Below, piece after piece: positions 1-64,000 of a stretch of 64,000 bases of DNA. A program made the translations under genes and the position numbers. The first letter of the stretch is position 1; the number at the start of each line of letters is the position of its first letter. The notes beneath the pieces are model-generated. The model did not search any database, was not told where the DNA came from, and saw nothing but the letters and a program-made list of their open reading frames with translations. The DNA is from Gammaproteobacteria bacterium (GTDB lineage: Bacteria > Pseudomonadota > Gammaproteobacteria > Pseudomonadales > Pseudohongiellaceae), in assembly GCA_040218615.1 (NCBI GenBank), contig JAVJRC010000004.1, forward strand, positions 77,659 to 141,658, written 5' to 3'.

Positions 1-623
1 CAATAAATCAGCCCGGCGCCAAGCAGCAGGCAGGTTGCCAGGCCACCCCACACTCCCTCCCAGGATTTGTTGGGGCTCAGCTGCGGAGCGAGTTTTTTCT
101 GCCCAAAATAGGTACCGGCGAAATAGGCTCCCACATCGACAGCAGCCACCATCAGCACCAGCGAAATAACCAGATAGCCCTGGGGCTGAAGATACTTCAG
201 CAGCACCACTCCGACCCAGGTGGGGATCAGAGCCAGAATGCCCATCAAGCCCATGCGCGACTTGTCACTCCATTGAACCACATTATCCGGATAGCCCAAC
301 AACAGGAAAAACGCGAGCAGCCACCACACCAGGCCCAACAGCATCACCATACTGGAGCGAAAACTGTCTACAACTACCGTGCCAGGTGTCACTTCCAACA
401 GAAAGAAAGATCCAAGCAGCATTACCAAGACCGTAAGCAGGTACAGGAATTTCTGTTGTCCCGATTGCAAGCCGATGAGCGCAGACCATTCCCAGCTCGC
501 CAGCAACACGATAATGGCAACAGCCACTGCGAACAGAAATGGGGACAGCAGCGTGGTGATGGCGATAAGACCCAGCATGAGAATAACCGCAGTCACGATG
601 CGGAGCTGGAGACTTCTATTCAT
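1..623 (-). CDS. cdsA: Phosphatidate cytidylyltransferase CdsA (3' end runs off the window)
   Basis: Not in the ORF track because no stop lies in the window. My reverse-strand translation from the ATG at 623-621 gives MNRSLQLRIVTAVILMLGL...QLSPNKSWEGVWGG. It is multi-TM and has the CdsA SPxKSWEG motif. The ATG overlaps the uppS stop, matching the canonical uppS-cdsA order. Confidence 0.88.
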   Translation of the reverse strand, partial: MNRSLQLRIVTAVILMLGLIAITTLLSPFLFAVAVAIIVLLASWEWSALIGLQSGQQKFLYLLTVLVMLLGSFFLLEVTPGTVVVDSFRSSMVMLLGLVWWLLAFFLLLGYPDNVVQWSDKSRMGLMGILALIPTWVGVVLLKYLQPQGYLVISLVLMVAAVDVGAYFAGTYFGQKKLAPQLSPNKSWEGVWGGLATCLLLGAGLIY

Positions 624-1338
624 CGTGCTTTCCAAAGCGGCGCTGGCGCTGCATATAATCATCCAGCGCAGCCTGGAATGCGGCGTCGTTGAACTCCGGC
701 CAATAGCAGTCGGCAAAGTGAAACTCCGTGTAGGCAAAGTTCCACAGCAGGAAATTACTGATGCGTTTTTCGCCACCGGTTCGAATGCAGAGATCCGGGT
801 CCGGGAAATCACCAAGACAGGTGTTGCGGGTTATCGCGTTCACGTCGATATCTTCAGGCTGGATGTTTCCCTGTTTCACATCTGCTGCCAGTTTCTGTGC
901 CGCCTTGGTGATATCCCAACGGCCGCCATAGTCGGCAGCAACGATCACTGTGGTACCGGTGTTATTCGCGGTGAGCCGTTCGGCGTCTTCCATACTCTGA
1001 AGAATTTTTGAGGAGAAATCTGTGCGCTTGCCAATGAATTTGAAGCGCACGTTGGCCCGGTGAAACTGATTGATCTCGCGCCTTTTCAGCACCATGAGGA
1101 ACAAGGCCATCAGCGCGTTCACTTCACTGGCGGGTCGCATCCAGTTTTCGCTGCTGAAAGCAAACAGGGTGAGATAGGGAATTCCGCGACTGATACAGGA
1201 GTTAACGATATCCCGCGCCGCTTCGGCACCCTGCCGGTGACCGCTCTTGGTTGGCAGCCCTTGCGACCTTGCCCAGCGATTATTGCCATCCATGATAATA
1301 GCAATATGGCGCGGTAGAGCTGTGCTATCGGTTGTCAT
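616..1338 (-). CDS. uppS: Ditrans,polycis-undecaprenyl-diphosphate synthase
   Basis: 240 aa ORF with HIAIIMDGNNRWA, FAFSSENW and RTGGEKRISNFLLWN motifs. Sits between frr and cdsA. Confidence 0.95.
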   Translation of the reverse strand: MTTDSTALPRHIAIIMDGNNRWARSQGLPTKSGHRQGAEAARDIVNSCISRGIPYLTLFAFSSENWMRPASEVNALMALFLMVLKRREINQFHRANVRFKFIGKRTDFSSKILQSMEDAERLTANNTGTTVIVAADYGGRWDITKAAQKLAADVKQGNIQPEDIDVNAITRNTCLGDFPDPDLCIRTGGEKRISNFLLWNFAYTEFHFADCYWPEFNDAAFQAALDDYMQRQRRFGKHDE

Positions 1339-1341
1339 AGC

Positions 1342-1899
1342 TCAGAATGACAGCAGATCTTCTTCTTTCGCCTGAAAGGCGTCTTCAATTTGTGCGATGT
1401 ATTTGTCGGTAAGTTTCTGGATCTGTTCTTCCGCGCGATGCTGGTCGTCTTCAGAGATTTCCTTCTCTTTCTCCAGATCCTTGAAGTCGGTATTGGCATC
1501 GCGGCGGATATTGCGAATGGCCACTCGCGCATTCTCGGCTTCATTCTTTGCCTGCTTGGTAAATTCCTTGCGGGTTTCTTCAGTGAGCGGTGGCATGGGT
1601 ACGCGGATAGTGTTGCCATTGTTGGACGGGTTTAGCCCGAGGTCTGACTTGAGAATCGCCTTCTCGATATCGCCAATCATCTGTTTTTCCCAGGGCGAAA
1701 TGACCAGAGACCGACCCTCTTCAACGGTGACGTTGGCCACCTGGCTCAGCGGTGTGTCGGCCCCATAGTAGGACACCACGACTCCGTCAAGTAAGCTGGG
1801 GTGGGCACGGCCTGTGCGGATTTTTTTGAACGCCTCATCAAGGGAAACCAGGCTCTTCTGCATGCGATCTTCGGCATCTGCAATTATTTCATCGATCAT
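1342..1899 (-). CDS. frr: Ribosome recycling factor
   Basis: 185 aa with a typical Frr sequence ([16 protein letters not shown]...[12 protein letters not shown]). Follows pyrH-frr synteny. Confidence 0.97.
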
Positions 1900-1960
1900 T
1901 TTCTTCGCCTCGTTTTGCGTGCTTCAAAATTTGGGAACCGAGAATACCATTGTTGTTGAA

Positions 1961-2680
1961 TTATTCGATCAGGGTTCCATCCGGTTTGCCCATTACATTG
2001 TCCAGTAATGCGCCCGGCTTGTTCATATTAAAAACCTTGATAGGAATTTGGTGGTCACGACTCAGGCAGATTGCAGTCAGGTCCATGACGCCCAGCTTTT
2101 TCTCGATGACATCATCATAGGTAAGCCGGTCGAATTTTTTCGCATCCGGTGTGGTTTCAGGATCTGCCGAATACACACCATCAACCCGGGTTGCCTTCAG
2201 TATCAGTTCGGCATCGATCTCAATGCCACGCAAGCAAGCTGCAGAGTCGGTAGTGAAAAACGGATTGCCGGTGCCTGCCGAGAATATCACCACGTCCCCG
2301 GCATTGAGGTGCCGGATGGCGTTGCGTCGGTCGTAGTGCTCGACCACGCCACTCATTTGTATGGCTGACATGACACGAGTGGGAATACTGGCCCGCTCCA
2401 GGGCATCACGCATGGCCAGGGCGTTCATCACCGTGGCCAGCATACCCATATGGTCACCGGTGACCCGTTCCATTCCGGCCTCGTGCAGCAGGGCCCCGCG
2501 AAACAGGTTGCCACCGCCGATCACCATTCCAACCTGCACACCCAGTCCAACCAGCTGCCCGACTTCGACTGCCATGCGGTCGAGCACCTTGGGGTCAATA
2601 CCGAAATCTGCCTCTCCGGTGAGTGCCTCACCGGAGAGTTTGAGCAGAATCCTGTTGTACTTGCGGTCTCGCTGAGGCAT
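1961..2680 (-). CDS. pyrH: UMP kinase
   Basis: 239 aa, [13 protein letters not shown]...GGGNLFRG, amino-acid-kinase fold. Follows tsf-pyrH-frr order. Confidence 0.97.
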
Positions 2681-2706
2681 CGCAGATTTAAACTCCTGCT
2701 TGAGTG

Positions 2707-3579
2707 TTAACCAGCCAGTTGCGCGGCGACTTCTGCGGCGAAGTCATCGTCTTCTTTTTCGATACCCTCACCCACCTCAAAGCGGATAAAGCTGATCACA
2801 TCGGCATCAGATTCCTTCAGCAGCGCACCGACTTTCTTGTCCGGGTCCTTGACGAAGCCCTGGTCCAGCAAGCTCACTTCTTCCTTGAACTTGCGCATAC
2901 GACCCTCGATCATCTTGGCGACGATCTCTTCGGGCTTGCCGCTGTCTGCAGCCTGTGCCTTGTAAATTTCCGCTTCCTTGTCCAGCACGTCCTGTGGAAT
3001 ATCATCAGAACGAACCACCATGGGGCTGGCAGCGGCTACATGCATGGCAACATCGCGCGCCACTGACTCGTTGCCACCCTTGAGCGCAACCAGCACACCG
3101 ATCTTGTTGTTGTGCACATAACTGTCGATGACGCCATTGGTCTCCCCGTCCAGGGCCACTCGGCCGACGCGTCGGAGATTGATGTTCTCACCAATTTTTT
3201 GTACCAGCGCCTGTCTGTCTGACTCCAGCCCGCCATCCAGGATTGCAGCCACATCGGCTTCCTGGTTCGCAAAGGCAGCGTCCAGTGCCTGTTCAGAAAA
3301 TTGCAGGAAGTTGTCGTCACGGGCCACGAAGTCAGTTTCGCTGTTGACTTCAATAATGACTCCGTAATTGCCTTCTTCAGCGATCTTGATTAAGACAACG
3401 CCTTCGGATGCGACACGGCTCGCCTTCTTGGCAGCCTTCAGCCCACTGGCTTTACGCAGATCCTCAATTGCCTTTTCCATGTCACCATCGGCTTCCGCCA
3501 ATGCTTTCTTGCAGTCCATCATGCCAAGACCAGTGCGCTCACGCAGTTCCTTGACCATGCTCGCAGTAATGTTCGCCAT
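2707..3579 (-). CDS. tsf: Elongation factor Ts
   Basis: [27 protein letters not shown] is the classic EF-Ts N-terminus. I chose the ATG at 3579, preceded by GAGG, over the upstream in-frame start at 3618. Confidence 0.94.
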
Positions 3580-3831
3580 TGTTGTGCCTCTTAAATTTCT
3601 TTGAAGTGGTCTTGCCACTTCGTCATATTAGGAATTGATGCTGCCAGCATCGCTGAGGGTGGCAGCAATCCGGCCTGCACCTAAGGAGGGGCAAGCCATT
3701 TTAATTCACGCTGAAAACCGGGTAGACCAGTGCTCCCGGCTAATCTGACTATCCAGTCCAGGTCCAGCTTAGCGGGATAACCGGGTTGCACAGCAGCCCG
3801 GCTATGCCTGTCAGACCAGAACCTGAAAGGT

Positions 3832-4965
3832 CTAGTCTTCGCTGTCCTTTGCTGCAGCCTTTTTCTTGGCAGGCGCCTTCTTCTTGGCTGTAGTTTTCTT
3901 CTTGGCAGCTTTTTTCTTTGCCGGAGCCTTCTTGGCAGTTTTCTTGGCAGCCTTCTTCTTGGCCGGAGCTTTTTTCTTGGCAGCCTTCTTCTTGGCTGGT
4001 GCCTTTGCTTCGGCTGGTTCGGCTTCCTCTTCCGCGGCATCGGCCTTGGCTTCAGCTTTCTCTTCAGCTTCATCGCTCGCAGCGGCTTCTGGCTCGGCTT
4101 CTTCCTTGTCGCCCGACTCTTCAGCAGCTTTTTCTTCTACAGCTTTTTCTTCGGGCTCGGGAGCGGCAGCGGCTTTTTCTTCAGCGGGCTTGTCTTTCTC
4201 CCCGCCTTCTTCGTCTGCATTGCTGCTGGCGGTAACGGGCTCATCATCTATTTCGATGAACTCGCTGGCACCACCGTCAGGACCACTGCGCTTGTTACCT
4301 TCTACGCAGGCATCCGCCACGGCTTCCGAATACAACTGAATCGCGCGAATCGCGTCATCGTTGCCAGGAATCACATAATCCACACCGGCTGGATCACTGT
4401 TGGTATCGACCACACCAATCACCGGAATGCGAAGGCTATTGGCTTCGGTTACAGCAATTCTTTCGTGTTCCACATCAATCACGAACAGGGCATCGGGCAA
4501 ACCGCCCATGTCCTTGATACCACCGATACTGCGTTCCAGTTTTTCCTTGGCTCGGCGCAGCATCAACGCTTCTTTCTTGGTGAGACGCTCAAAAGTACCA
4601 TCCACTTCCTGGGTTTCCAGTTCTTTCAGGCGCTTAATCGAACCGCGAATAGTTTTGTAGTTGGTCAACATACCGCCCAGCCAACGATGGTTAACATAGG
4701 GCATGCCTGCGCGCTCCGCCTGCTCACGCACAATCTTAGCCGCAGCACGCTTGGTGCCGACAAACAGAATCTTTTTCTTCTTTTGCGCCAGGTCGGTGAC
4801 CTGTTCCAGAGCGGAATTGAGAGCAGGAACGGTGTGTTCCAGATTGATGATATGAATCTTGTTTCTGGCGCCAAATATGAATGGCTCCATCTTCGGGTTC
4901 CAGTAGCGACACTGGTGCCCGAAATGCACTCCTGCACGGAGCATTTCTTTCATGCTTACAGTCAT
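3832..4965 (-). CDS. rpsB: 30S ribosomal protein S2 with a ~135 aa C-terminal low-complexity extension
   Basis: [26 protein letters not shown]... is the canonical S2 core, about 240 aa. A Glu/Ala-rich and then AKKK-repeat tail follows in the same frame up to the stop at 3832. Start ATG at 4965. Confidence 0.92.
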
Positions 4966-5295
4966 CTTTATACCTTTTGGGTTAGGCCTCCACACACCCC
5001 ATGGTTCAACCCAATCCCGATGAAAAAATTGGGCACCCAGAACACACGTGTCGGTGTATGTGCGACGTTAAATAGTTAATTTACCCAGTATCACCCGGAA
5101 TGGGTGCCTGAGCGGGGCGCTTTATACCATAATCTGCTGATTTTCGAAACAATTTCGCTTACTTAGGGTTTGTAAATTAAGCATTCCAGGTTGGATCTTC
5201 GAAGTTGGTCCACTAAGGTGACTATGAAGGGCTTTCCGGGCACGTTTTGGACTCTGGAAGTCCTGATTCTAGAACCGAGGATGGTCGGATTCGGC

Positions 5296-5465
5296 AGCGG
5301 GATTGCACTTTCCGGACACGCCGTAAACCCGGGCCCAGCCACCGATCACAGATCGGTGTCGTTCGCCTGTCGCTGCGAGCTGCGCTCGCAAAACGCTCGG
5401 GCTCACCCCTGGGGGCTCGGGAGCAGCATCCCTGCTGCTCACGGTCCGGAAAGTGCAATCCCGCT
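5296..5465 (-). repeat. Structured palindromic element, long form, copy 1 (core on minus strand)
   Basis: Perfect 22 bp inverted arms (5296-5317 / 5444-5465). They enclose a ~125 nt core that is near-identical to the core at 30079-30203 in reverse complement. Confidence 0.85.
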
Positions 5466-5652
5466 CCCAAATCCTGAGAGGGCCCGTGAACCTTTCATCC
5501 CGCCCCGCTCTCTCACGCTGCACTTGAACTCTGCGGAATTTAGGTGGTGTTATGTAGCTCACCTCTGGTGGTTATAAAAGAAGAGCTTCTCTATTGCTCA
5601 GGCTGGTGCTGATATCGATAGAAGCTCGAGAAGAAAGATGCGCAGGAGTTCG

Positions 5653-5764
5653 AGGATGAGGGTCAGAAGGCTTAGATTGGGACCGTGAGCAGCAGGGATG
5701 CTGCTCCCGAGCCCCCATGGATGGGTTCACGGCGTGTCCCACTCTAAGCCTTCTGACCCTCATC
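5653..5764 (+). repeat. Structured palindromic element, short form, copy 2
   Basis: 30 bp inverted arms (5653-5682 / 5735-5764) with one mismatch. The core shares GGGACCGTGAGCAGCAGGGATGCTGCTC...ACGGCGTGTCCC with copies 1 and 3 but lacks the ~75 nt central module. Confidence 0.85.
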
Positions 5765-5896
5765 CCATCTGGCACTCCAGCAGTTTCAGGTTCAAACCCA
5801 ACAAAACCAGGACCGAGCATCGCTGTAATCCAAGGGGTGACTGCTTTAAAATAGCCGCCTTTCGCAAACCGGGCCAAAGCCCCGTTGTAGTAGCTG

Positions 5897-6670
5897 ATGA
5901 GTATTTCGATAAAAACCCCCGAAGATCTGGAAAAAATGCGCGTGGCCGGCCGGCTGGCTGCTGAAGTGCTGGAAATGATTGGTCCTCATGTGAAGCCAGG
6001 CGTCAGTACTGGCGAGCTGGACCGTATTTGCCATGACTATATAGTAGAAGAACAGAAGGCTATTCCAGCGCCGCTGAATTACAATGGATTCCCCAAATCC
6101 ATTTGCACCTCAGTGAATCATGTGATTTGCCACGGCATTCCCAGTGACGGTAAGTTGCTGAAATCCGGGGATATTATCAATATTGATGTGACCGTGATTA
6201 AGGACGGTTTCCACGGCGACACCAGCAAGATGTTCTGCGTGGGCGAGGTGCCCGATCATGCCAAGCGCCTGATTCGGGTTACCCAGGAATGCCTTTATAA
6301 GGCTATTGGTATCGTCAAGCCCGGGGTCACCCTCGGCGACATCGGTCACGTGATTCAGCAGCATGGGGAGGCCAATAACTACTCTATAGTGCGTGAGTAT
6401 TGCGGACATGGAATTGGACGGATCTTTCATGAAGAACCGCAGGTATTGCACTACGGTCGACCCAATACAGGACTCAAGATCAAGGAAGGCATGACTTTTA
6501 CTATCGAACCCATGCTGAACGCCGGCAGCCGCTACACCAAGCTTTCCAAGAAAGACGGCTGGACGGTGACCACCAAAGACCGTCGCCTTTCCGCGCAGTG
6601 GGAGCACACCCTGGCGGTCACCGCCGAGGGCTGCGAAGTGCTGACCCGGCGCTCCGACGAAAGCCTGTGA
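5897..6670 (+). CDS. map: Type I methionine aminopeptidase
   Basis: 257 aa, MSISIKTPEDLEKMRVAGRLAAEVL...HGIP...EHT. Divergent from rpsB and upstream of glnD, as in many gammaproteobacteria. Confidence 0.96.
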   Translation: MSISIKTPEDLEKMRVAGRLAAEVLEMIGPHVKPGVSTGELDRICHDYIVEEQKAIPAPLNYNGFPKSICTSVNHVICHGIPSDGKLLKSGDIINIDVTVIKDGFHGDTSKMFCVGEVPDHAKRLIRVTQECLYKAIGIVKPGVTLGDIGHVIQQHGEANNYSIVREYCGHGIGRIFHEEPQVLHYGRPNTGLKIKEGMTFTIEPMLNAGSRYTKLSKKDGWTVTTKDRRLSAQWEHTLAVTAEGCEVLTRRSDESL

Positions 6671-9399
6671 CTTTCGACAATCTTTCAATCTCTGAAGCTG
6701 CTGTTGAGGTTCCCGCCGACACCAGTGCGGAGCTGCTGGATGTCGCTGCGCTGAAAGATGCGCTGGCTGAGGCTGCCACGCCTGTACCGTTGCTGAAAGA
6801 GGCACTGGCAAGAACCAGCACTATTCTCGATGAGCGTTACCAGCAGAATCTGAATATCACTGACATCGTGCAGGGCCGGGCCTGGGTGATTGATGAGATT
6901 CTGAAAATTGCCTGGGAACGGCAGGACTGGCCAGATCAGGAGAACATCAGCCTGGTGGCTGTTGGCGGTTATGGGCGTGGTGAATTGCTGCCCCATTCGG
7001 ATATCGACCTGCTCATTCTTACCCGCAAGGATCGTAACGCCAGTTACCGGGAGTATATCTCCGCCTTTTTGACCCTGCTTTGGGACATTGGCCTGGAAAT
7101 CGGGCAAAGCGTGCGTTCGGTCAAGCAGTGCAAACAGGAAGCGATGAAAGATATCACTGTTGCCACTGCCTTGATGGAATCCAGAACCATTACTGGAGCA
7201 GCCGATCTGCACGAAAAGATGATGGACCTGACTTCTGGCAAGCGCGTGTGGCCAACCAAGAAGTTTCTCAGCGCCAAGCTGGAAGAGCAGAACCAGCGCC
7301 ACCAGAAATATCACGACGTGGATTATGCACTGGAGCCCAATGTAAAAACCTCGCCCGGCGGCTTGCGTGATATTCAGACCATTGCCTGGGTGACACGCCG
7401 CCATTTCGGTGCCGTCTCTTTCAAGGACCTGGTCGAACTGGGTTTTCTCAAGCCCTCAGAAGAAGCCATGATCAGTAAGGGCCAGCAATTCCTGTGGAAA
7501 TTGCGCTACGGGCTGCACATGCTGCAGGGGCGGTGTGAAGACCGCCTGCTGTTTGACAAGCAGCGGGAATTGGCACGTCTGTTTGGCTATGAAGATGACG
7601 AAAAGTCACTGGGCGTGGAAAAACTGATGAAGCAGTATTACCGGGCAGTGGCAAACCTTCGGGCGCTTAACGATGTGCTGCTGCAACACCTGGATGAAGC
7701 CATTCTCCGCGAAGGCGAGCGTGAGACGATCAAACCACTCAACTCCCGCTTCCAGATTCGCAACGACTACATTGAAGTAGTCAGCAATGACATGTTTGAG
7801 CGCTATCCTTTTGCGCTTTTGGAAATTTTTGTGCTGATGGCGCAGCACCCGGAAATCAAAGGCATTCGCGCCAGTACCATTCGGCTATTGAGGGACAACC
7901 GGCGCCTCGTTGACGATGAATACCGTAATGATATTCGCAATGTATCGCTGTTTATGGAATTGCTGCGTTCGCCACACATGGTCACCCTGCAGCTTCGACG
8001 CATGTCTCGATACGGCCTGCTGGGGCGGTATTTACCGGAATTTGGCCAGATCACCGGGCAGATGCAACACGATCTGTTTCATATTTATACGGTTGATGCG
8101 CACACACTTCAGGTGGTGGAGAATATGCGCCGCTTCTCCTATCCAGAAGCAGAATCCCAGTTTCCCGTAGCCGCCAAGATTGCACGCAATCTGCCCAAGC
8201 CTGAATTGTTGTATATCGCTGGTCTTTATCATGATATCGCCAAGGGACGTGGTGGTGACCATTCGGAACTGGGCAGACTGGATGCCGAGAATTTCTGCCG
8301 CAGGCACCGCCTCAGTGATTGGGATACCAAGCTGGTAGTGTGGCTGGTGGAAAAACACCTGATCATGTCCATGACCGCGCAGCGCAAGGACATCTCCGAC
8401 CCGGAAGTGATCCGTGAGTTCGCCCAGAGCATGGGTGACAAGCTGCATCTGGATTACCTCTACGCCCTGACCGTAGCGGACATTCGCGCCACCAATCCTG
8501 AGCTGTGGAATAGCTGGCGGGCATCCCTGATGCGAGAGCTCTATCTGAACACCAGTGCTGCCTTTCGAGAGGGCCTGGAAAACACGGTAAACCGTAGCGA
8601 ACGTATCGCGGACAAGCGGGACTCGGCGCGTGCCAGGTTGCTGGAGCGTGGTCTTACGGACACACAGATCGATGCGGTGTGGGAGAACGCTGCCGAGGAA
8701 TATTTTGTTCGCGAATCTACGGCCAATATCGTTTGGCACACGGAAGCGATTGCGACATTCTCAGGGGAAGGACCACTCGTCTCAATCAAGGAAATGGAAG
8801 TTACCACATCCAAAGACACGGCTGATGAAGGCGCCACGCTGGTGTTTATCTATACCAAAAATGCCGACTTCCTGTTCGCCAACAGCACAGCCGCTTTCGA
8901 AAAGCTGAATCTCAATATTCATGGCGCAAGAATCTTCACTTCTTCCAATGACTACTGCATGGATACCTATACGGTGTTGGAAACCAACGGCAAACCTGTC
9001 GGTAACAACCTCAAGCGGCTGGAAGAAATTAAACGGGAACTGGAATCCAATCTGCAAATCGGGCATCGACCCGCGACTCCTGCTCGCCTGCGCCGCAGTC
9101 GTAAGGCGCAATATTTCAGTAATGCCGTGGATACGGTATTTCTGGATTCGGGCAACAAGCCCTACTCCACTATCAAGATCAATTGCCCGGACCAGCCAGG
9201 CATTCTGGCCTGCGTAGGTAAGGTGTTTGCCGAAAATAACATCAACCTGCAGGATGCCCGGATTACGACGCTGGGTGAACGAGTGGAAGACCTGTTCTTT
9301 ATCACTGACCAACAAGGTAACCCGATCGAGGACGCAGAGCTGAAGAATCACCTGCAGGAAGAGATCAAATCAGAACTCGAAGACAGGCTCACAGCGTAA
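6667..9399 (+). CDS. glnD: Bifunctional PII uridylyltransferase/uridylyl-removing enzyme
   Basis: Nucleotidyltransferase (GGYGRGELLPHSDIDLL), HD (LYHDIAKGRGGDH) and two C-terminal ACT-like regions. The start is uncertain; I propose the GTG at 6667, which overlaps the map stop. Confidence 0.9.
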   Translation: MTFDNLSISEAAVEVPADTSAELLDVAALKDALAEAATPVPLLKEALARTSTILDERYQQNLNITDIVQGRAWVIDEILKIAWERQDWPDQENISLVAVGGYGRGELLPHSDIDLLILTRKDRNASYREYISAFLTLLWDIGLEIGQSVRSVKQCKQEAMKDITVATALMESRTITGAADLHEKMMDLTSGKRVWPTKKFLSAKLEEQNQRHQKYHDVDYALEPNVKTSPGGLRDIQTIAWVTRRHFGAVSFKDLVELGFLKPSEEAMISKGQQFLWKLRYGLHMLQGRCEDRLLFDKQRELARLFGYEDDEKSLGVEKLMKQYYRAVANLRALNDVLLQHLDEAILREGERETIKPLNSRFQIRNDYIEVVSNDMFERYPFALLEIFVLMAQHPEIKGIRASTIRLLRDNRRLVDDEYRNDIRNVSLFMELLRSPHMVTLQLRRMSRYGLLGRYLPEFGQITGQMQHDLFHIYTVDAHTLQVVENMRRFSYPEAESQFPVAAKIARNLPKPELLYIAGLYHDIAKGRGGDHSELGRLDAENFCRRHRLSDWDTKLVVWLVEKHLIMSMTAQRKDISDPEVIREFAQSMGDKLHLDYLYALTVADIRATNPELWNSWRASLMRELYLNTSAAFREGLENTVNRSERIADKRDSARARLLERGLTDTQIDAVWENAAEEYFVRESTANIVWHTEAIATFSGEGPLVSIKEMEVTTSKDTADEGATLVFIYTKNADFLFANSTAAFEKLNLNIHGARIFTSSNDYCMDTYTVLETNGKPVGNNLKRLEEIKRELESNLQIGHRPATPARLRRSRKAQYFSNAVDTVFLDSGNKPYSTIKINCPDQPGILACVGKVFAENNINLQDARITTLGERVEDLFFITDQQGNPIEDAELKNHLQEEIKSELEDRLTA

Positions 9400-9414
9400 A
9401 CAGGCATCCCTATC

Positions 9415-9765
9415 GTGATCGTTCTTTTCGGTATCAGCAACTGCGACACTATCAAGAAAACCAGGAGATGGCTGGATAGCCATAAGCTGGATTATGAGTT
9501 TCACGATTACAAAAAACAGGGCTGTAATACGAAACTTGCCAGGACGCTCACTGAGGTGTTCGAGCTGGACCGCCTGATCAACAAGCGTGGAACCACCTGG
9601 CGAAAACTGCCAGAGCAAGTCAAGAACTCGCTCACCACTGCAAAAGCCCGGGAGCTCATGACCGCCAACCCTTCGGTGATCAAGCGGCCAATCCTGAAGA
9701 TAGGTGATGAATGGGCATTGGGCTATGCTGAAAAGTTATGGGAAGCATTGATCAAAAAGCAGTAA
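9415..9765 (+). CDS. yffB: ArsC/Spx-family protein, YffB-like
   Basis: 116 aa, GTG start, LFGISNCDTIKKTRRWL...KRPIL signature of the ArsC-fold YffB subgroup. Lies upstream of dapD. Confidence 0.75.
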   Translation: MIVLFGISNCDTIKKTRRWLDSHKLDYEFHDYKKQGCNTKLARTLTEVFELDRLINKRGTTWRKLPEQVKNSLTTAKARELMTANPSVIKRPILKIGDEWALGYAEKLWEALIKKQ

Positions 9766-9804
9766 GCAAGCGAAAGTCACTGTTGAATACGATGGAAAAA
9801 TGGA

Positions 9805-10848
9805 ATGACTGAACAACCAATACATAGCGCTGCCATTGGGCTGGCTGGCAAGAACTCACAAGGTGAAATCATTGAGGTGTTTTACCCGCACCCGGAATTG
9901 GAGCCTGATCCCGCCATTGTGGAGTTAGCCTGCCAGGCAGCAGGTCTCTCCCCTGCCGAGAATGGCTATGGAGAATTGCCAGCGGACAAGCTCGACGGCC
10001 TGGCTGCTGAACTGGATCAGGCAGGGGCTGAGACATGGTCTCGCTGCCTGCGCGATTTGACTGACTGCAAGCAGACTGTGCTGTTTTGTTTACTCAGAAC
10101 TGACCAGGCACCAGGCAGCATTCCCGAGGCCTATCTGAAATTGCAGCTCCTATCCCACAGATTATGCAAACCTCATGAAATCAATCTGGATGGCCTGTTT
10201 GGCGTGCTCAAAAACCTGGCCTGGACCAATGAAGGCGCCATCGATCTGCAGGACCTGCCAGCCAGGCAACTGCAGGCCAGAAAGCAGGGCCAGGTACTGG
10301 ATGTGATGTCCGTGGACAAGTTTCCCAAGATGACCAGCTATGTGGTGCCAACTGGCGTTCGTATTGCCGACACGGCCCGGGTGCGACTGGGCGCCTATAT
10401 TGGCGAAGGCACCACGGTGATGCATGAGGGGTTCGTGAATTTCAATGCGGGAACCCTGGGAACCGCCATGATCGAGGGCAGAATCAGCGCCGGTGTCGTG
10501 GTCGGTGACAACAGCGATCTCGGTGGCGGTTGCAGCACCATGGGGACTTTATCGGGCGGCGGTACGACCATCATCTCGGTGGGCAGAAACTGCCTGATCG
10601 GCGCCAATGCAGGTATTGGCTTCCCCTTACCCGACGGCTGCATTGTCGAAGCCGGTCTGTATGTGACCGGCGGTACCAAGGTGAATGTCCTGGACGAGAG
10701 TGGTAACAAGACTGGAACCAGCAAGGCCAATGAACTTGCCAATACGCCTAACCTGCTTTACCGCCGTAATTCATTGAGCGGCGCTGTGGAAGCCGTGCCA
10801 ATCAAGAACAGCATCAGCCTCAACGAAGAATTACACAGCCACAACTAG
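9805..10848 (+). CDS. dapD: Tetrahydrodipicolinate N-succinyltransferase (long, Pseudomonas-type form)
   Basis: 347 aa with hexapeptide-repeat C-terminal half (IEGRISAGVVVGDNSDLGGGCSTMGTLSGGG). Adjacent to dapE. Confidence 0.88.
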   Translation: MTEQPIHSAAIGLAGKNSQGEIIEVFYPHPELEPDPAIVELACQAAGLSPAENGYGELPADKLDGLAAELDQAGAETWSRCLRDLTDCKQTVLFCLLRTDQAPGSIPEAYLKLQLLSHRLCKPHEINLDGLFGVLKNLAWTNEGAIDLQDLPARQLQARKQGQVLDVMSVDKFPKMTSYVVPTGVRIADTARVRLGAYIGEGTTVMHEGFVNFNAGTLGTAMIEGRISAGVVVGDNSDLGGGCSTMGTLSGGGTTIISVGRNCLIGANAGIGFPLPDGCIVEAGLYVTGGTKVNVLDESGNKTGTSKANELANTPNLLYRRNSLSGAVEAVPIKNSISLNEELHSHN

Positions 10849-10868
10849 GAAGCCTATCCAGGATTAGC

Positions 10869-12002
10869 ATGTCAGAAACACTCGACCTGGCCACCCGGCT
10901 GATTGCCCTCCCGTCGGTTACACCCGACGACAATGGTTGCCAACAACTCATTGCCGAGCGTTTGAGCAAGCTCGGATTTAGCATCGAACACCTGCCCTTC
11001 GGGGAAGTCCACAACCTTTGGGCAACCCTGGGAGATTCTGGTCCGCTGCTGCTGTTTGCCGGCCACACCGACGTGGTGCCTCCCGGCCCACTGGATGCCT
11101 GGAGTTACGATCCTTTTACCCCGACACAGGTCGACGGACTGCTCTACGGGCGCGGCAGTGCCGACATGAAAGGCAGCCTGGCGGCAATGATCACAGCCGC
11201 TGAGCGATTACTTGCGGCTGGTCCCGCATTGAGTGGCAGACTGGGGTTTCTGATTACCAGTGATGAAGAAGGTGCCGCCATTGACGGCACCCGGGCCGTG
11301 GTTAATTTATTGCTTGAGCGCGGTGAACGCGTCGACTTTTGCGTCGTTGGCGAACCGAGCTGCAGCCAGGCGCTGGGCGATACCATTCGTATCGGTCGCA
11401 GAGGATCACTGAGTTGCAAACTTGTTGTGAAAGGAATCGAAGGCCACGTGGCCTATGCACAATTAGCCCGCAATCCCATCCACCAGTCACTGGCGGCGCT
11501 GGAGGAACTCAGCAGCAAGTCCTGGGATGAAGGCAACGAAGCCTTTCCTCCAACCAGCTTTCAAATTTCCAACATCCACGCGGGTGTCGGTGCCAATAAT
11601 GTGATACCTGGAACTATGGAAGTCGACTTCAATATCAGGTACTGCACCGAGCAGACTGCCGAAGGGTTAGAACAAGCTGTAAATACCATACTCGAATCAC
11701 ACAATCTTGATTTCGAATGCCATTGGCATCTTTCCGGCGAACCCTTTGTTACCACAGAAAAAGGCTTTGTCGATCTGGTAGCGGCTGCGGTCAAGAACAA
11801 CACCGGCGTGGATCCAGAGCGATCAACCGGCGGCGGCACATCCGATGGCAGGTTCATCACCTGGCTTGGTCCTGATATCGTCGAGTTCGGGCCCTGCAAC
11901 GGGTCTATTCACAAGGTCGATGAACACGTGCGCATGGACGATCTGGACCGGATTTCCAGTATTTATCAGGACATCATGGAGCAGGTGCTGCGCTCAGCCT
12001 GA
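10869..12002 (+). CDS. dapE: Succinyl-diaminopimelate desuccinylase
   Basis: 377 aa M20 peptidase (LLFAGHTDVVPPG, GRGSADMKG, ITSDEEG). Confidence 0.93.
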   Translation: MSETLDLATRLIALPSVTPDDNGCQQLIAERLSKLGFSIEHLPFGEVHNLWATLGDSGPLLLFAGHTDVVPPGPLDAWSYDPFTPTQVDGLLYGRGSADMKGSLAAMITAAERLLAAGPALSGRLGFLITSDEEGAAIDGTRAVVNLLLERGERVDFCVVGEPSCSQALGDTIRIGRRGSLSCKLVVKGIEGHVAYAQLARNPIHQSLAALEELSSKSWDEGNEAFPPTSFQISNIHAGVGANNVIPGTMEVDFNIRYCTEQTAEGLEQAVNTILESHNLDFECHWHLSGEPFVTTEKGFVDLVAAAVKNNTGVDPERSTGGGTSDGRFITWLGPDIVEFGPCNGSIHKVDEHVRMDDLDRISSIYQDIMEQVLRSA

Positions 12003-12800
12003 GCCTGTCAGATACACATCAAACCGGCTGCTGCTGCCTTTAAACTGGATATCCGGTTCTGGTCCGGGGACCAGTGGGGACAGCCTGGCTCTTTTCACGA
12101 CCACGCGCCGCACAGCGATCTTCCGCGCCTTCTCGAGTAAACCTGCTTCCTCCTGCGCATCCTGATCTGAGACCAGCAATTGTTGCAGTACATACATAGG
12201 CTTTTTCGAACGAGCACTACGGGCGTCTGTGGGAAACATGGGGTCGAGATAGACCACATCATAATCTCCTGAAGGGGCGGGGAATTCCATAAAGTCAGTT
12301 TGTAACAGCTGCATCCGGCGCAACCCGTTCGTCAAGGCCGTTGCACTTGCTTCAGATTCTCTCTGTGCTGCCCTGTTCAATCCCCTGCTCAGTCCCCTGT
12401 CCAATCCATCTTGCAGCAGTGCTGCAACAATGGGTGAGCGCTCAAGCAGAGTAACCGAGCAACCTGCCATGGCCATCAAATAGGCATCGGCACCCAGGCC
12501 GGCGGTGGCATCCAGCACCCGGGGCGAAGGCAAGGTTTTTAAACCGATGGCTTTGCCCAGATTTTGTTTTTTCAGAGACTCGTCAGCTCGGCGGGCGAAT
12601 TTGGGGTCACTGAAATCCACTCGCAGTGGCCCGGGAGAATCCTTTCCAGTAGCTCGAAGTTCCAGGGCATGATCATTGATCTGCAAGATGAAGTCAGCTT
12701 CAGGCCTGTCTGTCAGGGGCAAACCAAGCGATTTGGCCAAAGCAAGTTCAGAGTCTGTTGCGGCGGGTCCAGCCTGAAGCACTTCGATGGTGGGAGCCAT
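11994..12800 (-). CDS. rsmJ: 16S rRNA (guanine1516-N2)-methyltransferase RsmJ
   Basis: VLDATAGLGADAYLMAMAGCSVTLLERSP SAM-methyltransferase motif of the RsmJ/YhiQ family. I chose the ATG at 12800, which avoids overlap with uppP, over 12887. Confidence 0.8.
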   Translation of the reverse strand: MAPTIEVLQAGPAATDSELALAKSLGLPLTDRPEADFILQINDHALELRATGKDSPGPLRVDFSDPKFARRADESLKKQNLGKAIGLKTLPSPRVLDATAGLGADAYLMAMAGCSVTLLERSPIVAALLQDGLDRGLSRGLNRAAQRESEASATALTNGLRRMQLLQTDFMEFPAPSGDYDVVYLDPMFPTDARSARSKKPMYVLQQLLVSDQDAQEEAGLLEKARKIAVRRVVVKRARLSPLVPGPEPDIQFKGSSSRFDVYLTGSG

Positions 12801-12807
12801 AGCTGCC

Positions 12808-13674
12808 TCAGGCGAAACTGAGCCCAAACAGGGTGATGCCAAGGCAAACCCGGTAAACGACAAAGGGCAGAAATCCGATGCGCTCAATCAGGCGAAGAAA
12901 ATAGTGAATACAGGCATAGGCCACTGCGGCAGCAACCAGGGCCCCATAGCCAATTGTAAACCATTGCGAAGATGCCACGCCCTCGTTAACGAGCTGGGTA
13001 CCCTGGAGCAATCCACTGCCTGCGATGATCGGAATCGCCAGTAAAAATGAAAACCGCGCAGCAGACTCACGGGAAAAACCCAGGAACAAGGCAGCCATCA
13101 TGGTGACGCCGGAACGAGAAGTGCCCGGTATCAATGCCAGCGCCTGAGCCAGACCAACGATTAATGCCTGTTGCCAGGACAGCCTTTGCAGTGAAACCGA
13201 GTTGCGACTGATCCTGTCTGCCCACCACAGCAGCAAGCCAAAGACAATTGAAGTTAAGGCAATAAGCTGCGCATTACGTGCGTAAGTGGCAATCATATCC
13301 CGACCCAGGTAGCCGGCCACTGCTGCCGGGATCGTGGCCAGAAGCAGCAGCCAGGCCAGCCGGGCATACTGTGCTGTCGAATACCTTTCACCAGCCGGGC
13401 TGGGGTCGCCGTTCGTTTCACTTTCGACTGGTTGATGGGAACCGGACAGGCTGCCAAACCAGGCGGTCAGCAACAGCCACAGCTCCTTGCGAAAATAGGT
13501 AATGACCGCCAGAAGACTACCCAGGTGTACCGCCACGTCAAAAGACAATCCCTGATCGGGCCAGGAAAGAATCTGTGACGGCAGGATGAGATGCGCGGAA
13601 GAAGATACAGGCAGGAATTCTGTCAGCCCCTGAATAATTGCCAGCACCGTGGACTGAAAGATCGAAGGCTCCAT
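12808..13674 (-). CDS. uppP: Undecaprenyl-diphosphate phosphatase (BacA/UppP)
   Basis: 288 aa polytopic membrane protein with EFLPVSSSAHL and PGTSRSG motifs. Confidence 0.93.
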   Translation of the reverse strand: MEPSIFQSTVLAIIQGLTEFLPVSSSAHLILPSQILSWPDQGLSFDVAVHLGSLLAVITYFRKELWLLLTAWFGSLSGSHQPVESETNGDPSPAGERYSTAQYARLAWLLLLATIPAAVAGYLGRDMIATYARNAQLIALTSIVFGLLLWWADRISRNSVSLQRLSWQQALIVGLAQALALIPGTSRSGVTMMAALFLGFSRESAARFSFLLAIPIIAGSGLLQGTQLVNEGVASSQWFTIGYGALVAAAVAYACIHYFLRLIERIGFLPFVVYRVCLGITLFGLSFA

Positions 13675-13687
13675 GGGATTTAGCCGC

Positions 13688-14377
13688 TCAGGAGTAGTCC
13701 ATTTGTTCTTTTACATAATTGGGTAACACGAGTGTGTCCGTTAGTGCATGTGAATCGAATTCAATGGCCGCGAGTGAACAGGCGTCTTCGATACACCATT
13801 GGACAGTAGAAGTCAGTGCTGGTTCAAATTGTGCTCGCAGCAACGCGCCCTGCGGTTCAATTTCCCAGGCAGCACCTACCGCACCCCACTCCGTATGGCC
13901 TGCATTTCCGGCGGATTCCGGCAAGTGCAGGGACTCAACTTCGCCTACCTGCTCTCGACCGAGCAATTCGCATCCCCTTTCCGGGTAGGTGCGATAAGCT
14001 GCGAAGTAGACTTCCGGATCTCTCGCCTGAATCGCAACCAGCCATTCCCCGTGTTTCTCTGCATTACCCGCAGCCCAGGCATTAAGGGCCAGTGCTGATA
14101 AAGGCAGCAGGGGCTTGTCCAGCGCGGCACCGAGACCTTGGGCAGCACCGATACCGATGCGCAGCCCCGTGAAAGAGCCGGGGCCCGTCACCACTGAGAT
14201 ACCGTCAAGATCATTCAAATTGCACCCTGATTCCAGGAGCAGCTTGTCTATCAGAGGCAAGACTTCCTGCGCGGCCTGTCGCGATTTTTCGCCGCTTGCT
14301 GTGGTGATGTTGTTTCCCGCAACGATTCCAACAGAGGTATGGCTCTGCGAGGTATCAATACACAATAAGGTTTTCAT
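13688..14377 (-). CDS. tsaB: tRNA t6A biosynthesis protein TsaB
   Basis: MKTLLCIDTSQ...GPGSFTGLRIG is the YeaZ/TsaB signature. ATG at 14377. Confidence 0.88.
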   Translation of the reverse strand: MKTLLCIDTSQSHTSVGIVAGNNITTASGEKSRQAAQEVLPLIDKLLLESGCNLNDLDGISVVTGPGSFTGLRIGIGAAQGLGAALDKPLLPLSALALNAWAAGNAEKHGEWLVAIQARDPEVYFAAYRTYPERGCELLGREQVGEVESLHLPESAGNAGHTEWGAVGAAWEIEPQGALLRAQFEPALTSTVQWCIEDACSLAAIEFDSHALTDTLVLPNYVKEQMDYS

Positions 14378-14460
14378 CAGGTGTTTGCCGGGTCTGGGTG
14401 GCAGCAAAAAAGAATGTTGAAGTTTAACTCGATATGACGGCAGATTTTCATGAAACCCAA

Positions 14461-14493
14461 TAAAAATCCCCCTTGATAGATATCAAGGGGGAT
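14461..14493 (-). terminator. Intrinsic terminator downstream of the polycationic protein gene
   Basis: On the minus strand, a 13 bp perfect stem (AUCCCCCUUGAUA / UAUCAAGGGGGAU) is followed by UUUUUAUU. A second 14 bp hairpin lies at 14518-14548. Confidence 0.7.
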
Positions 14494-14607
14494 TACTTGG
14501 GTGCGAGGGGTAGACCTCCACCTTCCGCAGCTTTGCTGCGGAAGGTGGATAAATGGCTTGGTCTGTTTCGCTTGCTAGTTTTCCTGGCCAATCAAGACCA
14601 GTTCTAG

Positions 14608-15948
14608 CTAGCGCTTCTTGCGACGTGCCGTTTTGCGTTTGGCCGTTTTGCGCTTGGCGGTTTTCCTTTTCGCCTTCTTGCGCGCTGGCTTACGCTTGGC
14701 TGTCTTCTTCTTGGCCTTCTTTTTAGCCTTCTTCTTCGCAGCTTTCTTTTTGCGAGCCGGCTTACGCTTGACTACTTTTTTCTTCGCCTTCTTTTTGCGT
14801 GCTGGCTTGCGCTTGGCGGTTTTCTTCTTCGCCTTGCGCTTCGCTGCTTTCTTCTTGCGAGCTGGCTTACGCTTGGCTGCCTTGCGCTTGGCTACTTTCT
14901 TCTTAGCCTTCTTCTTGGCTGCCTTCTTCTTGCGTGCCGGCTTGCGCTTGGCGGTTTTCTTCTTCGCCTTACGCTTGGCTACTTTCTTCTTGGCCTTCTT
15001 CTTGGTTGCTTTGCGCTTGGCTGTCTTCTTCTTAGCCTTCTTTTTAGTTGGCTTGCGCTTGGCAACTTTACGCTTCGCAGCTTTCTTGGCTGCTGCTCTG
15101 CGCTTCACAGACTTCCGCTTGGCAGTCTTCTTTTTGGCCTTCTTTTTGGCTTTTTTCTTGGCCTTCTTGCGACCAGGAGCCTTTTTCTTAGCCTTCTTGC
15201 GACCAGGCGCTTTCTTCTTCGCCTTACGCTTGGCTACTTTTTTCTTAGCCTTCTTTTTAGCCTTTTTCTTGGCCTTTTTCTTTCGGGCCGGCTTGCGCTT
15301 GGCGGTTTTTTTCTTCGCCTTACGCTTGGCTACTTTCTTTTTGGCTTTCTTCTTGGCCTTCTTCTTGGTGGCCTTACGCTTGGCAGTTTTCTTCTTCGCC
15401 TTACGCTTGGCTACCTTCTTTTTGGCCTTTTTCTTGGTTGCTTTGCGCTTGGCAGTCTTCTTCTTGGCCTTCTTCTTAGCCTTTTTCTTGACTGTCTTGC
15501 GCTTGGCAACTTTACGCTTCGCAGCTTTCTTCGCGGCCGCTCTGCGCTTCACTTTCTTCTTCGCTTTCTTTTTGGCTTTGCTGACCTTCTTCTTGGCTTT
15601 CTTTTTGGCCTTGCTAGCCTTCTTTTTCACTTTCTTTTTGGCCTTGCTGACCTTTTTCTTGGCCTTGCGAACCTTCTTCTTCACCTTTTTCTTGGCTTTG
15701 CCCGCTTTTTTCTTGGCCTTTTTCTTCGCCTTACTTACCTTCTTTTTGGCTTTTTTCTTGGCCTTACTGACCTTTTTCTTTGCGGCTTTCTTTTTGGCAG
15801 TGGCTTTACGCTTTACTGCCGCCTTTTTCTTGGCAACTTTCTTCTTCGCAGTCGTTGCTTTACGCTTCGCTGCTACCTTCTTCTTGGCAACCTTCTTCTT
15901 AGCTGCTGCCTTTTTCTTCGCAACTTTCTTTTTCGCTTTCTTAGCCAT
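14608..15948 (-). CDS. Extreme polycationic Lys/Ala/Arg repeat protein (histone-H1/AlgP-like composition)
   Basis: 446 aa ORF with ATG preceded by GAGG. The translation uses only M, A, K, R, V, T, S, G and P. A terminator lies downstream. The equal-length plus-strand ORF is a mirror artefact. Confidence 0.7.
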   Translation of the reverse strand: MAKKAKKKVAKKKAAAKKKVAKKKVAAKRKATTAKKKVAKKKAAVKRKATAKKKAAKKKVSKAKKKAKKKVSKAKKKAKKKAGKAKKKVKKKVRKAKKKVSKAKKKVKKKASKAKKKAKKKVSKAKKKAKKKVKRRAAAKKAAKRKVAKRKTVKKKAKKKAKKKTAKRKATKKKAKKKVAKRKAKKKTAKRKATKKKAKKKAKKKVAKRKAKKKTAKRKPARKKKAKKKAKKKAKKKVAKRKAKKKAPGRKKAKKKAPGRKKAKKKAKKKAKKKTAKRKSVKRRAAAKKAAKRKVAKRKPTKKKAKKKTAKRKATKKKAKKKVAKRKAKKKTAKRKPARKKKAAKKKAKKKVAKRKAAKRKPARKKKAAKRKAKKKTAKRKPARKKKAKKKVVKRKPARKKKAAKKKAKKKAKKKTAKRKPARKKAKRKTAKRKTAKRKTARRKKR

Positions 15949-16107
15949 TTTTGACCTCGCTACCTAATGTCAAGTTACATTACAGAGTACTGCTAAATTT
16001 GCTCCCAACGGCGTTTGTCAGTGCTGCCTGACTTCCCTTTCCCAGCTGACGCCCTCCGCTTGGAGACACCCTTCTTTACAATCGCCTGCTTCCTGGCAAA
16101 CGATTTC

Positions 16108-16845
16108 CTAACCGGTTTTCCTGCCCGCCCGCTTCTTACCCGCAGGGTTCTTACGCTTGGCTCGTTTTGTAGACGCCTTTTTGACTGGTTTCTTGCCACC
16201 CTTTTTGCCAGCAGCTTTCTTGCCAGCTTTCTTTGCAGCCTTTTTCGCAGCCTTTTCTACCTTGCGTTGCGCAGCTCTCCGAGCTGCCGCTTTCGCCTTT
16301 GTGGCTACTTTCCTGGCGTCTTCTTTCTCTTTCTTCTTTGCAGCGTTTTTTGCTGCAATTCTTGCCTTTAATGCGTCTTTTCGGGCTTGTCGGGCTGCTT
16401 TAGCTGCGTCTGCCTTGGCACGTTTCCGTTTCCACCTGGCAGTAAACGCGTCTATAGCACGCTGCAAGTCTTCTTCTGCTCTGGCTGCTTCAGCCTCTCT
16501 TCTTGCTTTTTCCTTTTCTGCGAGTTCTATTGCCCTCGCTTTAGCTTTGGCAGTTCGAATTCTTGCCTTTATCGCCGCCACCTTGGTGGCCGCTTTTAAT
16601 TTTGCGTTTTTAGCACTCTGCGCTGCTCTTTTACTGGCAGCTGTTTTCTTTTTCGACGCAGCCTTCTTCGCAGCTGTCGCCTTCTTCCCGGCTGCAGTGA
16701 GTAATTTCTCCGCAGCCTCGGCCTTGTCTTCCAAACTGGCAACAGCAGCCCTGGCTTTTAATAGCGCCTTGCTGCTCGTTTTGTTACCACTTCTACGGCC
16801 CTTCTTCTTTTTAGTAGCAGCAGGTTTCTTTTTAGCTTTAACCAT
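16108..16845 (-). CDS. Basic Ala/Lys-rich coiled-coil protein with polylysine termini
   Basis: 245 aa, MVKAKKKPAATKKKKG... Central charged A/K/E/R heptad-like region, then C-terminal KKAAKKAGKKAAGKKGGKK. No obvious RBS. Confidence 0.6.
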   Translation of the reverse strand: MVKAKKKPAATKKKKGRRSGNKTSSKALLKARAAVASLEDKAEAAEKLLTAAGKKATAAKKAASKKKTAASKRAAQSAKNAKLKAATKVAAIKARIRTAKAKARAIELAEKEKARREAEAARAEEDLQRAIDAFTARWKRKRAKADAAKAARQARKDALKARIAAKNAAKKKEKEDARKVATKAKAAARRAAQRKVEKAAKKAAKKAGKKAAGKKGGKKPVKKASTKRAKRKNPAGKKRAGRKTG

Positions 16846-17304
16846 AAAATTGTCTGGTTATTTCAAAGTCGATGTTGCATGACATGATTTTAACGCAACA
16901 TCAACCCACTGCTCGCGGGCAACATATCACAATTTTTATTTAGCAAACAACAAACTAACGCTTAAAACACACTAAATAAAAAAAACTTTTGTTTGGTTCA
17001 CGCATGATGCCCACAGAATCATGGTATCAATCACTTATTTCGCTAGCTGAAGAGAAAACTTTAAGAAAACTGTGCGGGTATTGTTGTAATTACAATAAAA
17101 CTGCACAAACTTTGTACAAAGTTGTGATGTTTCAGCACCTGAAAATGCTATTTAAAAGACTTAACAACCGTAGACAAAGAAAATGCACATGCGATTCGCG
17201 TAAATAAGTTAGCAATTTATCTGCCAACTTTACTGTTTTAATGTGTTGCAGCTAACAAATCGTTTAAAAAACTCACGCGCGACTAAAATTTGACGTCCAA
17301 AACG

Positions 17305-17338
17305 AAAAAGCCTGCTCCAATGTGAAGCAGGCTTTTTT
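17305..17338 (-). terminator. Intrinsic (bidirectional-looking) terminator downstream of adk
   Basis: AAGCCUGCU / AGCAGGCUU 9 bp stem flanked by an A-run and a T-run, 29 nt beyond the adk stop. Confidence 0.75.
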
Positions 17339-17366
17339 CGAAGTGCACTTTGTTATTGTGGATAAC

Positions 17367-18068
<702 letters not shown>

Positions 18069-18118
18069 TTATTCTCGTTCATAGTCTGGCTGCTAATTCA
18101 CAGCTGGTGTTTTTCGAA

Positions 18119-18958
18119 TTACAGTCCCGCTTCCTTGGCCTGATCCCACAATGCATCGAGTTCCTGCAGCGATGCATTTTGCAGGCTGCCACCCTTGTCC
18201 TGCAATGTGGATTCGATCCAGCGAAAACGGCTCTCGAAACGTTCGTTGGCAGAACGCAGTGCTGATTCGGGTTCCTGGTCCAGATGGCGGGCCAAATTGA
18301 CCACGCTGAATAACACATCTCCCAGCTCGTGTTTGATGCGATGGCTATCCGCAGCAGAAGCCTCATCAGCCAGAGCGTCTTCCAGTTCACGGATTTCTTC
18401 TTTCAGTTTCGCCAACACCGGCGCCGTATCGGTCCAGTCAAAACCATTGCTCGCCGCACGTTTCTGCAACTTCCTGGCGCGCTCAAGGGCTGGCAATGCT
18501 CGCGGCACATCATCGAGCACGCTGGCGAGTGATGGCTCATCCTGCTCACTGCCACGTTTGCTTCGTTTCTCAGCTCGTTCCTGTTCTTTTATGGCTTCCC
18601 AGTTAACCACGACCTGTTCCGGAGAGAGATCCTGCTCTTTGCCGAAATTTTCAACCTTACCGCCCGGAAAAACATGGGGATGACGTCGCAGCAGTTTGTT
18701 GCTGATGGCCCTGGCTACATCTGAGAAATCGAAAGCCTGCTGTTCATTTGCAAGCTGTGCGTAGAAAACAACCTGGAACAATAAATCCCCCAGTTCATCT
18801 TCCAGATCTACCAGGTCATCACGTTCGATGGCATCCACCACTTCATACACTTCTTCGATGGTGTAGGGAGCCAGCGACTGAATGGATTGCTCCAGATCCC
18901 AGGGGCAACCGTGTTCCGGGTTGCGCAATTTGGACATGATATCCAGCAAGTCTTCCAT
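18119..18958 (-). CDS. mazG: Nucleoside triphosphate pyrophosphohydrolase MazG
   Basis: MEDLLDIMSKLRNPEHGCPWDLEQ..., with tandem MazG domains (EEVYEV, ELGDLLF, ELGDVLF). The ATG at 18958 aligns with the E. coli MazG N-terminus. Confidence 0.9.
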   Translation of the reverse strand: MEDLLDIMSKLRNPEHGCPWDLEQSIQSLAPYTIEEVYEVVDAIERDDLVDLEDELGDLLFQVVFYAQLANEQQAFDFSDVARAISNKLLRRHPHVFPGGKVENFGKEQDLSPEQVVVNWEAIKEQERAEKRSKRGSEQDEPSLASVLDDVPRALPALERARKLQKRAASNGFDWTDTAPVLAKLKEEIRELEDALADEASAADSHRIKHELGDVLFSVVNLARHLDQEPESALRSANERFESRFRWIESTLQDKGGSLQNASLQELDALWDQAKEAGL

Positions 18959-19028
18959 TGCGGATTGATTGTTGCCTGTTTGTTGTCCGTCGGATACGGA
19001 AGTCACAACTTCTCCAAGAGCGTGCTGC

Positions 19029-20387
19029 TCAACTGGCAGTAAACACTGCCATCGATTCAACGTGCGCGGTGTGAGGGAACATATCCATTACCCCTGCCGA
19101 TTTCAATTGATAACCATGCTTGAGCAGCTCTGCGGTGTCCCGGGCCAGCGTTGCGGGATTGCAGGAAACGTACAGAATCTTTTGTGCTCCCCGTGACGCG
19201 ATCAGGGGAATAATCTCAAGTGCACCTGAACGTGGAGGGTCCAGGAGTATCTTGTCGTAAGTTTGCATGGCCCAGGGCTGGTCCGGACGTGTCAGGTCGC
19301 CACTTGCAAAAGTGGCATTGTCAATCTGGTTCAATCTGGCGTTGTCTTCAGCCCGGACAACCATTTCCTCGCTACCCTCCACGCCCAGAACAGAGCCACA
19401 GGAACGGGCAATGGGCAGGGTGAAGTTTCCCAGACCACAAAACAAATCCAGCACATTGTCACTGGCTTGCAGATCGAGTATCTCAATGGCGCGATGAATG
19501 GCTTGGCGGTTAATGGATGCGTTTACCTGGGTAAAATCCTGAGGGTGAAACTGCATGGTCAGGTCAAATTCGGGAAGAAAATATTGCAGCCGCTCTGCGC
19601 CCGATGGATGGACCTTGTGCACTGTTTGTGGACCCGCAGGCTGCAGATACAACTCCACCGAATGCTCAGCAGCAAATGCCAGCAACAGTTTCATATCAGT
19701 CTCGGGTATGGCTTGCAGGTGACGAAACACCAAAGCCACCTGTCCGGGACTGTCCGGATCAGGGCCGGTTTCGCCGACTGCGACTTCGATCTGGGGAATC
19801 TGAGTTGAGACGCTTAAGCAGGTAATTAATTCACGCAGGATGGGAATCAGCCTGGCGACTTCTGCAGCCAGTACCTGGCAATTGTCCATGTCGGTGATGA
19901 ATGTCGAATATTTTTCCCTGAATCCAACCAGGGCACCACCTTTCTTGGTCACCAGTCTCACCGCCAGCCGAGCCTTGCGTCGGTAGTGACTGGTATCACC
20001 GTGCATTCGCGGCAGCAGTGAAAAATCTTCTGGCGACAATCCTGCGGCGTGTTGCAGCTGTTCCAACAAGACCGATTCCTTGAACTGCAATTGCTTGTCA
20101 CTGTGCAGGTGACGCAGGGAGCAGCCGCCACATTGCTGGGCAAATTCGCAACCCGGGTCAACACGTTCTGCCGCAGCCTGCTCGATTTCCACGGCTTTCA
20201 GCTCATCCAGCTGACTTCTTTTACGCACGTATTGGGCCAGGACACGCTCACCAGGCAGTGCGCCATCAACAAATGCCACCTTGCCTTCGATATGGCTGAT
20301 GCCCCGACCTTCATGGCTCAACTTTTCGATTTCGAGGCTTACGGGTTCTGTGGGGAGTGGTCGGCGACGTCTTCGTCTTGCATTCAT
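19029..20387 (-). CDS. rlmD: 23S rRNA (uracil1939-C5)-methyltransferase RlmD
   Basis: TRAM-like N-terminus, Cys cluster (CGGCSLRH), and C-terminal DLFCGLGNFTLP / VSCNPATLARD methyltransferase motifs. ATG at 20387. Confidence 0.9.
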   Translation of the reverse strand: MNARRRRRRPLPTEPVSLEIEKLSHEGRGISHIEGKVAFVDGALPGERVLAQYVRKRSQLDELKAVEIEQAAAERVDPGCEFAQQCGGCSLRHLHSDKQLQFKESVLLEQLQHAAGLSPEDFSLLPRMHGDTSHYRRKARLAVRLVTKKGGALVGFREKYSTFITDMDNCQVLAAEVARLIPILRELITCLSVSTQIPQIEVAVGETGPDPDSPGQVALVFRHLQAIPETDMKLLLAFAAEHSVELYLQPAGPQTVHKVHPSGAERLQYFLPEFDLTMQFHPQDFTQVNASINRQAIHRAIEILDLQASDNVLDLFCGLGNFTLPIARSCGSVLGVEGSEEMVVRAEDNARLNQIDNATFASGDLTRPDQPWAMQTYDKILLDPPRSGALEIIPLIASRGAQKILYVSCNPATLARDTAELLKHGYQLKSAGVMDMFPHTAHVESMAVFTAS

Positions 20388-20458
20388 GGGCGAATAGCCA
20401 GGCTTTGAGTTGGCGGGTTTAACGGCTGGGACTGCTGAACAATGCAATCAATTTGCAT

Positions 20459-21349
20459 TTAATTCGAATAAACCCCGGTAGACAGATAGCGATCGCCACG
20501 GTCGCAGATGATGGCAACGATGGTCGCGTTTTCCAGTTCCTGGTTGAGCTGTAGTGCAGCATGGATGGCACCACCGGATGACACACCGCAAAAAATGCCT
20601 TCCTGCCGGGCAAGGGCACGCATGGCGTCTTCGGCGTCTTGCTGATTGATATCGATTACCCGGTCGACGCGGCTGCGATCGAATATTTTTGGCAGATACT
20701 CTTCCGGCCAGCGACGTATTCCAGGTATACGGGAACCATCTGCCGGTTGCAGCCCGACGATTTGTACATCCGGGTTCTGTTCCTTCAAATAGCGTGACAC
20801 ACCCATAATGGTCCCGGTGGTTCCCATGGAGCTGATGAAGTGAGTCACCTTCCCCTTGGTGTCGCGCCAGATTTCCGGTCCGGTGTGGACATAGTGGGCG
20901 TTGGGATTGTCCTCGTTGGCAAATTGATCCAGAACCTTGCCCTTGCCTTCCTGCTGCATTCGTAGCGCCAGATCCCTGGCACCTTCCATGCCCTCTTCCT
21001 CGCTGACCAGGATTAAATCGGCTCCATATGCCAGCATGGACGCTTTTCTTTCATCACTGAGGTTGTCCGGCATGATCAAGGTCATGGCATAGCCCTTGAT
21101 CGCTGCGACCATGGCCAGGGCAATACCCGTGTTGCCGCTGGTTGCCTCAATCAATTGATCGCCGGGTTTAATATCGCCGCGAAGTTCTGCCTGCAAAATC
21201 ATATTGTGGGCAGGCCGGTCTTTCACTGAACCGGCCGGATTATCACCTTCGAGCTTGGCCAGAATCGTGTTGGAAGATTCTCCGGGCAGGCGCTGCAATT
21301 GCACCAAAGGCGTGTTGCCTATTTGTTTCTCGATGCTGGGGTAAGCCAT
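20459..21349 (-). CDS. cysM: Cysteine synthase B
   Basis: 296 aa PLP enzyme (NPAGSVKDRPA, TSGNTGIALA). Lies next to rlmD, as in Pseudomonas. Confidence 0.9.
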   Translation of the reverse strand: MAYPSIEKQIGNTPLVQLQRLPGESSNTILAKLEGDNPAGSVKDRPAHNMILQAELRGDIKPGDQLIEATSGNTGIALAMVAAIKGYAMTLIMPDNLSDERKASMLAYGADLILVSEEEGMEGARDLALRMQQEGKGKVLDQFANEDNPNAHYVHTGPEIWRDTKGKVTHFISSMGTTGTIMGVSRYLKEQNPDVQIVGLQPADGSRIPGIRRWPEEYLPKIFDRSRVDRVIDINQQDAEDAMRALARQEGIFCGVSSGGAIHAALQLNQELENATIVAIICDRGDRYLSTGVYSN

Positions 21350-21456
21350 GGCTGGGTGCCGGTCGCGGGAAAGCGCAAAATTCTACATGGTTTAACAAGA
21401 CCGTAAAAGCTGCGCAGCAGGTTCAATCCCGGCAATTGGAGGCAAACCTGCTGGTT

Positions 21457-22170
21457 TTACTTGAACAGGTGGCGACTGTGGAGGGGTTTCTCGCCCAGAT
21501 GAACAGACAGCGCCTGCCGAAGCAGACGCTTGGCGGAACTGGCTGCAGCCTGATCCTGCAGTTTTAAATCGCGCAACGCGATGAGATGCTCGCCGAGGTA
21601 TTCGTCTGTAGCGGTTTCAGAGGCTGTTGGCGCCGCCGTCAATCGAAAACCGATATCGGGCGTGAACTGATAGCAGGCTTCGGCGCTGATGGCTTCATGT
21701 GACGCACAATCCACTTCAAGATTCAGGGCATAGCCCAACTCCGCCAGCAAATACAGCTCAAACTGACGCAAAATGGGTTCAATCTCTTTCTCACCTGCTT
21801 GCAAGCCCAACAGCGCGTCCTGGTAGTGCCGGTACAGCACTTTGTGTTCTTCCTGGTTATGCAACAGGCGAGACAGCAGTTCATTGAGATAGAGGCCACT
21901 GAATAGTCTGGAGCCCCGCAATTGAATGGCGGACAGATTGCATTCCAACCCGGTCAATGTTTTGACTTCGCTGCGGCCACTGAACGAAGCCAGCAAAGGC
22001 TGGAAAAGCTGAAGCAATGAACGAAATCTGGACTTCTCGCGCCGCGCGCCTTTGGCAACGGCACGTACCAGACCATAATCAAGGGTAAAGAAATCTACCA
22101 GCAGGCTGGTGTTTTGAAAGGCTCGACTATGCAGCACATAGGCCGGTTGTAGGGTGACACGAGAATCCAT
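21457..22170 (-). CDS. recO: DNA repair protein RecO
   Basis: 237 aa, PAYVLHSRAFQNTSLLVDFFT... Follows rnc-era-recO order. Confidence 0.9.
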   Translation of the reverse strand: MDSRVTLQPAYVLHSRAFQNTSLLVDFFTLDYGLVRAVAKGARREKSRFRSLLQLFQPLLASFSGRSEVKTLTGLECNLSAIQLRGSRLFSGLYLNELLSRLLHNQEEHKVLYRHYQDALLGLQAGEKEIEPILRQFELYLLAELGYALNLEVDCASHEAISAEACYQFTPDIGFRLTAAPTASETATDEYLGEHLIALRDLKLQDQAAASSAKRLLRQALSVHLGEKPLHSRHLFK

Positions 22171-22185
22171 AGTTGCAGCGCAAGT

Positions 22186-23079
22186 TTAATCTGTGTAGCC
22201 AAGACTCTGTAACGCACGTTCGTCGTCGGCCCAGCCGGATTTTACCTTGACCCAGAGGTTGAGCATGACCTTGGTGGAAAACGCGGTCTCCATGTCTTCC
22301 CTGGCAGCGCTGCCGATCTGCTTCATACGTGATCCGTCTGCGCCAATCAGTATTTTCTTTTGCCCGGGCTTATCCACCAGAATCAAACCATGGATATGCA
22401 AAACTTTCTCTTCCTGTTCGAATTTTTCGATTTCGACCGTAACTTCATAGGGTAACTCATCACCCAGTTGCCTGGTCACTTTCTCCCTGATCAACTCAGC
22501 AGCAAGAAAGCGGGAGCTGCGATCGGTAACCTGGTCCTCGGGGAACAGGAACGGCCCCTCAGGCAGATACCCATGCACCAGTTGTTCCAGAGTCTCCAGG
22601 TTATGACCGCCCAGTGCAGAGATGGGCACCACTTCCGCGAAATCGTATCGCTTGGACAATTGTTCAATATGGGGCAGCAGCAGTTGTTTGTCTTTCAGTA
22701 AATCAACCTTGTTGATCACCAGAATCACCGGCACCCTGGATTGCTGGAGTTTACTCAAGACCAGTTCGTCGGTTTCATTGAATACAGTGCGCTCAACTAC
22801 GAATACCACCACATCCACATCGCGCAAGGTGGTTAACACCGCCTCATTCATGATGCGATTGAGTTGCTTGCGCTGGTCCGAATGCAAACCTGGTGTGTCC
22901 ACAAACAGGGTTTGATGACTACCCGTGGTGTTGATGCCCAGGATTCTATGCCGCGTGGTCTGTGGTTTGCGTGAGGTAATGCTGATCTTTTGCCTGAGCA
23001 AATGATTGAGCAAAGTAGACTTGCCCACATTGGGTCTGCCTACCAGCGCGACATAGCCACAAAAAGTTTTCTCAGTCAT
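22186..23079 (-). CDS. era: GTPase Era
   Basis: 297 aa with G1 [17 protein letters not shown] and a KH domain. Overlaps the rnc stop. Confidence 0.96.
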
Positions 23080-23758
23080 TCTCGTCCAGTGCGTCCAGTT
23101 GTTTCAGCATATTTTTCGCCGCTTCCTGTTCAGCCATGCGTTTGCTGCTGCCAGAGCCCTGTTGCGCCTGCCCGGAGAGAGTGGTCTCGCATGCCACCAG
23201 GAATTGTTGCGCGTGGGCTTTACCGCTTGTCTCCAGCACCTTGTAGCTGGGCAGTTCTTGTCCCTGGGACTGCAGCAACTCCTGTAATTGGGTCTTGTAG
23301 TCCTTGCGCCGTCGGCGTTTGGGATTCGCCAGCAGTTCGCTGGTGATTCTTGCGATGAATTCCTTGCAGCGGCCTATACCCGCATCCAGATAGACTGCGG
23401 CGACGATGGCTTCCAGCGTGTCCGCCAGGATGGATTGGCGCTGTTTGCCACCGCTGCTGGCCTCACCAGCGCCGAGATAGACTGCATCACCGACGCCCAG
23501 TTCAGCGGCGATTGTGGCCAATGCAGATTTATTGACAATGGCCGCGCGCATGCGAGTGAGTTCGCCTTCGCTGGCTTCTGGATAGGATTCAAAAAGCTGT
23601 TCGCCGATGACAAAATCCAGCAAGGCATCGCCCAGATATTCAAGGCGTTCGTTATTGGGTCTGCCGGCACTGCGGTGCGTCAGTGCCTGCCGCAGTAATC
23701 CCGAGTCTTTAAACTGATAGTCGAGGTTCTGTTGGAGTTGATCTTGCCCGGCTGCCAT
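23072..23758 (-). CDS. rnc: Ribonuclease III
   Basis: [11 protein letters not shown]...[12 protein letters not shown] catalytic signature plus a dsRBD. I chose the ATG at 23758; the listed 292 aa ORF is extended at its N-terminus. Confidence 0.93.
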
Positions 23759-23771
23759 CTCACAAGTCGTT

Positions 23772-24149
23772 CTATTGCAGAACGGTGTCGAAGACGGCGA
23801 CGATATCCAGATTGGCCACCAGTGGAAGGCGGCGTTCATAGGCCACCGTGATAATGGCGTTGCCGTTTTCCTTGCGCATGCGAATGTCCGAAAGATCAAA
23901 GCCGGACACGTTATTGATCCGCAGACTGGCCGAAACACGTTCCCTGACATCGTTGACTGTCATATTGGCCGCCTCGCCATTGTCGATCAATTCCTGACAG
24001 ATGCCGGTGATCAGATTGTGATCCACATACAGGGGTCCTACTTTCAGACCCACCGTGAAAAACAGGGTGATGATGACAATAACCAGCATCAATCCTGATT
24101 TTGAAAATCCCCGTTGCCTGTCAAGTCTGCTATTGCTTACACGATTCAT
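23772..24149 (-). CDS. DUF4845-type small membrane-anchored protein
   Basis: About 125 aa with a single N-terminal TM. It occupies the conserved slot between lepB and rnc. ATG at 24149 with AGGGA upstream. Confidence 0.7.
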   Translation of the reverse strand: MNRVSNSRLDRQRGFSKSGLMLVIVIITLFFTVGLKVGPLYVDHNLITGICQELIDNGEAANMTVNDVRERVSASLRINNVSGFDLSDIRMRKENGNAIITVAYERRLPLVANLDIVAVFDTVLQ

Positions 24150-24267
24150 GGTCAATTTCCCTGCGTTCTCCGACAATGTATCGGCCTATGGCCCCAATAT
24201 AACAGTAGATTTTGTGGCTGCTATTTTCTACCAAGCAGTTCACAGAATTGCTGTATTTCGATGCCCC

Positions 24268-25125
24268 TTACTCGGTATCCGGCGCTTGCTGGATAAACTT
24301 GTTTTGACTGAAAGTGGGCAGATTCAGACCTGGCTCCTTGTGCATCCACACAGCAATGGCCTTGCCCACGATGTTTTCCTCCGGCACGGTGCCCCAGTCG
24401 CGACTGTCGAAACTGTTGTCCCGGTTATCGCCCATCATGAAATAATGTCCATTGGGCACCACCCAGGTGGTACGCTCATTGTTATTTCTCAGATTGCTGA
24501 TGAACTGCGTGTCGTGAGTAATACCGCCAATCGTCTCAGCATACAATTCACCGGGAAGTTCGCCGATCTGGGTATCCACCAGAATGTCCGCCACAAACTC
24601 TTTTTCAACCAGCTCACCGTTCACAAAGAGATCCCGGTTTTCATAACGGATGGTATCACCGGGCAAACCGATAACCCGCTTGATGTAATAGGTTTCTTCG
24701 ATGGGTTGAATGAACACCATCACTTCACCCCGCTTCGGCTCATCCACATCGACCAGTTTCGTTCCCAACACCGGCAGACGCAAGCCATAGGCATATTTGT
24801 TCACCAGCACGAAGTCCCCCACCTGCAGGGTTGGAATCATGGATCCAGTAGGGATCTGGAATGGCTCTACCAGGAAGGACCGCAGCACCAGGACGATAAG
24901 CAACACCGGGAAAAAAGATTTGGCATATTCGATTACCACAGGCTCTCGCGCCAGCTCTTCCAGTTCTGTGCTTATTTGCTCGTCGCTTTTACCCTTGAAC
25001 TCGCGTTTCTGATAGTCGGCAACAGCCTCCTCCCTGCCCTTTTTGAGCAGCAGATGATCGAGCAACCACAGCACACCACAGAACGCGACCAGGCATACCA
25101 GGACCAGGGCAAAATCGATATTCAC
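24268..25125 (-). CDS. lepB: Signal peptidase I
   Basis: 285 aa, GTG start, with SGSMIPTL and GDNRDNSFDSR boxes. Confidence 0.94.
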   Translation of the reverse strand: MNIDFALVLVCLVAFCGVLWLLDHLLLKKGREEAVADYQKREFKGKSDEQISTELEELAREPVVIEYAKSFFPVLLIVLVLRSFLVEPFQIPTGSMIPTLQVGDFVLVNKYAYGLRLPVLGTKLVDVDEPKRGEVMVFIQPIEETYYIKRVIGLPGDTIRYENRDLFVNGELVEKEFVADILVDTQIGELPGELYAETIGGITHDTQFISNLRNNNERTTWVVPNGHYFMMGDNRDNSFDSRDWGTVPEENIVGKAIAVWMHKEPGLNLPTFSQNKFIQQAPDTE

Positions 25126-25180
25126 AAGACACTCACCTTAAACTGACCAACTTCAACTGATCACCTTTACCTTTCTACCG

Positions 25181-26980
25181 TTAACTGTCGACCTTGAGCA
25201 CAGCAAGAAAGGCTTCCTGGGGCACTTCAACATTGCCCACCTGCTTCATGCGCTTCTTGCCTGCTTTCTGTTTCTCCAGCAGCTTCTTCTTGCGCGTGAT
25301 ATCGCCACCGTAGCATTTGGCAGTGACATTCTTGCGTAGCGCCTTGACCGTGGAGCGCGCAATGATCTGGCCACCGATGGCAGCCTGAATCGCAACATCG
25401 TAAAGCTGCCGGGGAATCAGTTCTTTCATTTTTTCCACCAGCAATCGCCCCTTGGAATGGGCATGCTCACGAAACACAATCAGTGCAAGCGCATCGACGC
25501 GGTCGCCATTGATGAGCACATCCAGGCGAACCAGATCGGATGGTTCATAGCGATCGAATTGATAGTCCAGGGAAGCGTAGCCGCGACTCACTGATTTGAG
25601 GCGGTCAAAGAAGTCCATCACCACTTCGTTCATGGGCAGTGCGTAATTCAGGGAGACTTGTTTGCCGAGGAACTGCATGTCTTTTTGTACGCCCCGTTTC
25701 TCAACGCACAGGGTTATCACATTGCCCAGGTATTCCTGGGGCACCAGTATATTGGCAATTACAATGGGCTCGCGCATTTCGGCAATATTGTTCACCGGTG
25801 GCAGAGCGGAAGGACTGTCTACCTTGCGCACTTCACCATCTTCCATTACTACTTCGTAGACCACCGTTGGAGCTGTGGTAATGAGTGAAAGGTCATACTC
25901 CCGCTCCAGCCGCTCATGGATAATCTCCATGTGCAGCATGCCGAGAAAGCCGCAGCGAAAACCGAAACCCAGGGCATCAGAACTTTCGGGCTCGTAGTAA
26001 AGGGAAGCATCGTTGAGGGTGAGCTTCTCCAGGGCATCGCGAAAATCCTCAAAGTCATCTGAGGAGACCGGGAACAGTCCCGCATAGACCTGGGGTTGAA
26101 TCTTGCGAAATCCGGCCAGCGCTTTGACATCGGGCGTCTTCGCCAGAGTCAGGGTGTCACCTACCGGCGCGCCGTGAATGTCCTTGATACCGGCTTCGAT
26201 AAAACCCACTTCTCCGGCCCTGAGCCGATTGGTCAGGGTACGCTTGGGAGTGAACACACCGATGTTGTCTACCACATGCCCCTTGCCAATTGTCTTGGCG
26301 ATGATCTTGTCGCCCTTGTTGAGTTCACCCTGCATCACCCGCACCAGGGAGACCACACCCAGGTAATTGTCAAACCACGAGTCAATGATAAGTGCCTGCA
26401 GATCGGCGTCGCTGTTACCTGTGGGAGGTGGCACCTTGGCGATGATCTGTTCGAGGATGTCTTCCACGCCCATACCGGTTTTGGCACTGGCTTCCACCGC
26501 TTCGGTGGCATCGATACCGATAATTTCTTCAATCTCCTGGCGCACCTGCTCCGGCTCCGCCTGGGGTAAATCCATTTTGTTCAACACCGGGATCACTTCC
26601 AGTCCCTGTTCGATGGCGGTGTAGCAGGTTGCCACCGACTGGGCCTCGACTCCCTGGCCGGCATCGACCACCAGTAACGCCCCTTCACAGGCCGCAAGGG
26701 AGCGGGAAACTTCATAGGTAAAATCCACATGGCCGGGCGTGTCGATGAAATTGAGCTGATACTTTTCACCATTTCTGGCCTGGTAATACAGCGTGACGCT
26801 TTGTGCCTTGATGGTGATGCCCCGTTCCCGTTCGATGTCCAGGTTGTCGAGAATCTGTTCTGCCATTTCCCGCTCGGCAAGTCCTCCACAATGCTGGATG
26901 AATCGATCGGCAAGGGTAGACTTGCCGTGATCAATATGGGCAATGATGGAAAAATTTCTAATGTGGCTAAGGTCTGTCAC
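25181..26980 (-). CDS. lepA: Translation elongation factor 4 (LepA)
   Basis: [25 protein letters not shown] and NKMD motifs. A GTG at 26980 gives a 599 aa product, matching the E. coli LepA length. Confidence 0.95.
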
Positions 26981-27116
26981 TTCGAGGCTTCTGGGATTGA
27001 TTCGGTTCAATGGGCACACGTGCCATTTATCAGGCGCGCAAGTCTACTCCAATACAGCTTTACTTGGCAGCATGGCGCACCACAATGTTGTGGCAATACA
27101 TTGGAGTCGGTTGGTG

Positions 27117-28532
27117 TTATTGGGCGAGTTCCAGTGCCAGCGTGGTGGCCTGCCCTTCCCGGACTATGCGAATGGGGACGAAACCACTGTCTGGTAATGC
27201 ATTGGCGATTTCGGCGAATTCCTCGGCACTGCTTACTTCGCGCCGATTCAGCGCCACAATGACATCGCCTTCGCGCAAACCCGCTTCCCGGCCCGGACCT
27301 TCGTTTAGCTCGGCTATACGGACGCCGTTCAGGCCCGATACCTGTCGTGCTTCAGGGCTGAGTTCGGCCACCCGGAATCCGAGCGGATTGCCTCGATCCC
27401 GAACCACTGCCGGTGCCGTGTCCGCGACTATGTTGGTAGGCGAGCTGCCCAGGGTGACTGCACGGGTTAATAACTCACCGTTTCGATACAGCAGCACATC
27501 TGCTGTGGTGTCGGGTCGATACTGCCCCACATAAAATGGCAGATCGGTGTAGTACTCAATTTCGTGGCCGTTGAATTCAACGATGATGTCTTCGTTGCGA
27601 ATCCCGCCAGTCTCTGCGGGAGAACCGGGTTGAACTTCATCGACGAAGGCACCTTTCGGCCGGTCCATGCCAAAAATTTCTGCCAGGGCATAATCCACTT
27701 CGCGCATTCTCACGCCGAGCAGACCCCGTTCCACTGCCCCGCTGTCGCGAAGCTGCTCCACCACATTCATGGCCACGTTGCTGGGTATGGAAAAGGAGAT
27801 TCCGTTGGAGCCACCCGTCGAGCTGAGAATCTGGGAATTGATACCCACTACCTCACCGCTGAGATTGAACAGGGGACCACCGGAATTACCCTGGTTAATG
27901 GCCACATCAGTTTGAATGAACGACATGTAATTGTAGGCAGAGCGACCGGGCACCGAACGGCCTTTGGCGCTGACAATGCCGGCAGCGGCTGAAAATTCCA
28001 GACCAAAAGGTGAACCAATGGCCAGCACCCACTCACCTACCCGCAGGTCGTCGGAGTTACCGAATTCCACGTACGGAAGTTCGCTGGCATCAACCTTGAG
28101 CAAAGCCAGGTCGGAAGGCTCGTCGAGACCAACCACTTCTGCATCGAAAACCCGCCGGTCGTTGAGTGTGACCTGGATTTCGTCGGCACCGACAACCACA
28201 TGGTTGTTGGTAATGACAAAACCATCGGAAGAAATCAGAAAACCAGAGCCCACTGCCGCTCGCTGGCGTTGTTCCGGGATACCTTCAATATTGAAATCCG
28301 GATCCCCGTTGGGATTGAGTCGACGGAGTAATTCTTCCAGCTCCTCGTCGGCAATGGGAGCACGCGCGGCGACTCTCCGGGTGGTGGAGATCTCCACGAT
28401 AGTCGGAGCGTTTCTCTCAACCAGGGTGGCAAAATCAGGTAATTCCGCCGCTTGCGCCAGGCTGCCCATAAGCAGACTGGAGATGAGGCAAGCGCCGAGC
28501 GCTGTTAAGACTTGTCTTTGGCTAGTTTTCAT
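27117..28532 (-). CDS. mucD: Periplasmic serine endoprotease DegP/MucD family
   Basis: Signal peptide, trypsin-like domain (TNNHVV, GNSGGPL) and two PDZ regions. Downstream of rpoE-rseA. ATG at 28532. Confidence 0.88.
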   Translation of the reverse strand: MKTSQRQVLTALGACLISSLLMGSLAQAAELPDFATLVERNAPTIVEISTTRRVAARAPIADEELEELLRRLNPNGDPDFNIEGIPEQRQRAAVGSGFLISSDGFVITNNHVVVGADEIQVTLNDRRVFDAEVVGLDEPSDLALLKVDASELPYVEFGNSDDLRVGEWVLAIGSPFGLEFSAAAGIVSAKGRSVPGRSAYNYMSFIQTDVAINQGNSGGPLFNLSGEVVGINSQILSSTGGSNGISFSIPSNVAMNVVEQLRDSGAVERGLLGVRMREVDYALAEIFGMDRPKGAFVDEVQPGSPAETGGIRNEDIIVEFNGHEIEYYTDLPFYVGQYRPDTTADVLLYRNGELLTRAVTLGSSPTNIVADTAPAVVRDRGNPLGFRVAELSPEARQVSGLNGVRIAELNEGPGREAGLREGDVIVALNRREVSSAEEFAEIANALPDSGFVPIRIVREGQATTLALELAQ

Positions 28533-28642
28533 GGGCGCTAATGTAGCATATTGCAGGCGCGATCTCACCGCTTGCTGCATTCGGCCGGGCAGGCGATTTC
28601 AGTCCTGCTGGAGGGAGTTTGGAGGCTGGTCGAAGCTCTGGT

Positions 28643-29206
28643 TCAGGGCCTGGTCTGGTACTCGTTGACCAGTCTGTACAGCGGTGAATCCTGCAGGTGC
28701 TCTATCCGTACGGGTTCTTCTGGATTGAAACGCATTGAGTCAAAGAACTGCCGGAAATACTCCGTTGTGACTTCAGGATCTACTTCAATTGCTGGACTAT
28801 CTGCGATCAGTGCCGCAGGTTGTATCAGTTGTTCCTGGGCAACCGGCGCCGATTGCTGGACCACAGCAGGCGCATCAGGGCTGGTGACTTGCGGTTGCAG
28901 GGCGATAACGGCCACCACAGCGACACTGGCGGCGATAGCCACGCGGGTGAGCTGGGCTGTCCAGCGACGGGAGCCCGCGCGGACAACGGCTGGTTCCTGT
29001 TCGACGGCAGCAGCCACTTTTTCGGCCAGGGTATCAGCCACGGGAATGCCACGTTCATGCAGCACTGACTGTGCCAGATGGTAACGCTGCCAGCGCTGTG
29101 CGAGTTCGGGATCGCTTTCCATGGCTTTGAGCACACGGCGCAATTCCAGCTCGTCGGTCTCTCCGTCCATCAAGGCAGAGAGTGATTCCTGTTCGTATTG
29201 GTTCAT
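28643..29206 (-). CDS. rseA: Anti-sigma-E factor RseA/MucA
   Basis: MNQYEQESLSALMDGE...RWQRYHLAQSVL is the RseA N-terminal domain, followed by a central TM. Immediately downstream of rpoE. Confidence 0.88.
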   Translation of the reverse strand: MNQYEQESLSALMDGETDELELRRVLKAMESDPELAQRWQRYHLAQSVLHERGIPVADTLAEKVAAAVEQEPAVVRAGSRRWTAQLTRVAIAASVAVVAVIALQPQVTSPDAPAVVQQSAPVAQEQLIQPAALIADSPAIEVDPEVTTEYFRQFFDSMRFNPEEPVRIEHLQDSPLYRLVNEYQTRP

Positions 29207-29304
29207 TTAGCGGCCCCGCTAACTACTGATTAGTACCGATTCAATTCGTCTGTTGGCTGGCTGTGTCTTCACAACGCTTCCCTTTTTGAGGCAGCAAACA
29301 GCAG

Positions 29305-29874
29305 TTAAATCAAATCTCTTATCTTCTTGTCGATCGCTTCCCTTGCCCTGAAGATTCTCGATCGCACCGTGCCTACCGGACAATCCATGACTTCGGTAAT
29401 GTCCTCGTAGCTTAATCCGGAAAATTCCCGCAGCGTAAACGCTGTTTTCAAATCTTCTGGCAAATCTTCTATCGCTTCCAGAATCGCCTGCTTTAGATTC
29501 TCTGTAGCCAGCGCGCCTTCCGGATCTTCTATGTCTCTGAGCACCGAACCGAACTCGGTCATTTCGGCCTCATCCACGTTGACATCACTGGCCGGTGGTC
29601 GCCGGCTCCGGGATACCAGGTGGTTCTTCGCCGTATTCACTGCAATTCGGTACAACCAGGTATAAAAAGCGCTGTCGCCCCGGAACAGGGGTAGAGCGCG
29701 ATAGGCCTTAACGAAGGCCTCCTGGCTTACATCCTCTGCTTCTGCAGCATCGTGGACGAAGCGTCCTACCAGAGCAGCTACCCGGTGCTGATAACGCAGC
29801 ACCAACAGGTTAAATGCGTTCTTTTCACCTGCCAGCACCCTGTCAACAAGCTGCTGATCGGTCGCTTCAGACAT
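29305..29874 (-). CDS. rpoE: ECF sigma factor RpoE/AlgU
   Basis: MSEATDQQLVDRVLAGEKNAFNLLVLRYQHRV... is close to the RpoE N-terminus. ATG at 29874 with AGGAG upstream. Confidence 0.95.
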   Translation of the reverse strand: MSEATDQQLVDRVLAGEKNAFNLLVLRYQHRVAALVGRFVHDAAEAEDVSQEAFVKAYRALPLFRGDSAFYTWLYRIAVNTAKNHLVSRSRRPPASDVNVDEAEMTEFGSVLRDIEDPEGALATENLKQAILEAIEDLPEDLKTAFTLREFSGLSYEDITEVMDCPVGTVRSRIFRAREAIDKKIRDLI

Positions 29875-29964
29875 TTGTTCCAACTCCTAAATCCGTTTTT
29901 ATCCCGATTCCCTAGCCTGAGATAACACAGAAACTGCCAGGAACAAATGCACCTGCTCGAGGAA

Positions 29965-29991
29965 GTAGACAGTAATTCAGGGCAAAAGTTC
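29965..29991 (-). promoter_or_regulatory. Putative sigma-E-dependent autoregulated promoter of rpoE
   Basis: The minus strand reads GAACTT-N16-TCTAC about 90 nt upstream of the rpoE ATG. This matches the GAACTT-N16/17-TCnnA type consensus known for RpoE/AlgU promoters. Confidence 0.5.
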
Positions 29992-30048
29992 TCACGTCAT
30001 AGAAAATTTTTGGTGGTGGCCCGCTTAGAAAGTAGCTCCGAACTACGA

Positions 30049-30233
30049 GGATGAGAGTCAGAGAGTGTAGTTTGGGACCGTGAGCAGCAGGGATGCTGCT
30101 CTCGAGCCCCCAGGGGTGAGACCGAGCGTTTTGCGAGCGAAGCTCGCAGCGACAGGCGAACGACGCCGATCTGCGATCGGCGGCTGGGCCGGGTTTACGG
30201 CGTGTCCCACACTACACTCTCTGACTCTCATCC
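30049..30233 (+). repeat. Structured palindromic element, long form, copy 3
   Basis: 30 bp inverted arms (30049-30078 / 30204-30233) with one mismatch. The core is near-identical to the reverse complement of 5318-5443. Confidence 0.85.
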
Positions 30234-30434
30234 AATCGGGCACTATGTTCTGAATCGGGTTGCCATCACCAACATGACTGCCAACTTTACAATATCCGGC
30301 AGGACAGCGATCATCCGCTGCTTGCCCATACTGGAATTCCTCCTGATTCAACCAAGCCGTAACCAAACCCCATGTGTAAAAGGTCTCTGCCAAAGGCGCA
30401 TTCCTTTTATTTTTCATAGAGTTAGCACAACATC

Positions 30435-32078
30435 ATGACATCTTCAGGCGCTGCCGCAGGCAGCGCAAGCGACATCCTCATTATTGGCAGTGGCGCAGCA
30501 GGTCTGACCCTGGCCCTGCGTTGTGCTGATTTTGCCAAGGTCACGGTGCTCAGCAAGGGCAACCTGGAGGAAGGTGCAACCTACTACGCCCAGGGGGGCA
30601 TCGCCGCGGTTCTGGATGATGAGGACAGCATCGATTCCCACGTTGCCGACACGCTTACTGCAGGCGTAGGGCTCTGCCACCGGGATGTCGTCGAACACAT
30701 GGTCAGCCAGAGCGCCGGCGTTGTTTCCTGGCTGGTGGATCAGGGCGTGCCGTTCACCACCAAATCCGGAAATCGTGCTGCTGGCGGTCCCAGCCAAGCC
30801 ATCGACGCAGAGACGCTCAGTTCCCTGCATTTGACCCAGGAAGGTGGCCACAGTCACCGCCGTATCATCCATGCCACCGATGCTACGGGCAAGGCAGTGT
30901 TCGAAACCCTGCACAGACGCGCTGAGGAGCACCCTAACATCCGGTTGCTCGCCGGGTGTACCGCTGTGGATTTAGTGACACAAAGGCCTGACAACGGCTC
31001 TGAGCCCGTCTGCGTGGGCTTGTATGCCCTGAATCAGCAAACCAACAAGGTGGAAGCCCTGCGGGCACGCTTTGTGGTGCTGGCCACTGGCGGTGCCAGC
31101 AAGGCCTATCTTTATACCTCCAATCCCGACGGCGCCAGCGGTGATGGCATCGCCATGGCATGGAGGGCGGGTTGCCGGGTCGCCAACATGGAATTCAATC
31201 AATTCCATCCAACCTGCCTGTTCCACCCACACGCCAAGTCATTTCTCATCAGCGAGGCCTTGCGCGGTGAAGGGGCAACCCTGGAGCTGCCCGATGGCGA
31301 GCGATTCATGGGCCGGTTTGATCAACGGGAAGAACTCGCGCCGCGCGATATTGTGGCCAGGGCCATTGACCATGAAATGAAGCGCCTGGGTTGTGACTGC
31401 GTATTCCTGAATATCAGCCATAAACCTTCTGCATTTGTTCGCGAACACTTTCCTACAATCTACGATCGCTGTCTGAAGTTTGGCATCGATATCACCCAGG
31501 ACCGCATCCCGGTTGTGCCCGCCGCTCACTATACCTGTGGCGGTGTGGTCATCGGTCGTGATGGCGAAACCGATATCAAAAACCTGTTCGCCGTGGGCGA
31601 AACCAGCTTCAGCGGCCTCCATGGTGCCAACCGCATGGCCAGCAACTCCTTGCTGGAATGTTTTGTGGTTGCTTTCGGTGCCGCTGAGCGCATCCGGGAA
31701 AACATGACGCAAACCGAGCTGGTGGAAACCATCGCCCAGTGGGATGAAAGCCGGGTTACCGACTCGGATGATGAAGTCCTGGTATCACACGACTGGGATG
31801 AAATTCGCCGCTTCATGTGGGATTTCGTCGGCATCGTACGGACCACGCGGCGCCTGGAGCGAGCCCATAGCCGCATTCAGTTGATTCGCGAAGAAGTGCG
31901 TGACTATTACATCAAACACCGGGTCACCAACGACAACCTGGAACTGCGTAATCTGGCGCTGGTTTCTGAACTGATCATCCGTTGTGCCTTGCAGAGAAAA
32001 GAAAGTCGCGGCCTGCATTACACACTGGACTACCCGGAACTGAGCGATCCACCTGTCGATACGATTCTCAGCCCCTAG
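30435..32078 (+). CDS. nadB: L-aspartate oxidase
   Basis: 547 aa flavoprotein ([11 protein letters not shown], succinate dehydrogenase/fumarate reductase-like). Divergent from rpoE, as in E. coli and Pseudomonas. Confidence 0.94.
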
Positions 32079-32497
32079 CGCTGAAATCGCAGATAGCGCT
32101 GCAGGCGACAATAGTCGCTTCGGGAAAGCGTGTCGGGGAGCAGCAGAATTTTCCGGGAAGACTTTGCTGGCAGCTTTCCGAACAAGGGCTGCTCCACAAA
32201 TTCCAACACGGTCAGATACTCACTGAGAAACAACAATCGGGGCAAATCACAGCGCAATGTGTCGCCTTCGGTTTCCACCAAGGCCAACTGTTGCGACAGC
32301 CGAATCCTGGTTATCCGCTCGTATGAATGCGGCCCGTACTCCCTGACAACTCGCAAGGCACTCCTGGAAACAGCAAGCAGCAACAACGCAATCAATTCTC
32401 CGGGCAACTGCAGGCACAGACTGGCCACTGCCGCTAACAGATGCAGCAAGGCCAGAAGGCCCAGGGTCATGGGCGAAAAACAAATATCGACAGACAT
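32075..32497 (-). CDS. ygfX: YgfX/CptA-family inner membrane protein
   Basis: 140 aa with two N-terminal TM helices. Immediately downstream of sdhE, the conserved sdhE-ygfX pair. Confidence 0.7.
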
Positions 32498-32555
32498 GAG
32501 GCCCAGCTACCAGAATCAATTTCACTGGTACTTCCTCTGCCGTTCAATCTCTAGT

Positions 32556-32810
32556 CTAGTTGCGGGATGAGTTGTGCGCGAGAATCTTCGCGATTAGAGG
32601 CTTGAATGCCGGATTACCCGGTTCGACCCGTTCCAGCAAATAACTGAAAAGATCCTGGTCTTCCTCGGCCAGAAACTCCTGATATAACATTTGTTCTTGG
32701 TGCGGCAGTGTGGCAAACACTTCCGTTGCGAATGGTACCAGCAACAAATCCAGTTCCAGCATACCGCGGCGGCTGTGCCAGAAAATTTTATGGGGGTTAA
32801 GTTCGGACAT
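32556..32810 (-). CDS. sdhE: FAD assembly factor SdhE (YgfY/CptB)
   Basis: 84 aa, WHSRRGMLELDLLL is the SdhE RGxxE motif. Confidence 0.9.
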   Translation of the reverse strand: MSELNPHKIFWHSRRGMLELDLLLVPFATEVFATLPHQEQMLYQEFLAEEDQDLFSYLLERVEPGNPAFKPLIAKILAHNSSRN

Positions 32811-33100
32811 GATTGGCTTGAGAGCTTACGGGTGAATTGCGTATAAATCCAATAAAGAGGTAGTGGCTCAACCAGAAAGTTGCGCTGAGCTACGAGGCTG
32901 GGAGTCCGGGCACAGTTTTACAATAAATCTAGAGCCACTATCCATCAGTCTACTTGCCCCTGTAGCTTTAACCTGTATCCTTCCATTTGCTTGATCATGG
33001 GGACTCAAGCTGGCAACACACTCGGAATCCAGCCCCTTGTTATTGCCGTTGTCACCCCCAAGTATTTCAGACAAACACAACCAATGTTCGTAACCAGTCC

Positions 33101-34036
33101 ATGAATCCAGTTTTACTGTCAGACAAGAACTCCCACGATTACGTAAAAATTTCCGGTCCGGATTCCCGCAGCTTTTTGCAGGGACAGCTCACCTGCAACC
33201 TGGACCACCTCAGCAGTGAGCGCAGCCTGCGAGGTGCCCTGTGTAATCTGAAAGGCCGGGTGGTGGCAGATTTCCGACTGCTGCAGACGGAGCAGGAAGT
33301 GATCATGCTGCAATGCAGTTCGGGTATCGGGGAGAAAATTATCGACATCCTGTCCCGTTATGCGGTGTTTTCCAAAGTCGAGCTTGCCGTGGCCGAAGGC
33401 CCGGCTGCTGTGTGCGGGCTGATCGGCAGCACCCTGCCATCTGACCTGCAGGACCTGCTGCCTGCGTTGCCAGATAAAGTCGACGAGGTCAGCAGCAACG
33501 AATCCGCACTGATCGTGCGCGAACCGGGCACAAGTCCCCGCTATCAAATCTGGTGTCACCAGCGAGAGGTTGGCACTGCCTTGCAAAGTGAGGGATCAGG
33601 CGATGAAGCGGATTGGCTGCGTGGAGAAATACTGGCGGGGGTCGTGCATGTCACCACCGTGACCAGCGAAGTGTATACACCACAACTGCTCAACTACGAT
33701 ATTTCCGGTGCCGTTGATTTCAAGAAGGGCTGTTACACTGGCCAGGAAGTGGTGGCGCGGATGCATTACCGGGCGAAAGCCAAGAAGCGTTTGTATCGGT
33801 TGCAGTCAGCACAGGCACTTGCAGGGGATTCGATGATCGCAACACAGCAGGAGCCCGAGGTGCCCGTGGTGGAATTGCTGCTGGTGGCTCCAGCTAATGG
33901 GGATGAAGAACGCAATCTCGGATTGGGTATCGTCAGTACCGAATTGGCAGAATCTGCCAATCCCTTGATCTTGAACGGGAATCCAGAGCAGGTGGTGGAA
34001 GTGGTGCCGCTGGAATATTGCAGCGAAGCGCCCTAG
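33101..34036 (+). CDS. ygfZ: Folate-binding tRNA-modification protein YgfZ
   Basis: GcvT-like fold with C-terminal KGCYTGQEVVARMHYR motif. Divergent from sdhE. ATG at 33101. Confidence 0.88.
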   Translation: MNPVLLSDKNSHDYVKISGPDSRSFLQGQLTCNLDHLSSERSLRGALCNLKGRVVADFRLLQTEQEVIMLQCSSGIGEKIIDILSRYAVFSKVELAVAEGPAAVCGLIGSTLPSDLQDLLPALPDKVDEVSSNESALIVREPGTSPRYQIWCHQREVGTALQSEGSGDEADWLRGEILAGVVHVTTVTSEVYTPQLLNYDISGAVDFKKGCYTGQEVVARMHYRAKAKKRLYRLQSAQALAGDSMIATQQEPEVPVVELLLVAPANGDEERNLGLGIVSTELAESANPLILNGNPEQVVEVVPLEYCSEAP

Positions 34037-34082
34037 CCTGTTGCGGTCAGAATCCTTTCCCGTCTGCGCCCGGGTGATGCAG

Positions 34083-34454
34083 CTAGGGGCGATTACTCCA
34101 GGTGAATGAGGCCCAAAGACTTTCCATCATGTGCTGATCGAGGTTTTCCAGCATCTGGATGATGTCGATATGCTTGGTGATGTCATCGTCGCTCAGTTCC
34201 TCTCGCTCGAGAATGCGCTTGTTCAGCCAGATGGCATCCTTGACGCTGATGAAATAAAGCAGCGCTTCGGGATCTGAGTTGATGCGGCGGGTTTGCAGGG
34301 ATTCGACACCGTATCGCTTGATACAGTCGAGACAGGCCTGACGGTCTTGATTACCCACCGCAAATTCGACGGGCACCTGACTCTCTGCCACCAGGGACAC
34401 TGGTTTGGAGTCTGCAGCTTCCCGATACTGGTTTAGCTGAACAACATCACCCAT
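34083..34454 (-). CDS. Hypothetical protein (no family recognised)
   Basis: Open frame 34083-34508 with a GTG at 34508 and an internal ATG at 34454. Neither start has a clear RBS and no motifs were recognised. Confidence 0.4.
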   Translation of the reverse strand: MGDVVQLNQYREAADSKPVSLVAESQVPVEFAVGNQDRQACLDCIKRYGVESLQTRRINSDPEALLYFISVKDAIWLNKRILEREELSDDDITKHIDIIQMLENLDQHMMESLWASFTWSNRP

Positions 34455-34812
34455 AGGACTTTCTAGCCTGATGCTAGCCTCTTGCGAGATACGAGCGCCG
34501 GATCCCACAAAATTTGCAGTGAATCGACGTACAGGTATTGTTGCTACACTGGGTTGCTGTGGTCAACTTATTGATTTTAAATAGAAAAAAATTTGTAAAA
34601 TTGCATCCTCCAATAACTAATAACTAAAAAAACGCGCAATGTTTCAGATTTGAAATCCCCCGAAGTTGAAGATTTCAGTACCGGAATGCTGCTATTTCTC
34701 ATCAGGGTTTCCAGCAGCAATAATTACTCATGAATTTTCAGCGAAATTCACCAAAATGGTGCAAATAGCAATTGTGGATTGTCGGCTAGATTAGGCTTTT
34801 AAAATGGGAAGC

Positions 34813-34844
34813 TGGCGCCCCCGGGCCGATTTGAACGGCCGACC
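34813..34844 (-). pseudogene. tRNA 3'-end fragment (T-arm, acceptor 3' strand and CCA only)
   Basis: A 26 nt stretch (34819-34844) is identical to 34930-34955 of the adjacent tRNA-Arg. No complementary 5' acceptor strand lies upstream. Confidence 0.65.
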
Positions 34845-34923
34845 AGCTCCCCCTGACAGTAGCTCTGTCTTTGGGGGATGGCGGCGCTTGGAATGGTGCT
34901 CTTGCTGGCACCAGTAGGAACCT

Positions 34924-35000
34924 TGGTGTCCCCGGGCCGATTTGAACGGCCGACCTAGCGCTTAGGAGGCGCTTGCTCTATCCAGCTGAGCTACGGGGAC
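34924..35000 (-). tRNA. tRNA-Arg (anticodon CCU)
   Basis: The minus strand reads GTCCCCGTAGCTCAGCTGGATAGAGCAAGCGCCTCCTAAGCGCTAGGTCGGCCGTTCAAATCGGCCCGGGGACACCA. Cloverleaf with 7 bp acceptor stem, CT-CCT-AA anticodon loop, TTCAAAT T-loop and encoded CCA. Confidence 0.93.
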
Positions 35001-35076
35001 ACGGGGCGCAAGTATATACTGTGGTCACTTTCACGACGAGAACCTGCCCTGCCCAGTCTTGTGCCCGGACAAAATC

Positions 35077-35781
35077 ATGCTCAGCGTTGTATTGCCCACC
35101 TTTAATGAAAGCCGTTGTGACTGTCTGCAGGAGATCCTGCGCAATCTTCAACAGCTCGTTCAGGACAGCGACGCCCAGGTAATTATTGTGGACGGCAGCA
35201 GCACTGATTCCACCCTGGACCAGATTGCCCAACATCAATTTGAGCCACTGACCGAAGCTGGCTCTTCGCGGGCTGCCCGACTCAATCGCGGTCTCGAGGC
35301 AAGCACGGGTGAGCTGGTGTTACTGCATCACCCACGCAGTGTTGTGGAGCTGCCAACCCTGCTCAGCCTGGAATCCATGGCCGCCAGCCACGAGGCTGAC
35401 TGGGGAAGTCTCACTCATCGGTTTGACCTGGACCACCCCCTGCTGAGATTTACTTCCTGGTACTCAAACAGGATTCGTGGCGATCTCCGTGGCATTTTCT
35501 ATCTCGATCATTGTATTTTTCTGCATCGAAGATTGATCGATCAGGGTATTCGGGTCCCGGAAGTGCCCATCTTTGAAGACACCAGGTTGTCACGGTTGTT
35601 ACGTAAACATGCAAAGCCGGTGCGCCTGCAGCAGCCATCGACGACTTCCGCGATTCGTTTTCAGCGTAATGGCATTTATCGCCAGGCTTTGCTGAACCAG
35701 CTGGTTAAAGTTGCGCACATGCTGAGAGTGCCGACACAAACAATTAATCGACTGTATGAGAAAGGCTTAAACCTGAATTGA
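35077..35781 (+). CDS. Family 2 glycosyltransferase of the rSAM/arsenosugar-associated type
   Basis: MLSVVLPTFNES...VIIVDGSSTDST N-terminus, then FEDTRLSRLL and TSAIRFQRNG in the C-terminal half. From memory this resembles the TIGR04283 family. Convergent with arsS. Confidence 0.65.
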   Translation: MLSVVLPTFNESRCDCLQEILRNLQQLVQDSDAQVIIVDGSSTDSTLDQIAQHQFEPLTEAGSSRAARLNRGLEASTGELVLLHHPRSVVELPTLLSLESMAASHEADWGSLTHRFDLDHPLLRFTSWYSNRIRGDLRGIFYLDHCIFLHRRLIDQGIRVPEVPIFEDTRLSRLLRKHAKPVRLQQPSTTSAIRFQRNGIYRQALLNQLVKVAHMLRVPTQTINRLYEKGLNLN

Positions 35782-35803
35782 CGAACGAAACGCGGAGCGA
35801 AGG

Positions 35804-36772
35804 CTAGGACGAACAGCTACCGCCACCCAGTACGCAAAATTTTGCACAGTGAGGGTGATTCAGTTTTACGCTTTGCCATGATTGCTTGAGCGAGGTTCCC
35901 AAGTTAAAGCGCTGGTCATAGGGCAGCAAGGTACAGGCTTGCACCGACAGATGGTCGTCACCCTTGTGCTTAACCACCATGCGCGAGCTTGCACACATGA
36001 TATCGGCTGGATCTACCTTGAGAATCCCCCAGCAAGCCGTGGTGATTTCTGGCACATCCACCGAGTCATCCATCTCGGGGAAGAGCACCAACTCCTCCGG
36101 ATTGTTTGCATCCAGGCTGATATTTTCCCGGGCAAACATGTCCCCGTAACCGGTGCGCATACTGGCCTCGTCTTCTTCCCACATGGTGCGCCCGGCTACC
36201 GCAAAATCGATATCGGATCCACTCAACCACTGTAGTGATTCAATGGCGGGCTTCCAGGATCGCTTGCCACGCTCCAGTGCATGGGTTTCTTCAAGGTAGT
36301 GATCCAGTGAAATACGCAATCGCAGCAGACCGGGAAAGGCTGCCCTCAGTCGTTCCAGTTTGTCGCGTTCGCGCAGCAGCGTCTTCATGCCATTGGTCAG
36401 TATCAGGGTTTTAAAACCACCGCGGAGACAGAGCTCGATAATGGCAACCATGTCCGGATTGAGAAATGGCTCGCCCCCGGTGAAGGCGATTTCCTCGGTA
36501 CCGAATTTCTCGGCTACGATTTCGTCGATTAACTGCTGCACTTCGTCAGCAGTAATATAGACAAGCCGGTCATTGGTAGGACTGGATTCTATATAACAGT
36601 TCTCACAGGTGAGATTACAGAGGCTGCCGGTATTGATCCAAAGAGTCTTGAGCCGGCGCGGATCTACGCTGGCACGGACTTCTCCATCCAGGGTGCGATC
36701 AGGATCGACAAACTTGCCCTGGCTGCGCGCCGAACTGTCGGTGATGTCCTGAATATTCAGTTTTTCATTCAT
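35804..36772 (-). CDS. arsS: Arsenosugar-biosynthesis-type radical SAM protein ArsS
   Basis: 322 aa with CNLTCENCY (CxxxCxxC) rSAM cluster and Cys-rich C-terminus HCAKFCVLGGGSCSS. Immediately downstream of arsM. Confidence 0.78.
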   Translation of the reverse strand: MNEKLNIQDITDSSARSQGKFVDPDRTLDGEVRASVDPRRLKTLWINTGSLCNLTCENCYIESSPTNDRLVYITADEVQQLIDEIVAEKFGTEEIAFTGGEPFLNPDMVAIIELCLRGGFKTLILTNGMKTLLRERDKLERLRAAFPGLLRLRISLDHYLEETHALERGKRSWKPAIESLQWLSGSDIDFAVAGRTMWEEDEASMRTGYGDMFARENISLDANNPEELVLFPEMDDSVDVPEITTACWGILKVDPADIMCASSRMVVKHKGDDHLSVQACTLLPYDQRFNLGTSLKQSWQSVKLNHPHCAKFCVLGGGSCSS

Positions 36773-36800
36773 GGGTAGTGCCGATTACCACTGTCGGGCT

Positions 36801-37874
36801 CTAACAGCAGGATGACGACCCTGAAGATCGATCGGCATCAGCCTGCTGCTGGTAAGGCATGTCTGTTCCACAGTCGGGAAAGATGCCGTAGTGGGTGGAA
36901 AAGTCGCCATAAAACTCAAAATATTGCTCAAAGCGAGTGTTCTGCAACATCATCAGGGTATTGCCACAGACAGGTGTGATCCTGCCTTTCTCGAACAGGT
37001 GGTGGTCATCCAGCTGGAAGAAATTCTCCTGCTCCTCTACTCCGCCCAGATACTTGATTGCCTGACCATAATCCTCACAAGCAGGTTCCAGCTCAGGCAG
37101 TTTGAAGAGCCGATAGGTGACGGAATAGAACTGATAAGCTTCCAGCCTGGCGGCCAGGGCGTCATTTTCAACACTGATACCATGGGATTCCACGATTCGT
37201 GGATCGTTGAAACCGCACTCTTTGGCCAGGTTTTGAAAATCATTCCAGTACAACGCGCCTCCAAGGCATTCGCCGTAGAGTTCCCGATCCTGGGCCAGCT
37301 CCGGCGGCAGACGGCGATTACAATACACATCGGAAAAATAGAATTCACCGCCCTCTTTCAACACCCTGAATGCTTCAGCCAATACAGCACGCTTGTCAGT
37401 GGCCAGGTTGACAACACAATTGGAAACGATGACATCGAACTGCGCGGATTCTATTCCTGCAGCACCCAGATCCTGAATATTGCCTTTCACGAACCTGACA
37501 TTGGCCTGACTGAATCCGAATTTTTCCCGATGCCACTCCACATGCCGGTTGGCAATTTCCAGTTGCTCATCGGTCATGTCAATTCCGGTAACGGAGCCTT
37601 CTTCACCCACCAGTTGCGACAGGAGATAACAATCGCGCCCGGTGCCACTGCCCAAATCCAGCACATCAAGCCCTTGTATCGAGGTTGGAATAGTCAGGCC
37701 ACAGCCGTAATAACGGGTTAGCACTTCTTCGTGGATATTGGCCAGCGCCTGCTTGATGCTTTGTGGATACTGGACTACCGTGCAGCAGACATTGGTTTTC
37801 AGATCCTCGCTACTTTGCAATTCCTTGCCATAGTAGTCACGCACCTCTGCTTCCACCTTGCTCATCTCATTCAT
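36801..37874 (-). CDS. arsM: Arsenite S-adenosylmethionine methyltransferase ArsM-like
   Basis: 357 aa with VLDLGSGTGRD SAM motif. Cysteines sit at the ArsM-typical places (NVCCT, YYGCG, SNCVVNL, GECLGG). Confidence 0.78.
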   Translation of the reverse strand: MNEMSKVEAEVRDYYGKELQSSEDLKTNVCCTVVQYPQSIKQALANIHEEVLTRYYGCGLTIPTSIQGLDVLDLGSGTGRDCYLLSQLVGEEGSVTGIDMTDEQLEIANRHVEWHREKFGFSQANVRFVKGNIQDLGAAGIESAQFDVIVSNCVVNLATDKRAVLAEAFRVLKEGGEFYFSDVYCNRRLPPELAQDRELYGECLGGALYWNDFQNLAKECGFNDPRIVESHGISVENDALAARLEAYQFYSVTYRLFKLPELEPACEDYGQAIKYLGGVEEQENFFQLDDHHLFEKGRITPVCGNTLMMLQNTRFEQYFEFYGDFSTHYGIFPDCGTDMPYQQQADADRSSGSSSCC

Positions 37875-38148
37875 TGCTGTTTCCTGTTCCTGCTCCCGCT
37901 TTCGCGCCTATGTTCTCATGCCTCGTTCCCGGGCGCACTTCAGAGGCTGCCAGGGACCCACAATTCCGAGTCTCGTCCCTCAGTAGACCCCAATACGGCA
38001 GATTTCCTTCAACGGCAATTTTCCGTGCCGGTTCCCAGACCTGCCCTACTCAACCAAGGCTACGGTTTAAGGTTATACTGGAGCAGGCAGGTACTGGCGG
38101 TTGATCCAACAACCCGCAGGATGCCAGTGGCGCTATTCCTTACTCGAT

Positions 38149-39681
38149 ATGACTGAAAACACCGAAACACTACTCGCACAGCTACAGCAAGCGAAGCAAC
38201 AGCTCGAGGCTGGAGATTCCGCTGGAGCCACCTCTCTCTACACCGAAGTCGCCCAGCAGGCAGGAGATGACCTGCTGGTCAATCTGCACCTGGCACAGCT
38301 TTGTACCGCCATGGGTAACGCCAGCGCCGCTGAATCGCATCTGCAAACAATCATTGCGCAGGAAACAGATGACCTGGAACTGCTCGTTACAGCTGCAAAA
38401 TGCCTGGGTGAAATTAACCTGCACGACAAGGGCATAAGCCTGGCAAGAAGAGCTGTTGCCATTGATCCGGAAAATCCCGACGCACTTTCAGCGCTGGGTA
38501 GCCTGCTGGTGGAAGCCGGAAAGACTGAAGAAGCCCAGGATCATCTTTTGCACATGATAGAAAAGCGCAAGAACCTGCGACTGGCATATACCAATCTGGC
38601 CCGCCTGAGAAAATTCACCTCCGAAGACAGCACCCTGATCGATCAGGCGGAAGCTGTCATTGCTGATGGCCTGCCTGCCCGGGAGCAACTGGCAGTCAAC
38701 TTTGCCCTGGGAAAGATCTACGATGATTGCCGTGAGTTCCACAAGGCATTTCCCCATTTCCAGCAAGCCAACGAACTGCAAAAAGAAGCCCATGACCACA
38801 ACAACGATTTAAACTGGTTTAAACAGATCAACACTGTTTTTACCGAAGGCACGATCGGCCGCCTTAGCGAAGGTGGCCACCAGTCCAGCCAACCGGTCTT
38901 TATCGTCGGCATGCCCCGCTCGGGCACCACACTTATGGAGCGGATAATCGCCAGTCATTCCCAGGGGGCAGGCGCTGGGGAATTGTTGGCAATGCCACGA
39001 ATTGCCCATCAAATCATGCGGGAGAATGAGGTTAGGCCAGCAGAGCGAGCACAACGGAGAATGACGCCTGATCTCATGGCAGGTTACAGCAATTACTATT
39101 TGCAAACCCTGCGACTCGGGCAGCCACCGGCACAACGTATCGTCGACAAGCTGCCAGGCAATTACCAGAACCTGGGTTTGATTCACGCACTGTTTCCCAA
39201 TGCCTCAATTGTTCATGCAGTCCGTCATCCACTGGATACCTGCCTGTCTTGCTATTTTCAGGCCTTCGCCGAAGTCCGTTGGTCCAACGACCTGAAAACC
39301 ATTGCTGACACCTATAAGCTCTACCGGGAATATATGAAGTATTGGCAAAAAGTCCTGCCTCGCGGCAAGATTCTGGAGGTTCAGTATGAGGCGCTGGTCG
39401 AAAACCCGACCGAAGAAGGGCAGCGCATGTTGAACCATTGCGGCTTGAGCTGGGAAGCAGAAAGCCTGGAATATCACCAACAACAGGCAGTGGTGAGAAC
39501 CGTAAGTCATGCCCAGGTCCGACAACCCATTTACCAAACTTCCAGAAAGCGCTGGATGAATTATGCCAAGCATATCCAGCCGCTGGTCGATGAACTCACT
39601 GAGTATCTGAAAGAAGACCAGGCAATGCTGGAAGAGAATGGCCTCAAGCTAAAAAAGAAGAAGCGATTCGGTCTTTTCTGA
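38149..39681 (+). CDS. TPR-repeat sulfotransferase family protein
   Basis: N-terminal half is TPR-like helical repeats. C-terminal half has FIVGMPRSGTTL (PAPS 5'-phosphosulfate-binding loop) and VRHPLDTCLSCY. ATG at 38149. Confidence 0.75.
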   Translation: MTENTETLLAQLQQAKQQLEAGDSAGATSLYTEVAQQAGDDLLVNLHLAQLCTAMGNASAAESHLQTIIAQETDDLELLVTAAKCLGEINLHDKGISLARRAVAIDPENPDALSALGSLLVEAGKTEEAQDHLLHMIEKRKNLRLAYTNLARLRKFTSEDSTLIDQAEAVIADGLPAREQLAVNFALGKIYDDCREFHKAFPHFQQANELQKEAHDHNNDLNWFKQINTVFTEGTIGRLSEGGHQSSQPVFIVGMPRSGTTLMERIIASHSQGAGAGELLAMPRIAHQIMRENEVRPAERAQRRMTPDLMAGYSNYYLQTLRLGQPPAQRIVDKLPGNYQNLGLIHALFPNASIVHAVRHPLDTCLSCYFQAFAEVRWSNDLKTIADTYKLYREYMKYWQKVLPRGKILEVQYEALVENPTEEGQRMLNHCGLSWEAESLEYHQQQAVVRTVSHAQVRQPIYQTSRKRWMNYAKHIQPLVDELTEYLKEDQAMLEENGLKLKKKKRFGLF

Positions 39682-39738
39682 GCTTGAAATCATTGTCTAA
39701 TCAAAGCAATCACTATCCAGAGCATTGCGAGAGCACTC

Positions 39739-41622
39739 ATGAACTGGTCCTATAACAAGTTGTCTCTGGTGCTATTCGCGGGACTGGCGATACTGACTGC
39801 GGTCATTTACTGGCCCGGACTACACGGCGGTTTCATACTCGATGATTTTCCCAATCTGGCACTGCTTTCCATGCTGCCCGCGGATGCCAATGTTGCGCAA
39901 ATACTGAACCTGTCCACCAATGGCATCGCCAGCGAGCTGGGCAGGCCATTGTCCCTGCTAAGCTTTCTCGTGCAAGCCTCATCCTGGCCTGATGATCCGT
40001 TCAGCTTCAAGCTGGTCAACCTGTTTATACACTTGCTCAATGCCGGGCTGTTGCTGTTGTTTTTTACGCTTCTCTTCCGGGCAAACCCCAGCCTGAAGAT
40101 CAAGCCCCTCTACTTGTTGGCACTGCTTTCCTTTTGGCTGTTACACCCGATCAATGTTTCCAGCGTGCTCTATGTCGTGCAGCGAATGAACCTGCTTGCT
40201 TCCCTGTTTGTGCTGTCAGGCCTGGTCAGTTATTTATGGTGCCGGATTCGATTCCTGGAATCAGGTGGGCGTGGCTATTTTGCTGCGGCTGTCATTTCTC
40301 CGTCGATCATGTTCGTGCTCGGAGTATTGAGCAAGGAGAATGCTGCCCTGCTCTATCTGTATCTGGCGGTGATGGAAGTCACTTTGCTGGATGAAAGCCG
40401 AACAACTACCAAAGCTGGAAAGCTCAGCCAGTTGGCTGTGTTCCTCCCGCTCTTGCTGGGCATTTTGGCTTTTGTATTTTATGTGCCAGGGGTGCTGGAG
40501 GCGTATCAGCAGAAGCCATTCACATTGATCGAGCGCAGCCTGTCCCAGTTCGCCGTGCTACTAAGCTATTTGTCGAATATTCTGTTTCCGTTTCCTGACC
40601 GGTTCGGTTTGTTCCACGATGACTTCCCGGTTTACGGGTCAGTGGCTAACCTTGCTGTCGTTTTTTCGGTCGCTATTGTCCTGTTCTTGTTAGTCGCGGC
40701 CATCCGAAAGCGCAAATCACAGCCTGTGCTGAGTTTCGCGGTGTTGTGGTTTTTTGCTGGCCACGCGCTGGAATCTACCATTCTGCCGTTGGAACTGTAT
40801 TTTGAGCATCGCAATTACTTGCCAGCGGTCGGCGTGCTATTCGCCTTGATCTGGCTGCTGCAAAAGGGAGAGACCCTTTTCACCGGCACTGAGAGAATCG
40901 TCACCCGCAGTTTTACTCTGATCTTTCTGTGCTGGTTTGCAACTATCACCGTGCTGGAATCATTTCTGTGGGGGGACTCGATGACACAGGCTTACGTGGA
41001 GGTGGAAAGGCACCCCGAATCTTACCGTGCCAGCACGCACCTGGTGCAAACCGTCACCAGCAGTGGTGATCCCCAATCAGGTTTTCAACTGCACAGGCAA
41101 CTGATGGGCTCCGACAGCAATCGTGTTGGTGATTATCTTCGCTGGCTGGAGTTTGGCTGCATTTTGCAGAACCTCGAGTTGCCTGCCCAAAATGAACTGC
41201 AAGCAGTTGCCGCCAATGCCCCTATGGAATTCACCGCCATAGCACAACTCAATCGGCTGCTGCCTGCAGTGCTGAATGGTTCCTGCCCCGGCACGCTGCT
41301 ACCCGGACTAATTGTCACGATCGAGGCTTTGCTGCAGAACGAAAATTTTGCTTTCTCAAGAGCAGATCTGCTGTATGCCCTCGCCACGGTCTATGACGCA
41401 CAGGGAAATTTGAGCCGTGCAACGGAACTGGGGCAGCAGTCGTTCTCTCTCAGGCCCGGAATCAGCACCGGATTAGTGCTACTGAATTGGCTAATCGAAT
41501 CGGATAACCTGGAAGCAGCCAGGGTCTTATTGCAGCAGTTTGAATCGGAGTTTGCCCTGGAGATTGCCAGCAGAGCAGGCTTGCGCAATCAGCTTGCAGC
41601 TATTGCCGAGCGGCTCGATTGA
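39739..41622 (+). CDS. Polytopic membrane protein with C-terminal TPR domain (GT-C / PMT-TMTC-like)
   Basis: 627 aa with at least 10 predicted TM helices. ILDDFPN follows TM1, similar to the GT-C first-loop acidic motif. The C-terminal ~200 aa are helical repeats. Confidence 0.6.
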   Translation: MNWSYNKLSLVLFAGLAILTAVIYWPGLHGGFILDDFPNLALLSMLPADANVAQILNLSTNGIASELGRPLSLLSFLVQASSWPDDPFSFKLVNLFIHLLNAGLLLLFFTLLFRANPSLKIKPLYLLALLSFWLLHPINVSSVLYVVQRMNLLASLFVLSGLVSYLWCRIRFLESGGRGYFAAAVISPSIMFVLGVLSKENAALLYLYLAVMEVTLLDESRTTTKAGKLSQLAVFLPLLLGILAFVFYVPGVLEAYQQKPFTLIERSLSQFAVLLSYLSNILFPFPDRFGLFHDDFPVYGSVANLAVVFSVAIVLFLLVAAIRKRKSQPVLSFAVLWFFAGHALESTILPLELYFEHRNYLPAVGVLFALIWLLQKGETLFTGTERIVTRSFTLIFLCWFATITVLESFLWGDSMTQAYVEVERHPESYRASTHLVQTVTSSGDPQSGFQLHRQLMGSDSNRVGDYLRWLEFGCILQNLELPAQNELQAVAANAPMEFTAIAQLNRLLPAVLNGSCPGTLLPGLIVTIEALLQNENFAFSRADLLYALATVYDAQGNLSRATELGQQSFSLRPGISTGLVLLNWLIESDNLEAARVLLQQFESEFALEIASRAGLRNQLAAIAERLD

Positions 41623-41756
41623 GCCGATGAGCCTGTCCTGAAATTCCAGCAACACCGCCCTCGTCACAGAAATTACCCTGAAATCAGGGGACATTCCCAG
41701 TGTTCTGGCTTAACTTATTGCCCGGACACAAGACAGCCTGGATAACTGCGTTACCT

Positions 41757-44546
41757 ATGGATCAGCAAAAAAGTTTCATCAGCTACTCAACAGCCGCATT
41801 TTTCCTGTCCGGATGTTCGGCTCTCATCTTCGAAACAGTTTGGTTCCGGGCTGCCAGTGTCGCGCTTGGCACGACTGTCTGGAGTGCCGCAGTGGTGCTC
41901 ATGGCTTTCATGACCGGATTGGGGCTCGGCAATGCAGTCGTCGCTTTCCAGGGGCACAAAATACACAGCCCCGTTCGATTCTATGTCCTGATCGAAATCC
42001 TTATTGGTATCAGCGGTCTGGCCGCGGTGTTTCTCCTGCCAGGAGTCTCTGGCTTTGCGGCTTCCATGCTGGCAGGCCTGACCGAAAACGGCCTGTTGCT
42101 TAATGCCGCGAGGTTTTTCATCGCCTTCCTTGTCCTTTTGGTTCCAGCGACCGCCATGGGAGCCACCTTACCGGTTCTGCACAAAGCCCTGCACCGCGTT
42201 GAACAATCCTTTTCATCTTCAATCGCCAGACTTTATGGCTGGAATACTCTGGGCGCTGTAGTCGGCACACTGGCGGCTGAATTTTTCCTGATTTATTGGT
42301 TGGGCCTGAACGCTGTAGGGGTAGTCGCCTGCCTGCTGAACCTGCTGGCAGCACTGCTGCTGTTTAATTTGTTTGGTGGTGAGTTTCCAAGCTTTGACAG
42401 CAATGGCAACGAACTAGGTAAAAAGTCTTTACCACAGGCATCATGGCTGCTGATACCACCGGCAGTGATCGGTATGTCCTTGCTGGCACTGGAGATCATC
42501 TGGTTCCGTTATCTGCTGCTTACCCAGAACGAGTCAAGCACGCTATTCGCCACTATGTTGGCCATTGTCCTGGTGGGCATCGCCATGGGCGGATTGCTGG
42601 TGTCTCGAATCCGCACCTTTGCTGACAGGCTGTCGGCTAGCCTGGCCATCATTCCCGTTGTCGCCGCAGCGAGCACGGTGGCTGGCCTTGTTGCCTTTCA
42701 GTTTCTGTATTCAAACTATCTTCCTCAACTGAGGGAAAGCTTTGGATTCTTTACGCTGGCGGCGATGGTGTTGATGCTGCCTACCAGCATCGCTTCCGGC
42801 ATTCTCTTTCCACTGTATGGCGAGCGTTTCTACCAACATTACGGAGTAGACACCCAGGCCTCGGGCATGTTGACCGTGTCCAATACCCTGGGTGCAGCGC
42901 TGGGTTCCTCCCTGGCAACGCTGGTGCTGCTGCCATTACTTGGTATTGAACGCTCCCTATTGTTAATCGTCACGCTCTATTTGCTGGTAGCACTGCTGTC
43001 CATGACGCCAGCTATCACCACCGGGCTTGTGACTAAGTTCAAGGCAACGACAGTGATCGCATCAATACTGGTGCTGGCACTGTTTCCATTCGGATCCTTG
43101 CAACGCTCCTACCAAGTGTTTGACAGCTTTCTGCCTGACATGGAATTGGTAGCAGTGAATGAAAGCCTCTATTCGACTCTGCAATATTACGAAATTCGGC
43201 GGCTCGGTCAGATTGAGTCCTATCGGCTGGTGACCAATGGGTATTCCATGTCCGGCACCGATTTTTCGGGCGAGAGATACATGAAGCTTTTCGCCTATCT
43301 CCCGGCAATTCTGCACGGCAACCTCCAGGACATACTGCTGATCAGCTATGGAGTGGGGAATACAGCGGAAGCCGCAACAAACTTGTCCACCTTGCAATCA
43401 CTCGACATTGTGGATGTCTCAGAAGAGATCGTTGAGATGAGCCGACCGTTTCACCAAGTGATTGGTTACGATCCGCTGGATGACCCCAGGACAGAAGTGC
43501 ACATTGATGACGGTCGGTTTTTCCTCCAAACCACAGACAGAAAATATGACCTGATCACTGGCGAGCCTCCCCCACCCAAGGCACCGATGATTGTCAACCT
43601 GTACTCAAAAGAATTCTTCGAACTGACCTACGAGCATTTGAATCCGGGTGGCATGATCAGTTACTGGTTGCCCATCCACGATCTGCACGACAGTGACTCA
43701 ATTGCCATCATCAAGGCGTTCTGCGAGGTTTACCGGGATTGCAGCCTGTGGAATGGCTACAATATGGATTGGATTTTATTAGGTAGCCGAGATGGCCTGC
43801 CTGCCATGGATGAACAGGTGCTGCAGGAAAATTGGGCGCGCTATGCAAACCAGGAACTGAGTGACATCGGCATTGAAACTCGAGGATTGCTCGGTGCCAC
43901 ATTCATGGCCGATGCGGCAGAACTCAATCGCCTGAGCCAGCGCTTTCTTCCCGTTACCGACAACTACCCGCAAAGGATCTCGCCCTCTACACAGGGTATG
44001 CTGGACCCGTCACCGCTGTACGCGCATTTACTCAATATAGACACCAGAAAACAGCGATTTCGTGAGAGCGATTACATCAATTTTCTGCTGCCGAACAGTT
44101 TTCGGCAAGAAGTGAACCAGGCCTTCGAATATGAACGCATTGCCAGTCTGGTAGCCCTAAACCCTCACATGGATTATACGCTTCCCTATTACTGGGATGG
44201 CTTGAGTCAGCTAATGGAGGATTCCCAATTGAGAGTTCTGCCGCTGCTGCTGTTGGGGAGTAATCCCAGAGAGCAATCGATTCGAGCGGGAATGCGGGAT
44301 GGAACAGATCTGAATACTCGCGCTGCCTTGATTAAACATCTCCTGGTAGAGCGCGACTATGCAGCGCTGGAGCTTGAAGCCGAAAGATATTTGCGCATTG
44401 AAACCGATCAAAATACGCGACTTTTTATCAGCCAGATCCAGATGCTGGCAAAAGCTTTGCAGGGCACGCTGTCTGATTCGGATGTACAAAACTCTTTAGC
44501 AGCCAGCGATGCTCGATTCGTTGACTGGATCAAAGCCAAGTACTAG
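41757..44546 (+). CDS. Fused polytopic membrane domain / spermidine-synthase-like protein
   Basis: N-terminal ~470 aa is multi-TM. The central domain has ILLISYGVGNTAEA and YDLITGEPPPP, a class I SAM/dcSAM-binding spermidine-synthase pattern. The C-terminus is helical. The start could be ATG 41757 or GTG 41700. Confidence 0.7.
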   Translation: MDQQKSFISYSTAAFFLSGCSALIFETVWFRAASVALGTTVWSAAVVLMAFMTGLGLGNAVVAFQGHKIHSPVRFYVLIEILIGISGLAAVFLLPGVSGFAASMLAGLTENGLLLNAARFFIAFLVLLVPATAMGATLPVLHKALHRVEQSFSSSIARLYGWNTLGAVVGTLAAEFFLIYWLGLNAVGVVACLLNLLAALLLFNLFGGEFPSFDSNGNELGKKSLPQASWLLIPPAVIGMSLLALEIIWFRYLLLTQNESSTLFATMLAIVLVGIAMGGLLVSRIRTFADRLSASLAIIPVVAAASTVAGLVAFQFLYSNYLPQLRESFGFFTLAAMVLMLPTSIASGILFPLYGERFYQHYGVDTQASGMLTVSNTLGAALGSSLATLVLLPLLGIERSLLLIVTLYLLVALLSMTPAITTGLVTKFKATTVIASILVLALFPFGSLQRSYQVFDSFLPDMELVAVNESLYSTLQYYEIRRLGQIESYRLVTNGYSMSGTDFSGERYMKLFAYLPAILHGNLQDILLISYGVGNTAEAATNLSTLQSLDIVDVSEEIVEMSRPFHQVIGYDPLDDPRTEVHIDDGRFFLQTTDRKYDLITGEPPPPKAPMIVNLYSKEFFELTYEHLNPGGMISYWLPIHDLHDSDSIAIIKAFCEVYRDCSLWNGYNMDWILLGSRDGLPAMDEQVLQENWARYANQELSDIGIETRGLLGATFMADAAELNRLSQRFLPVTDNYPQRISPSTQGMLDPSPLYAHLLNIDTRKQRFRESDYINFLLPNSFRQEVNQAFEYERIASLVALNPHMDYTLPYYWDGLSQLMEDSQLRVLPLLLLGSNPREQSIRAGMRDGTDLNTRAALIKHLLVERDYAALELEAERYLRIETDQNTRLFISQIQMLAKALQGTLSDSDVQNSLAASDARFVDWIKAKY

Positions 44547-44824
44547 GGGGCAATTCTTCACATTCAGCCCGAGGTTGCTTCTTGCGAAAAACAGAATTGC
44601 CCACCTAGCACCAGCAAAATGTAGTCGGATTGAGCATATCGGAATCAGTGCAAACATCTAGCAAACCACAGGTGGACAAGCGGTTTACCGAAGTTTACTG
44701 CCCGGGGTTTAGCAAGCGATCTATGGAAAGGACCCTTCCAGATAAGCACTAACTCGTTGTTTCCCTTCATTTTGTGCTAAATTGCGGCGCTGCAGAGAAA
44801 ATCAGCAATCTGCAAGGAACCCCC

Positions 44825-45292
44825 ATGTCTCAACTCCACTGGGAATGCCGACGATTCAGCGAATTGTCCCTCGAACAACTCTATGCCCTGCTGCAACTGC
44901 GGGCCGAGGTGTTCGTGTTGGAGCAGCAATGCCCCTACCAGGATCCGGATGGTAATGACCAGGAGGCGCTGCATGTGCTGGGTGCGGCTGACGGGAAATT
45001 ACTGGCCTATACCCGCTTGCTGCCCCCTGGTATCAGATATGAGGGCTGCTCCATTGGCCGTGTGGTGACAAGCCCGGAAATTCGTGGAGATGGAACAGGT
45101 CGGCAACTGATGGAGAAATCTATCCAGTATTGCCACGAGAACTGGGGCGAATCGGACATCACAATTTCTGCTCAGCAATACCTGGAAAAGTTCTATAATG
45201 GGCTGGGATTTGAAACAGAATCCGAGCCATACCAGGAAGACGGAATACCTCATGTCCAGATGCGACTCCCCGCCAGCAAACAGAGTGACTAG
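44825..45292 (+). CDS. elaA: GNAT family N-acetyltransferase ElaA
   Basis: LSLEQLYALLQLRAEVFVLEQQCPYQDPDG...YQEDGIPHVQM is closely parallel to E. coli ElaA. Confidence 0.85.
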   Translation: MSQLHWECRRFSELSLEQLYALLQLRAEVFVLEQQCPYQDPDGNDQEALHVLGAADGKLLAYTRLLPPGIRYEGCSIGRVVTSPEIRGDGTGRQLMEKSIQYCHENWGESDITISAQQYLEKFYNGLGFETESEPYQEDGIPHVQMRLPASKQSD

Positions 45293-45295
45293 TCT

Positions 45296-46366
45296 TTGAG
45301 CCAGAATGAAGACAAGCTGGAATTCGATTTCGAGCGAATATCCATACTGTTTACCAACACAACCACAGGGTATGTAGGTATTGCCGCTGCCAGTTGCAGC
45401 ATGGCTTTTCTTATAGCCATCATGGCGACACCTGAATATGCCATTGCCTGGTTGCTGGCCATGTTTCTTAGCTATGTTCCCAGGATACTTCTTTCTATCA
45501 GCTTTAAACGCAAACTGGCTACTGGTGAAATCGACAAGAACAATATCGGCGCTTGGGAAAACCACTTTTTCAATTTCAGTATCGTACCCTTTGTCTGCTT
45601 TGCCCTGGCCGTAATAATCCCCTACGGGCCGAATATCCTCACCAGCTTGTTGTTTTATGCCATTGCCATGATGGCGCTAGTTGCCGGCGGCATTCTGACC
45701 TACAGCACCTCGCTGCCTGCCATCATGTTGTTTCTCCACGTGGCCATGCTGCCACTGATCGGCAGAATTTTGTTTGTTGAAGGCATACTGGCCAATGCCT
45801 TGCTGGTGATCCTGATCATCAGCTACGTGATGTTGATCAGGCTTATCCCCAGGCAGAACCGGGTGTTGCTGGAAAACATTGCCCTGAAAATCGAAAACAG
45901 GTCACAGTCCCTTACCGACCCATTGACGAGGCTGGCGAACAGAAGACGTCTCTACCTTTTCATGGAAGACCTGGCACCTGTATCCGAACGCCAAAAAGAT
46001 CCGTTTACCATCGTCTTGCTGGATGTGGATCATTTCAAGAAATACAACGACACCTACGGACACAGCGCGGGGGATGAGCTACTCATCAAACTGGCAAGAA
46101 TCCTCACCGACTGCTCACGTGACCAGGACCTGGTTGTGCGCTACGGTGGAGAGGAATTTTTGTTGGTATTGCCCTCGACTAAACTGGAAGCAGCAAAAGT
46201 CGTCTGCAATCGTATAAGCGAAGCCGTCAAGCAACAAACAGACGTAACCATAAGCGGCGGACTCGCCATGCAATCCGAAGGGACGCCTTTCGAAGAGTTA
46301 ATTGAACAGGCAGATGCCAAGCTCTATGAGGCGAAGGAAAGCGGGCGAGATGCGATTCTTGCCTAG
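45296..46366 (+). CDS. Membrane-anchored diguanylate cyclase (GGDEF)
   Basis: 5-6 TM N-terminus, then a GGDEF domain with RYGGEEFLLVLP active site. The TTG start at 45296 is uncertain. Confidence 0.85.
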   Translation: MSQNEDKLEFDFERISILFTNTTTGYVGIAAASCSMAFLIAIMATPEYAIAWLLAMFLSYVPRILLSISFKRKLATGEIDKNNIGAWENHFFNFSIVPFVCFALAVIIPYGPNILTSLLFYAIAMMALVAGGILTYSTSLPAIMLFLHVAMLPLIGRILFVEGILANALLVILIISYVMLIRLIPRQNRVLLENIALKIENRSQSLTDPLTRLANRRRLYLFMEDLAPVSERQKDPFTIVLLDVDHFKKYNDTYGHSAGDELLIKLARILTDCSRDQDLVVRYGGEEFLLVLPSTKLEAAKVVCNRISEAVKQQTDVTISGGLAMQSEGTPFEELIEQADAKLYEAKESGRDAILA

Positions 46367-46374
46367 CGTACTGC

Positions 46375-47841
46375 CTAGCCGAGGGCTGTCTTGACGCCGT
46401 CGAACTGGGAGAGCGCGGCTTCATCCTGCACCGGCCAGAACTTGCTCACTGCCACAATGGCCAGGGAAGCAAACAGAAAACCTGGCACGATTTCATAAAG
46501 GTCGAACAGGCCTCCACTCAGATTTGACCACAGCACCACGGTAACCGCTCCCAGCACCATTCCTATAATGGCTGAGTTGGCAGTCATCTCTCGCCATAGT
46601 AGAGAAAACAGGATTACCGGCCCGAAGGAAGCGCCGAATCCGGCCCAGGCATAGCTGACCAGATCCAGTACCCTGCTGTTGCGGTCACTGGCGATAAACA
46701 GTGCCAATAGTGCGATTACCAGTACGGCTATGCGGCTCACTCTCAGCAATTCTTTTTGCGAAGCGCCAGGTCTAACAAATACCCGATACACATCCTCGCT
46801 GATCACACTGGACGAAACCAGAAGTTGTGAATCGATGGTGGACATAATGGCTGACAGAATCGCCGCTGTAATGATTCCTGCAATCCAGGGATTGAACAAA
46901 GTCTGGCTGAGTGCGATAAACACGGTTTCCGGATTATCCAAAGGTGCATCGGCAAAGTAGGCTATGCCGGCCAGTCCAGTGGTAACCGAACCGAACAACA
47001 CAAGCAGCATCCAACTCATGGCGATGCGCCGCGCAGGAACCAGCTTTTCAGCACTTTCAGCCGCCATGAATCGAGCCAGGATATGCGGTTGCCCCATGTA
47101 GCCCAGCCCCCAGGCAATCAGGGACACGAAACCGATCAAGCCCAGATCTCCCAACAGTTCAGTGCTGCGCGGATTAACGGCTTGCATTTGTTCCCACATG
47201 GGAGCGAACCCACCCGCGCTCTGAACAACGACCACCGGTGTAATCAGCAAAGCTGCCAGCATCAGCAATGCCTGGATCGCATCGGTCCAGGCCACGGCCA
47301 GAAAGCCGCCGAAAAAGGTGTAGGTCACGATCACCAGGCCACCCACCAGCAAGGCGGTTGAATAGTCGAGTCCGAAGCTGCTTTCAAAGAGTATGGCACC
47401 CCCAACCAGCCCGGAAGCGGTATAGAAGGTAAAGAACAGCAGGATGACAGCGGCGGACAGGCAGCGCAGCATTCGCGTCTTGTCCTGGAAGCGATTCTCG
47501 AAATAATCTGGCAAGGTCAGCGAGTTGCCGGCCTGCTGGCTATAGACGCGCAAAGGGCGAGCCACGAACAACCAGTTAAACCAGGCCCCCAGTGTGAGCC
47601 CTATGCCGATCCAGATTTCACTCAGCCCGCTGAGGTAGATGGCGCCTGGCAGACCCAGCAACAGCCAGCCGCTCATATCCGAGGCACCCACGCTCAGCGC
47701 CGTCACTGCGGAACCCAGTTTGCGCCCACCCAGAATATAGTCGCCCAGGTCGTGGGTACGGCGGTAAGCCTTGACCCCCAGATACAGAATCAGCAGCAAA
47801 TAGGCGAGAAAGGTAACGAGGAGAGGCTGGTCAAATTCCAT
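46375..47841 (-). CDS. putP: Sodium/proline symporter
   Basis: 488 aa SSS-family transporter, with an N-terminus typical of PutP (YILGGRKLGSAVTALSVGASDMSGW). Confidence 0.88.
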   Translation of the reverse strand: MEFDQPLLVTFLAYLLLILYLGVKAYRRTHDLGDYILGGRKLGSAVTALSVGASDMSGWLLLGLPGAIYLSGLSEIWIGIGLTLGAWFNWLFVARPLRVYSQQAGNSLTLPDYFENRFQDKTRMLRCLSAAVILLFFTFYTASGLVGGAILFESSFGLDYSTALLVGGLVIVTYTFFGGFLAVAWTDAIQALLMLAALLITPVVVVQSAGGFAPMWEQMQAVNPRSTELLGDLGLIGFVSLIAWGLGYMGQPHILARFMAAESAEKLVPARRIAMSWMLLVLFGSVTTGLAGIAYFADAPLDNPETVFIALSQTLFNPWIAGIITAAILSAIMSTIDSQLLVSSSVISEDVYRVFVRPGASQKELLRVSRIAVLVIALLALFIASDRNSRVLDLVSYAWAGFGASFGPVILFSLLWREMTANSAIIGMVLGAVTVVLWSNLSGGLFDLYEIVPGFLFASLAIVAVSKFWPVQDEAALSQFDGVKTALG

Positions 47842-48107
47842 GCAAGCACACTTATCAGGGCATTACTGCTTCCGGACCCACACGGGCTGCCGGGCATCGC
47901 TAAAAGTGCGCCATTCTACAGTTTTCTGGCCCTGGCTGGGCAAATCCCTCCTCGGAAGTACCAATTCCGCCAGTTCGAAGGCCCAATGTGTCATATTGAG
48001 GCTTAATTACTATATTAAATAGTTTACAAATATCCATTATCTACAGATATATAAAGTAAATACTTTACTATTAATGCCGATAACACTGGAGAGGGTCAGG
48101 AGCTCAC

Positions 48108-48740
48108 ATGGAACTTCCCCAGAGCCAGCAAGCCATACTGCAGCGTCTCAAGGTGCGCGGGCCTCAGTCGGTTAAAATCCTTGCAAATCAACTGGCTATA
48201 ACGACCATGGGGGTGCGCCAGCACATCGCAGAGCTGGAGACTCGTGGGTTCGTGGCCCAGACTGCGGAAACCCGGCAAACACGGGGCCGCCCGGTACACT
48301 ACTGGCAACTCACTGCCCGTGGCCATCAGCAATTTCAGGATACCCATGACGAGTGCCTCACTGGCTTAATCTCGGCGATTGAGCTGGAACACGGTGAATC
48401 GGGCCTTGAACAACTGGTTGCCCGGCAATCCCAGTCCCTGGAACAACGCTATCGGGAAGAATTAGGCACCGCAGGCCCGGAGCTGGAAGTGAAACTGCAG
48501 CGCCTGGCTGAACTTCGTGACGCCGATGGCTTTATGGCTGAAATTCGTCTGCTCCCCGATGGCTGGATGTTGATAGAGAATCACTGCCCCATCATGAAAG
48601 CAGCCCAATCCTGCGGACAGTATTGTGCATCCGAACTGGACATGTTTCGTTCCCTGCTGGACAACGCGGCCAGCGTGGACCGGGTCGACCATGTCCTGGC
48701 CGGTGCCCGCCGCTGTGCCTACAAGATTTGCCAGCTCTAA
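48108..48740 (+). CDS. Winged-helix transcriptional regulator with Cys-rich C-terminal domain
   Basis: N-terminal wHTH (ILQRLKVRGPQSVKILANQLAITTMGVRQHIAELE). C-terminus has HCPIMKAAQSCGQYC (C-x8-C-x3-C) plus C-x4-C at the end. Confidence 0.65.
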   Translation: MELPQSQQAILQRLKVRGPQSVKILANQLAITTMGVRQHIAELETRGFVAQTAETRQTRGRPVHYWQLTARGHQQFQDTHDECLTGLISAIELEHGESGLEQLVARQSQSLEQRYREELGTAGPELEVKLQRLAELRDADGFMAEIRLLPDGWMLIENHCPIMKAAQSCGQYCASELDMFRSLLDNAASVDRVDHVLAGARRCAYKICQL

Positions 48741-48827
48741 CCCGCTAACTCGTTGATTTCCTGTTATAGTGGCGCCCTGAATTTCCCTGCCCCAGGACCT
48801 GGGCGCAGCACCTCTTGAATATGAAGC

Positions 48828-50150
48828 ATGAATAGACGCAGTCTCTTTCTATCCAGCATTGTCCTGATCACAGCCCTCGTGTTTGGGGTGGTCCCCAAGC
48901 TGATTGGCATGAATTTGCGCGAAGTCGCGATTGCCAACCTGTTTGCCTTGATTCCGCCTGAATACGCGCGACAGCTCCAGATCAACGAGACCCGGTTCGA
49001 TTCTGGCTGGTTTGGCTCACAGGCCCGGTTCGATCTTGAATACAATGCATTGGGTCTGGCAGATCCACTGGTGTTGACCCTGGAATTTGACTTCGGTCAC
49101 GGACCGCTACTCTTCACTGATGCTGGCCTGGCTATAGGTCTGGCCTACGCCCGAATCAACCCGACTTTTGATAGCAGAGAAATCACAGAAGCCTTCAGCG
49201 ATGTGCCCTTCGACCTTCCCGAGCTGGAAATGAACCTGCTCAGCGAATTCGACCAGACACTGACGGTGCAATTGCTAATCGGACCCACCACTCACACTGA
49301 AGAGGGTGTATTGGTGACTTTTGGCGGACTCACTGGCACCCTGGTTGCCAACGCGGATCAGTCCGCTGAAATCACTGTTGAACTGGGTACTTTCAGTGCT
49401 GAGGAAGGTGCCAACGGGTTTACCTTGCAAGGTCTGACCGTGGACAGCCAGACCGAACAGCTCAGCGACCTTTTGGCACCGAGCTCTGCTGACCTGACGA
49501 TTCCATCACTTTCGGCAACCGGCGTTGCCGCCTTTACCGCTGCGGATATCTCTGCCCAGTCCAGACTGATGGCAAACCCGGGGAGCAATGAGCAGATCGA
49601 TATCACCCAGGTAATTGCCCTGGGCAAGCTGCTCAGCGATTACCCACTCGAATCCTTTACCTGGACGTCAGAGATCAGGGAACTGCGCAAGGAAGTGATT
49701 CGCAGCTACTACGAAATTTTGAATTCCGCCCAATCCGCAACTTCAGGTAATGCCGATCCGGATTTGGAAGCACTTGCGCAACAGATGTTGCTGGTAATGG
49801 CGCACAACAGTCTGATCTTCAATAATAATATTGAAGCCAATGTGTACGCAGGCGATCACTCCCTGGAATTATTGGTTAACTGGTTGGGGCTACCCCAGCT
49901 CGGCAGTGTCAGTGAATTGAGCGTGGAACAAATCATCTCTGCACTGGAGGTGGAGTTACAGTTGTCGCTGGACCTGGAAGCCATCGCTCGCAGCCCCTTT
50001 GCCAGCATGATCGACCCCTATGTACAGGAAGGATACATCACCCTGGACAATGGCCGGGTGCTGCTGGATGTCTCACTTATCAATGAACAACTCTTTATTA
50101 ACGGTGAAGTGACCGAGCTTGGAAACTTTACCATCCGACAAAATCTATGA
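48828..50150 (+). CDS. YdgA-like DUF945 family protein
   Basis: 440 aa with an N-terminal signal-anchor. [13 protein letters not shown] and overall composition resemble YdgA/DUF945. Confidence 0.65.
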
Positions 50151-52297
50151 GCTCTGTATCTGCCGAAGCACGGCCTCGCTATGACGAGCAACCGCGTAAA
50201 CTCTATGACTACCCCAGGTATTGGGCGGAGTGCTATGGCACTGCGCCCTATCTGCCCATGTCCCGTACAGAAATGGACGAACTGGGTTGGGACAGTTGCG
50301 ACATCATAATCGTCACTGCCGATGCCTATGTGGACCATCCCAGCTTCGGCATGGCGGTGATAGGAAGGTTGCTCGAAGCCCAGGGCTACCGTGTGGGGAT
50401 TATCGCTCAGCCTCAATGGGACTCTGCCGACCCGTTCAAGGTATTGGGCAAACCCAACCTGTTCTTCGGTGTCACCGGCGGCAATATGGATTCCCTCATC
50501 AATCGCTACACTGCGGATTTGAGAATGCGCAGCGATGACGCCTACACCCCGGACGGTGAGCCAGGCATGCGGCCGGACCGATCTGTCATCGTCTACAGTC
50601 AGCGCTGCCGGGAAGCCTATTACGACACGCCCATCGTGATTGGTGGTATCGAAGCCAGTCTGAGGAGAATCGCCCAGTACGATTACTGGAGCGACAAGGT
50701 CAGGCGCTCCATCCTGGTGGATTCAAACGCGGACATACTGCTGTATGGCAATGCAGAACGAGCCTTGGTGGAAGTTGCCGCGGAGCTGGCGGCAGGCAAT
50801 CCCATCGAAACATGCTGGGACCTGCGTGGCACTGCCCATGTACGCAGTAGCACACCTGCTGGCTGGACAGAAATCGATTCCACCCGCATAGACTGGCCAG
50901 CGCAGATCGACAAGATTCCCAATCCCTATGACTACCATCAGCTCAACGAATCAAGCGCCGGGAATTCTGGCAATGGCGATGCAGCCCCGGGCAGTGATAA
51001 GTCACAGCCTGAAAGCGAGCAAGCCCAGGCGGTAAAAATTATCCCGCTTCCCCTGCAACGACAATCTGAATTTGAGAAAGAAACATCCTATATTCGACTT
51101 CCCGCGCTGAATAAAGTGACAAATGACCCGGTGCTTTATGCACACGCCTCGCGTGTGTTGCACCAGGAATCCAACCCCTATAACGCACGACCTCTGGTAC
51201 AACGCCACGAGACCCAGGAAGTGTGGGTAAACCCACCCCCTATCCCGCTGGAAACCGAAGAGATGGACTGGGTTTTTGACCTGCCCTTTAAGCGCCGGCC
51301 ACACCCCAGCTACGGCGACTCCAGAATTCCCGCCTATGACATGATCAAGACCTCGGTCAACATCATGCGTGGCTGTTTTGGCGGCTGCACATTCTGCTCC
51401 ATTACCGAACACGAAGGCCGAATCATCCAGAGCCGTTCAGAAGAAAACATTCTTCGCGAGATCGAAAAGATCCGGGATCAGGTGCCTGGCTTCACCGGCA
51501 CCATTTCTGACCTGGGCGGTCCGACGGCCAATATGTACAAACTCAATTGCAAGTCCGCTGATATACAGAAGCGCTGCAAGAGGCTGTCCTGTGTCTACCC
51601 CAATATCTGCAAGCACCTGAATACGGACCACAGTCCCACCACCCAGCTTTACCGCAAGGCCCGGGCCATACCCGGCGTCAAGCGCGTGGCTATCGCTTCA
51701 GGCCTGCGTTATGACCTGGCATTGAAAGATCCGGAATACGTCGAAGAGCTGGTCACTCATCATGTTGGCGGCTATCTGAAGATTGCGCCAGAGCACAGCG
51801 AAGATGAAACCCTGTCGAAAATGATGAAACCCAGCATTAACGCCTATGACGAATTCAAGAAGCTGTTTGACAAGTTTTCCAGGAAGGCGGGTAAGGAACA
51901 GTATCTCATCCCCTACTTCATCGCAGCGCATCCCGGCTGCACGGAAGAGGACATGCTCAACCTGAGCCTGTGGCTCAAGTCGCGAAATTTCAAGCCAGAC
52001 CAGGTGCAGACTTTCTATCCGTCGCCAATGGCCCTGGCCACCGCCATGTATTATTCAGAGCGAAACCCCTTGCAGAAGCTGCGCTATAAAAGTGACAAGC
52101 TGAACGTCTGCAAGGACATTGATCAGCGCAGGCTGCAAAAAGCTTTCCTGCGCTATCACGACGAGAAGAACTGGCCCATGTTGCGGGAGGCGTTAAAGCG
52201 CTTGGGCAGAGAAGAGTTGATTGGCAACTCCGAAAAGAGTCTGGTTCCCCCGGCCAAGCCTCGCAGTAAACAGCGACGTCACCCGAAACGACGCTAG
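50147..52297 (+). CDS. ygiQ: YgiQ family radical SAM protein (UPF0313)
   Basis: 716 aa, [35 protein letters not shown]-terminus, [10 protein letters not shown] cluster motif and basic C-terminus. Confidence 0.88.
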
Positions 52298-52307
52298 CGG
52301 ATTTCCC

Positions 52308-54095
52308 CTAGGGGCGCACCCGCAGGTTGATTTCCTCGACTATCTTCCAGGCGCCCTCTTCTTCCAGCATCAGTAATTTCTTCTGAGTACTGTCACTGTA
52401 GTTGGGCGACTCATAGCGCAACCACAAGCGCACATCCTGCATGCCTTCCTCGACCCCCACATGCTCGAATTCACTGGGCGTTAATTTGATCGAGGCAGCT
52501 CCGCCAATTACTCGTTGGCGATTATTCCGCCACGCGGTGACGCTGTCGTGATAACGGGGCGTAAACCCGGAATGGTAACTGGCAAAGTATTCATCCAGGG
52601 ACTGTGACTCCCAGGCAGTGAGCCATTGCTGTACTGCAGACTCCAACTGTTCAACAGGATCAGAGTCCGGGGTGCCAGCGGGGACGGTAACCGAAGGGGC
52701 AACATCCTCTGTTCTGACCACCGCAACCGCATTGGTAACTTCGATTTCTTCGGCTTCCTGAGGCTCCGGCTCAATCTCTTGTAACTGCGCTGGACTCACC
52801 TCCGCTGCGGGCACGTCGCTGACCGCAGTATCTTCATCGGCAACTGCCTCAGCAGACAGCGGTTCAAACTCCGGTTGCGAAATTGCGTCGTCCGCGACAC
52901 CGATCTCCTCTGCTGTTACCAGTGCCAGACTCGAATCCGATACCGGCTCCGGAATGTCTGCTGGTATGGGCGGGATAGTCGACTGCATGGGTGGTTCACT
53001 GACTGGCTGGTCTTCCTCAACACTGGCCACTGCGGCAACATCCGGCGTGGCGTCTGCGGTGTCAAGCTGTTCAGTGTCCGGGTTTGCTGTGGCGAGATTA
53101 CCGGAATCCTGTTCAAGCTGGCCTGGGCTTGATGGTGGTTCAACTGAGTTCTCCGCCGTCGCTTCCTCTCCAGCAGCAAACGGTGAAGGCATCGACTGCG
53201 TTTCTGCAGACTGAGAATCCCTGTCTGCATCGTCATTGCCAATCTGCTGATAGAGAAAACCGACAGACGCGACCATGACAACGGCGGCGATTGGCATTAA
53301 AGGTCGCAGGTTTTGCGAGTCACTCTTCAATCCGCCGGGCAATCCTGCCTGGGCATTGTTCTTTAAAAGCTGCGCCAGTTCAGATTTGGACACCGGCCTG
53401 ATGTCCGTGCTCCCCTGGCGCGACTCTACCAATAGCCTGCACAGGGACAGCGCAGGGCCCGGATAACCCCGGCAGCTCTTGTACAGAATATTCATCGCCG
53501 CCGGCTCCAGCTGCAATCCTGGCACGCCACATTTTTCCACATAGCGATACAGAAACTGGCCCAGCGTTTCCCTGTCCATTGGTGTCAATTCGTAGCGATT
53601 GGAGACACTGAGCAGCATGGACTTGAATTCATGCTTGCCGAGCAGGCGTTTCTCCAGGCTTAATTCACCGCACAGCAAAATATTCAGCACCCGCTTCTTC
53701 TGCACCTGGACTTCTGCGAGCCGATAGATTTCCAATAAGGTGATGTCGGTAAGCAGGTGAGCATCATCGAAAATGAGCACGATTGGCTTGTCATCTTTAG
53801 TGACCAGCGTGTCCTCTATCATCCTCGCAAAATTCGAAGAAACCGGGAGCTTCAGATCCTGCGCCAGCATGGTTCTCAACATATCAGGCGATTCGACAGC
53901 GGCCTTAAAAAAGATGACCCGGAACCCTTTCCGGCGCATATATTGGGCAAGCTTCTCGCAGAGCGTGCTCTTCCCTGTTTGCGGATTGCCAAGCAGTTTT
54001 ACGAAGGCTTCGGGGGCAGACAAGGCCGAGTGCAGGCCCTGCAGGGTTTGCAGATAGGGGCCTTCACCGAAATAGAATGCGTTATGCTGTTTCAT
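52308..54095 (-). CDS. ExeA/GspA-like AAA ATPase, TM helix, acidic linker, NTF2-like C-terminal domain
   Basis: Walker A GNPQTGKST and Walker B VLIFDDAH. One TM (PIAAVVMVASVGFLY), a ~190 aa D/E/P/A/S-rich region, then WLTAWESQSLDEYFASY...WKIVEE. Confidence 0.7.
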   Translation of the reverse strand: MKQHNAFYFGEGPYLQTLQGLHSALSAPEAFVKLLGNPQTGKSTLCEKLAQYMRRKGFRVIFFKAAVESPDMLRTMLAQDLKLPVSSNFARMIEDTLVTKDDKPIVLIFDDAHLLTDITLLEIYRLAEVQVQKKRVLNILLCGELSLEKRLLGKHEFKSMLLSVSNRYELTPMDRETLGQFLYRYVEKCGVPGLQLEPAAMNILYKSCRGYPGPALSLCRLLVESRQGSTDIRPVSKSELAQLLKNNAQAGLPGGLKSDSQNLRPLMPIAAVVMVASVGFLYQQIGNDDADRDSQSAETQSMPSPFAAGEEATAENSVEPPSSPGQLEQDSGNLATANPDTEQLDTADATPDVAAVASVEEDQPVSEPPMQSTIPPIPADIPEPVSDSSLALVTAEEIGVADDAISQPEFEPLSAEAVADEDTAVSDVPAAEVSPAQLQEIEPEPQEAEEIEVTNAVAVVRTEDVAPSVTVPAGTPDSDPVEQLESAVQQWLTAWESQSLDEYFASYHSGFTPRYHDSVTAWRNNRQRVIGGAASIKLTPSEFEHVGVEEGMQDVRLWLRYESPNYSDSTQKKLLMLEEEGAWKIVEEINLRVRP

Positions 54096-54168
54096 AGATT
54101 TGTTGTCGACCTGAACGTGAAGCTATCGCTGTAGCTGTTTTCTATAGCTACAGGTAAAGGAAACAAAG

Positions 54169-54963
54169 CTATTCTGGCCTCTCTGACTCACCCCGGGCCA
54201 CTGCGTGTTCAATATTACTCAGAATTCCACGCAATATGTTCATTTCCATCACATCGATGCGAATACGGCCAAACAGCCTGCGTAGTCTCTGCATTAGTTG
54301 GCGAGGATTCCTGGGATCATGGAAATCAATCTTGATCAGCGTGCGCTCCAGGTGATCATAAAAGTGTTCGACCTGTTCTCCGGTTGCCCATTGCTGGTCC
54401 CAGTTTTCATCGTCTGCCCTGCTGTCAGTGCCCGACACATTTAGCGCAGCCTTGAATAATTCATAACAAATCACCATCACAGCTGCCGCCAGGTTCAGCG
54501 AACTGTAGCCAGGGTTGGTGGGGATATGCACGTGGTAGTGGCATTGCTGAAGCTCATCGTTGTTGAGGCCGGAGTCTTCCCGACCAAATACCAACGCAAC
54601 CTTGTTGGCAGGCGCCGCCTCGAGCACTTTCTGTGCACACTGCCCGGGATCTACCATGGGCCAGGGTATGCTGCGTATCCTGGCACTGGCACCGATAACC
54701 AGTCCACAGTCCGCCACAGCTTCCTCCAGAGTCGAAACCACCTGGGCCTGCTCCAGCACATCCAGTGCTGACGCCGCACGGCCTACTGCGACCCCACTGG
54801 GAAATTCTTCCGGCTGCACCAGGGCCAACTGCGCAAGCCCCATATTCTTCATTGCTCTTGCCGTGGCACCAATATTTCCGGGATGGGAGGTATTGACCAG
54901 CACGACTTTGACCTGCGTCTCCAGCAGCGCCGTAATATCCTGATTCACTTGTTGCTCTTCCAT
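54169..54963 (-). CDS. trmJ: tRNA (cytidine/uridine-2'-O)-methyltransferase TrmJ
   Basis: SPOUT fold, LVNTSHPGNIGATARAMKNMG. Divergent from suhB, as in Pseudomonas and E. coli. Confidence 0.9.
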   Translation of the reverse strand: MEEQQVNQDITALLETQVKVVLVNTSHPGNIGATARAMKNMGLAQLALVQPEEFPSGVAVGRAASALDVLEQAQVVSTLEEAVADCGLVIGASARIRSIPWPMVDPGQCAQKVLEAAPANKVALVFGREDSGLNNDELQQCHYHVHIPTNPGYSSLNLAAAVMVICYELFKAALNVSGTDSRADDENWDQQWATGEQVEHFYDHLERTLIKIDFHDPRNPRQLMQRLRRLFGRIRIDVMEMNILRGILSNIEHAVARGESERPE

Positions 54964-55202
54964 AGCCTGAGATTCCCCACTGTTCGCTGCAAAATTATAA
55001 CAGGTAGGAAATCGGAAAAATGGGCCAGGTTAAAGGGGAGATAAATAGGGTCAGAGCAAAAATACCGCAGTTTTACCGCCAGCCCATTTCTCACAACTAA
55101 TCCAAACTGCTGTATTTTTACTCTGACCCCATTTATGTCTGCTATCATGGCGCCGCCCAGATTTCTGGCAGAATCGCTCAATCCCAACAGAAGTTTCGAA
55201 CT

Positions 55203-55997
55203 ATGCACCCACTCGTCAATATCGCCTACCGAGCCGCCAAAGATTCGGCTGATGCTCTGGCGCACAAGACCGACCGACTCGACCGAATCAAGGTTCTCGA
55301 CGAGGATGAACTTTCATTTCTGACTACCGCCGATCAGGACAGTGACCAGACCCTGATCTATCACATCCAGAAAACTTACCCGGACCACAATATCCTGTCC
55401 CGGGTCTCAGGAAAGCATGAAGGCAAAGCCGAGGAGCCTACCTGGCTTATCGACCCTCTGCTTGGCAACAAGAACTTCGCCAAGGGCTATCCTCGATTTG
55501 GAGTTGCCCTGGCAGTCAAGGTAAAAGACGTGGTGGAACACGCTGTGGTACTGGCTCCCATGCTGGGAGACGAGTTTATGGCCAGTCGCGGCCGGGGTGC
55601 CCAATTGAATTCACGACGCATCCGCGTGACCGGCAAGTCTGACCTGAAAAGCAGCCTGGTCGGACTGGACAGCACTGGACTGGATAGTCAGCTCTTTCTC
55701 GATGCGCAACATGCCCTGCTGCAAGCCAAGGCCAGCCCGCGAATTAGCGGTTGCGGTGCGCTGGATCTGTTGGACACCGCCTGCGGCCGTTTGCAGGCAG
55801 GGTGGTGTCGTCAGCCTGGTGATGCCAGCATGGCTGCTGTAAGTCTGATATTAAAAGAAGCGGGTGGCCTAATCGGTACCGAGGAAGGCAATCCCAAGCT
55901 GGACAAGGGAAGCGAGATGATTTTTGGAGAATCTGAAATCTTCAAGCAGCTCATCAAAATCCGTTCCCGGCTCAATGCCGGAAAAGCTCCAGAATAA
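55203..55997 (+). CDS. suhB: Inositol monophosphatase family protein SuhB
   Basis: 264 aa, MHPLVNIAYRAAKDSA..., with WLIDPLLGNKNF (WxIDPxDGT-like) motif. Confidence 0.88.
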   Translation: MHPLVNIAYRAAKDSADALAHKTDRLDRIKVLDEDELSFLTTADQDSDQTLIYHIQKTYPDHNILSRVSGKHEGKAEEPTWLIDPLLGNKNFAKGYPRFGVALAVKVKDVVEHAVVLAPMLGDEFMASRGRGAQLNSRRIRVTGKSDLKSSLVGLDSTGLDSQLFLDAQHALLQAKASPRISGCGALDLLDTACGRLQAGWCRQPGDASMAAVSLILKEAGGLIGTEEGNPKLDKGSEMIFGESEIFKQLIKIRSRLNAGKAPE

Positions 55998-56133
55998 GTA
56001 CAGGATTGCAATTTAATGTGACGATTGCTGCCCCGGAAGGTGGATGCGGTATAGTGCTGCTTCAATCAGGGTCTGCAGTATTGGATCAGAACGAAATCAG
56101 CCGGAGTGGGCAACAGCCAGCATCACATCAGCA

Positions 56134-57501
56134 ATGACGTCCAGAACCAATAGCCACAATCTTGTCGAGGGATCGATACAGCAAGCGCTGATCAGAATGA
56201 CCCTGCCCATGATTATTGGCATGATCATGCTGTTTACCTTCAGCCTGGTGGACACCTGGTTTATCAGTTTCCTCGGCACTGAGGCACTCACTGCCATCAG
56301 CTTCACCTTTCCCGTCACCTTCACTGTCATGAGTCTTGCCATCGGCATGGGTATTGGCGCATCAGCAGTGGTCGCCAAGTACCTGGGTGGGTCGCTCTAC
56401 GAAAAAGCCAAACAGGCAGCGACGGTAATCAATTATATCTCTCTGTCACTGGCCATCGTGATTGTGGGCCTGCTGTGGATGTTCATGGACCCCATTTTTA
56501 TGCTGATGGGCGCAAGCGAGGACCTGTTGGGACCTATCAGGTCCTACATGGTGGTCTGGTTTCCAGGCAGTGTGCTGGTAGTCAGCATCATGACGGGCAA
56601 CAGTATTTTGCGTGCCTGCGGCAATACCCGCACGCCCAGCATCCTGATGGCTTCAGCCGGCCTGATTAATGCTGTGCTGGATCCCATTCTCATATTCGGC
56701 TTGGGTCCGGTACCTGCCTTGGGAATTCAGGGTGCGGCCTGGGCTACTGTAATCGCCTGGTCCGCAGGATTTATCTATCTCTTCTACCTGCTGATCTTCA
56801 AACTGGAAATGGTCAGCCCGGTATTGCCAACCAAAGAGGTATTTAGAAACTCAGGCAGAGATATGCTTCGAATCGGCGTGCCTGCGGCTGGGGCCAATAT
56901 GATGACACCGCTGGCTGCAGGGATCATGACCCGAATTGCGGCGGGCTTTGGTGACTCTGCGGTTGCGGCCTTCGGTGTAGGCGCAAGAATTGAACCCATG
57001 GCCACGCTATTGGTATTGGCTATCTCTTCCTCACTCCCGCCGCTAATTAGCCAGAATTTTGGCGCTGACCGAATGGACCGGGTGGAAGAAGCTTACCGCA
57101 TAGCCACACGATTCATCATGGTGTGGCAATTGGGGGTGTATTTGTTGCTGGCGATTGGAGCCACTGTGATTGCCGGGATGTTTTCCAGTGACCCTGAGGT
57201 TGTCAGAGCCATCAGGCTGTTCATCTGGATCATGCCGGTTGGCTATGGATTGCAGGGCATCATAATCCTGACCAATTCCTCACTCAATGCCCTGCACAAA
57301 CCCTTGTCGGCACTGTATCTGAGTATTGCCAGATTTTTTGTTTTCTATGTGCCCCTGGCCTATCTGGGCAGTATCCAGTTCGGCCTGTTCGGGTTTTTCG
57401 CGGGAGCGGTCTGCGGAAATTTTCTGATGGCGATCATTTCCTGGCGCACATTCAACCGTGCTTTGGGTGCGGAACAGGCACTACAACAAAACGCAGCCTA
57501 G
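56134..57501 (+). CDS. MATE family efflux transporter
   Basis: 12-TM profile. The N-terminus (GSIQQALIRMTLPMIIGM) is typical of MATE/NorM-like proteins. ATG at 56134. Confidence 0.85.
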   Translation: MTSRTNSHNLVEGSIQQALIRMTLPMIIGMIMLFTFSLVDTWFISFLGTEALTAISFTFPVTFTVMSLAIGMGIGASAVVAKYLGGSLYEKAKQAATVINYISLSLAIVIVGLLWMFMDPIFMLMGASEDLLGPIRSYMVVWFPGSVLVVSIMTGNSILRACGNTRTPSILMASAGLINAVLDPILIFGLGPVPALGIQGAAWATVIAWSAGFIYLFYLLIFKLEMVSPVLPTKEVFRNSGRDMLRIGVPAAGANMMTPLAAGIMTRIAAGFGDSAVAAFGVGARIEPMATLLVLAISSSLPPLISQNFGADRMDRVEEAYRIATRFIMVWQLGVYLLLAIGATVIAGMFSSDPEVVRAIRLFIWIMPVGYGLQGIIILTNSSLNALHKPLSALYLSIARFFVFYVPLAYLGSIQFGLFGFFAGAVCGNFLMAIISWRTFNRALGAEQALQQNAA

Positions 57502-57621
57502 TCGGGTCTGGAAACTATTCAGCTAGCCACGGGGATTACGCGAACAGTTTGATGAAGAATTGTTGATGTCTCTCGCCAAGCCCGCAAAGAGCGCCAAGGG
57601 AAAAGCCCGGCAAGACCGAAA

Positions 57622-59238
57622 TTAGCGGCTAAAGAAATTCCGAACCGTCGTCATCAAACCCGCTTGCTTGACTCCAGCCGCAGGATCCATGACTTCCTCA
57701 ATCGGTAATCCAGAGCCATCTTCCTGCTCTTCTCCGGAGAGGCTGAAGCTCTTGTCTTCAACGGTGGCCGCCTCTCCATCATCGGAGTAGGTCAAGCGGT
57801 TGTTGCGCTCCTGAAAAGCCAGCATTTCCTGACAAATCTCGTTGTATTCTTCCTGGGTCAGCAGCTCAGGCATCTCTTTCATGTTCAGAGTGAACTGCCT
57901 GTCGTTGGCGGCAGAGAGATAGTGCAGGTTCTTCTTGTGAGTAAGCAACAATCCCTCTTCTTCTGCAATCTTGTAAAGAGGAGTGCCGCGCAAGGGAATG
58001 TAGGGGAAGAAGAAGAAATGTTCTGGCTCGATTTGCTGGTTCAGCTTGAGTGTCTCGCGCATATTGTCTGCGGTTTCCAGCGGCATGCCGACGATATTGA
58101 AAGTAAGCCGGTTTATTCCCGCTTTCTTGCAGTTTTCAGCCGCTTCGATCACTTGCTGGTTTTTCATTTTCCGACCCAGCATACGACCCCGGTATTCTTC
58201 ATCACCGCTTTCGATACCAAACCAGATCGTGTGACAACCAGCCTCCGCTGCAGTTTTGCAAAATTCCTCATTCATCACTTCGACACGGGAATTAATTGAA
58301 AACGGCAGGCGAATGCGTTCTTTGTAAATTTCAAAGAAGGCACGAACGAACTTCAGATTGGAAAGAAACAACTCGTCCCAGAACTCAAAATAACCGACAT
58401 CGTAAAGGTCACGAAGCCGCTCCAATTCGTCGACCATTGCTTCGGGTTCGTATTTACGCAGAAAGGTTTTCTTGCTGCGCCAACCTTCCAGAATGGGAGT
58501 GTTGCAGCAATAGGTACAGCGATAAGGACAGCCGCGCCCGGTCATTACCGGCAAGACCAGTTTCCCTTTAGGGCCAAAAATAGATGAATTTACATCCTTG
58601 AACCCATCTTCCTTGGAAAAAATATCGTAGTCGGGAAATGGCAGGGATTGCAGATCACCAATCTGGTGTGGTTCGGACTTGTACACTTCTCCGTCGATCA
58701 GCTTTTCCCACAATCCATCAGCATGACCATCTTTGGTGCCACGCAGGTGTTGGACTATATTGCCGATGGCATATTCACCATCACCCACACAGATATAATC
58801 GATATTGGGATTTTCGATGGTCTGTTCCTGGGAGAGCATGGCCTGATAGCCGCCGATTACGATGGGCAAATCGGGCATCAGCTTTTTCAGCTCGGCGAAA
58901 TAGGGCTCCATGGGAAACCAGTGCGGACTCATGATGGAGAATGCGATCACATCAGCATCGAGTGCTTCGATTTTCCGGGCATAGTTTTCCGGTGAATACT
59001 CTTCGGCATCACGCAATATCAGCACGGGCTCCAGCATCACTTCCACTTCCGGAAAATCTCGCTTGAGGTAGGCCGACATGCTGGCGATGGGCATGGCAAT
59101 TTCGTTGCCATCGGGTGAGTAAAACGAGAAGACCAGGCGTAACTTCTCTCGTTTGACTGAACCGAAATAGCGGGATTTATGCTGAGGATAAACGGGCCGC
59201 TCTGTACTGGCAGCAATAACGTCAGCTTTGGAATTCAT
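57622..59238 (-). CDS. B12-binding-domain radical SAM protein (function unknown)
   Basis: 538 aa. N-terminal Rossmann-like B12-binding region (DVIAFSIMSP...VIGGY), rSAM cluster GRGCPYRCTYC, and an acidic ~60 aa C-terminal tail. Confidence 0.82.
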   Translation of the reverse strand: MNSKADVIAASTERPVYPQHKSRYFGSVKREKLRLVFSFYSPDGNEIAMPIASMSAYLKRDFPEVEVMLEPVLILRDAEEYSPENYARKIEALDADVIAFSIMSPHWFPMEPYFAELKKLMPDLPIVIGGYQAMLSQEQTIENPNIDYICVGDGEYAIGNIVQHLRGTKDGHADGLWEKLIDGEVYKSEPHQIGDLQSLPFPDYDIFSKEDGFKDVNSSIFGPKGKLVLPVMTGRGCPYRCTYCCNTPILEGWRSKKTFLRKYEPEAMVDELERLRDLYDVGYFEFWDELFLSNLKFVRAFFEIYKERIRLPFSINSRVEVMNEEFCKTAAEAGCHTIWFGIESGDEEYRGRMLGRKMKNQQVIEAAENCKKAGINRLTFNIVGMPLETADNMRETLKLNQQIEPEHFFFFPYIPLRGTPLYKIAEEEGLLLTHKKNLHYLSAANDRQFTLNMKEMPELLTQEEYNEICQEMLAFQERNNRLTYSDDGEAATVEDKSFSLSGEEQEDGSGLPIEEVMDPAAGVKQAGLMTTVRNFFSR

Positions 59239-59526
59239 GCAAGTTCCCTGGGATCGTGAAAATTAGGTATTCGATTGTCGCCCGAAGCCGCCCTGCTCTG
59301 GAGGTTTAACGCAAATGGCGTAAGGGGCTGTGTCAATTGTATCGACCACGAAAGGCGAAAGTATATCACTATTGAGAAGCGGTATCATGAGCGGGAAATC
59401 ACATAAATCCCTTGTAAATCGAGTGGTTACTCCCGCTATTCCGCTAATTATGCCGGCCGGATTTCACTTGTATGCCCCGGATGCTATATGCTCTGCTCCC
59501 TTGCTGACCGCGATACATCACGCTCT

Positions 59527-60111
59527 ATGACCGCAACCCCAAACAGGAACAACACCGTGGATTTGCTTGAGGCCCTGCACAGCCGATCGTCTTCACCCAG
59601 GTTGACCGAGCCCGGCCCCTCTGCGGAGCAACTGCAGAACCTGTTTCACGCCGCCTCGCGCGCTGCAGACCATGGTCTGCTCAGGCCCTGGCGATTCCTG
59701 ATGGTTCAGGGCGAGGCCAGGGAAAGATTGGGTGAACTATTCGTCAAAGCAGCCCTTGCCGATGAGGAAGAGATTAGCGATGCGAAACTGGAAAAAATTC
59801 GCAACAAGCCACTGCGTGCTCCCACTATTATTGTCACCATCTCGAGCCTGAAGGAACATCCCAAGGTTCCGGAGTTTGAGCAGGATCTGTCCGCCGCAGC
59901 CGCTACCCAAAATATGCTGCTGGCTGCACATGCACAGAATATTGGTGCCATGTGGCGCACCGGCTCTATGGCTTATCATCCGGTGGTTATGGAAGGACTG
60001 GGTCTGCAGGACGGGGAAAAAATCATCGGCTTTCTCTACCTGGGCACCAAGGCATGCCCGGACAAGCCAATCAGGAAAGTCGATCTCTCAGAATTTGTAC
60101 AGGAGTGGTGA
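59527..60111 (+). CDS. ydjA: NAD(P)H nitroreductase YdjA-like
   Basis: Collinear with E. coli YdjA (LEALHSRSSSPRL, RPWRF, APLRAPTII, GFLYLGT). Confidence 0.85.
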   Translation: MTATPNRNNTVDLLEALHSRSSSPRLTEPGPSAEQLQNLFHAASRAADHGLLRPWRFLMVQGEARERLGELFVKAALADEEEISDAKLEKIRNKPLRAPTIIVTISSLKEHPKVPEFEQDLSAAAATQNMLLAAHAQNIGAMWRTGSMAYHPVVMEGLGLQDGEKIIGFLYLGTKACPDKPIRKVDLSEFVQEW

Positions 60112-60128
60112 CGGTGGGTAGCCGCAGC

Positions 60129-60524
60129 ATGGACATGCAATGCTGGAAGTGCGGCACGGAGCTGAAAAACCTGCTGCTGCCTTTTTCCCGTTACGAAGAG
60201 TGCAGCACTTGCAAGGCTGATCTCCATGTTTGTCTCGCCTGCAGAAATTACAATCCGAATGTTGCCGATGCCTGCGAGGAAGACAGAGCCGACTTTATTC
60301 TGGATAAGGACAAGGCCAATTTCTGCGACTTCTTCAAGGCCAATCCAAGGGCCTACAAAAAACAGGACGACACGGCGGCAAAGGAAGCGCGAGCGAAACT
60401 GGCTGCGCTTTTCGGAGAAGAACTTCCCGAAGACGATGAAGAGAACGAGCAAACAGATTCGACCCCCGAAACTGAAGCTGACCGCGCCCTGGCCGAACTC
60501 AAGCGCCTGTTCGGTGACGAGTAG
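60129..60524 (+). CDS. Cys-rich zinc-ribbon-like protein with acidic C-terminal tail
   Basis: MDMQCWKCG...CSTC...CLACRNY...C...C. The C-terminal part is a charged helix. The start may instead be an upstream GTG. Confidence 0.6.
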   Translation: MDMQCWKCGTELKNLLLPFSRYEECSTCKADLHVCLACRNYNPNVADACEEDRADFILDKDKANFCDFFKANPRAYKKQDDTAAKEARAKLAALFGEELPEDDEENEQTDSTPETEADRALAELKRLFGDE

Positions 60525-60535
60525 TCTGCTAAACC

Positions 60536-61111
60536 ATGCGCACCACAGTCTTCTCTACCCCCCTGCTCACTCCACTGCTCCGGCTGATCTCTGTGGTGAT
60601 CCTGAAGCTTATTGGCTGGAGAACCCGGGGCGAGCCGCTGCAACATCAACGCTGCGTACTGATTGGTGCACCTCATACCAGTAACTGGGATTTCCCATTG
60701 ATGCTCATGGTGGTACTCAAACTCAAACTGCGAGTATTCTGGATGGGTAAGCACACCCTGTTTCCATTTGGTCTTGGCTGGTTCATGAAATGGTTGGGTG
60801 GCATTCCCATCGACAGAAGTGCCGCTCACAATGTGGTCGGCGAAACAGTCAGGCAATATACCGAGAACGATGAACTGATCGTGCTGATTCCACCCGAGGG
60901 CACAAGAAAAAAAGTCGATCGCTGGAAGACCGGTTTTTACCACATTGCCAACCTGGCGGCGGTACCGATATTGCTGGGTTATGTGGATGCGTCGAAAAAG
61001 GAGGCGGGTTTCGCTGACTTCTACTCACCCAGCGGAGACATCGAACGGGATATGGTTGAAATCAGGGCATTCTACGCTGAGAAACAGGGATTGAATCCGC
61101 AGAACACCTGA
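60536..61111 (+). CDS. Lysophospholipid (PlsC-family) acyltransferase
   Basis: 191 aa with an N-terminal TM, HTSNWD (HxxxxD) catalytic motif and PEGTR block. Confidence 0.8.
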   Translation: MRTTVFSTPLLTPLLRLISVVILKLIGWRTRGEPLQHQRCVLIGAPHTSNWDFPLMLMVVLKLKLRVFWMGKHTLFPFGLGWFMKWLGGIPIDRSAAHNVVGETVRQYTENDELIVLIPPEGTRKKVDRWKTGFYHIANLAAVPILLGYVDASKKEAGFADFYSPSGDIERDMVEIRAFYAEKQGLNPQNT

Positions 61112-61126
61112 GGACCCGTGATTAAC

Positions 61127-61849
61127 TCAGCTCTGCGGTGCTGCCGGGCTGTAGCTCAGGCAACGCAGGGCATTATCGATAATATAGGCAGCGTACTCTT
61201 CCATGCCAACTTCTTGTAGCCGAAATTTCCAGTGCTTGAGATGCCACTGTTGTAGTTGTGCGGTGATGGAAGACGCCAACAAAGCCGGCTTCTCACAGGA
61301 AAATTCTCCCTTGGCCACTCCCGCCTGAATCGCATCCACGAGGATAGAATCAAAGCGAAGTTCCAGATCCAGCGCTTGTTGTTGCTGTTCCTTGTCCAGC
61401 CCCTTGAGTTCCATATAACAAAAGTAATACCAGGGATTAAGCAACTGCATCATGAATATTTCACCGTAGACAATTGCTCGCAAGCGTTCTACCGGCTCAA
61501 GATCCTGATTAACAAGCTCCCCAATCACCTGATCGATATACTGCCGCAGCACTCCTTCTATAACTGAGGCAAGGTCGTTCTTGCTGCCAATATAGGCGTA
61601 AAGACCACCCATGCTGATTCCGGTTTCCCGGCTTAAATCTCGCAGACTCATGGCCTGAAAGCCCTTGCCATTGGCAAGCTTGAATGTTGCGGAGAAAATT
61701 TTTTCCAGATTGCCTATGGCGACTTTTGGATTCTTTATTTGAATCTTGTCCTTGTGCATGTCGAAGACACTGGTCCAGAAGGGTTCTCCCTCCAGTTTCC
61801 ATGCGCGACGAAAAGCAGCAAGTGTTGTCTCTGTGGGCCAGTCAGCCAT
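61127..61849 (-). CDS. TetR/AcrR family transcriptional regulator
   Basis: HTH MSLRDLSRETGISMGGLYAYIGSKNDL. Confidence 0.85.
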   Translation of the reverse strand: MADWPTETTLAAFRRAWKLEGEPFWTSVFDMHKDKIQIKNPKVAIGNLEKIFSATFKLANGKGFQAMSLRDLSRETGISMGGLYAYIGSKNDLASVIEGVLRQYIDQVIGELVNQDLEPVERLRAIVYGEIFMMQLLNPWYYFCYMELKGLDKEQQQQALDLELRFDSILVDAIQAGVAKGEFSCEKPALLASSITAQLQQWHLKHWKFRLQEVGMEEYAAYIIDNALRCLSYSPAAPQS

Positions 61850-61965
61850 ATCTCGGACTTATCAATGAATTCTGCGAGTGATGCTATTTATTTTGAGTTC
61901 TTCATTTTATACCAGACTCCAGCGTGATGTCGCCGCGGATGACGGACACTATCGATCAGCCTTGA

Positions 61966-62673
61966 TCAGAACCAGTAGGAAGCCACGGCACTGGAACCTG
62001 CGACCAGACAAAGTAACAAGGAACCCCGGCGCAGATTCTGATGAGAGATCAGGTGCAGGCTACGCATGGCGACCCAGTAACCCGCCAGTGTTGCGGGCAT
62101 CAAAGGCAGCGCCAGTTGCATTTCCTGCCAACCGAAGCGGCCGACGGTGGCCAGCATTGCCAGTGTCATGCAGGCACTGAAAATAAAGAATGCAGCCATA
62201 TTGGCGCGGATGAAATCACTGGCCTGATGCTGCAACACCAGCGCCATGGGCGGCCCCCCTATAGACGAGCTGGTCCCCATGAAGCCGGACAGAAACCCGG
62301 CAGAAAACATGGCCTTGTTGGTGGGTTTGAGTACGATGTTGGTGAGACTCAAGCCCACTGCCACCAGCACTGACAAGCCCAACCAAAGCGCCAATGCACG
62401 TTGGTCAATCCATAACAGAAGCAGGCCGCCGATTACTGTGCCGGGCACCCTGCCAAAAATGGCAAATTTGAGCCCTTTCAAAGAAATGGAATGTCGATGT
62501 TTAAAGGCATTGGGTAGCGACAGGGTAAGCGCGGAGACGGTAATGGGCGCTGGCACGTAGAGCGGGTCGATGAAGAACAGCAACGGCGCGGCAATGATCG
62601 CCAGGCCAAAACCGATCGAGCTCTGCACGAAGGATCCAACAAATATCACCAGGAAGGCGATAGCTATATCCAT
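61966..62673 (-). CDS. TauE/SafE family anion exporter
   Basis: 235 aa, 7-8 TM, with duplicated Gly-rich helices typical of TauE/SafE. Confidence 0.8.
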   Translation of the reverse strand: MDIAIAFLVIFVGSFVQSSIGFGLAIIAAPLLFFIDPLYVPAPITVSALTLSLPNAFKHRHSISLKGLKFAIFGRVPGTVIGGLLLLWIDQRALALWLGLSVLVAVGLSLTNIVLKPTNKAMFSAGFLSGFMGTSSSIGGPPMALVLQHQASDFIRANMAAFFIFSACMTLAMLATVGRFGWQEMQLALPLMPATLAGYWVAMRSLHLISHQNLRRGSLLLCLVAGSSAVASYWF

Positions 62674-62857
62674 ATCCAGTGTTCCCTATTCCCGCTATCT
62701 CGCCGAGCTCTGAGTTGAAATCGAAGCAGTTTGAAGCCTATCGCCTGCGTCTGCAGTCGCCAGAGATTGATTGTATGAATAATTGGCGCTTACCGCACTC
62801 AATGACGTCACCCTTGCTCCGGAACCTGCAATGTCCATTGACTGACTTGGCGAATAA

Positions 62858-64000
<1,143 letters not shown>

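Follow-up and report, generated by a model that had tools for sequence, protein, structure and literature searches.

Within the window (the whole 64,000-nt stretch of gammaproteobacterial DNA that was analysed), three co-oriented genes on the forward strand, hereafter the trio, lie divergently to a gene for an ArsM-like methyltransferase (Table 1). The open reading frames, the intergenic gaps of 57 and 134 bp and the domain assignments of all three products agree with a preliminary description made from the DNA sequence, and the divergent control region, given there as ~275 bp, measures 274 bp. The ATG start codon of gene 1 is backed by an alignment with the starts of its orthologues, and for gene 3 the start at 41757 is that of entry P0001 (929 aa) in the protein collection.

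Table 1. Features of the trio locus and its surroundings (positions in the window)
Feature	Position	Strand	Description or basis
GT2	35059-35781	+	neighbour, outside trio
Radical-SAM	35804-36772	-	neighbour, outside trio
ArsM-like methyltransferase	36801-37874	-	neighbour, outside trio
Divergent spacer, arsM-like gene/gene 1	37875-38148		sequence reading and alignment with five relatives
Gene 1	38149-39681 (alternative TTG start 38101)	+	TPR and PAPS-type sulfotransferase
Gene 2	39739-41622	+	TMTC-like GT-C membrane protein with TPR tail
Gene 3	41757-44546 (alternative GTG start 41700)	+	13-TM fused MFS/spermidine synthase with helical tail
GNAT acetyltransferase	44774-45292	+	Pfam; downstream of trio, co-oriented
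GGDEF diguanylate cyclase	45296-46366	+	Pfam; downstream of trio, co-oriented

The spacer contains a conserved motif proximal to the arsM-like gene, AGTAGACC...ATTTCCTTCAA, at about 37982-38012; since the alignment with five relatives reveals that the motif AGTAGACC/ATTTCCTTC is retained even in G024, a genome devoid of trio genes, we assign it to the arsM side. Upstream of gene 1 there is a -10-like TATACT at 38074-38079, and the same alignment places the sequence GGTTATA(C/A)T repeatedly 5' of gene 1 orthologues. A consensus promoter scan of the spacer gave no match. Within the trio, neither a terminator nor a promoter could be convincingly identified, and a search of sequencing runs for this DNA recovered no RNA run; the three genes may be co-transcribed.

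In the product of gene 1 (510 aa), an N-terminal TPR array occupies approximately residues 1-235 and is followed by a TPST-like sulfotransferase domain of the PAPS type (approximately residues 245-480), with Pfam matches to Sulfotransfer_3 (E 6.5e-45), Sulfotransfer_1 (6.4e-16) and several TPR families. Its nearest solved relatives are the TPR domain of OGT (E 2.5e-14) and, for the catalytic domain, the protein-tyrosine sulfotransferases 1 and 2 (TPST1/2, PDB codes: 3ap1 and 5wri; E 7e-9 to 1.6e-7). The two PAPS-binding motifs of TPST1/2 and Sulfotransfer_3 are retained as PRSGTT (256-261) and RHPLDTCLS (359-367), whereas the overall identity to the TPSTs is low and, unlike these enzymes, the protein is joined to an OGT-like TPR array and is predicted to be cytoplasmic, there being no hydrophobic segment at its N-terminus. 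APS kinase is encoded twice in the genome. The best reading of gene 1 is thus a PAPS-dependent, TPST-like sulfotransferase, and the combination of a TPST-nearest catalytic domain with an OGT-like TPR array suggests that its acceptor would be a protein rather than a small molecule.

Gene 2 encodes a polytopic inner-membrane protein of 627 aa, in which a TMTC/PMT-like GT-C membrane domain (approximately residues 1-412) precedes a C-terminal TPR domain (about 414-626) that is predicted to be periplasmic. No Pfam or NCBIfam model, DUF1736 and PMT included, matches the protein itself; the TPRs were detected through a profile search against the PDB and through Pfam matches of homologues. The TMTC signature residues, namely, D35-D36 after TM1, G68-R69-P, K199-E200 and FEHRNY (355-360), are invariant in all 24 homologues compared, as are two Cys residues in the tail, C474 and C516. 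The protein resembles TMTC1-4 and the PMT clan (TMTC motifs according to PMC7801869): outer loop 1 bears a DD motif, R-P and K-E motifs are likewise located in outer loops, and the membrane domain is N-terminal to TPRs that would lie on the non-cytoplasmic side of the membrane. It differs from TMTC1-4 in being bacterial, in lacking a DUF1736 or PMT match and in the weakness of its fold match to solved GT-C enzymes: for the AlphaFold model (pLDDT 87.7), the best full-length matches are STT3/OST GT-C chains with TM scores of 0.33-0.37 and E about 0.04, which counts against the enzymatic assignment. Some sources label homologues 'protein O-mannosyl-transferase'. We propose that gene 2 specifies a TMTC/PMT-like GT-C glycosyltransferase that would draw on a polyprenyl-phosphate sugar donor and present both its active site and its TPR tail to the periplasm.

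The product of gene 3 has 929 aa (948 aa if the GTG start is used), scores 69.8 bits with the NCBIfam model NF037959, 'fused MFS/spermidine synthase' (cut-off 40), and matches Pfam Spermine_synth over residues 526-655. Hundreds of full-length homologues from many phyla agree with it in length and architecture, and no feature sets it apart from NF037959, an uncharacterised subfamily. The arrangement in the preliminary description, a membrane domain fused to a spermidine-synthase-like domain with a helical tail, stands, but its count of ~12 TM segments requires revision: there are 13 hydrophobic helices, of which 12 form a 6+6 internal repeat and one is additional, followed by a SpeE-fold domain (~466-700) and the tail (~700-948; 948-aa numbering). 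In the AlphaFold model (pLDDT 84.2), the SpeE fold is complete, including the N-terminal beta-hairpin domain, and was recovered by Foldseek with E 5e-8 and target-relative TM scores reaching 0.72. Across 20 family members, the loops on the N-terminal side of the membrane carry 13.1 Lys plus Arg and those on the other side 1.95, and the number of TM helices is odd; on the positive-inside rule and hydrophobicity, the C-terminal part (SpeE-like domain and tail) is predicted to be periplasmic. Against this topology, the DSSP string of the model gives residues 384-433 as a single long helix. If the prediction is correct, the 12-TM transporter-like domain and the extra helix would together place the SpeE-fold domain and the helical tail in the periplasm.

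With canonical SpeE (PDB codes: 1uir, 2hte and 3o4f), the gene 3 domain shares the fold and the adenosyl-binding residues (G551/G553, D572 and D604, all invariant). The Cys pair C675/C681 is invariant in the family of gene 3 as well. The resemblance to spermidine synthases, in the Pfam and NCBIfam matches and in the full fold, might point to a bona fide aminopropyltransferase anchored in the membrane and active at the envelope, where it would synthesise or attach a polyamine. However, a profile alignment places V552, an invariant Val throughout the family, at the dcSAM-selecting Asp of GGGDGG, and an invariant E622-PPPP at DSSDP, such that the second catalytic, diamine-binding Asp is Pro; unlike SpeE, the domain is also membrane-fused and predicted to be periplasmic. 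Additionally, no gene of the AdoMet_dc family (SAM decarboxylase) is present in the 99.8%-complete genome, in which the positive controls were detected. Given the missing dcSAM-specific Asp and the absence of a SAM decarboxylase, aminopropylation by gene 3, which the preliminary description had entertained, is very unlikely. A precedent for a different activity is provided by NHMT (AN4663), a fungal N-terminal histidine methyltransferase that acts on secreted proteins and in which 7 TM helices are followed by a SpeE-like methyltransferase domain whose GxG(D/E)G motif is without its acidic residue (PMC10349129). A hydrophobic residue takes this position in both proteins (Ile in NHMT, V552 in gene 3) and, as compared by layout and motif, the counterpart of NHMT in gene 3 is TM7-13 together with the SpeE-like domain; gene 3 has in addition six N-terminal helices and the long helical tail. 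Shorn of its dcSAM-specific and diamine-binding residues, the SpeE-like domain would most likely transfer a methyl group from SAM, as does NHMT.

The genes across the spacer recall the cyanobacterial arsenosugar genes ArsM/ArsS (NF038099, TIGR04167 and TIGR04283) in that an ArsM-like methyltransferase is accompanied by a small GT2 and a radical-SAM enzyme, but all three fall well under the curated cut-offs: the methyltransferase scores 90 against 400 for the AsSugarArsM model, the GT2 135 against 182 for TIGR04283 and the radical-SAM protein, named arsS in the preliminary description, 58 bits against 300 for the ArsS model TIGR04167. The usual company of this radical-SAM family is apaG, folE or metZ, not arsM, and an arsM-like gene is found at only 4 of its 80 loci.

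Comparison with relatives reveals that the slot between the ArsM-like and GNAT genes is variable, holding 0, 1, 2 or 3 trio genes in nested order. Synteny with G024, a genome of the same genus, extends from rpoE/nadB to ygiQ, yet there the arsM-like gene abuts GNAT (L031), divergently and without the trio; L148 likewise combines GT2, radical-SAM and arsM with an adjoining divergent GNAT gene and no trio gene. A partial trio is seen in L141 (arsM, gene 1, GNAT) and in two separate assemblies, L136 and L137 (gene 1, gene 2, GNAT), whereas L134 and L135 have all three genes. The GGDEF gene is absent from G024 and present in L141, L136 and L134. Gene 1 is divergent to arsM in the window and in L134, L140, L141, L142 and L143 (63-89% identity). 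About 10 same-genus genomes possess the radical-SAM gene and lack gene 3. Three genomes (G008, G018 and G023) have 45% gene-2 homologues and no radical-SAM gene, and in L144 gene-2 paralogues are inserted singly into otherwise syntenic DNA. The next-closest homologues of genes 1 and 2 are solitary and lie in unrelated contexts.

Beyond this one lineage, the trio is not linked to ArsM-like, radical-SAM or GT2 genes. None of these occurs within 10 kb of gene-3 orthologues at any of 85 loci, which have no conserved neighbour of any kind, and no gene of type 1, 2 or 3 occurs at 80 loci of the radical-SAM family. HMM searches found a gene-2-type protein at 2 and a TPR-sulfotransferase at 1 of the 85 gene-3 loci; at one locus (L063), a TPR-sulfotransferase directly follows the gene-3 orthologue. 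Genes of types 2 and 3 are adjacent in G023 and near one another in G034, and, among 41 related genomes, all 6 with a gene-3-type protein also encode a gene-2-type protein (hypergeometric p about 2e-4, a value that ignores phylogeny).

Taken together, the data favour, with a probability of roughly 0.6, the view that three accessory genes, each inherited separately, have come to lie next to one another in this lineage and form no arsenic module and no conserved pathway. The preliminary description had proposed instead a module for the late steps or the export of arsenosugar-type products, in which the SpeE-like pocket binds 5'-dimethylarsinoyl-adenosine and the GT-C protein passes the product to an envelope acceptor. 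Such a role would fit the physical adjacency, the shared divergent spacer, the invariant adenosyl-binding residues and the presence of algal metagenomes among the DNA runs containing this sequence, but is highly improbable: in G024 and L148 the arsM cluster has no trio beside it and in L141 just part of one, each trio gene is widespread without arsM or radical-SAM, a distribution which the preliminary description had itself named as counting against the module, the radical-SAM enzyme falls far short of the ArsS cut-off and comes from a family seldom found beside arsM, and a periplasmic location is predicted for the SpeE-like domain. A tie of gene 1 alone to the ArsM-like, radical-SAM and GT2 genes, for example through sulfation of their product, with genes 2 and 3 as later, unrelated insertions, is somewhat less improbable, albeit still unlikely. 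Gene 1 lies innermost, has been retained more persistently than the other two and is beside arsM in every lineage that has it, although the whole region is equally syntenic, and a PAPS supply is present; however, all cases of its adjacency to arsM share one synteny block and therefore represent a single evolutionary event, the arsM cluster and its conserved motif are kept where gene 1 is missing, no TPR-sulfotransferase was found near other same-genus radical-SAM loci or at the 80 family loci, and the domain make-up suggests protein acceptors.

A single coherent pathway is the most plausible of the alternatives, although unlikely: repeat-guided sulfation, O-glycosylation and methylation of one shared target, either exported protein(s) or an envelope polymer, assembled by stepwise recruitment into one operon. 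The co-orientation, the short gaps with no clear terminator between them, the nested gene content (1, 1+2, 1+2+3), the TPR or helical tails on all three proteins, the L063 arrangement and the co-occurrence of types 2 and 3, with their proximity in G023 and G034, all point that way, and some of these count against separate inheritance: the nested pattern and common repeat-tail design could reflect joint recruitment for one purpose, and the 6 of 6 genomes and the G023 adjacency are further points of this kind. On the other side, linkage outside the lineage is rare, relatives exist without gene 3 or without genes 2 and 3, gene 1 is predicted to act in the cytoplasm and genes 2 and 3 in the periplasm, and no candidate substrate gene was found inside the cluster. 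The fallback in the preliminary description, an envelope-modification system unrelated to arsenic, fits the evidence as regards arsenic-independence and action at the envelope; the notion of a conserved system does not survive.

All three products would be group-transfer enzymes with a tail of TPRs or helical repeats. Their closest characterised relatives, tyrosylprotein sulfotransferase, the TMTC/PMT O-mannosyltransferases and fungal NHMT, all modify proteins, suggesting protein acceptors rather than glycans or lipids. The trio members, which adjoin one another in a single small bacterial lineage, come from three large, unstudied enzyme families and are probably three independent, protein-directed transferases.

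The three genes of the trio are co-oriented, with gaps of 57 and 134 bp, and are presumably co-transcribed; across a spacer of 274 bp lies a divergent gene for an ArsM-like methyltransferase (see table). Because the ORFs, the gaps and the domains of genes 1 and 3 were all recovered, the preliminary description proved correct in its reading of the sequence, including the divergent neighbour. An Rfam scan of 34.4-45.4 kb found no riboswitch or leader RNA (a tRNA was the sole match), a promoter and terminator scan of the trio region was uninformative, and a small-ORF search of the spacer between gene 3 and the GNAT gene yielded no credible substrate peptide. In an alignment of the spacer, the motif AGTAGACC(N about 12)ATTTCCTTCAA, at about 37982-38012, lies some 110-140 bp in front of the ArsM-like gene and is conserved in every syntenic relative, among them the complete genome G024, which has no trio. 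Possibly it serves the arsM-rSAM operon (rSAM, radical SAM) as an operator or promoter. In the same alignment, gene 1 orthologues are preceded by a -10-like element of their own, GGTTATA(C/A)T.

Features of the trio locus (positions in the window)
Feature	Position	Strand	Remarks
tRNA	34927-35000		Rfam scan
GT2 gene	35059-35781		convergent with the radical-SAM gene
Radical-SAM gene	35804-36772	-	next after the ArsM-like gene
ArsM-like methyltransferase gene	36801-37874		divergent from the trio
Gene 1	38149-39681	+	TPR repeats and Sulfotransfer_3 domain
Gene 2	39739-41622	+	no Pfam or NCBIfam match of its own
Gene 3	41757-44546	+	NF037959, with a Pfam Spermine_synth segment
GGDEF diguanylate cyclase gene	45296-46366	+	3 bp after the GNAT gene

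The relationship of the trio to the arsenic-type genes was examined in relatives chosen by their common chromosomal neighbourhood (rpoE, nadB, ygfZ ... GNAT, putP, ygiQ) and ranked by the similarity of the flanking genes. The closest two loci, L134 and L135 (putP 96% identical), have the same arrangement as the window: GT2-rSAM-arsM, then gene1-gene2-gene3-GNAT-GGDEF. Gene 3 is missing from L136 and L137 (88%; two independent assemblies), which read gene1-gene2-GNAT-GGDEF, and in L141 (83%) GT2-rSAM-arsM is followed by gene1-GNAT-GGDEF, gene 1 being the only member of the trio. Finally, in G024 (80%) and at locus L148, arsM is directly divergent from the GNAT gene, and none of the three is present. 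The arsM cluster is thus found with 0, 1, 2 or 3 trio genes. The GGDEF gene is variable too: it is missing between GNAT and putP in G024 and present in L141, L136 and L134, so that genes turn over at a small hotspot between arsM and putP. The trio and gene 3 are not flanked by any meaningful direct or inverted repeats, and in relatives that have part of the trio or none of it, the spacers preserve nothing of genes 2 or 3; consequently, stepwise gain and stepwise loss are equally parsimonious (about three events each). The nested arrangement itself is lineage-specific and a minor curiosity.

Wider surveys agree in finding the two sets of genes apart. The rSAM gene (50-75% identity) is carried by about 10 same-genus genomes among 40 related genomes, and none of these ten or so has gene 3; the best gene-2 homologues reside in three genomes (G008, G018 and G023) that all lack the rSAM gene; and TPR-sulfotransferase paralogues in these related genomes lie on other contigs than the rSAM gene, or megabases away from it. 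Gene-3 orthologues occur at 523 places in species-representative genomes from many phyla, and at the 85 of these loci that could be inspected with their flanks, no arsM-, rSAM- or GT2-like gene falls within 10 kb. Conversely, relatives of the rSAM protein, which is of a very widespread family, are encoded at no fewer than 547 metagenome loci; among the best 80 of these (51-70% identity), HMM searches found no gene 1-, 2- or 3-type neighbour, and an ArsM-like gene near just four. The recurrent neighbours are instead apaG-, folE-, trkH- and metZ-like, as assigned by eye from example sequences rather than by family search. The rarity of this rSAM family beside ArsM-like genes agrees with its low model scores: the rSAM protein, taken for ArsS in the preliminary description, reaches 58.1 bits against the ArsS model TIGR04167 (cut-off 300) and has no Pfam match to DUF3641, and its best NCBIfam match is to an Rv1681-type rSAM (95.5 bits), under the cut-off of that model as well. 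Given that the neighbouring methyltransferase and GT2 protein likewise score under the arsenosugar-specific cut-offs, the 'arsM-arsS' premise itself is shaky.

The idea that the trio supplies a missing late-step or export module of an arsenosugar pathway is, therefore, refuted by comparative genomics: an arsM cluster that carries anything from none to all of the trio genes, and the lack of linkage at 85 gene-3 loci and 80 rSAM loci, lead us to reject it as an accessory module of an ArsM/ArsS pathway, and the co-occurrence that had been proposed as a check did not materialize. We also found no paper in which arsenosugar genes are connected with a sulfotransferase or a glycosyltransferase. In all likelihood, the trio has nothing to do with arsenic metabolism; neither the sulfotransferase nor genes 2 and 3 should be counted as candidate late arsenosugar steps, and the 'arsS' neighbour should not be equated with ArsS untested, as its identity calls for re-examination. 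The fallback, that the genes have no part in arsenic metabolism and modify the envelope, agrees with the evidence, but the trio is not conserved as a system. In profile searches, a gene-2-type membrane domain is present at 2 of 85 gene-3 loci and a TPR-sulfotransferase at one (L063), and neighbour clustering in 80 loci identified no recurrent partner of gene 3. Beyond the syntenic group, the closest gene-3 homologues (62%) occupy unrelated contexts, one of them beside an integrase fragment and a YoeB/YefM pair, and homologues of gene 2 (45-51% identity) and gene 1 (42-51%) are solitary. Locus L144, otherwise collinear with 214-231 kb of C12, a contig of the window's own genome, has two singly inserted gene-2 paralogues (10001-11890, 51% identical to gene 2; 15468-17420, 31%), and gene-2-family genes appear to be gained or lost one at a time. 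There is a weak hint that the gene-2 and gene-3 families are associated: of 41 genomes, six encode a gene-3-type protein, and every one of the six encodes a gene-2-type protein too (a count uncorrected for phylogeny), and the two types of gene are adjacent in genome G023 and share a contig in genome G034.

Two other loci are of note for their composition. A 29-kb contig of G034 (C37; L042/L043) encodes at least three TPR-tailed membrane proteins, two or three of which match gene 2, along with a multihaem cytochrome and an NF037959-type protein, so that these families are clustered more densely than in the window. In L063 (366-11641), from a low-GC MAG, a TPR-sulfotransferase of 578 aa has three NF037959 paralogues around it, of 1059, 940 and 1000 aa; this is the sole other adjacency of gene-3 and gene-1 types among the 85 loci.

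Taken singly, each of the three genes is an unremarkable member of a large family, named or recognizable, of putative function. Gene 1 matches Sulfotransfer_3 with an E-value of 6.5e-45 (154.5 bits; Pfam cut-off 27) and presents both PAPS motifs, the 5'-PSB (PRSGTT, 256-261) and the 3'-PB (RHPLDxxxS, 359-367); on score and motifs together, it classes as a PAPS-dependent sulfotransferase. The closest solved relatives of the catalytic domain are the protein-tyrosine sulfotransferases 1/2 (E 7e-9 to 1.6e-7), and that of the TPR array is the superhelix of O-GlcNAc transferase (E 2.5e-14). It has no signal sequence, and the genome encodes two APS kinases. Elsewhere, on two unrelated metagenome contigs, an ORF of 108-110 aa with no Pfam match (L146, 7637-7963; L147, 7649-7981) lies 20-38 bp upstream of a same-strand TPR-sulfotransferase gene whose product shares 42-46% identity with gene 1, and might encode a small, conserved partner or a substrate.

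In the confident model of gene 2 (pLDDT 87.7), a TPR solenoid comes after a polytopic membrane domain. Across 24 homologues, D35-D36 just after TM1, G68-R69-P, K199-E200 (SKEN) and FEHRNY are invariant, as are two Cys residues in the tail. In the TMTC/PMT clan, the Lys-Glu motif of an outer loop is presumed to bind the lipid-linked donor by its phosphate. The TMTC O-mannosyltransferases of the GT-C/PMT clan are defined by DD, '...YRP' and 'KE...' motifs, the DD (or DE) motif being located in the first extracytoplasmic loop (PMC7801869). D35-D36 and G68-R69-P answer to the first two of these, and K199-E200 is likened to KET(Q)xxT by motif position alone, with no structural superposition (PMC7801869). 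Pfam PMT, PMT_2 and DUF1736 gave no match, and DUF6056 matched three homologues. Over the full length, Foldseek aligns the model best, but weakly, with STT3 chains (TM 0.33-0.37, E 0.035-0.05) and, as the fold search is dominated by TPR matches, a GT-C fold is weakly supported. The logic of the DD loop, together with the invariant Cys pair, would place the TPR domain on the non-cytoplasmic side.

Gene 3 belongs to NF037959, 'fused MFS/spermidine synthase' (69.8 bits; NCBIfam cut-off 40), and its homologues (37-62% identity) are full-length, with both the membrane domain and the SpeE-like domain. In the model (pLDDT 84), the soluble domain adopts the full aminopropyltransferase fold (Foldseek to SpeE, E 4.5e-8; TM 0.6-0.72 relative to the target). 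In a profile alignment to spermidine synthases, V552, invariant in 20 family members, occupies the position at which GGGDGG has its Asp, the residue selective for decarboxylated SAM (dcSAM), and E622-P-P-P-P, invariant in the family, stands in place of D-S-S-D-P, the catalytic, diamine-binding Asp pair. The Gly and Asp residues that bind the adenosyl moiety are retained. Moreover, the 99.8%-complete genome has no match to PF02675 (AdoMet_dc), which is matched in seven control genomes. The suggestion that the trio might aminopropylate the envelope thus finds neither the canonical SpeE residues nor an AdoMet_dc-type enzyme. The same genome has a 314-aa ORF at C12:406714-407118 (minus strand) that matches Pfam Spermine_synth (43 bits); either this is another non-canonical SpeE-like protein, or the genome may possess an unrecognized route to dcSAM.

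The membrane domain of gene 3 has 13 hydrophobic helices, a 6+6 internal repeat plus one, with E-x-x-W-F-R motifs at 45-50 and 265-270 marking the repeat. Loops on the N-terminal side carry an average of 13.1 Lys+Arg in 20 family members versus 1.95 on the other side; on this basis, and given the odd number of helices, the SpeE-like domain, in which the Cys pair C675/C681 is invariant, and the helical tail are predicted to be periplasmic. TM7-13 plus the SpeE-like domain match PRK03612. One enzyme of this design has been characterized, the fungal N-terminal histidine methyltransferase NHMT, which methylates the N-terminal histidine of secreted LPMOs and consists of seven TM helices and a SpeE-like domain with Ile at the acidic position of GxG(D/E)G (PMC10349129); the corresponding features of gene 3 are TM7-13 and V552. 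We found no paper on a 'fused MFS/spermidine synthase' or a membrane-bound spermidine synthase.

Taken together, these features suggest three independent transferases, each guided by its repeats, with proteins as the most likely acceptors: gene 1 would sulfate its acceptors in the cytoplasm, gene 2 would glycosylate in the periplasm using a polyprenyl-phosphate sugar donor, and gene 3 would carry out a SAM-dependent periplasmic methylation. We assign a probability of about 0.4 to the trio being protein-modifying enzymes. A more ambitious version has the trio as a dedicated decoration line by which a marine bacterium associated with algae would modify one common set of secreted or envelope proteins, with tyrosine-type sulfation by the TPR-guided gene 1 before export and, after export, periplasm-facing O-glycosylation by the TMTC-like gene 2 and methylation by the SpeE-derived gene 3, supplied with SAM via its own fused transporter domain. 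This we consider improbable; were it true, it would entail SAM-dependent chemistry outside the bacterial cytoplasm, itself new. In relation to the habitat, DNA near-identical to 38149-44546 (57-63% of sampled words) was found in sequencing runs labelled as algae or macroalgae metagenomes, which hints that members of this lineage live in the sea in association with algae. Among RNA runs, looked at for signs of an operon or of induction by arsenic, none contained the trio locus.

The remaining value of the locus lies with its families: there are very many TPR-sulfotransferases, bacterial TMTC-like GT-C proteins and NF037959 proteins, all of putative function. The sole part of the trio with real upside is the predicted periplasm-facing SpeE-like domain of gene 3. 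The genome has a single copy each of genes 2 and 3, and close relatives are naturally without them, which would make this strain convenient for testing periplasmic SAM chemistry; if the SpeE-like domain of NF037959 proteins does work in the periplasm, SAM-type chemistry would take place outside the cytoplasm in bacteria.
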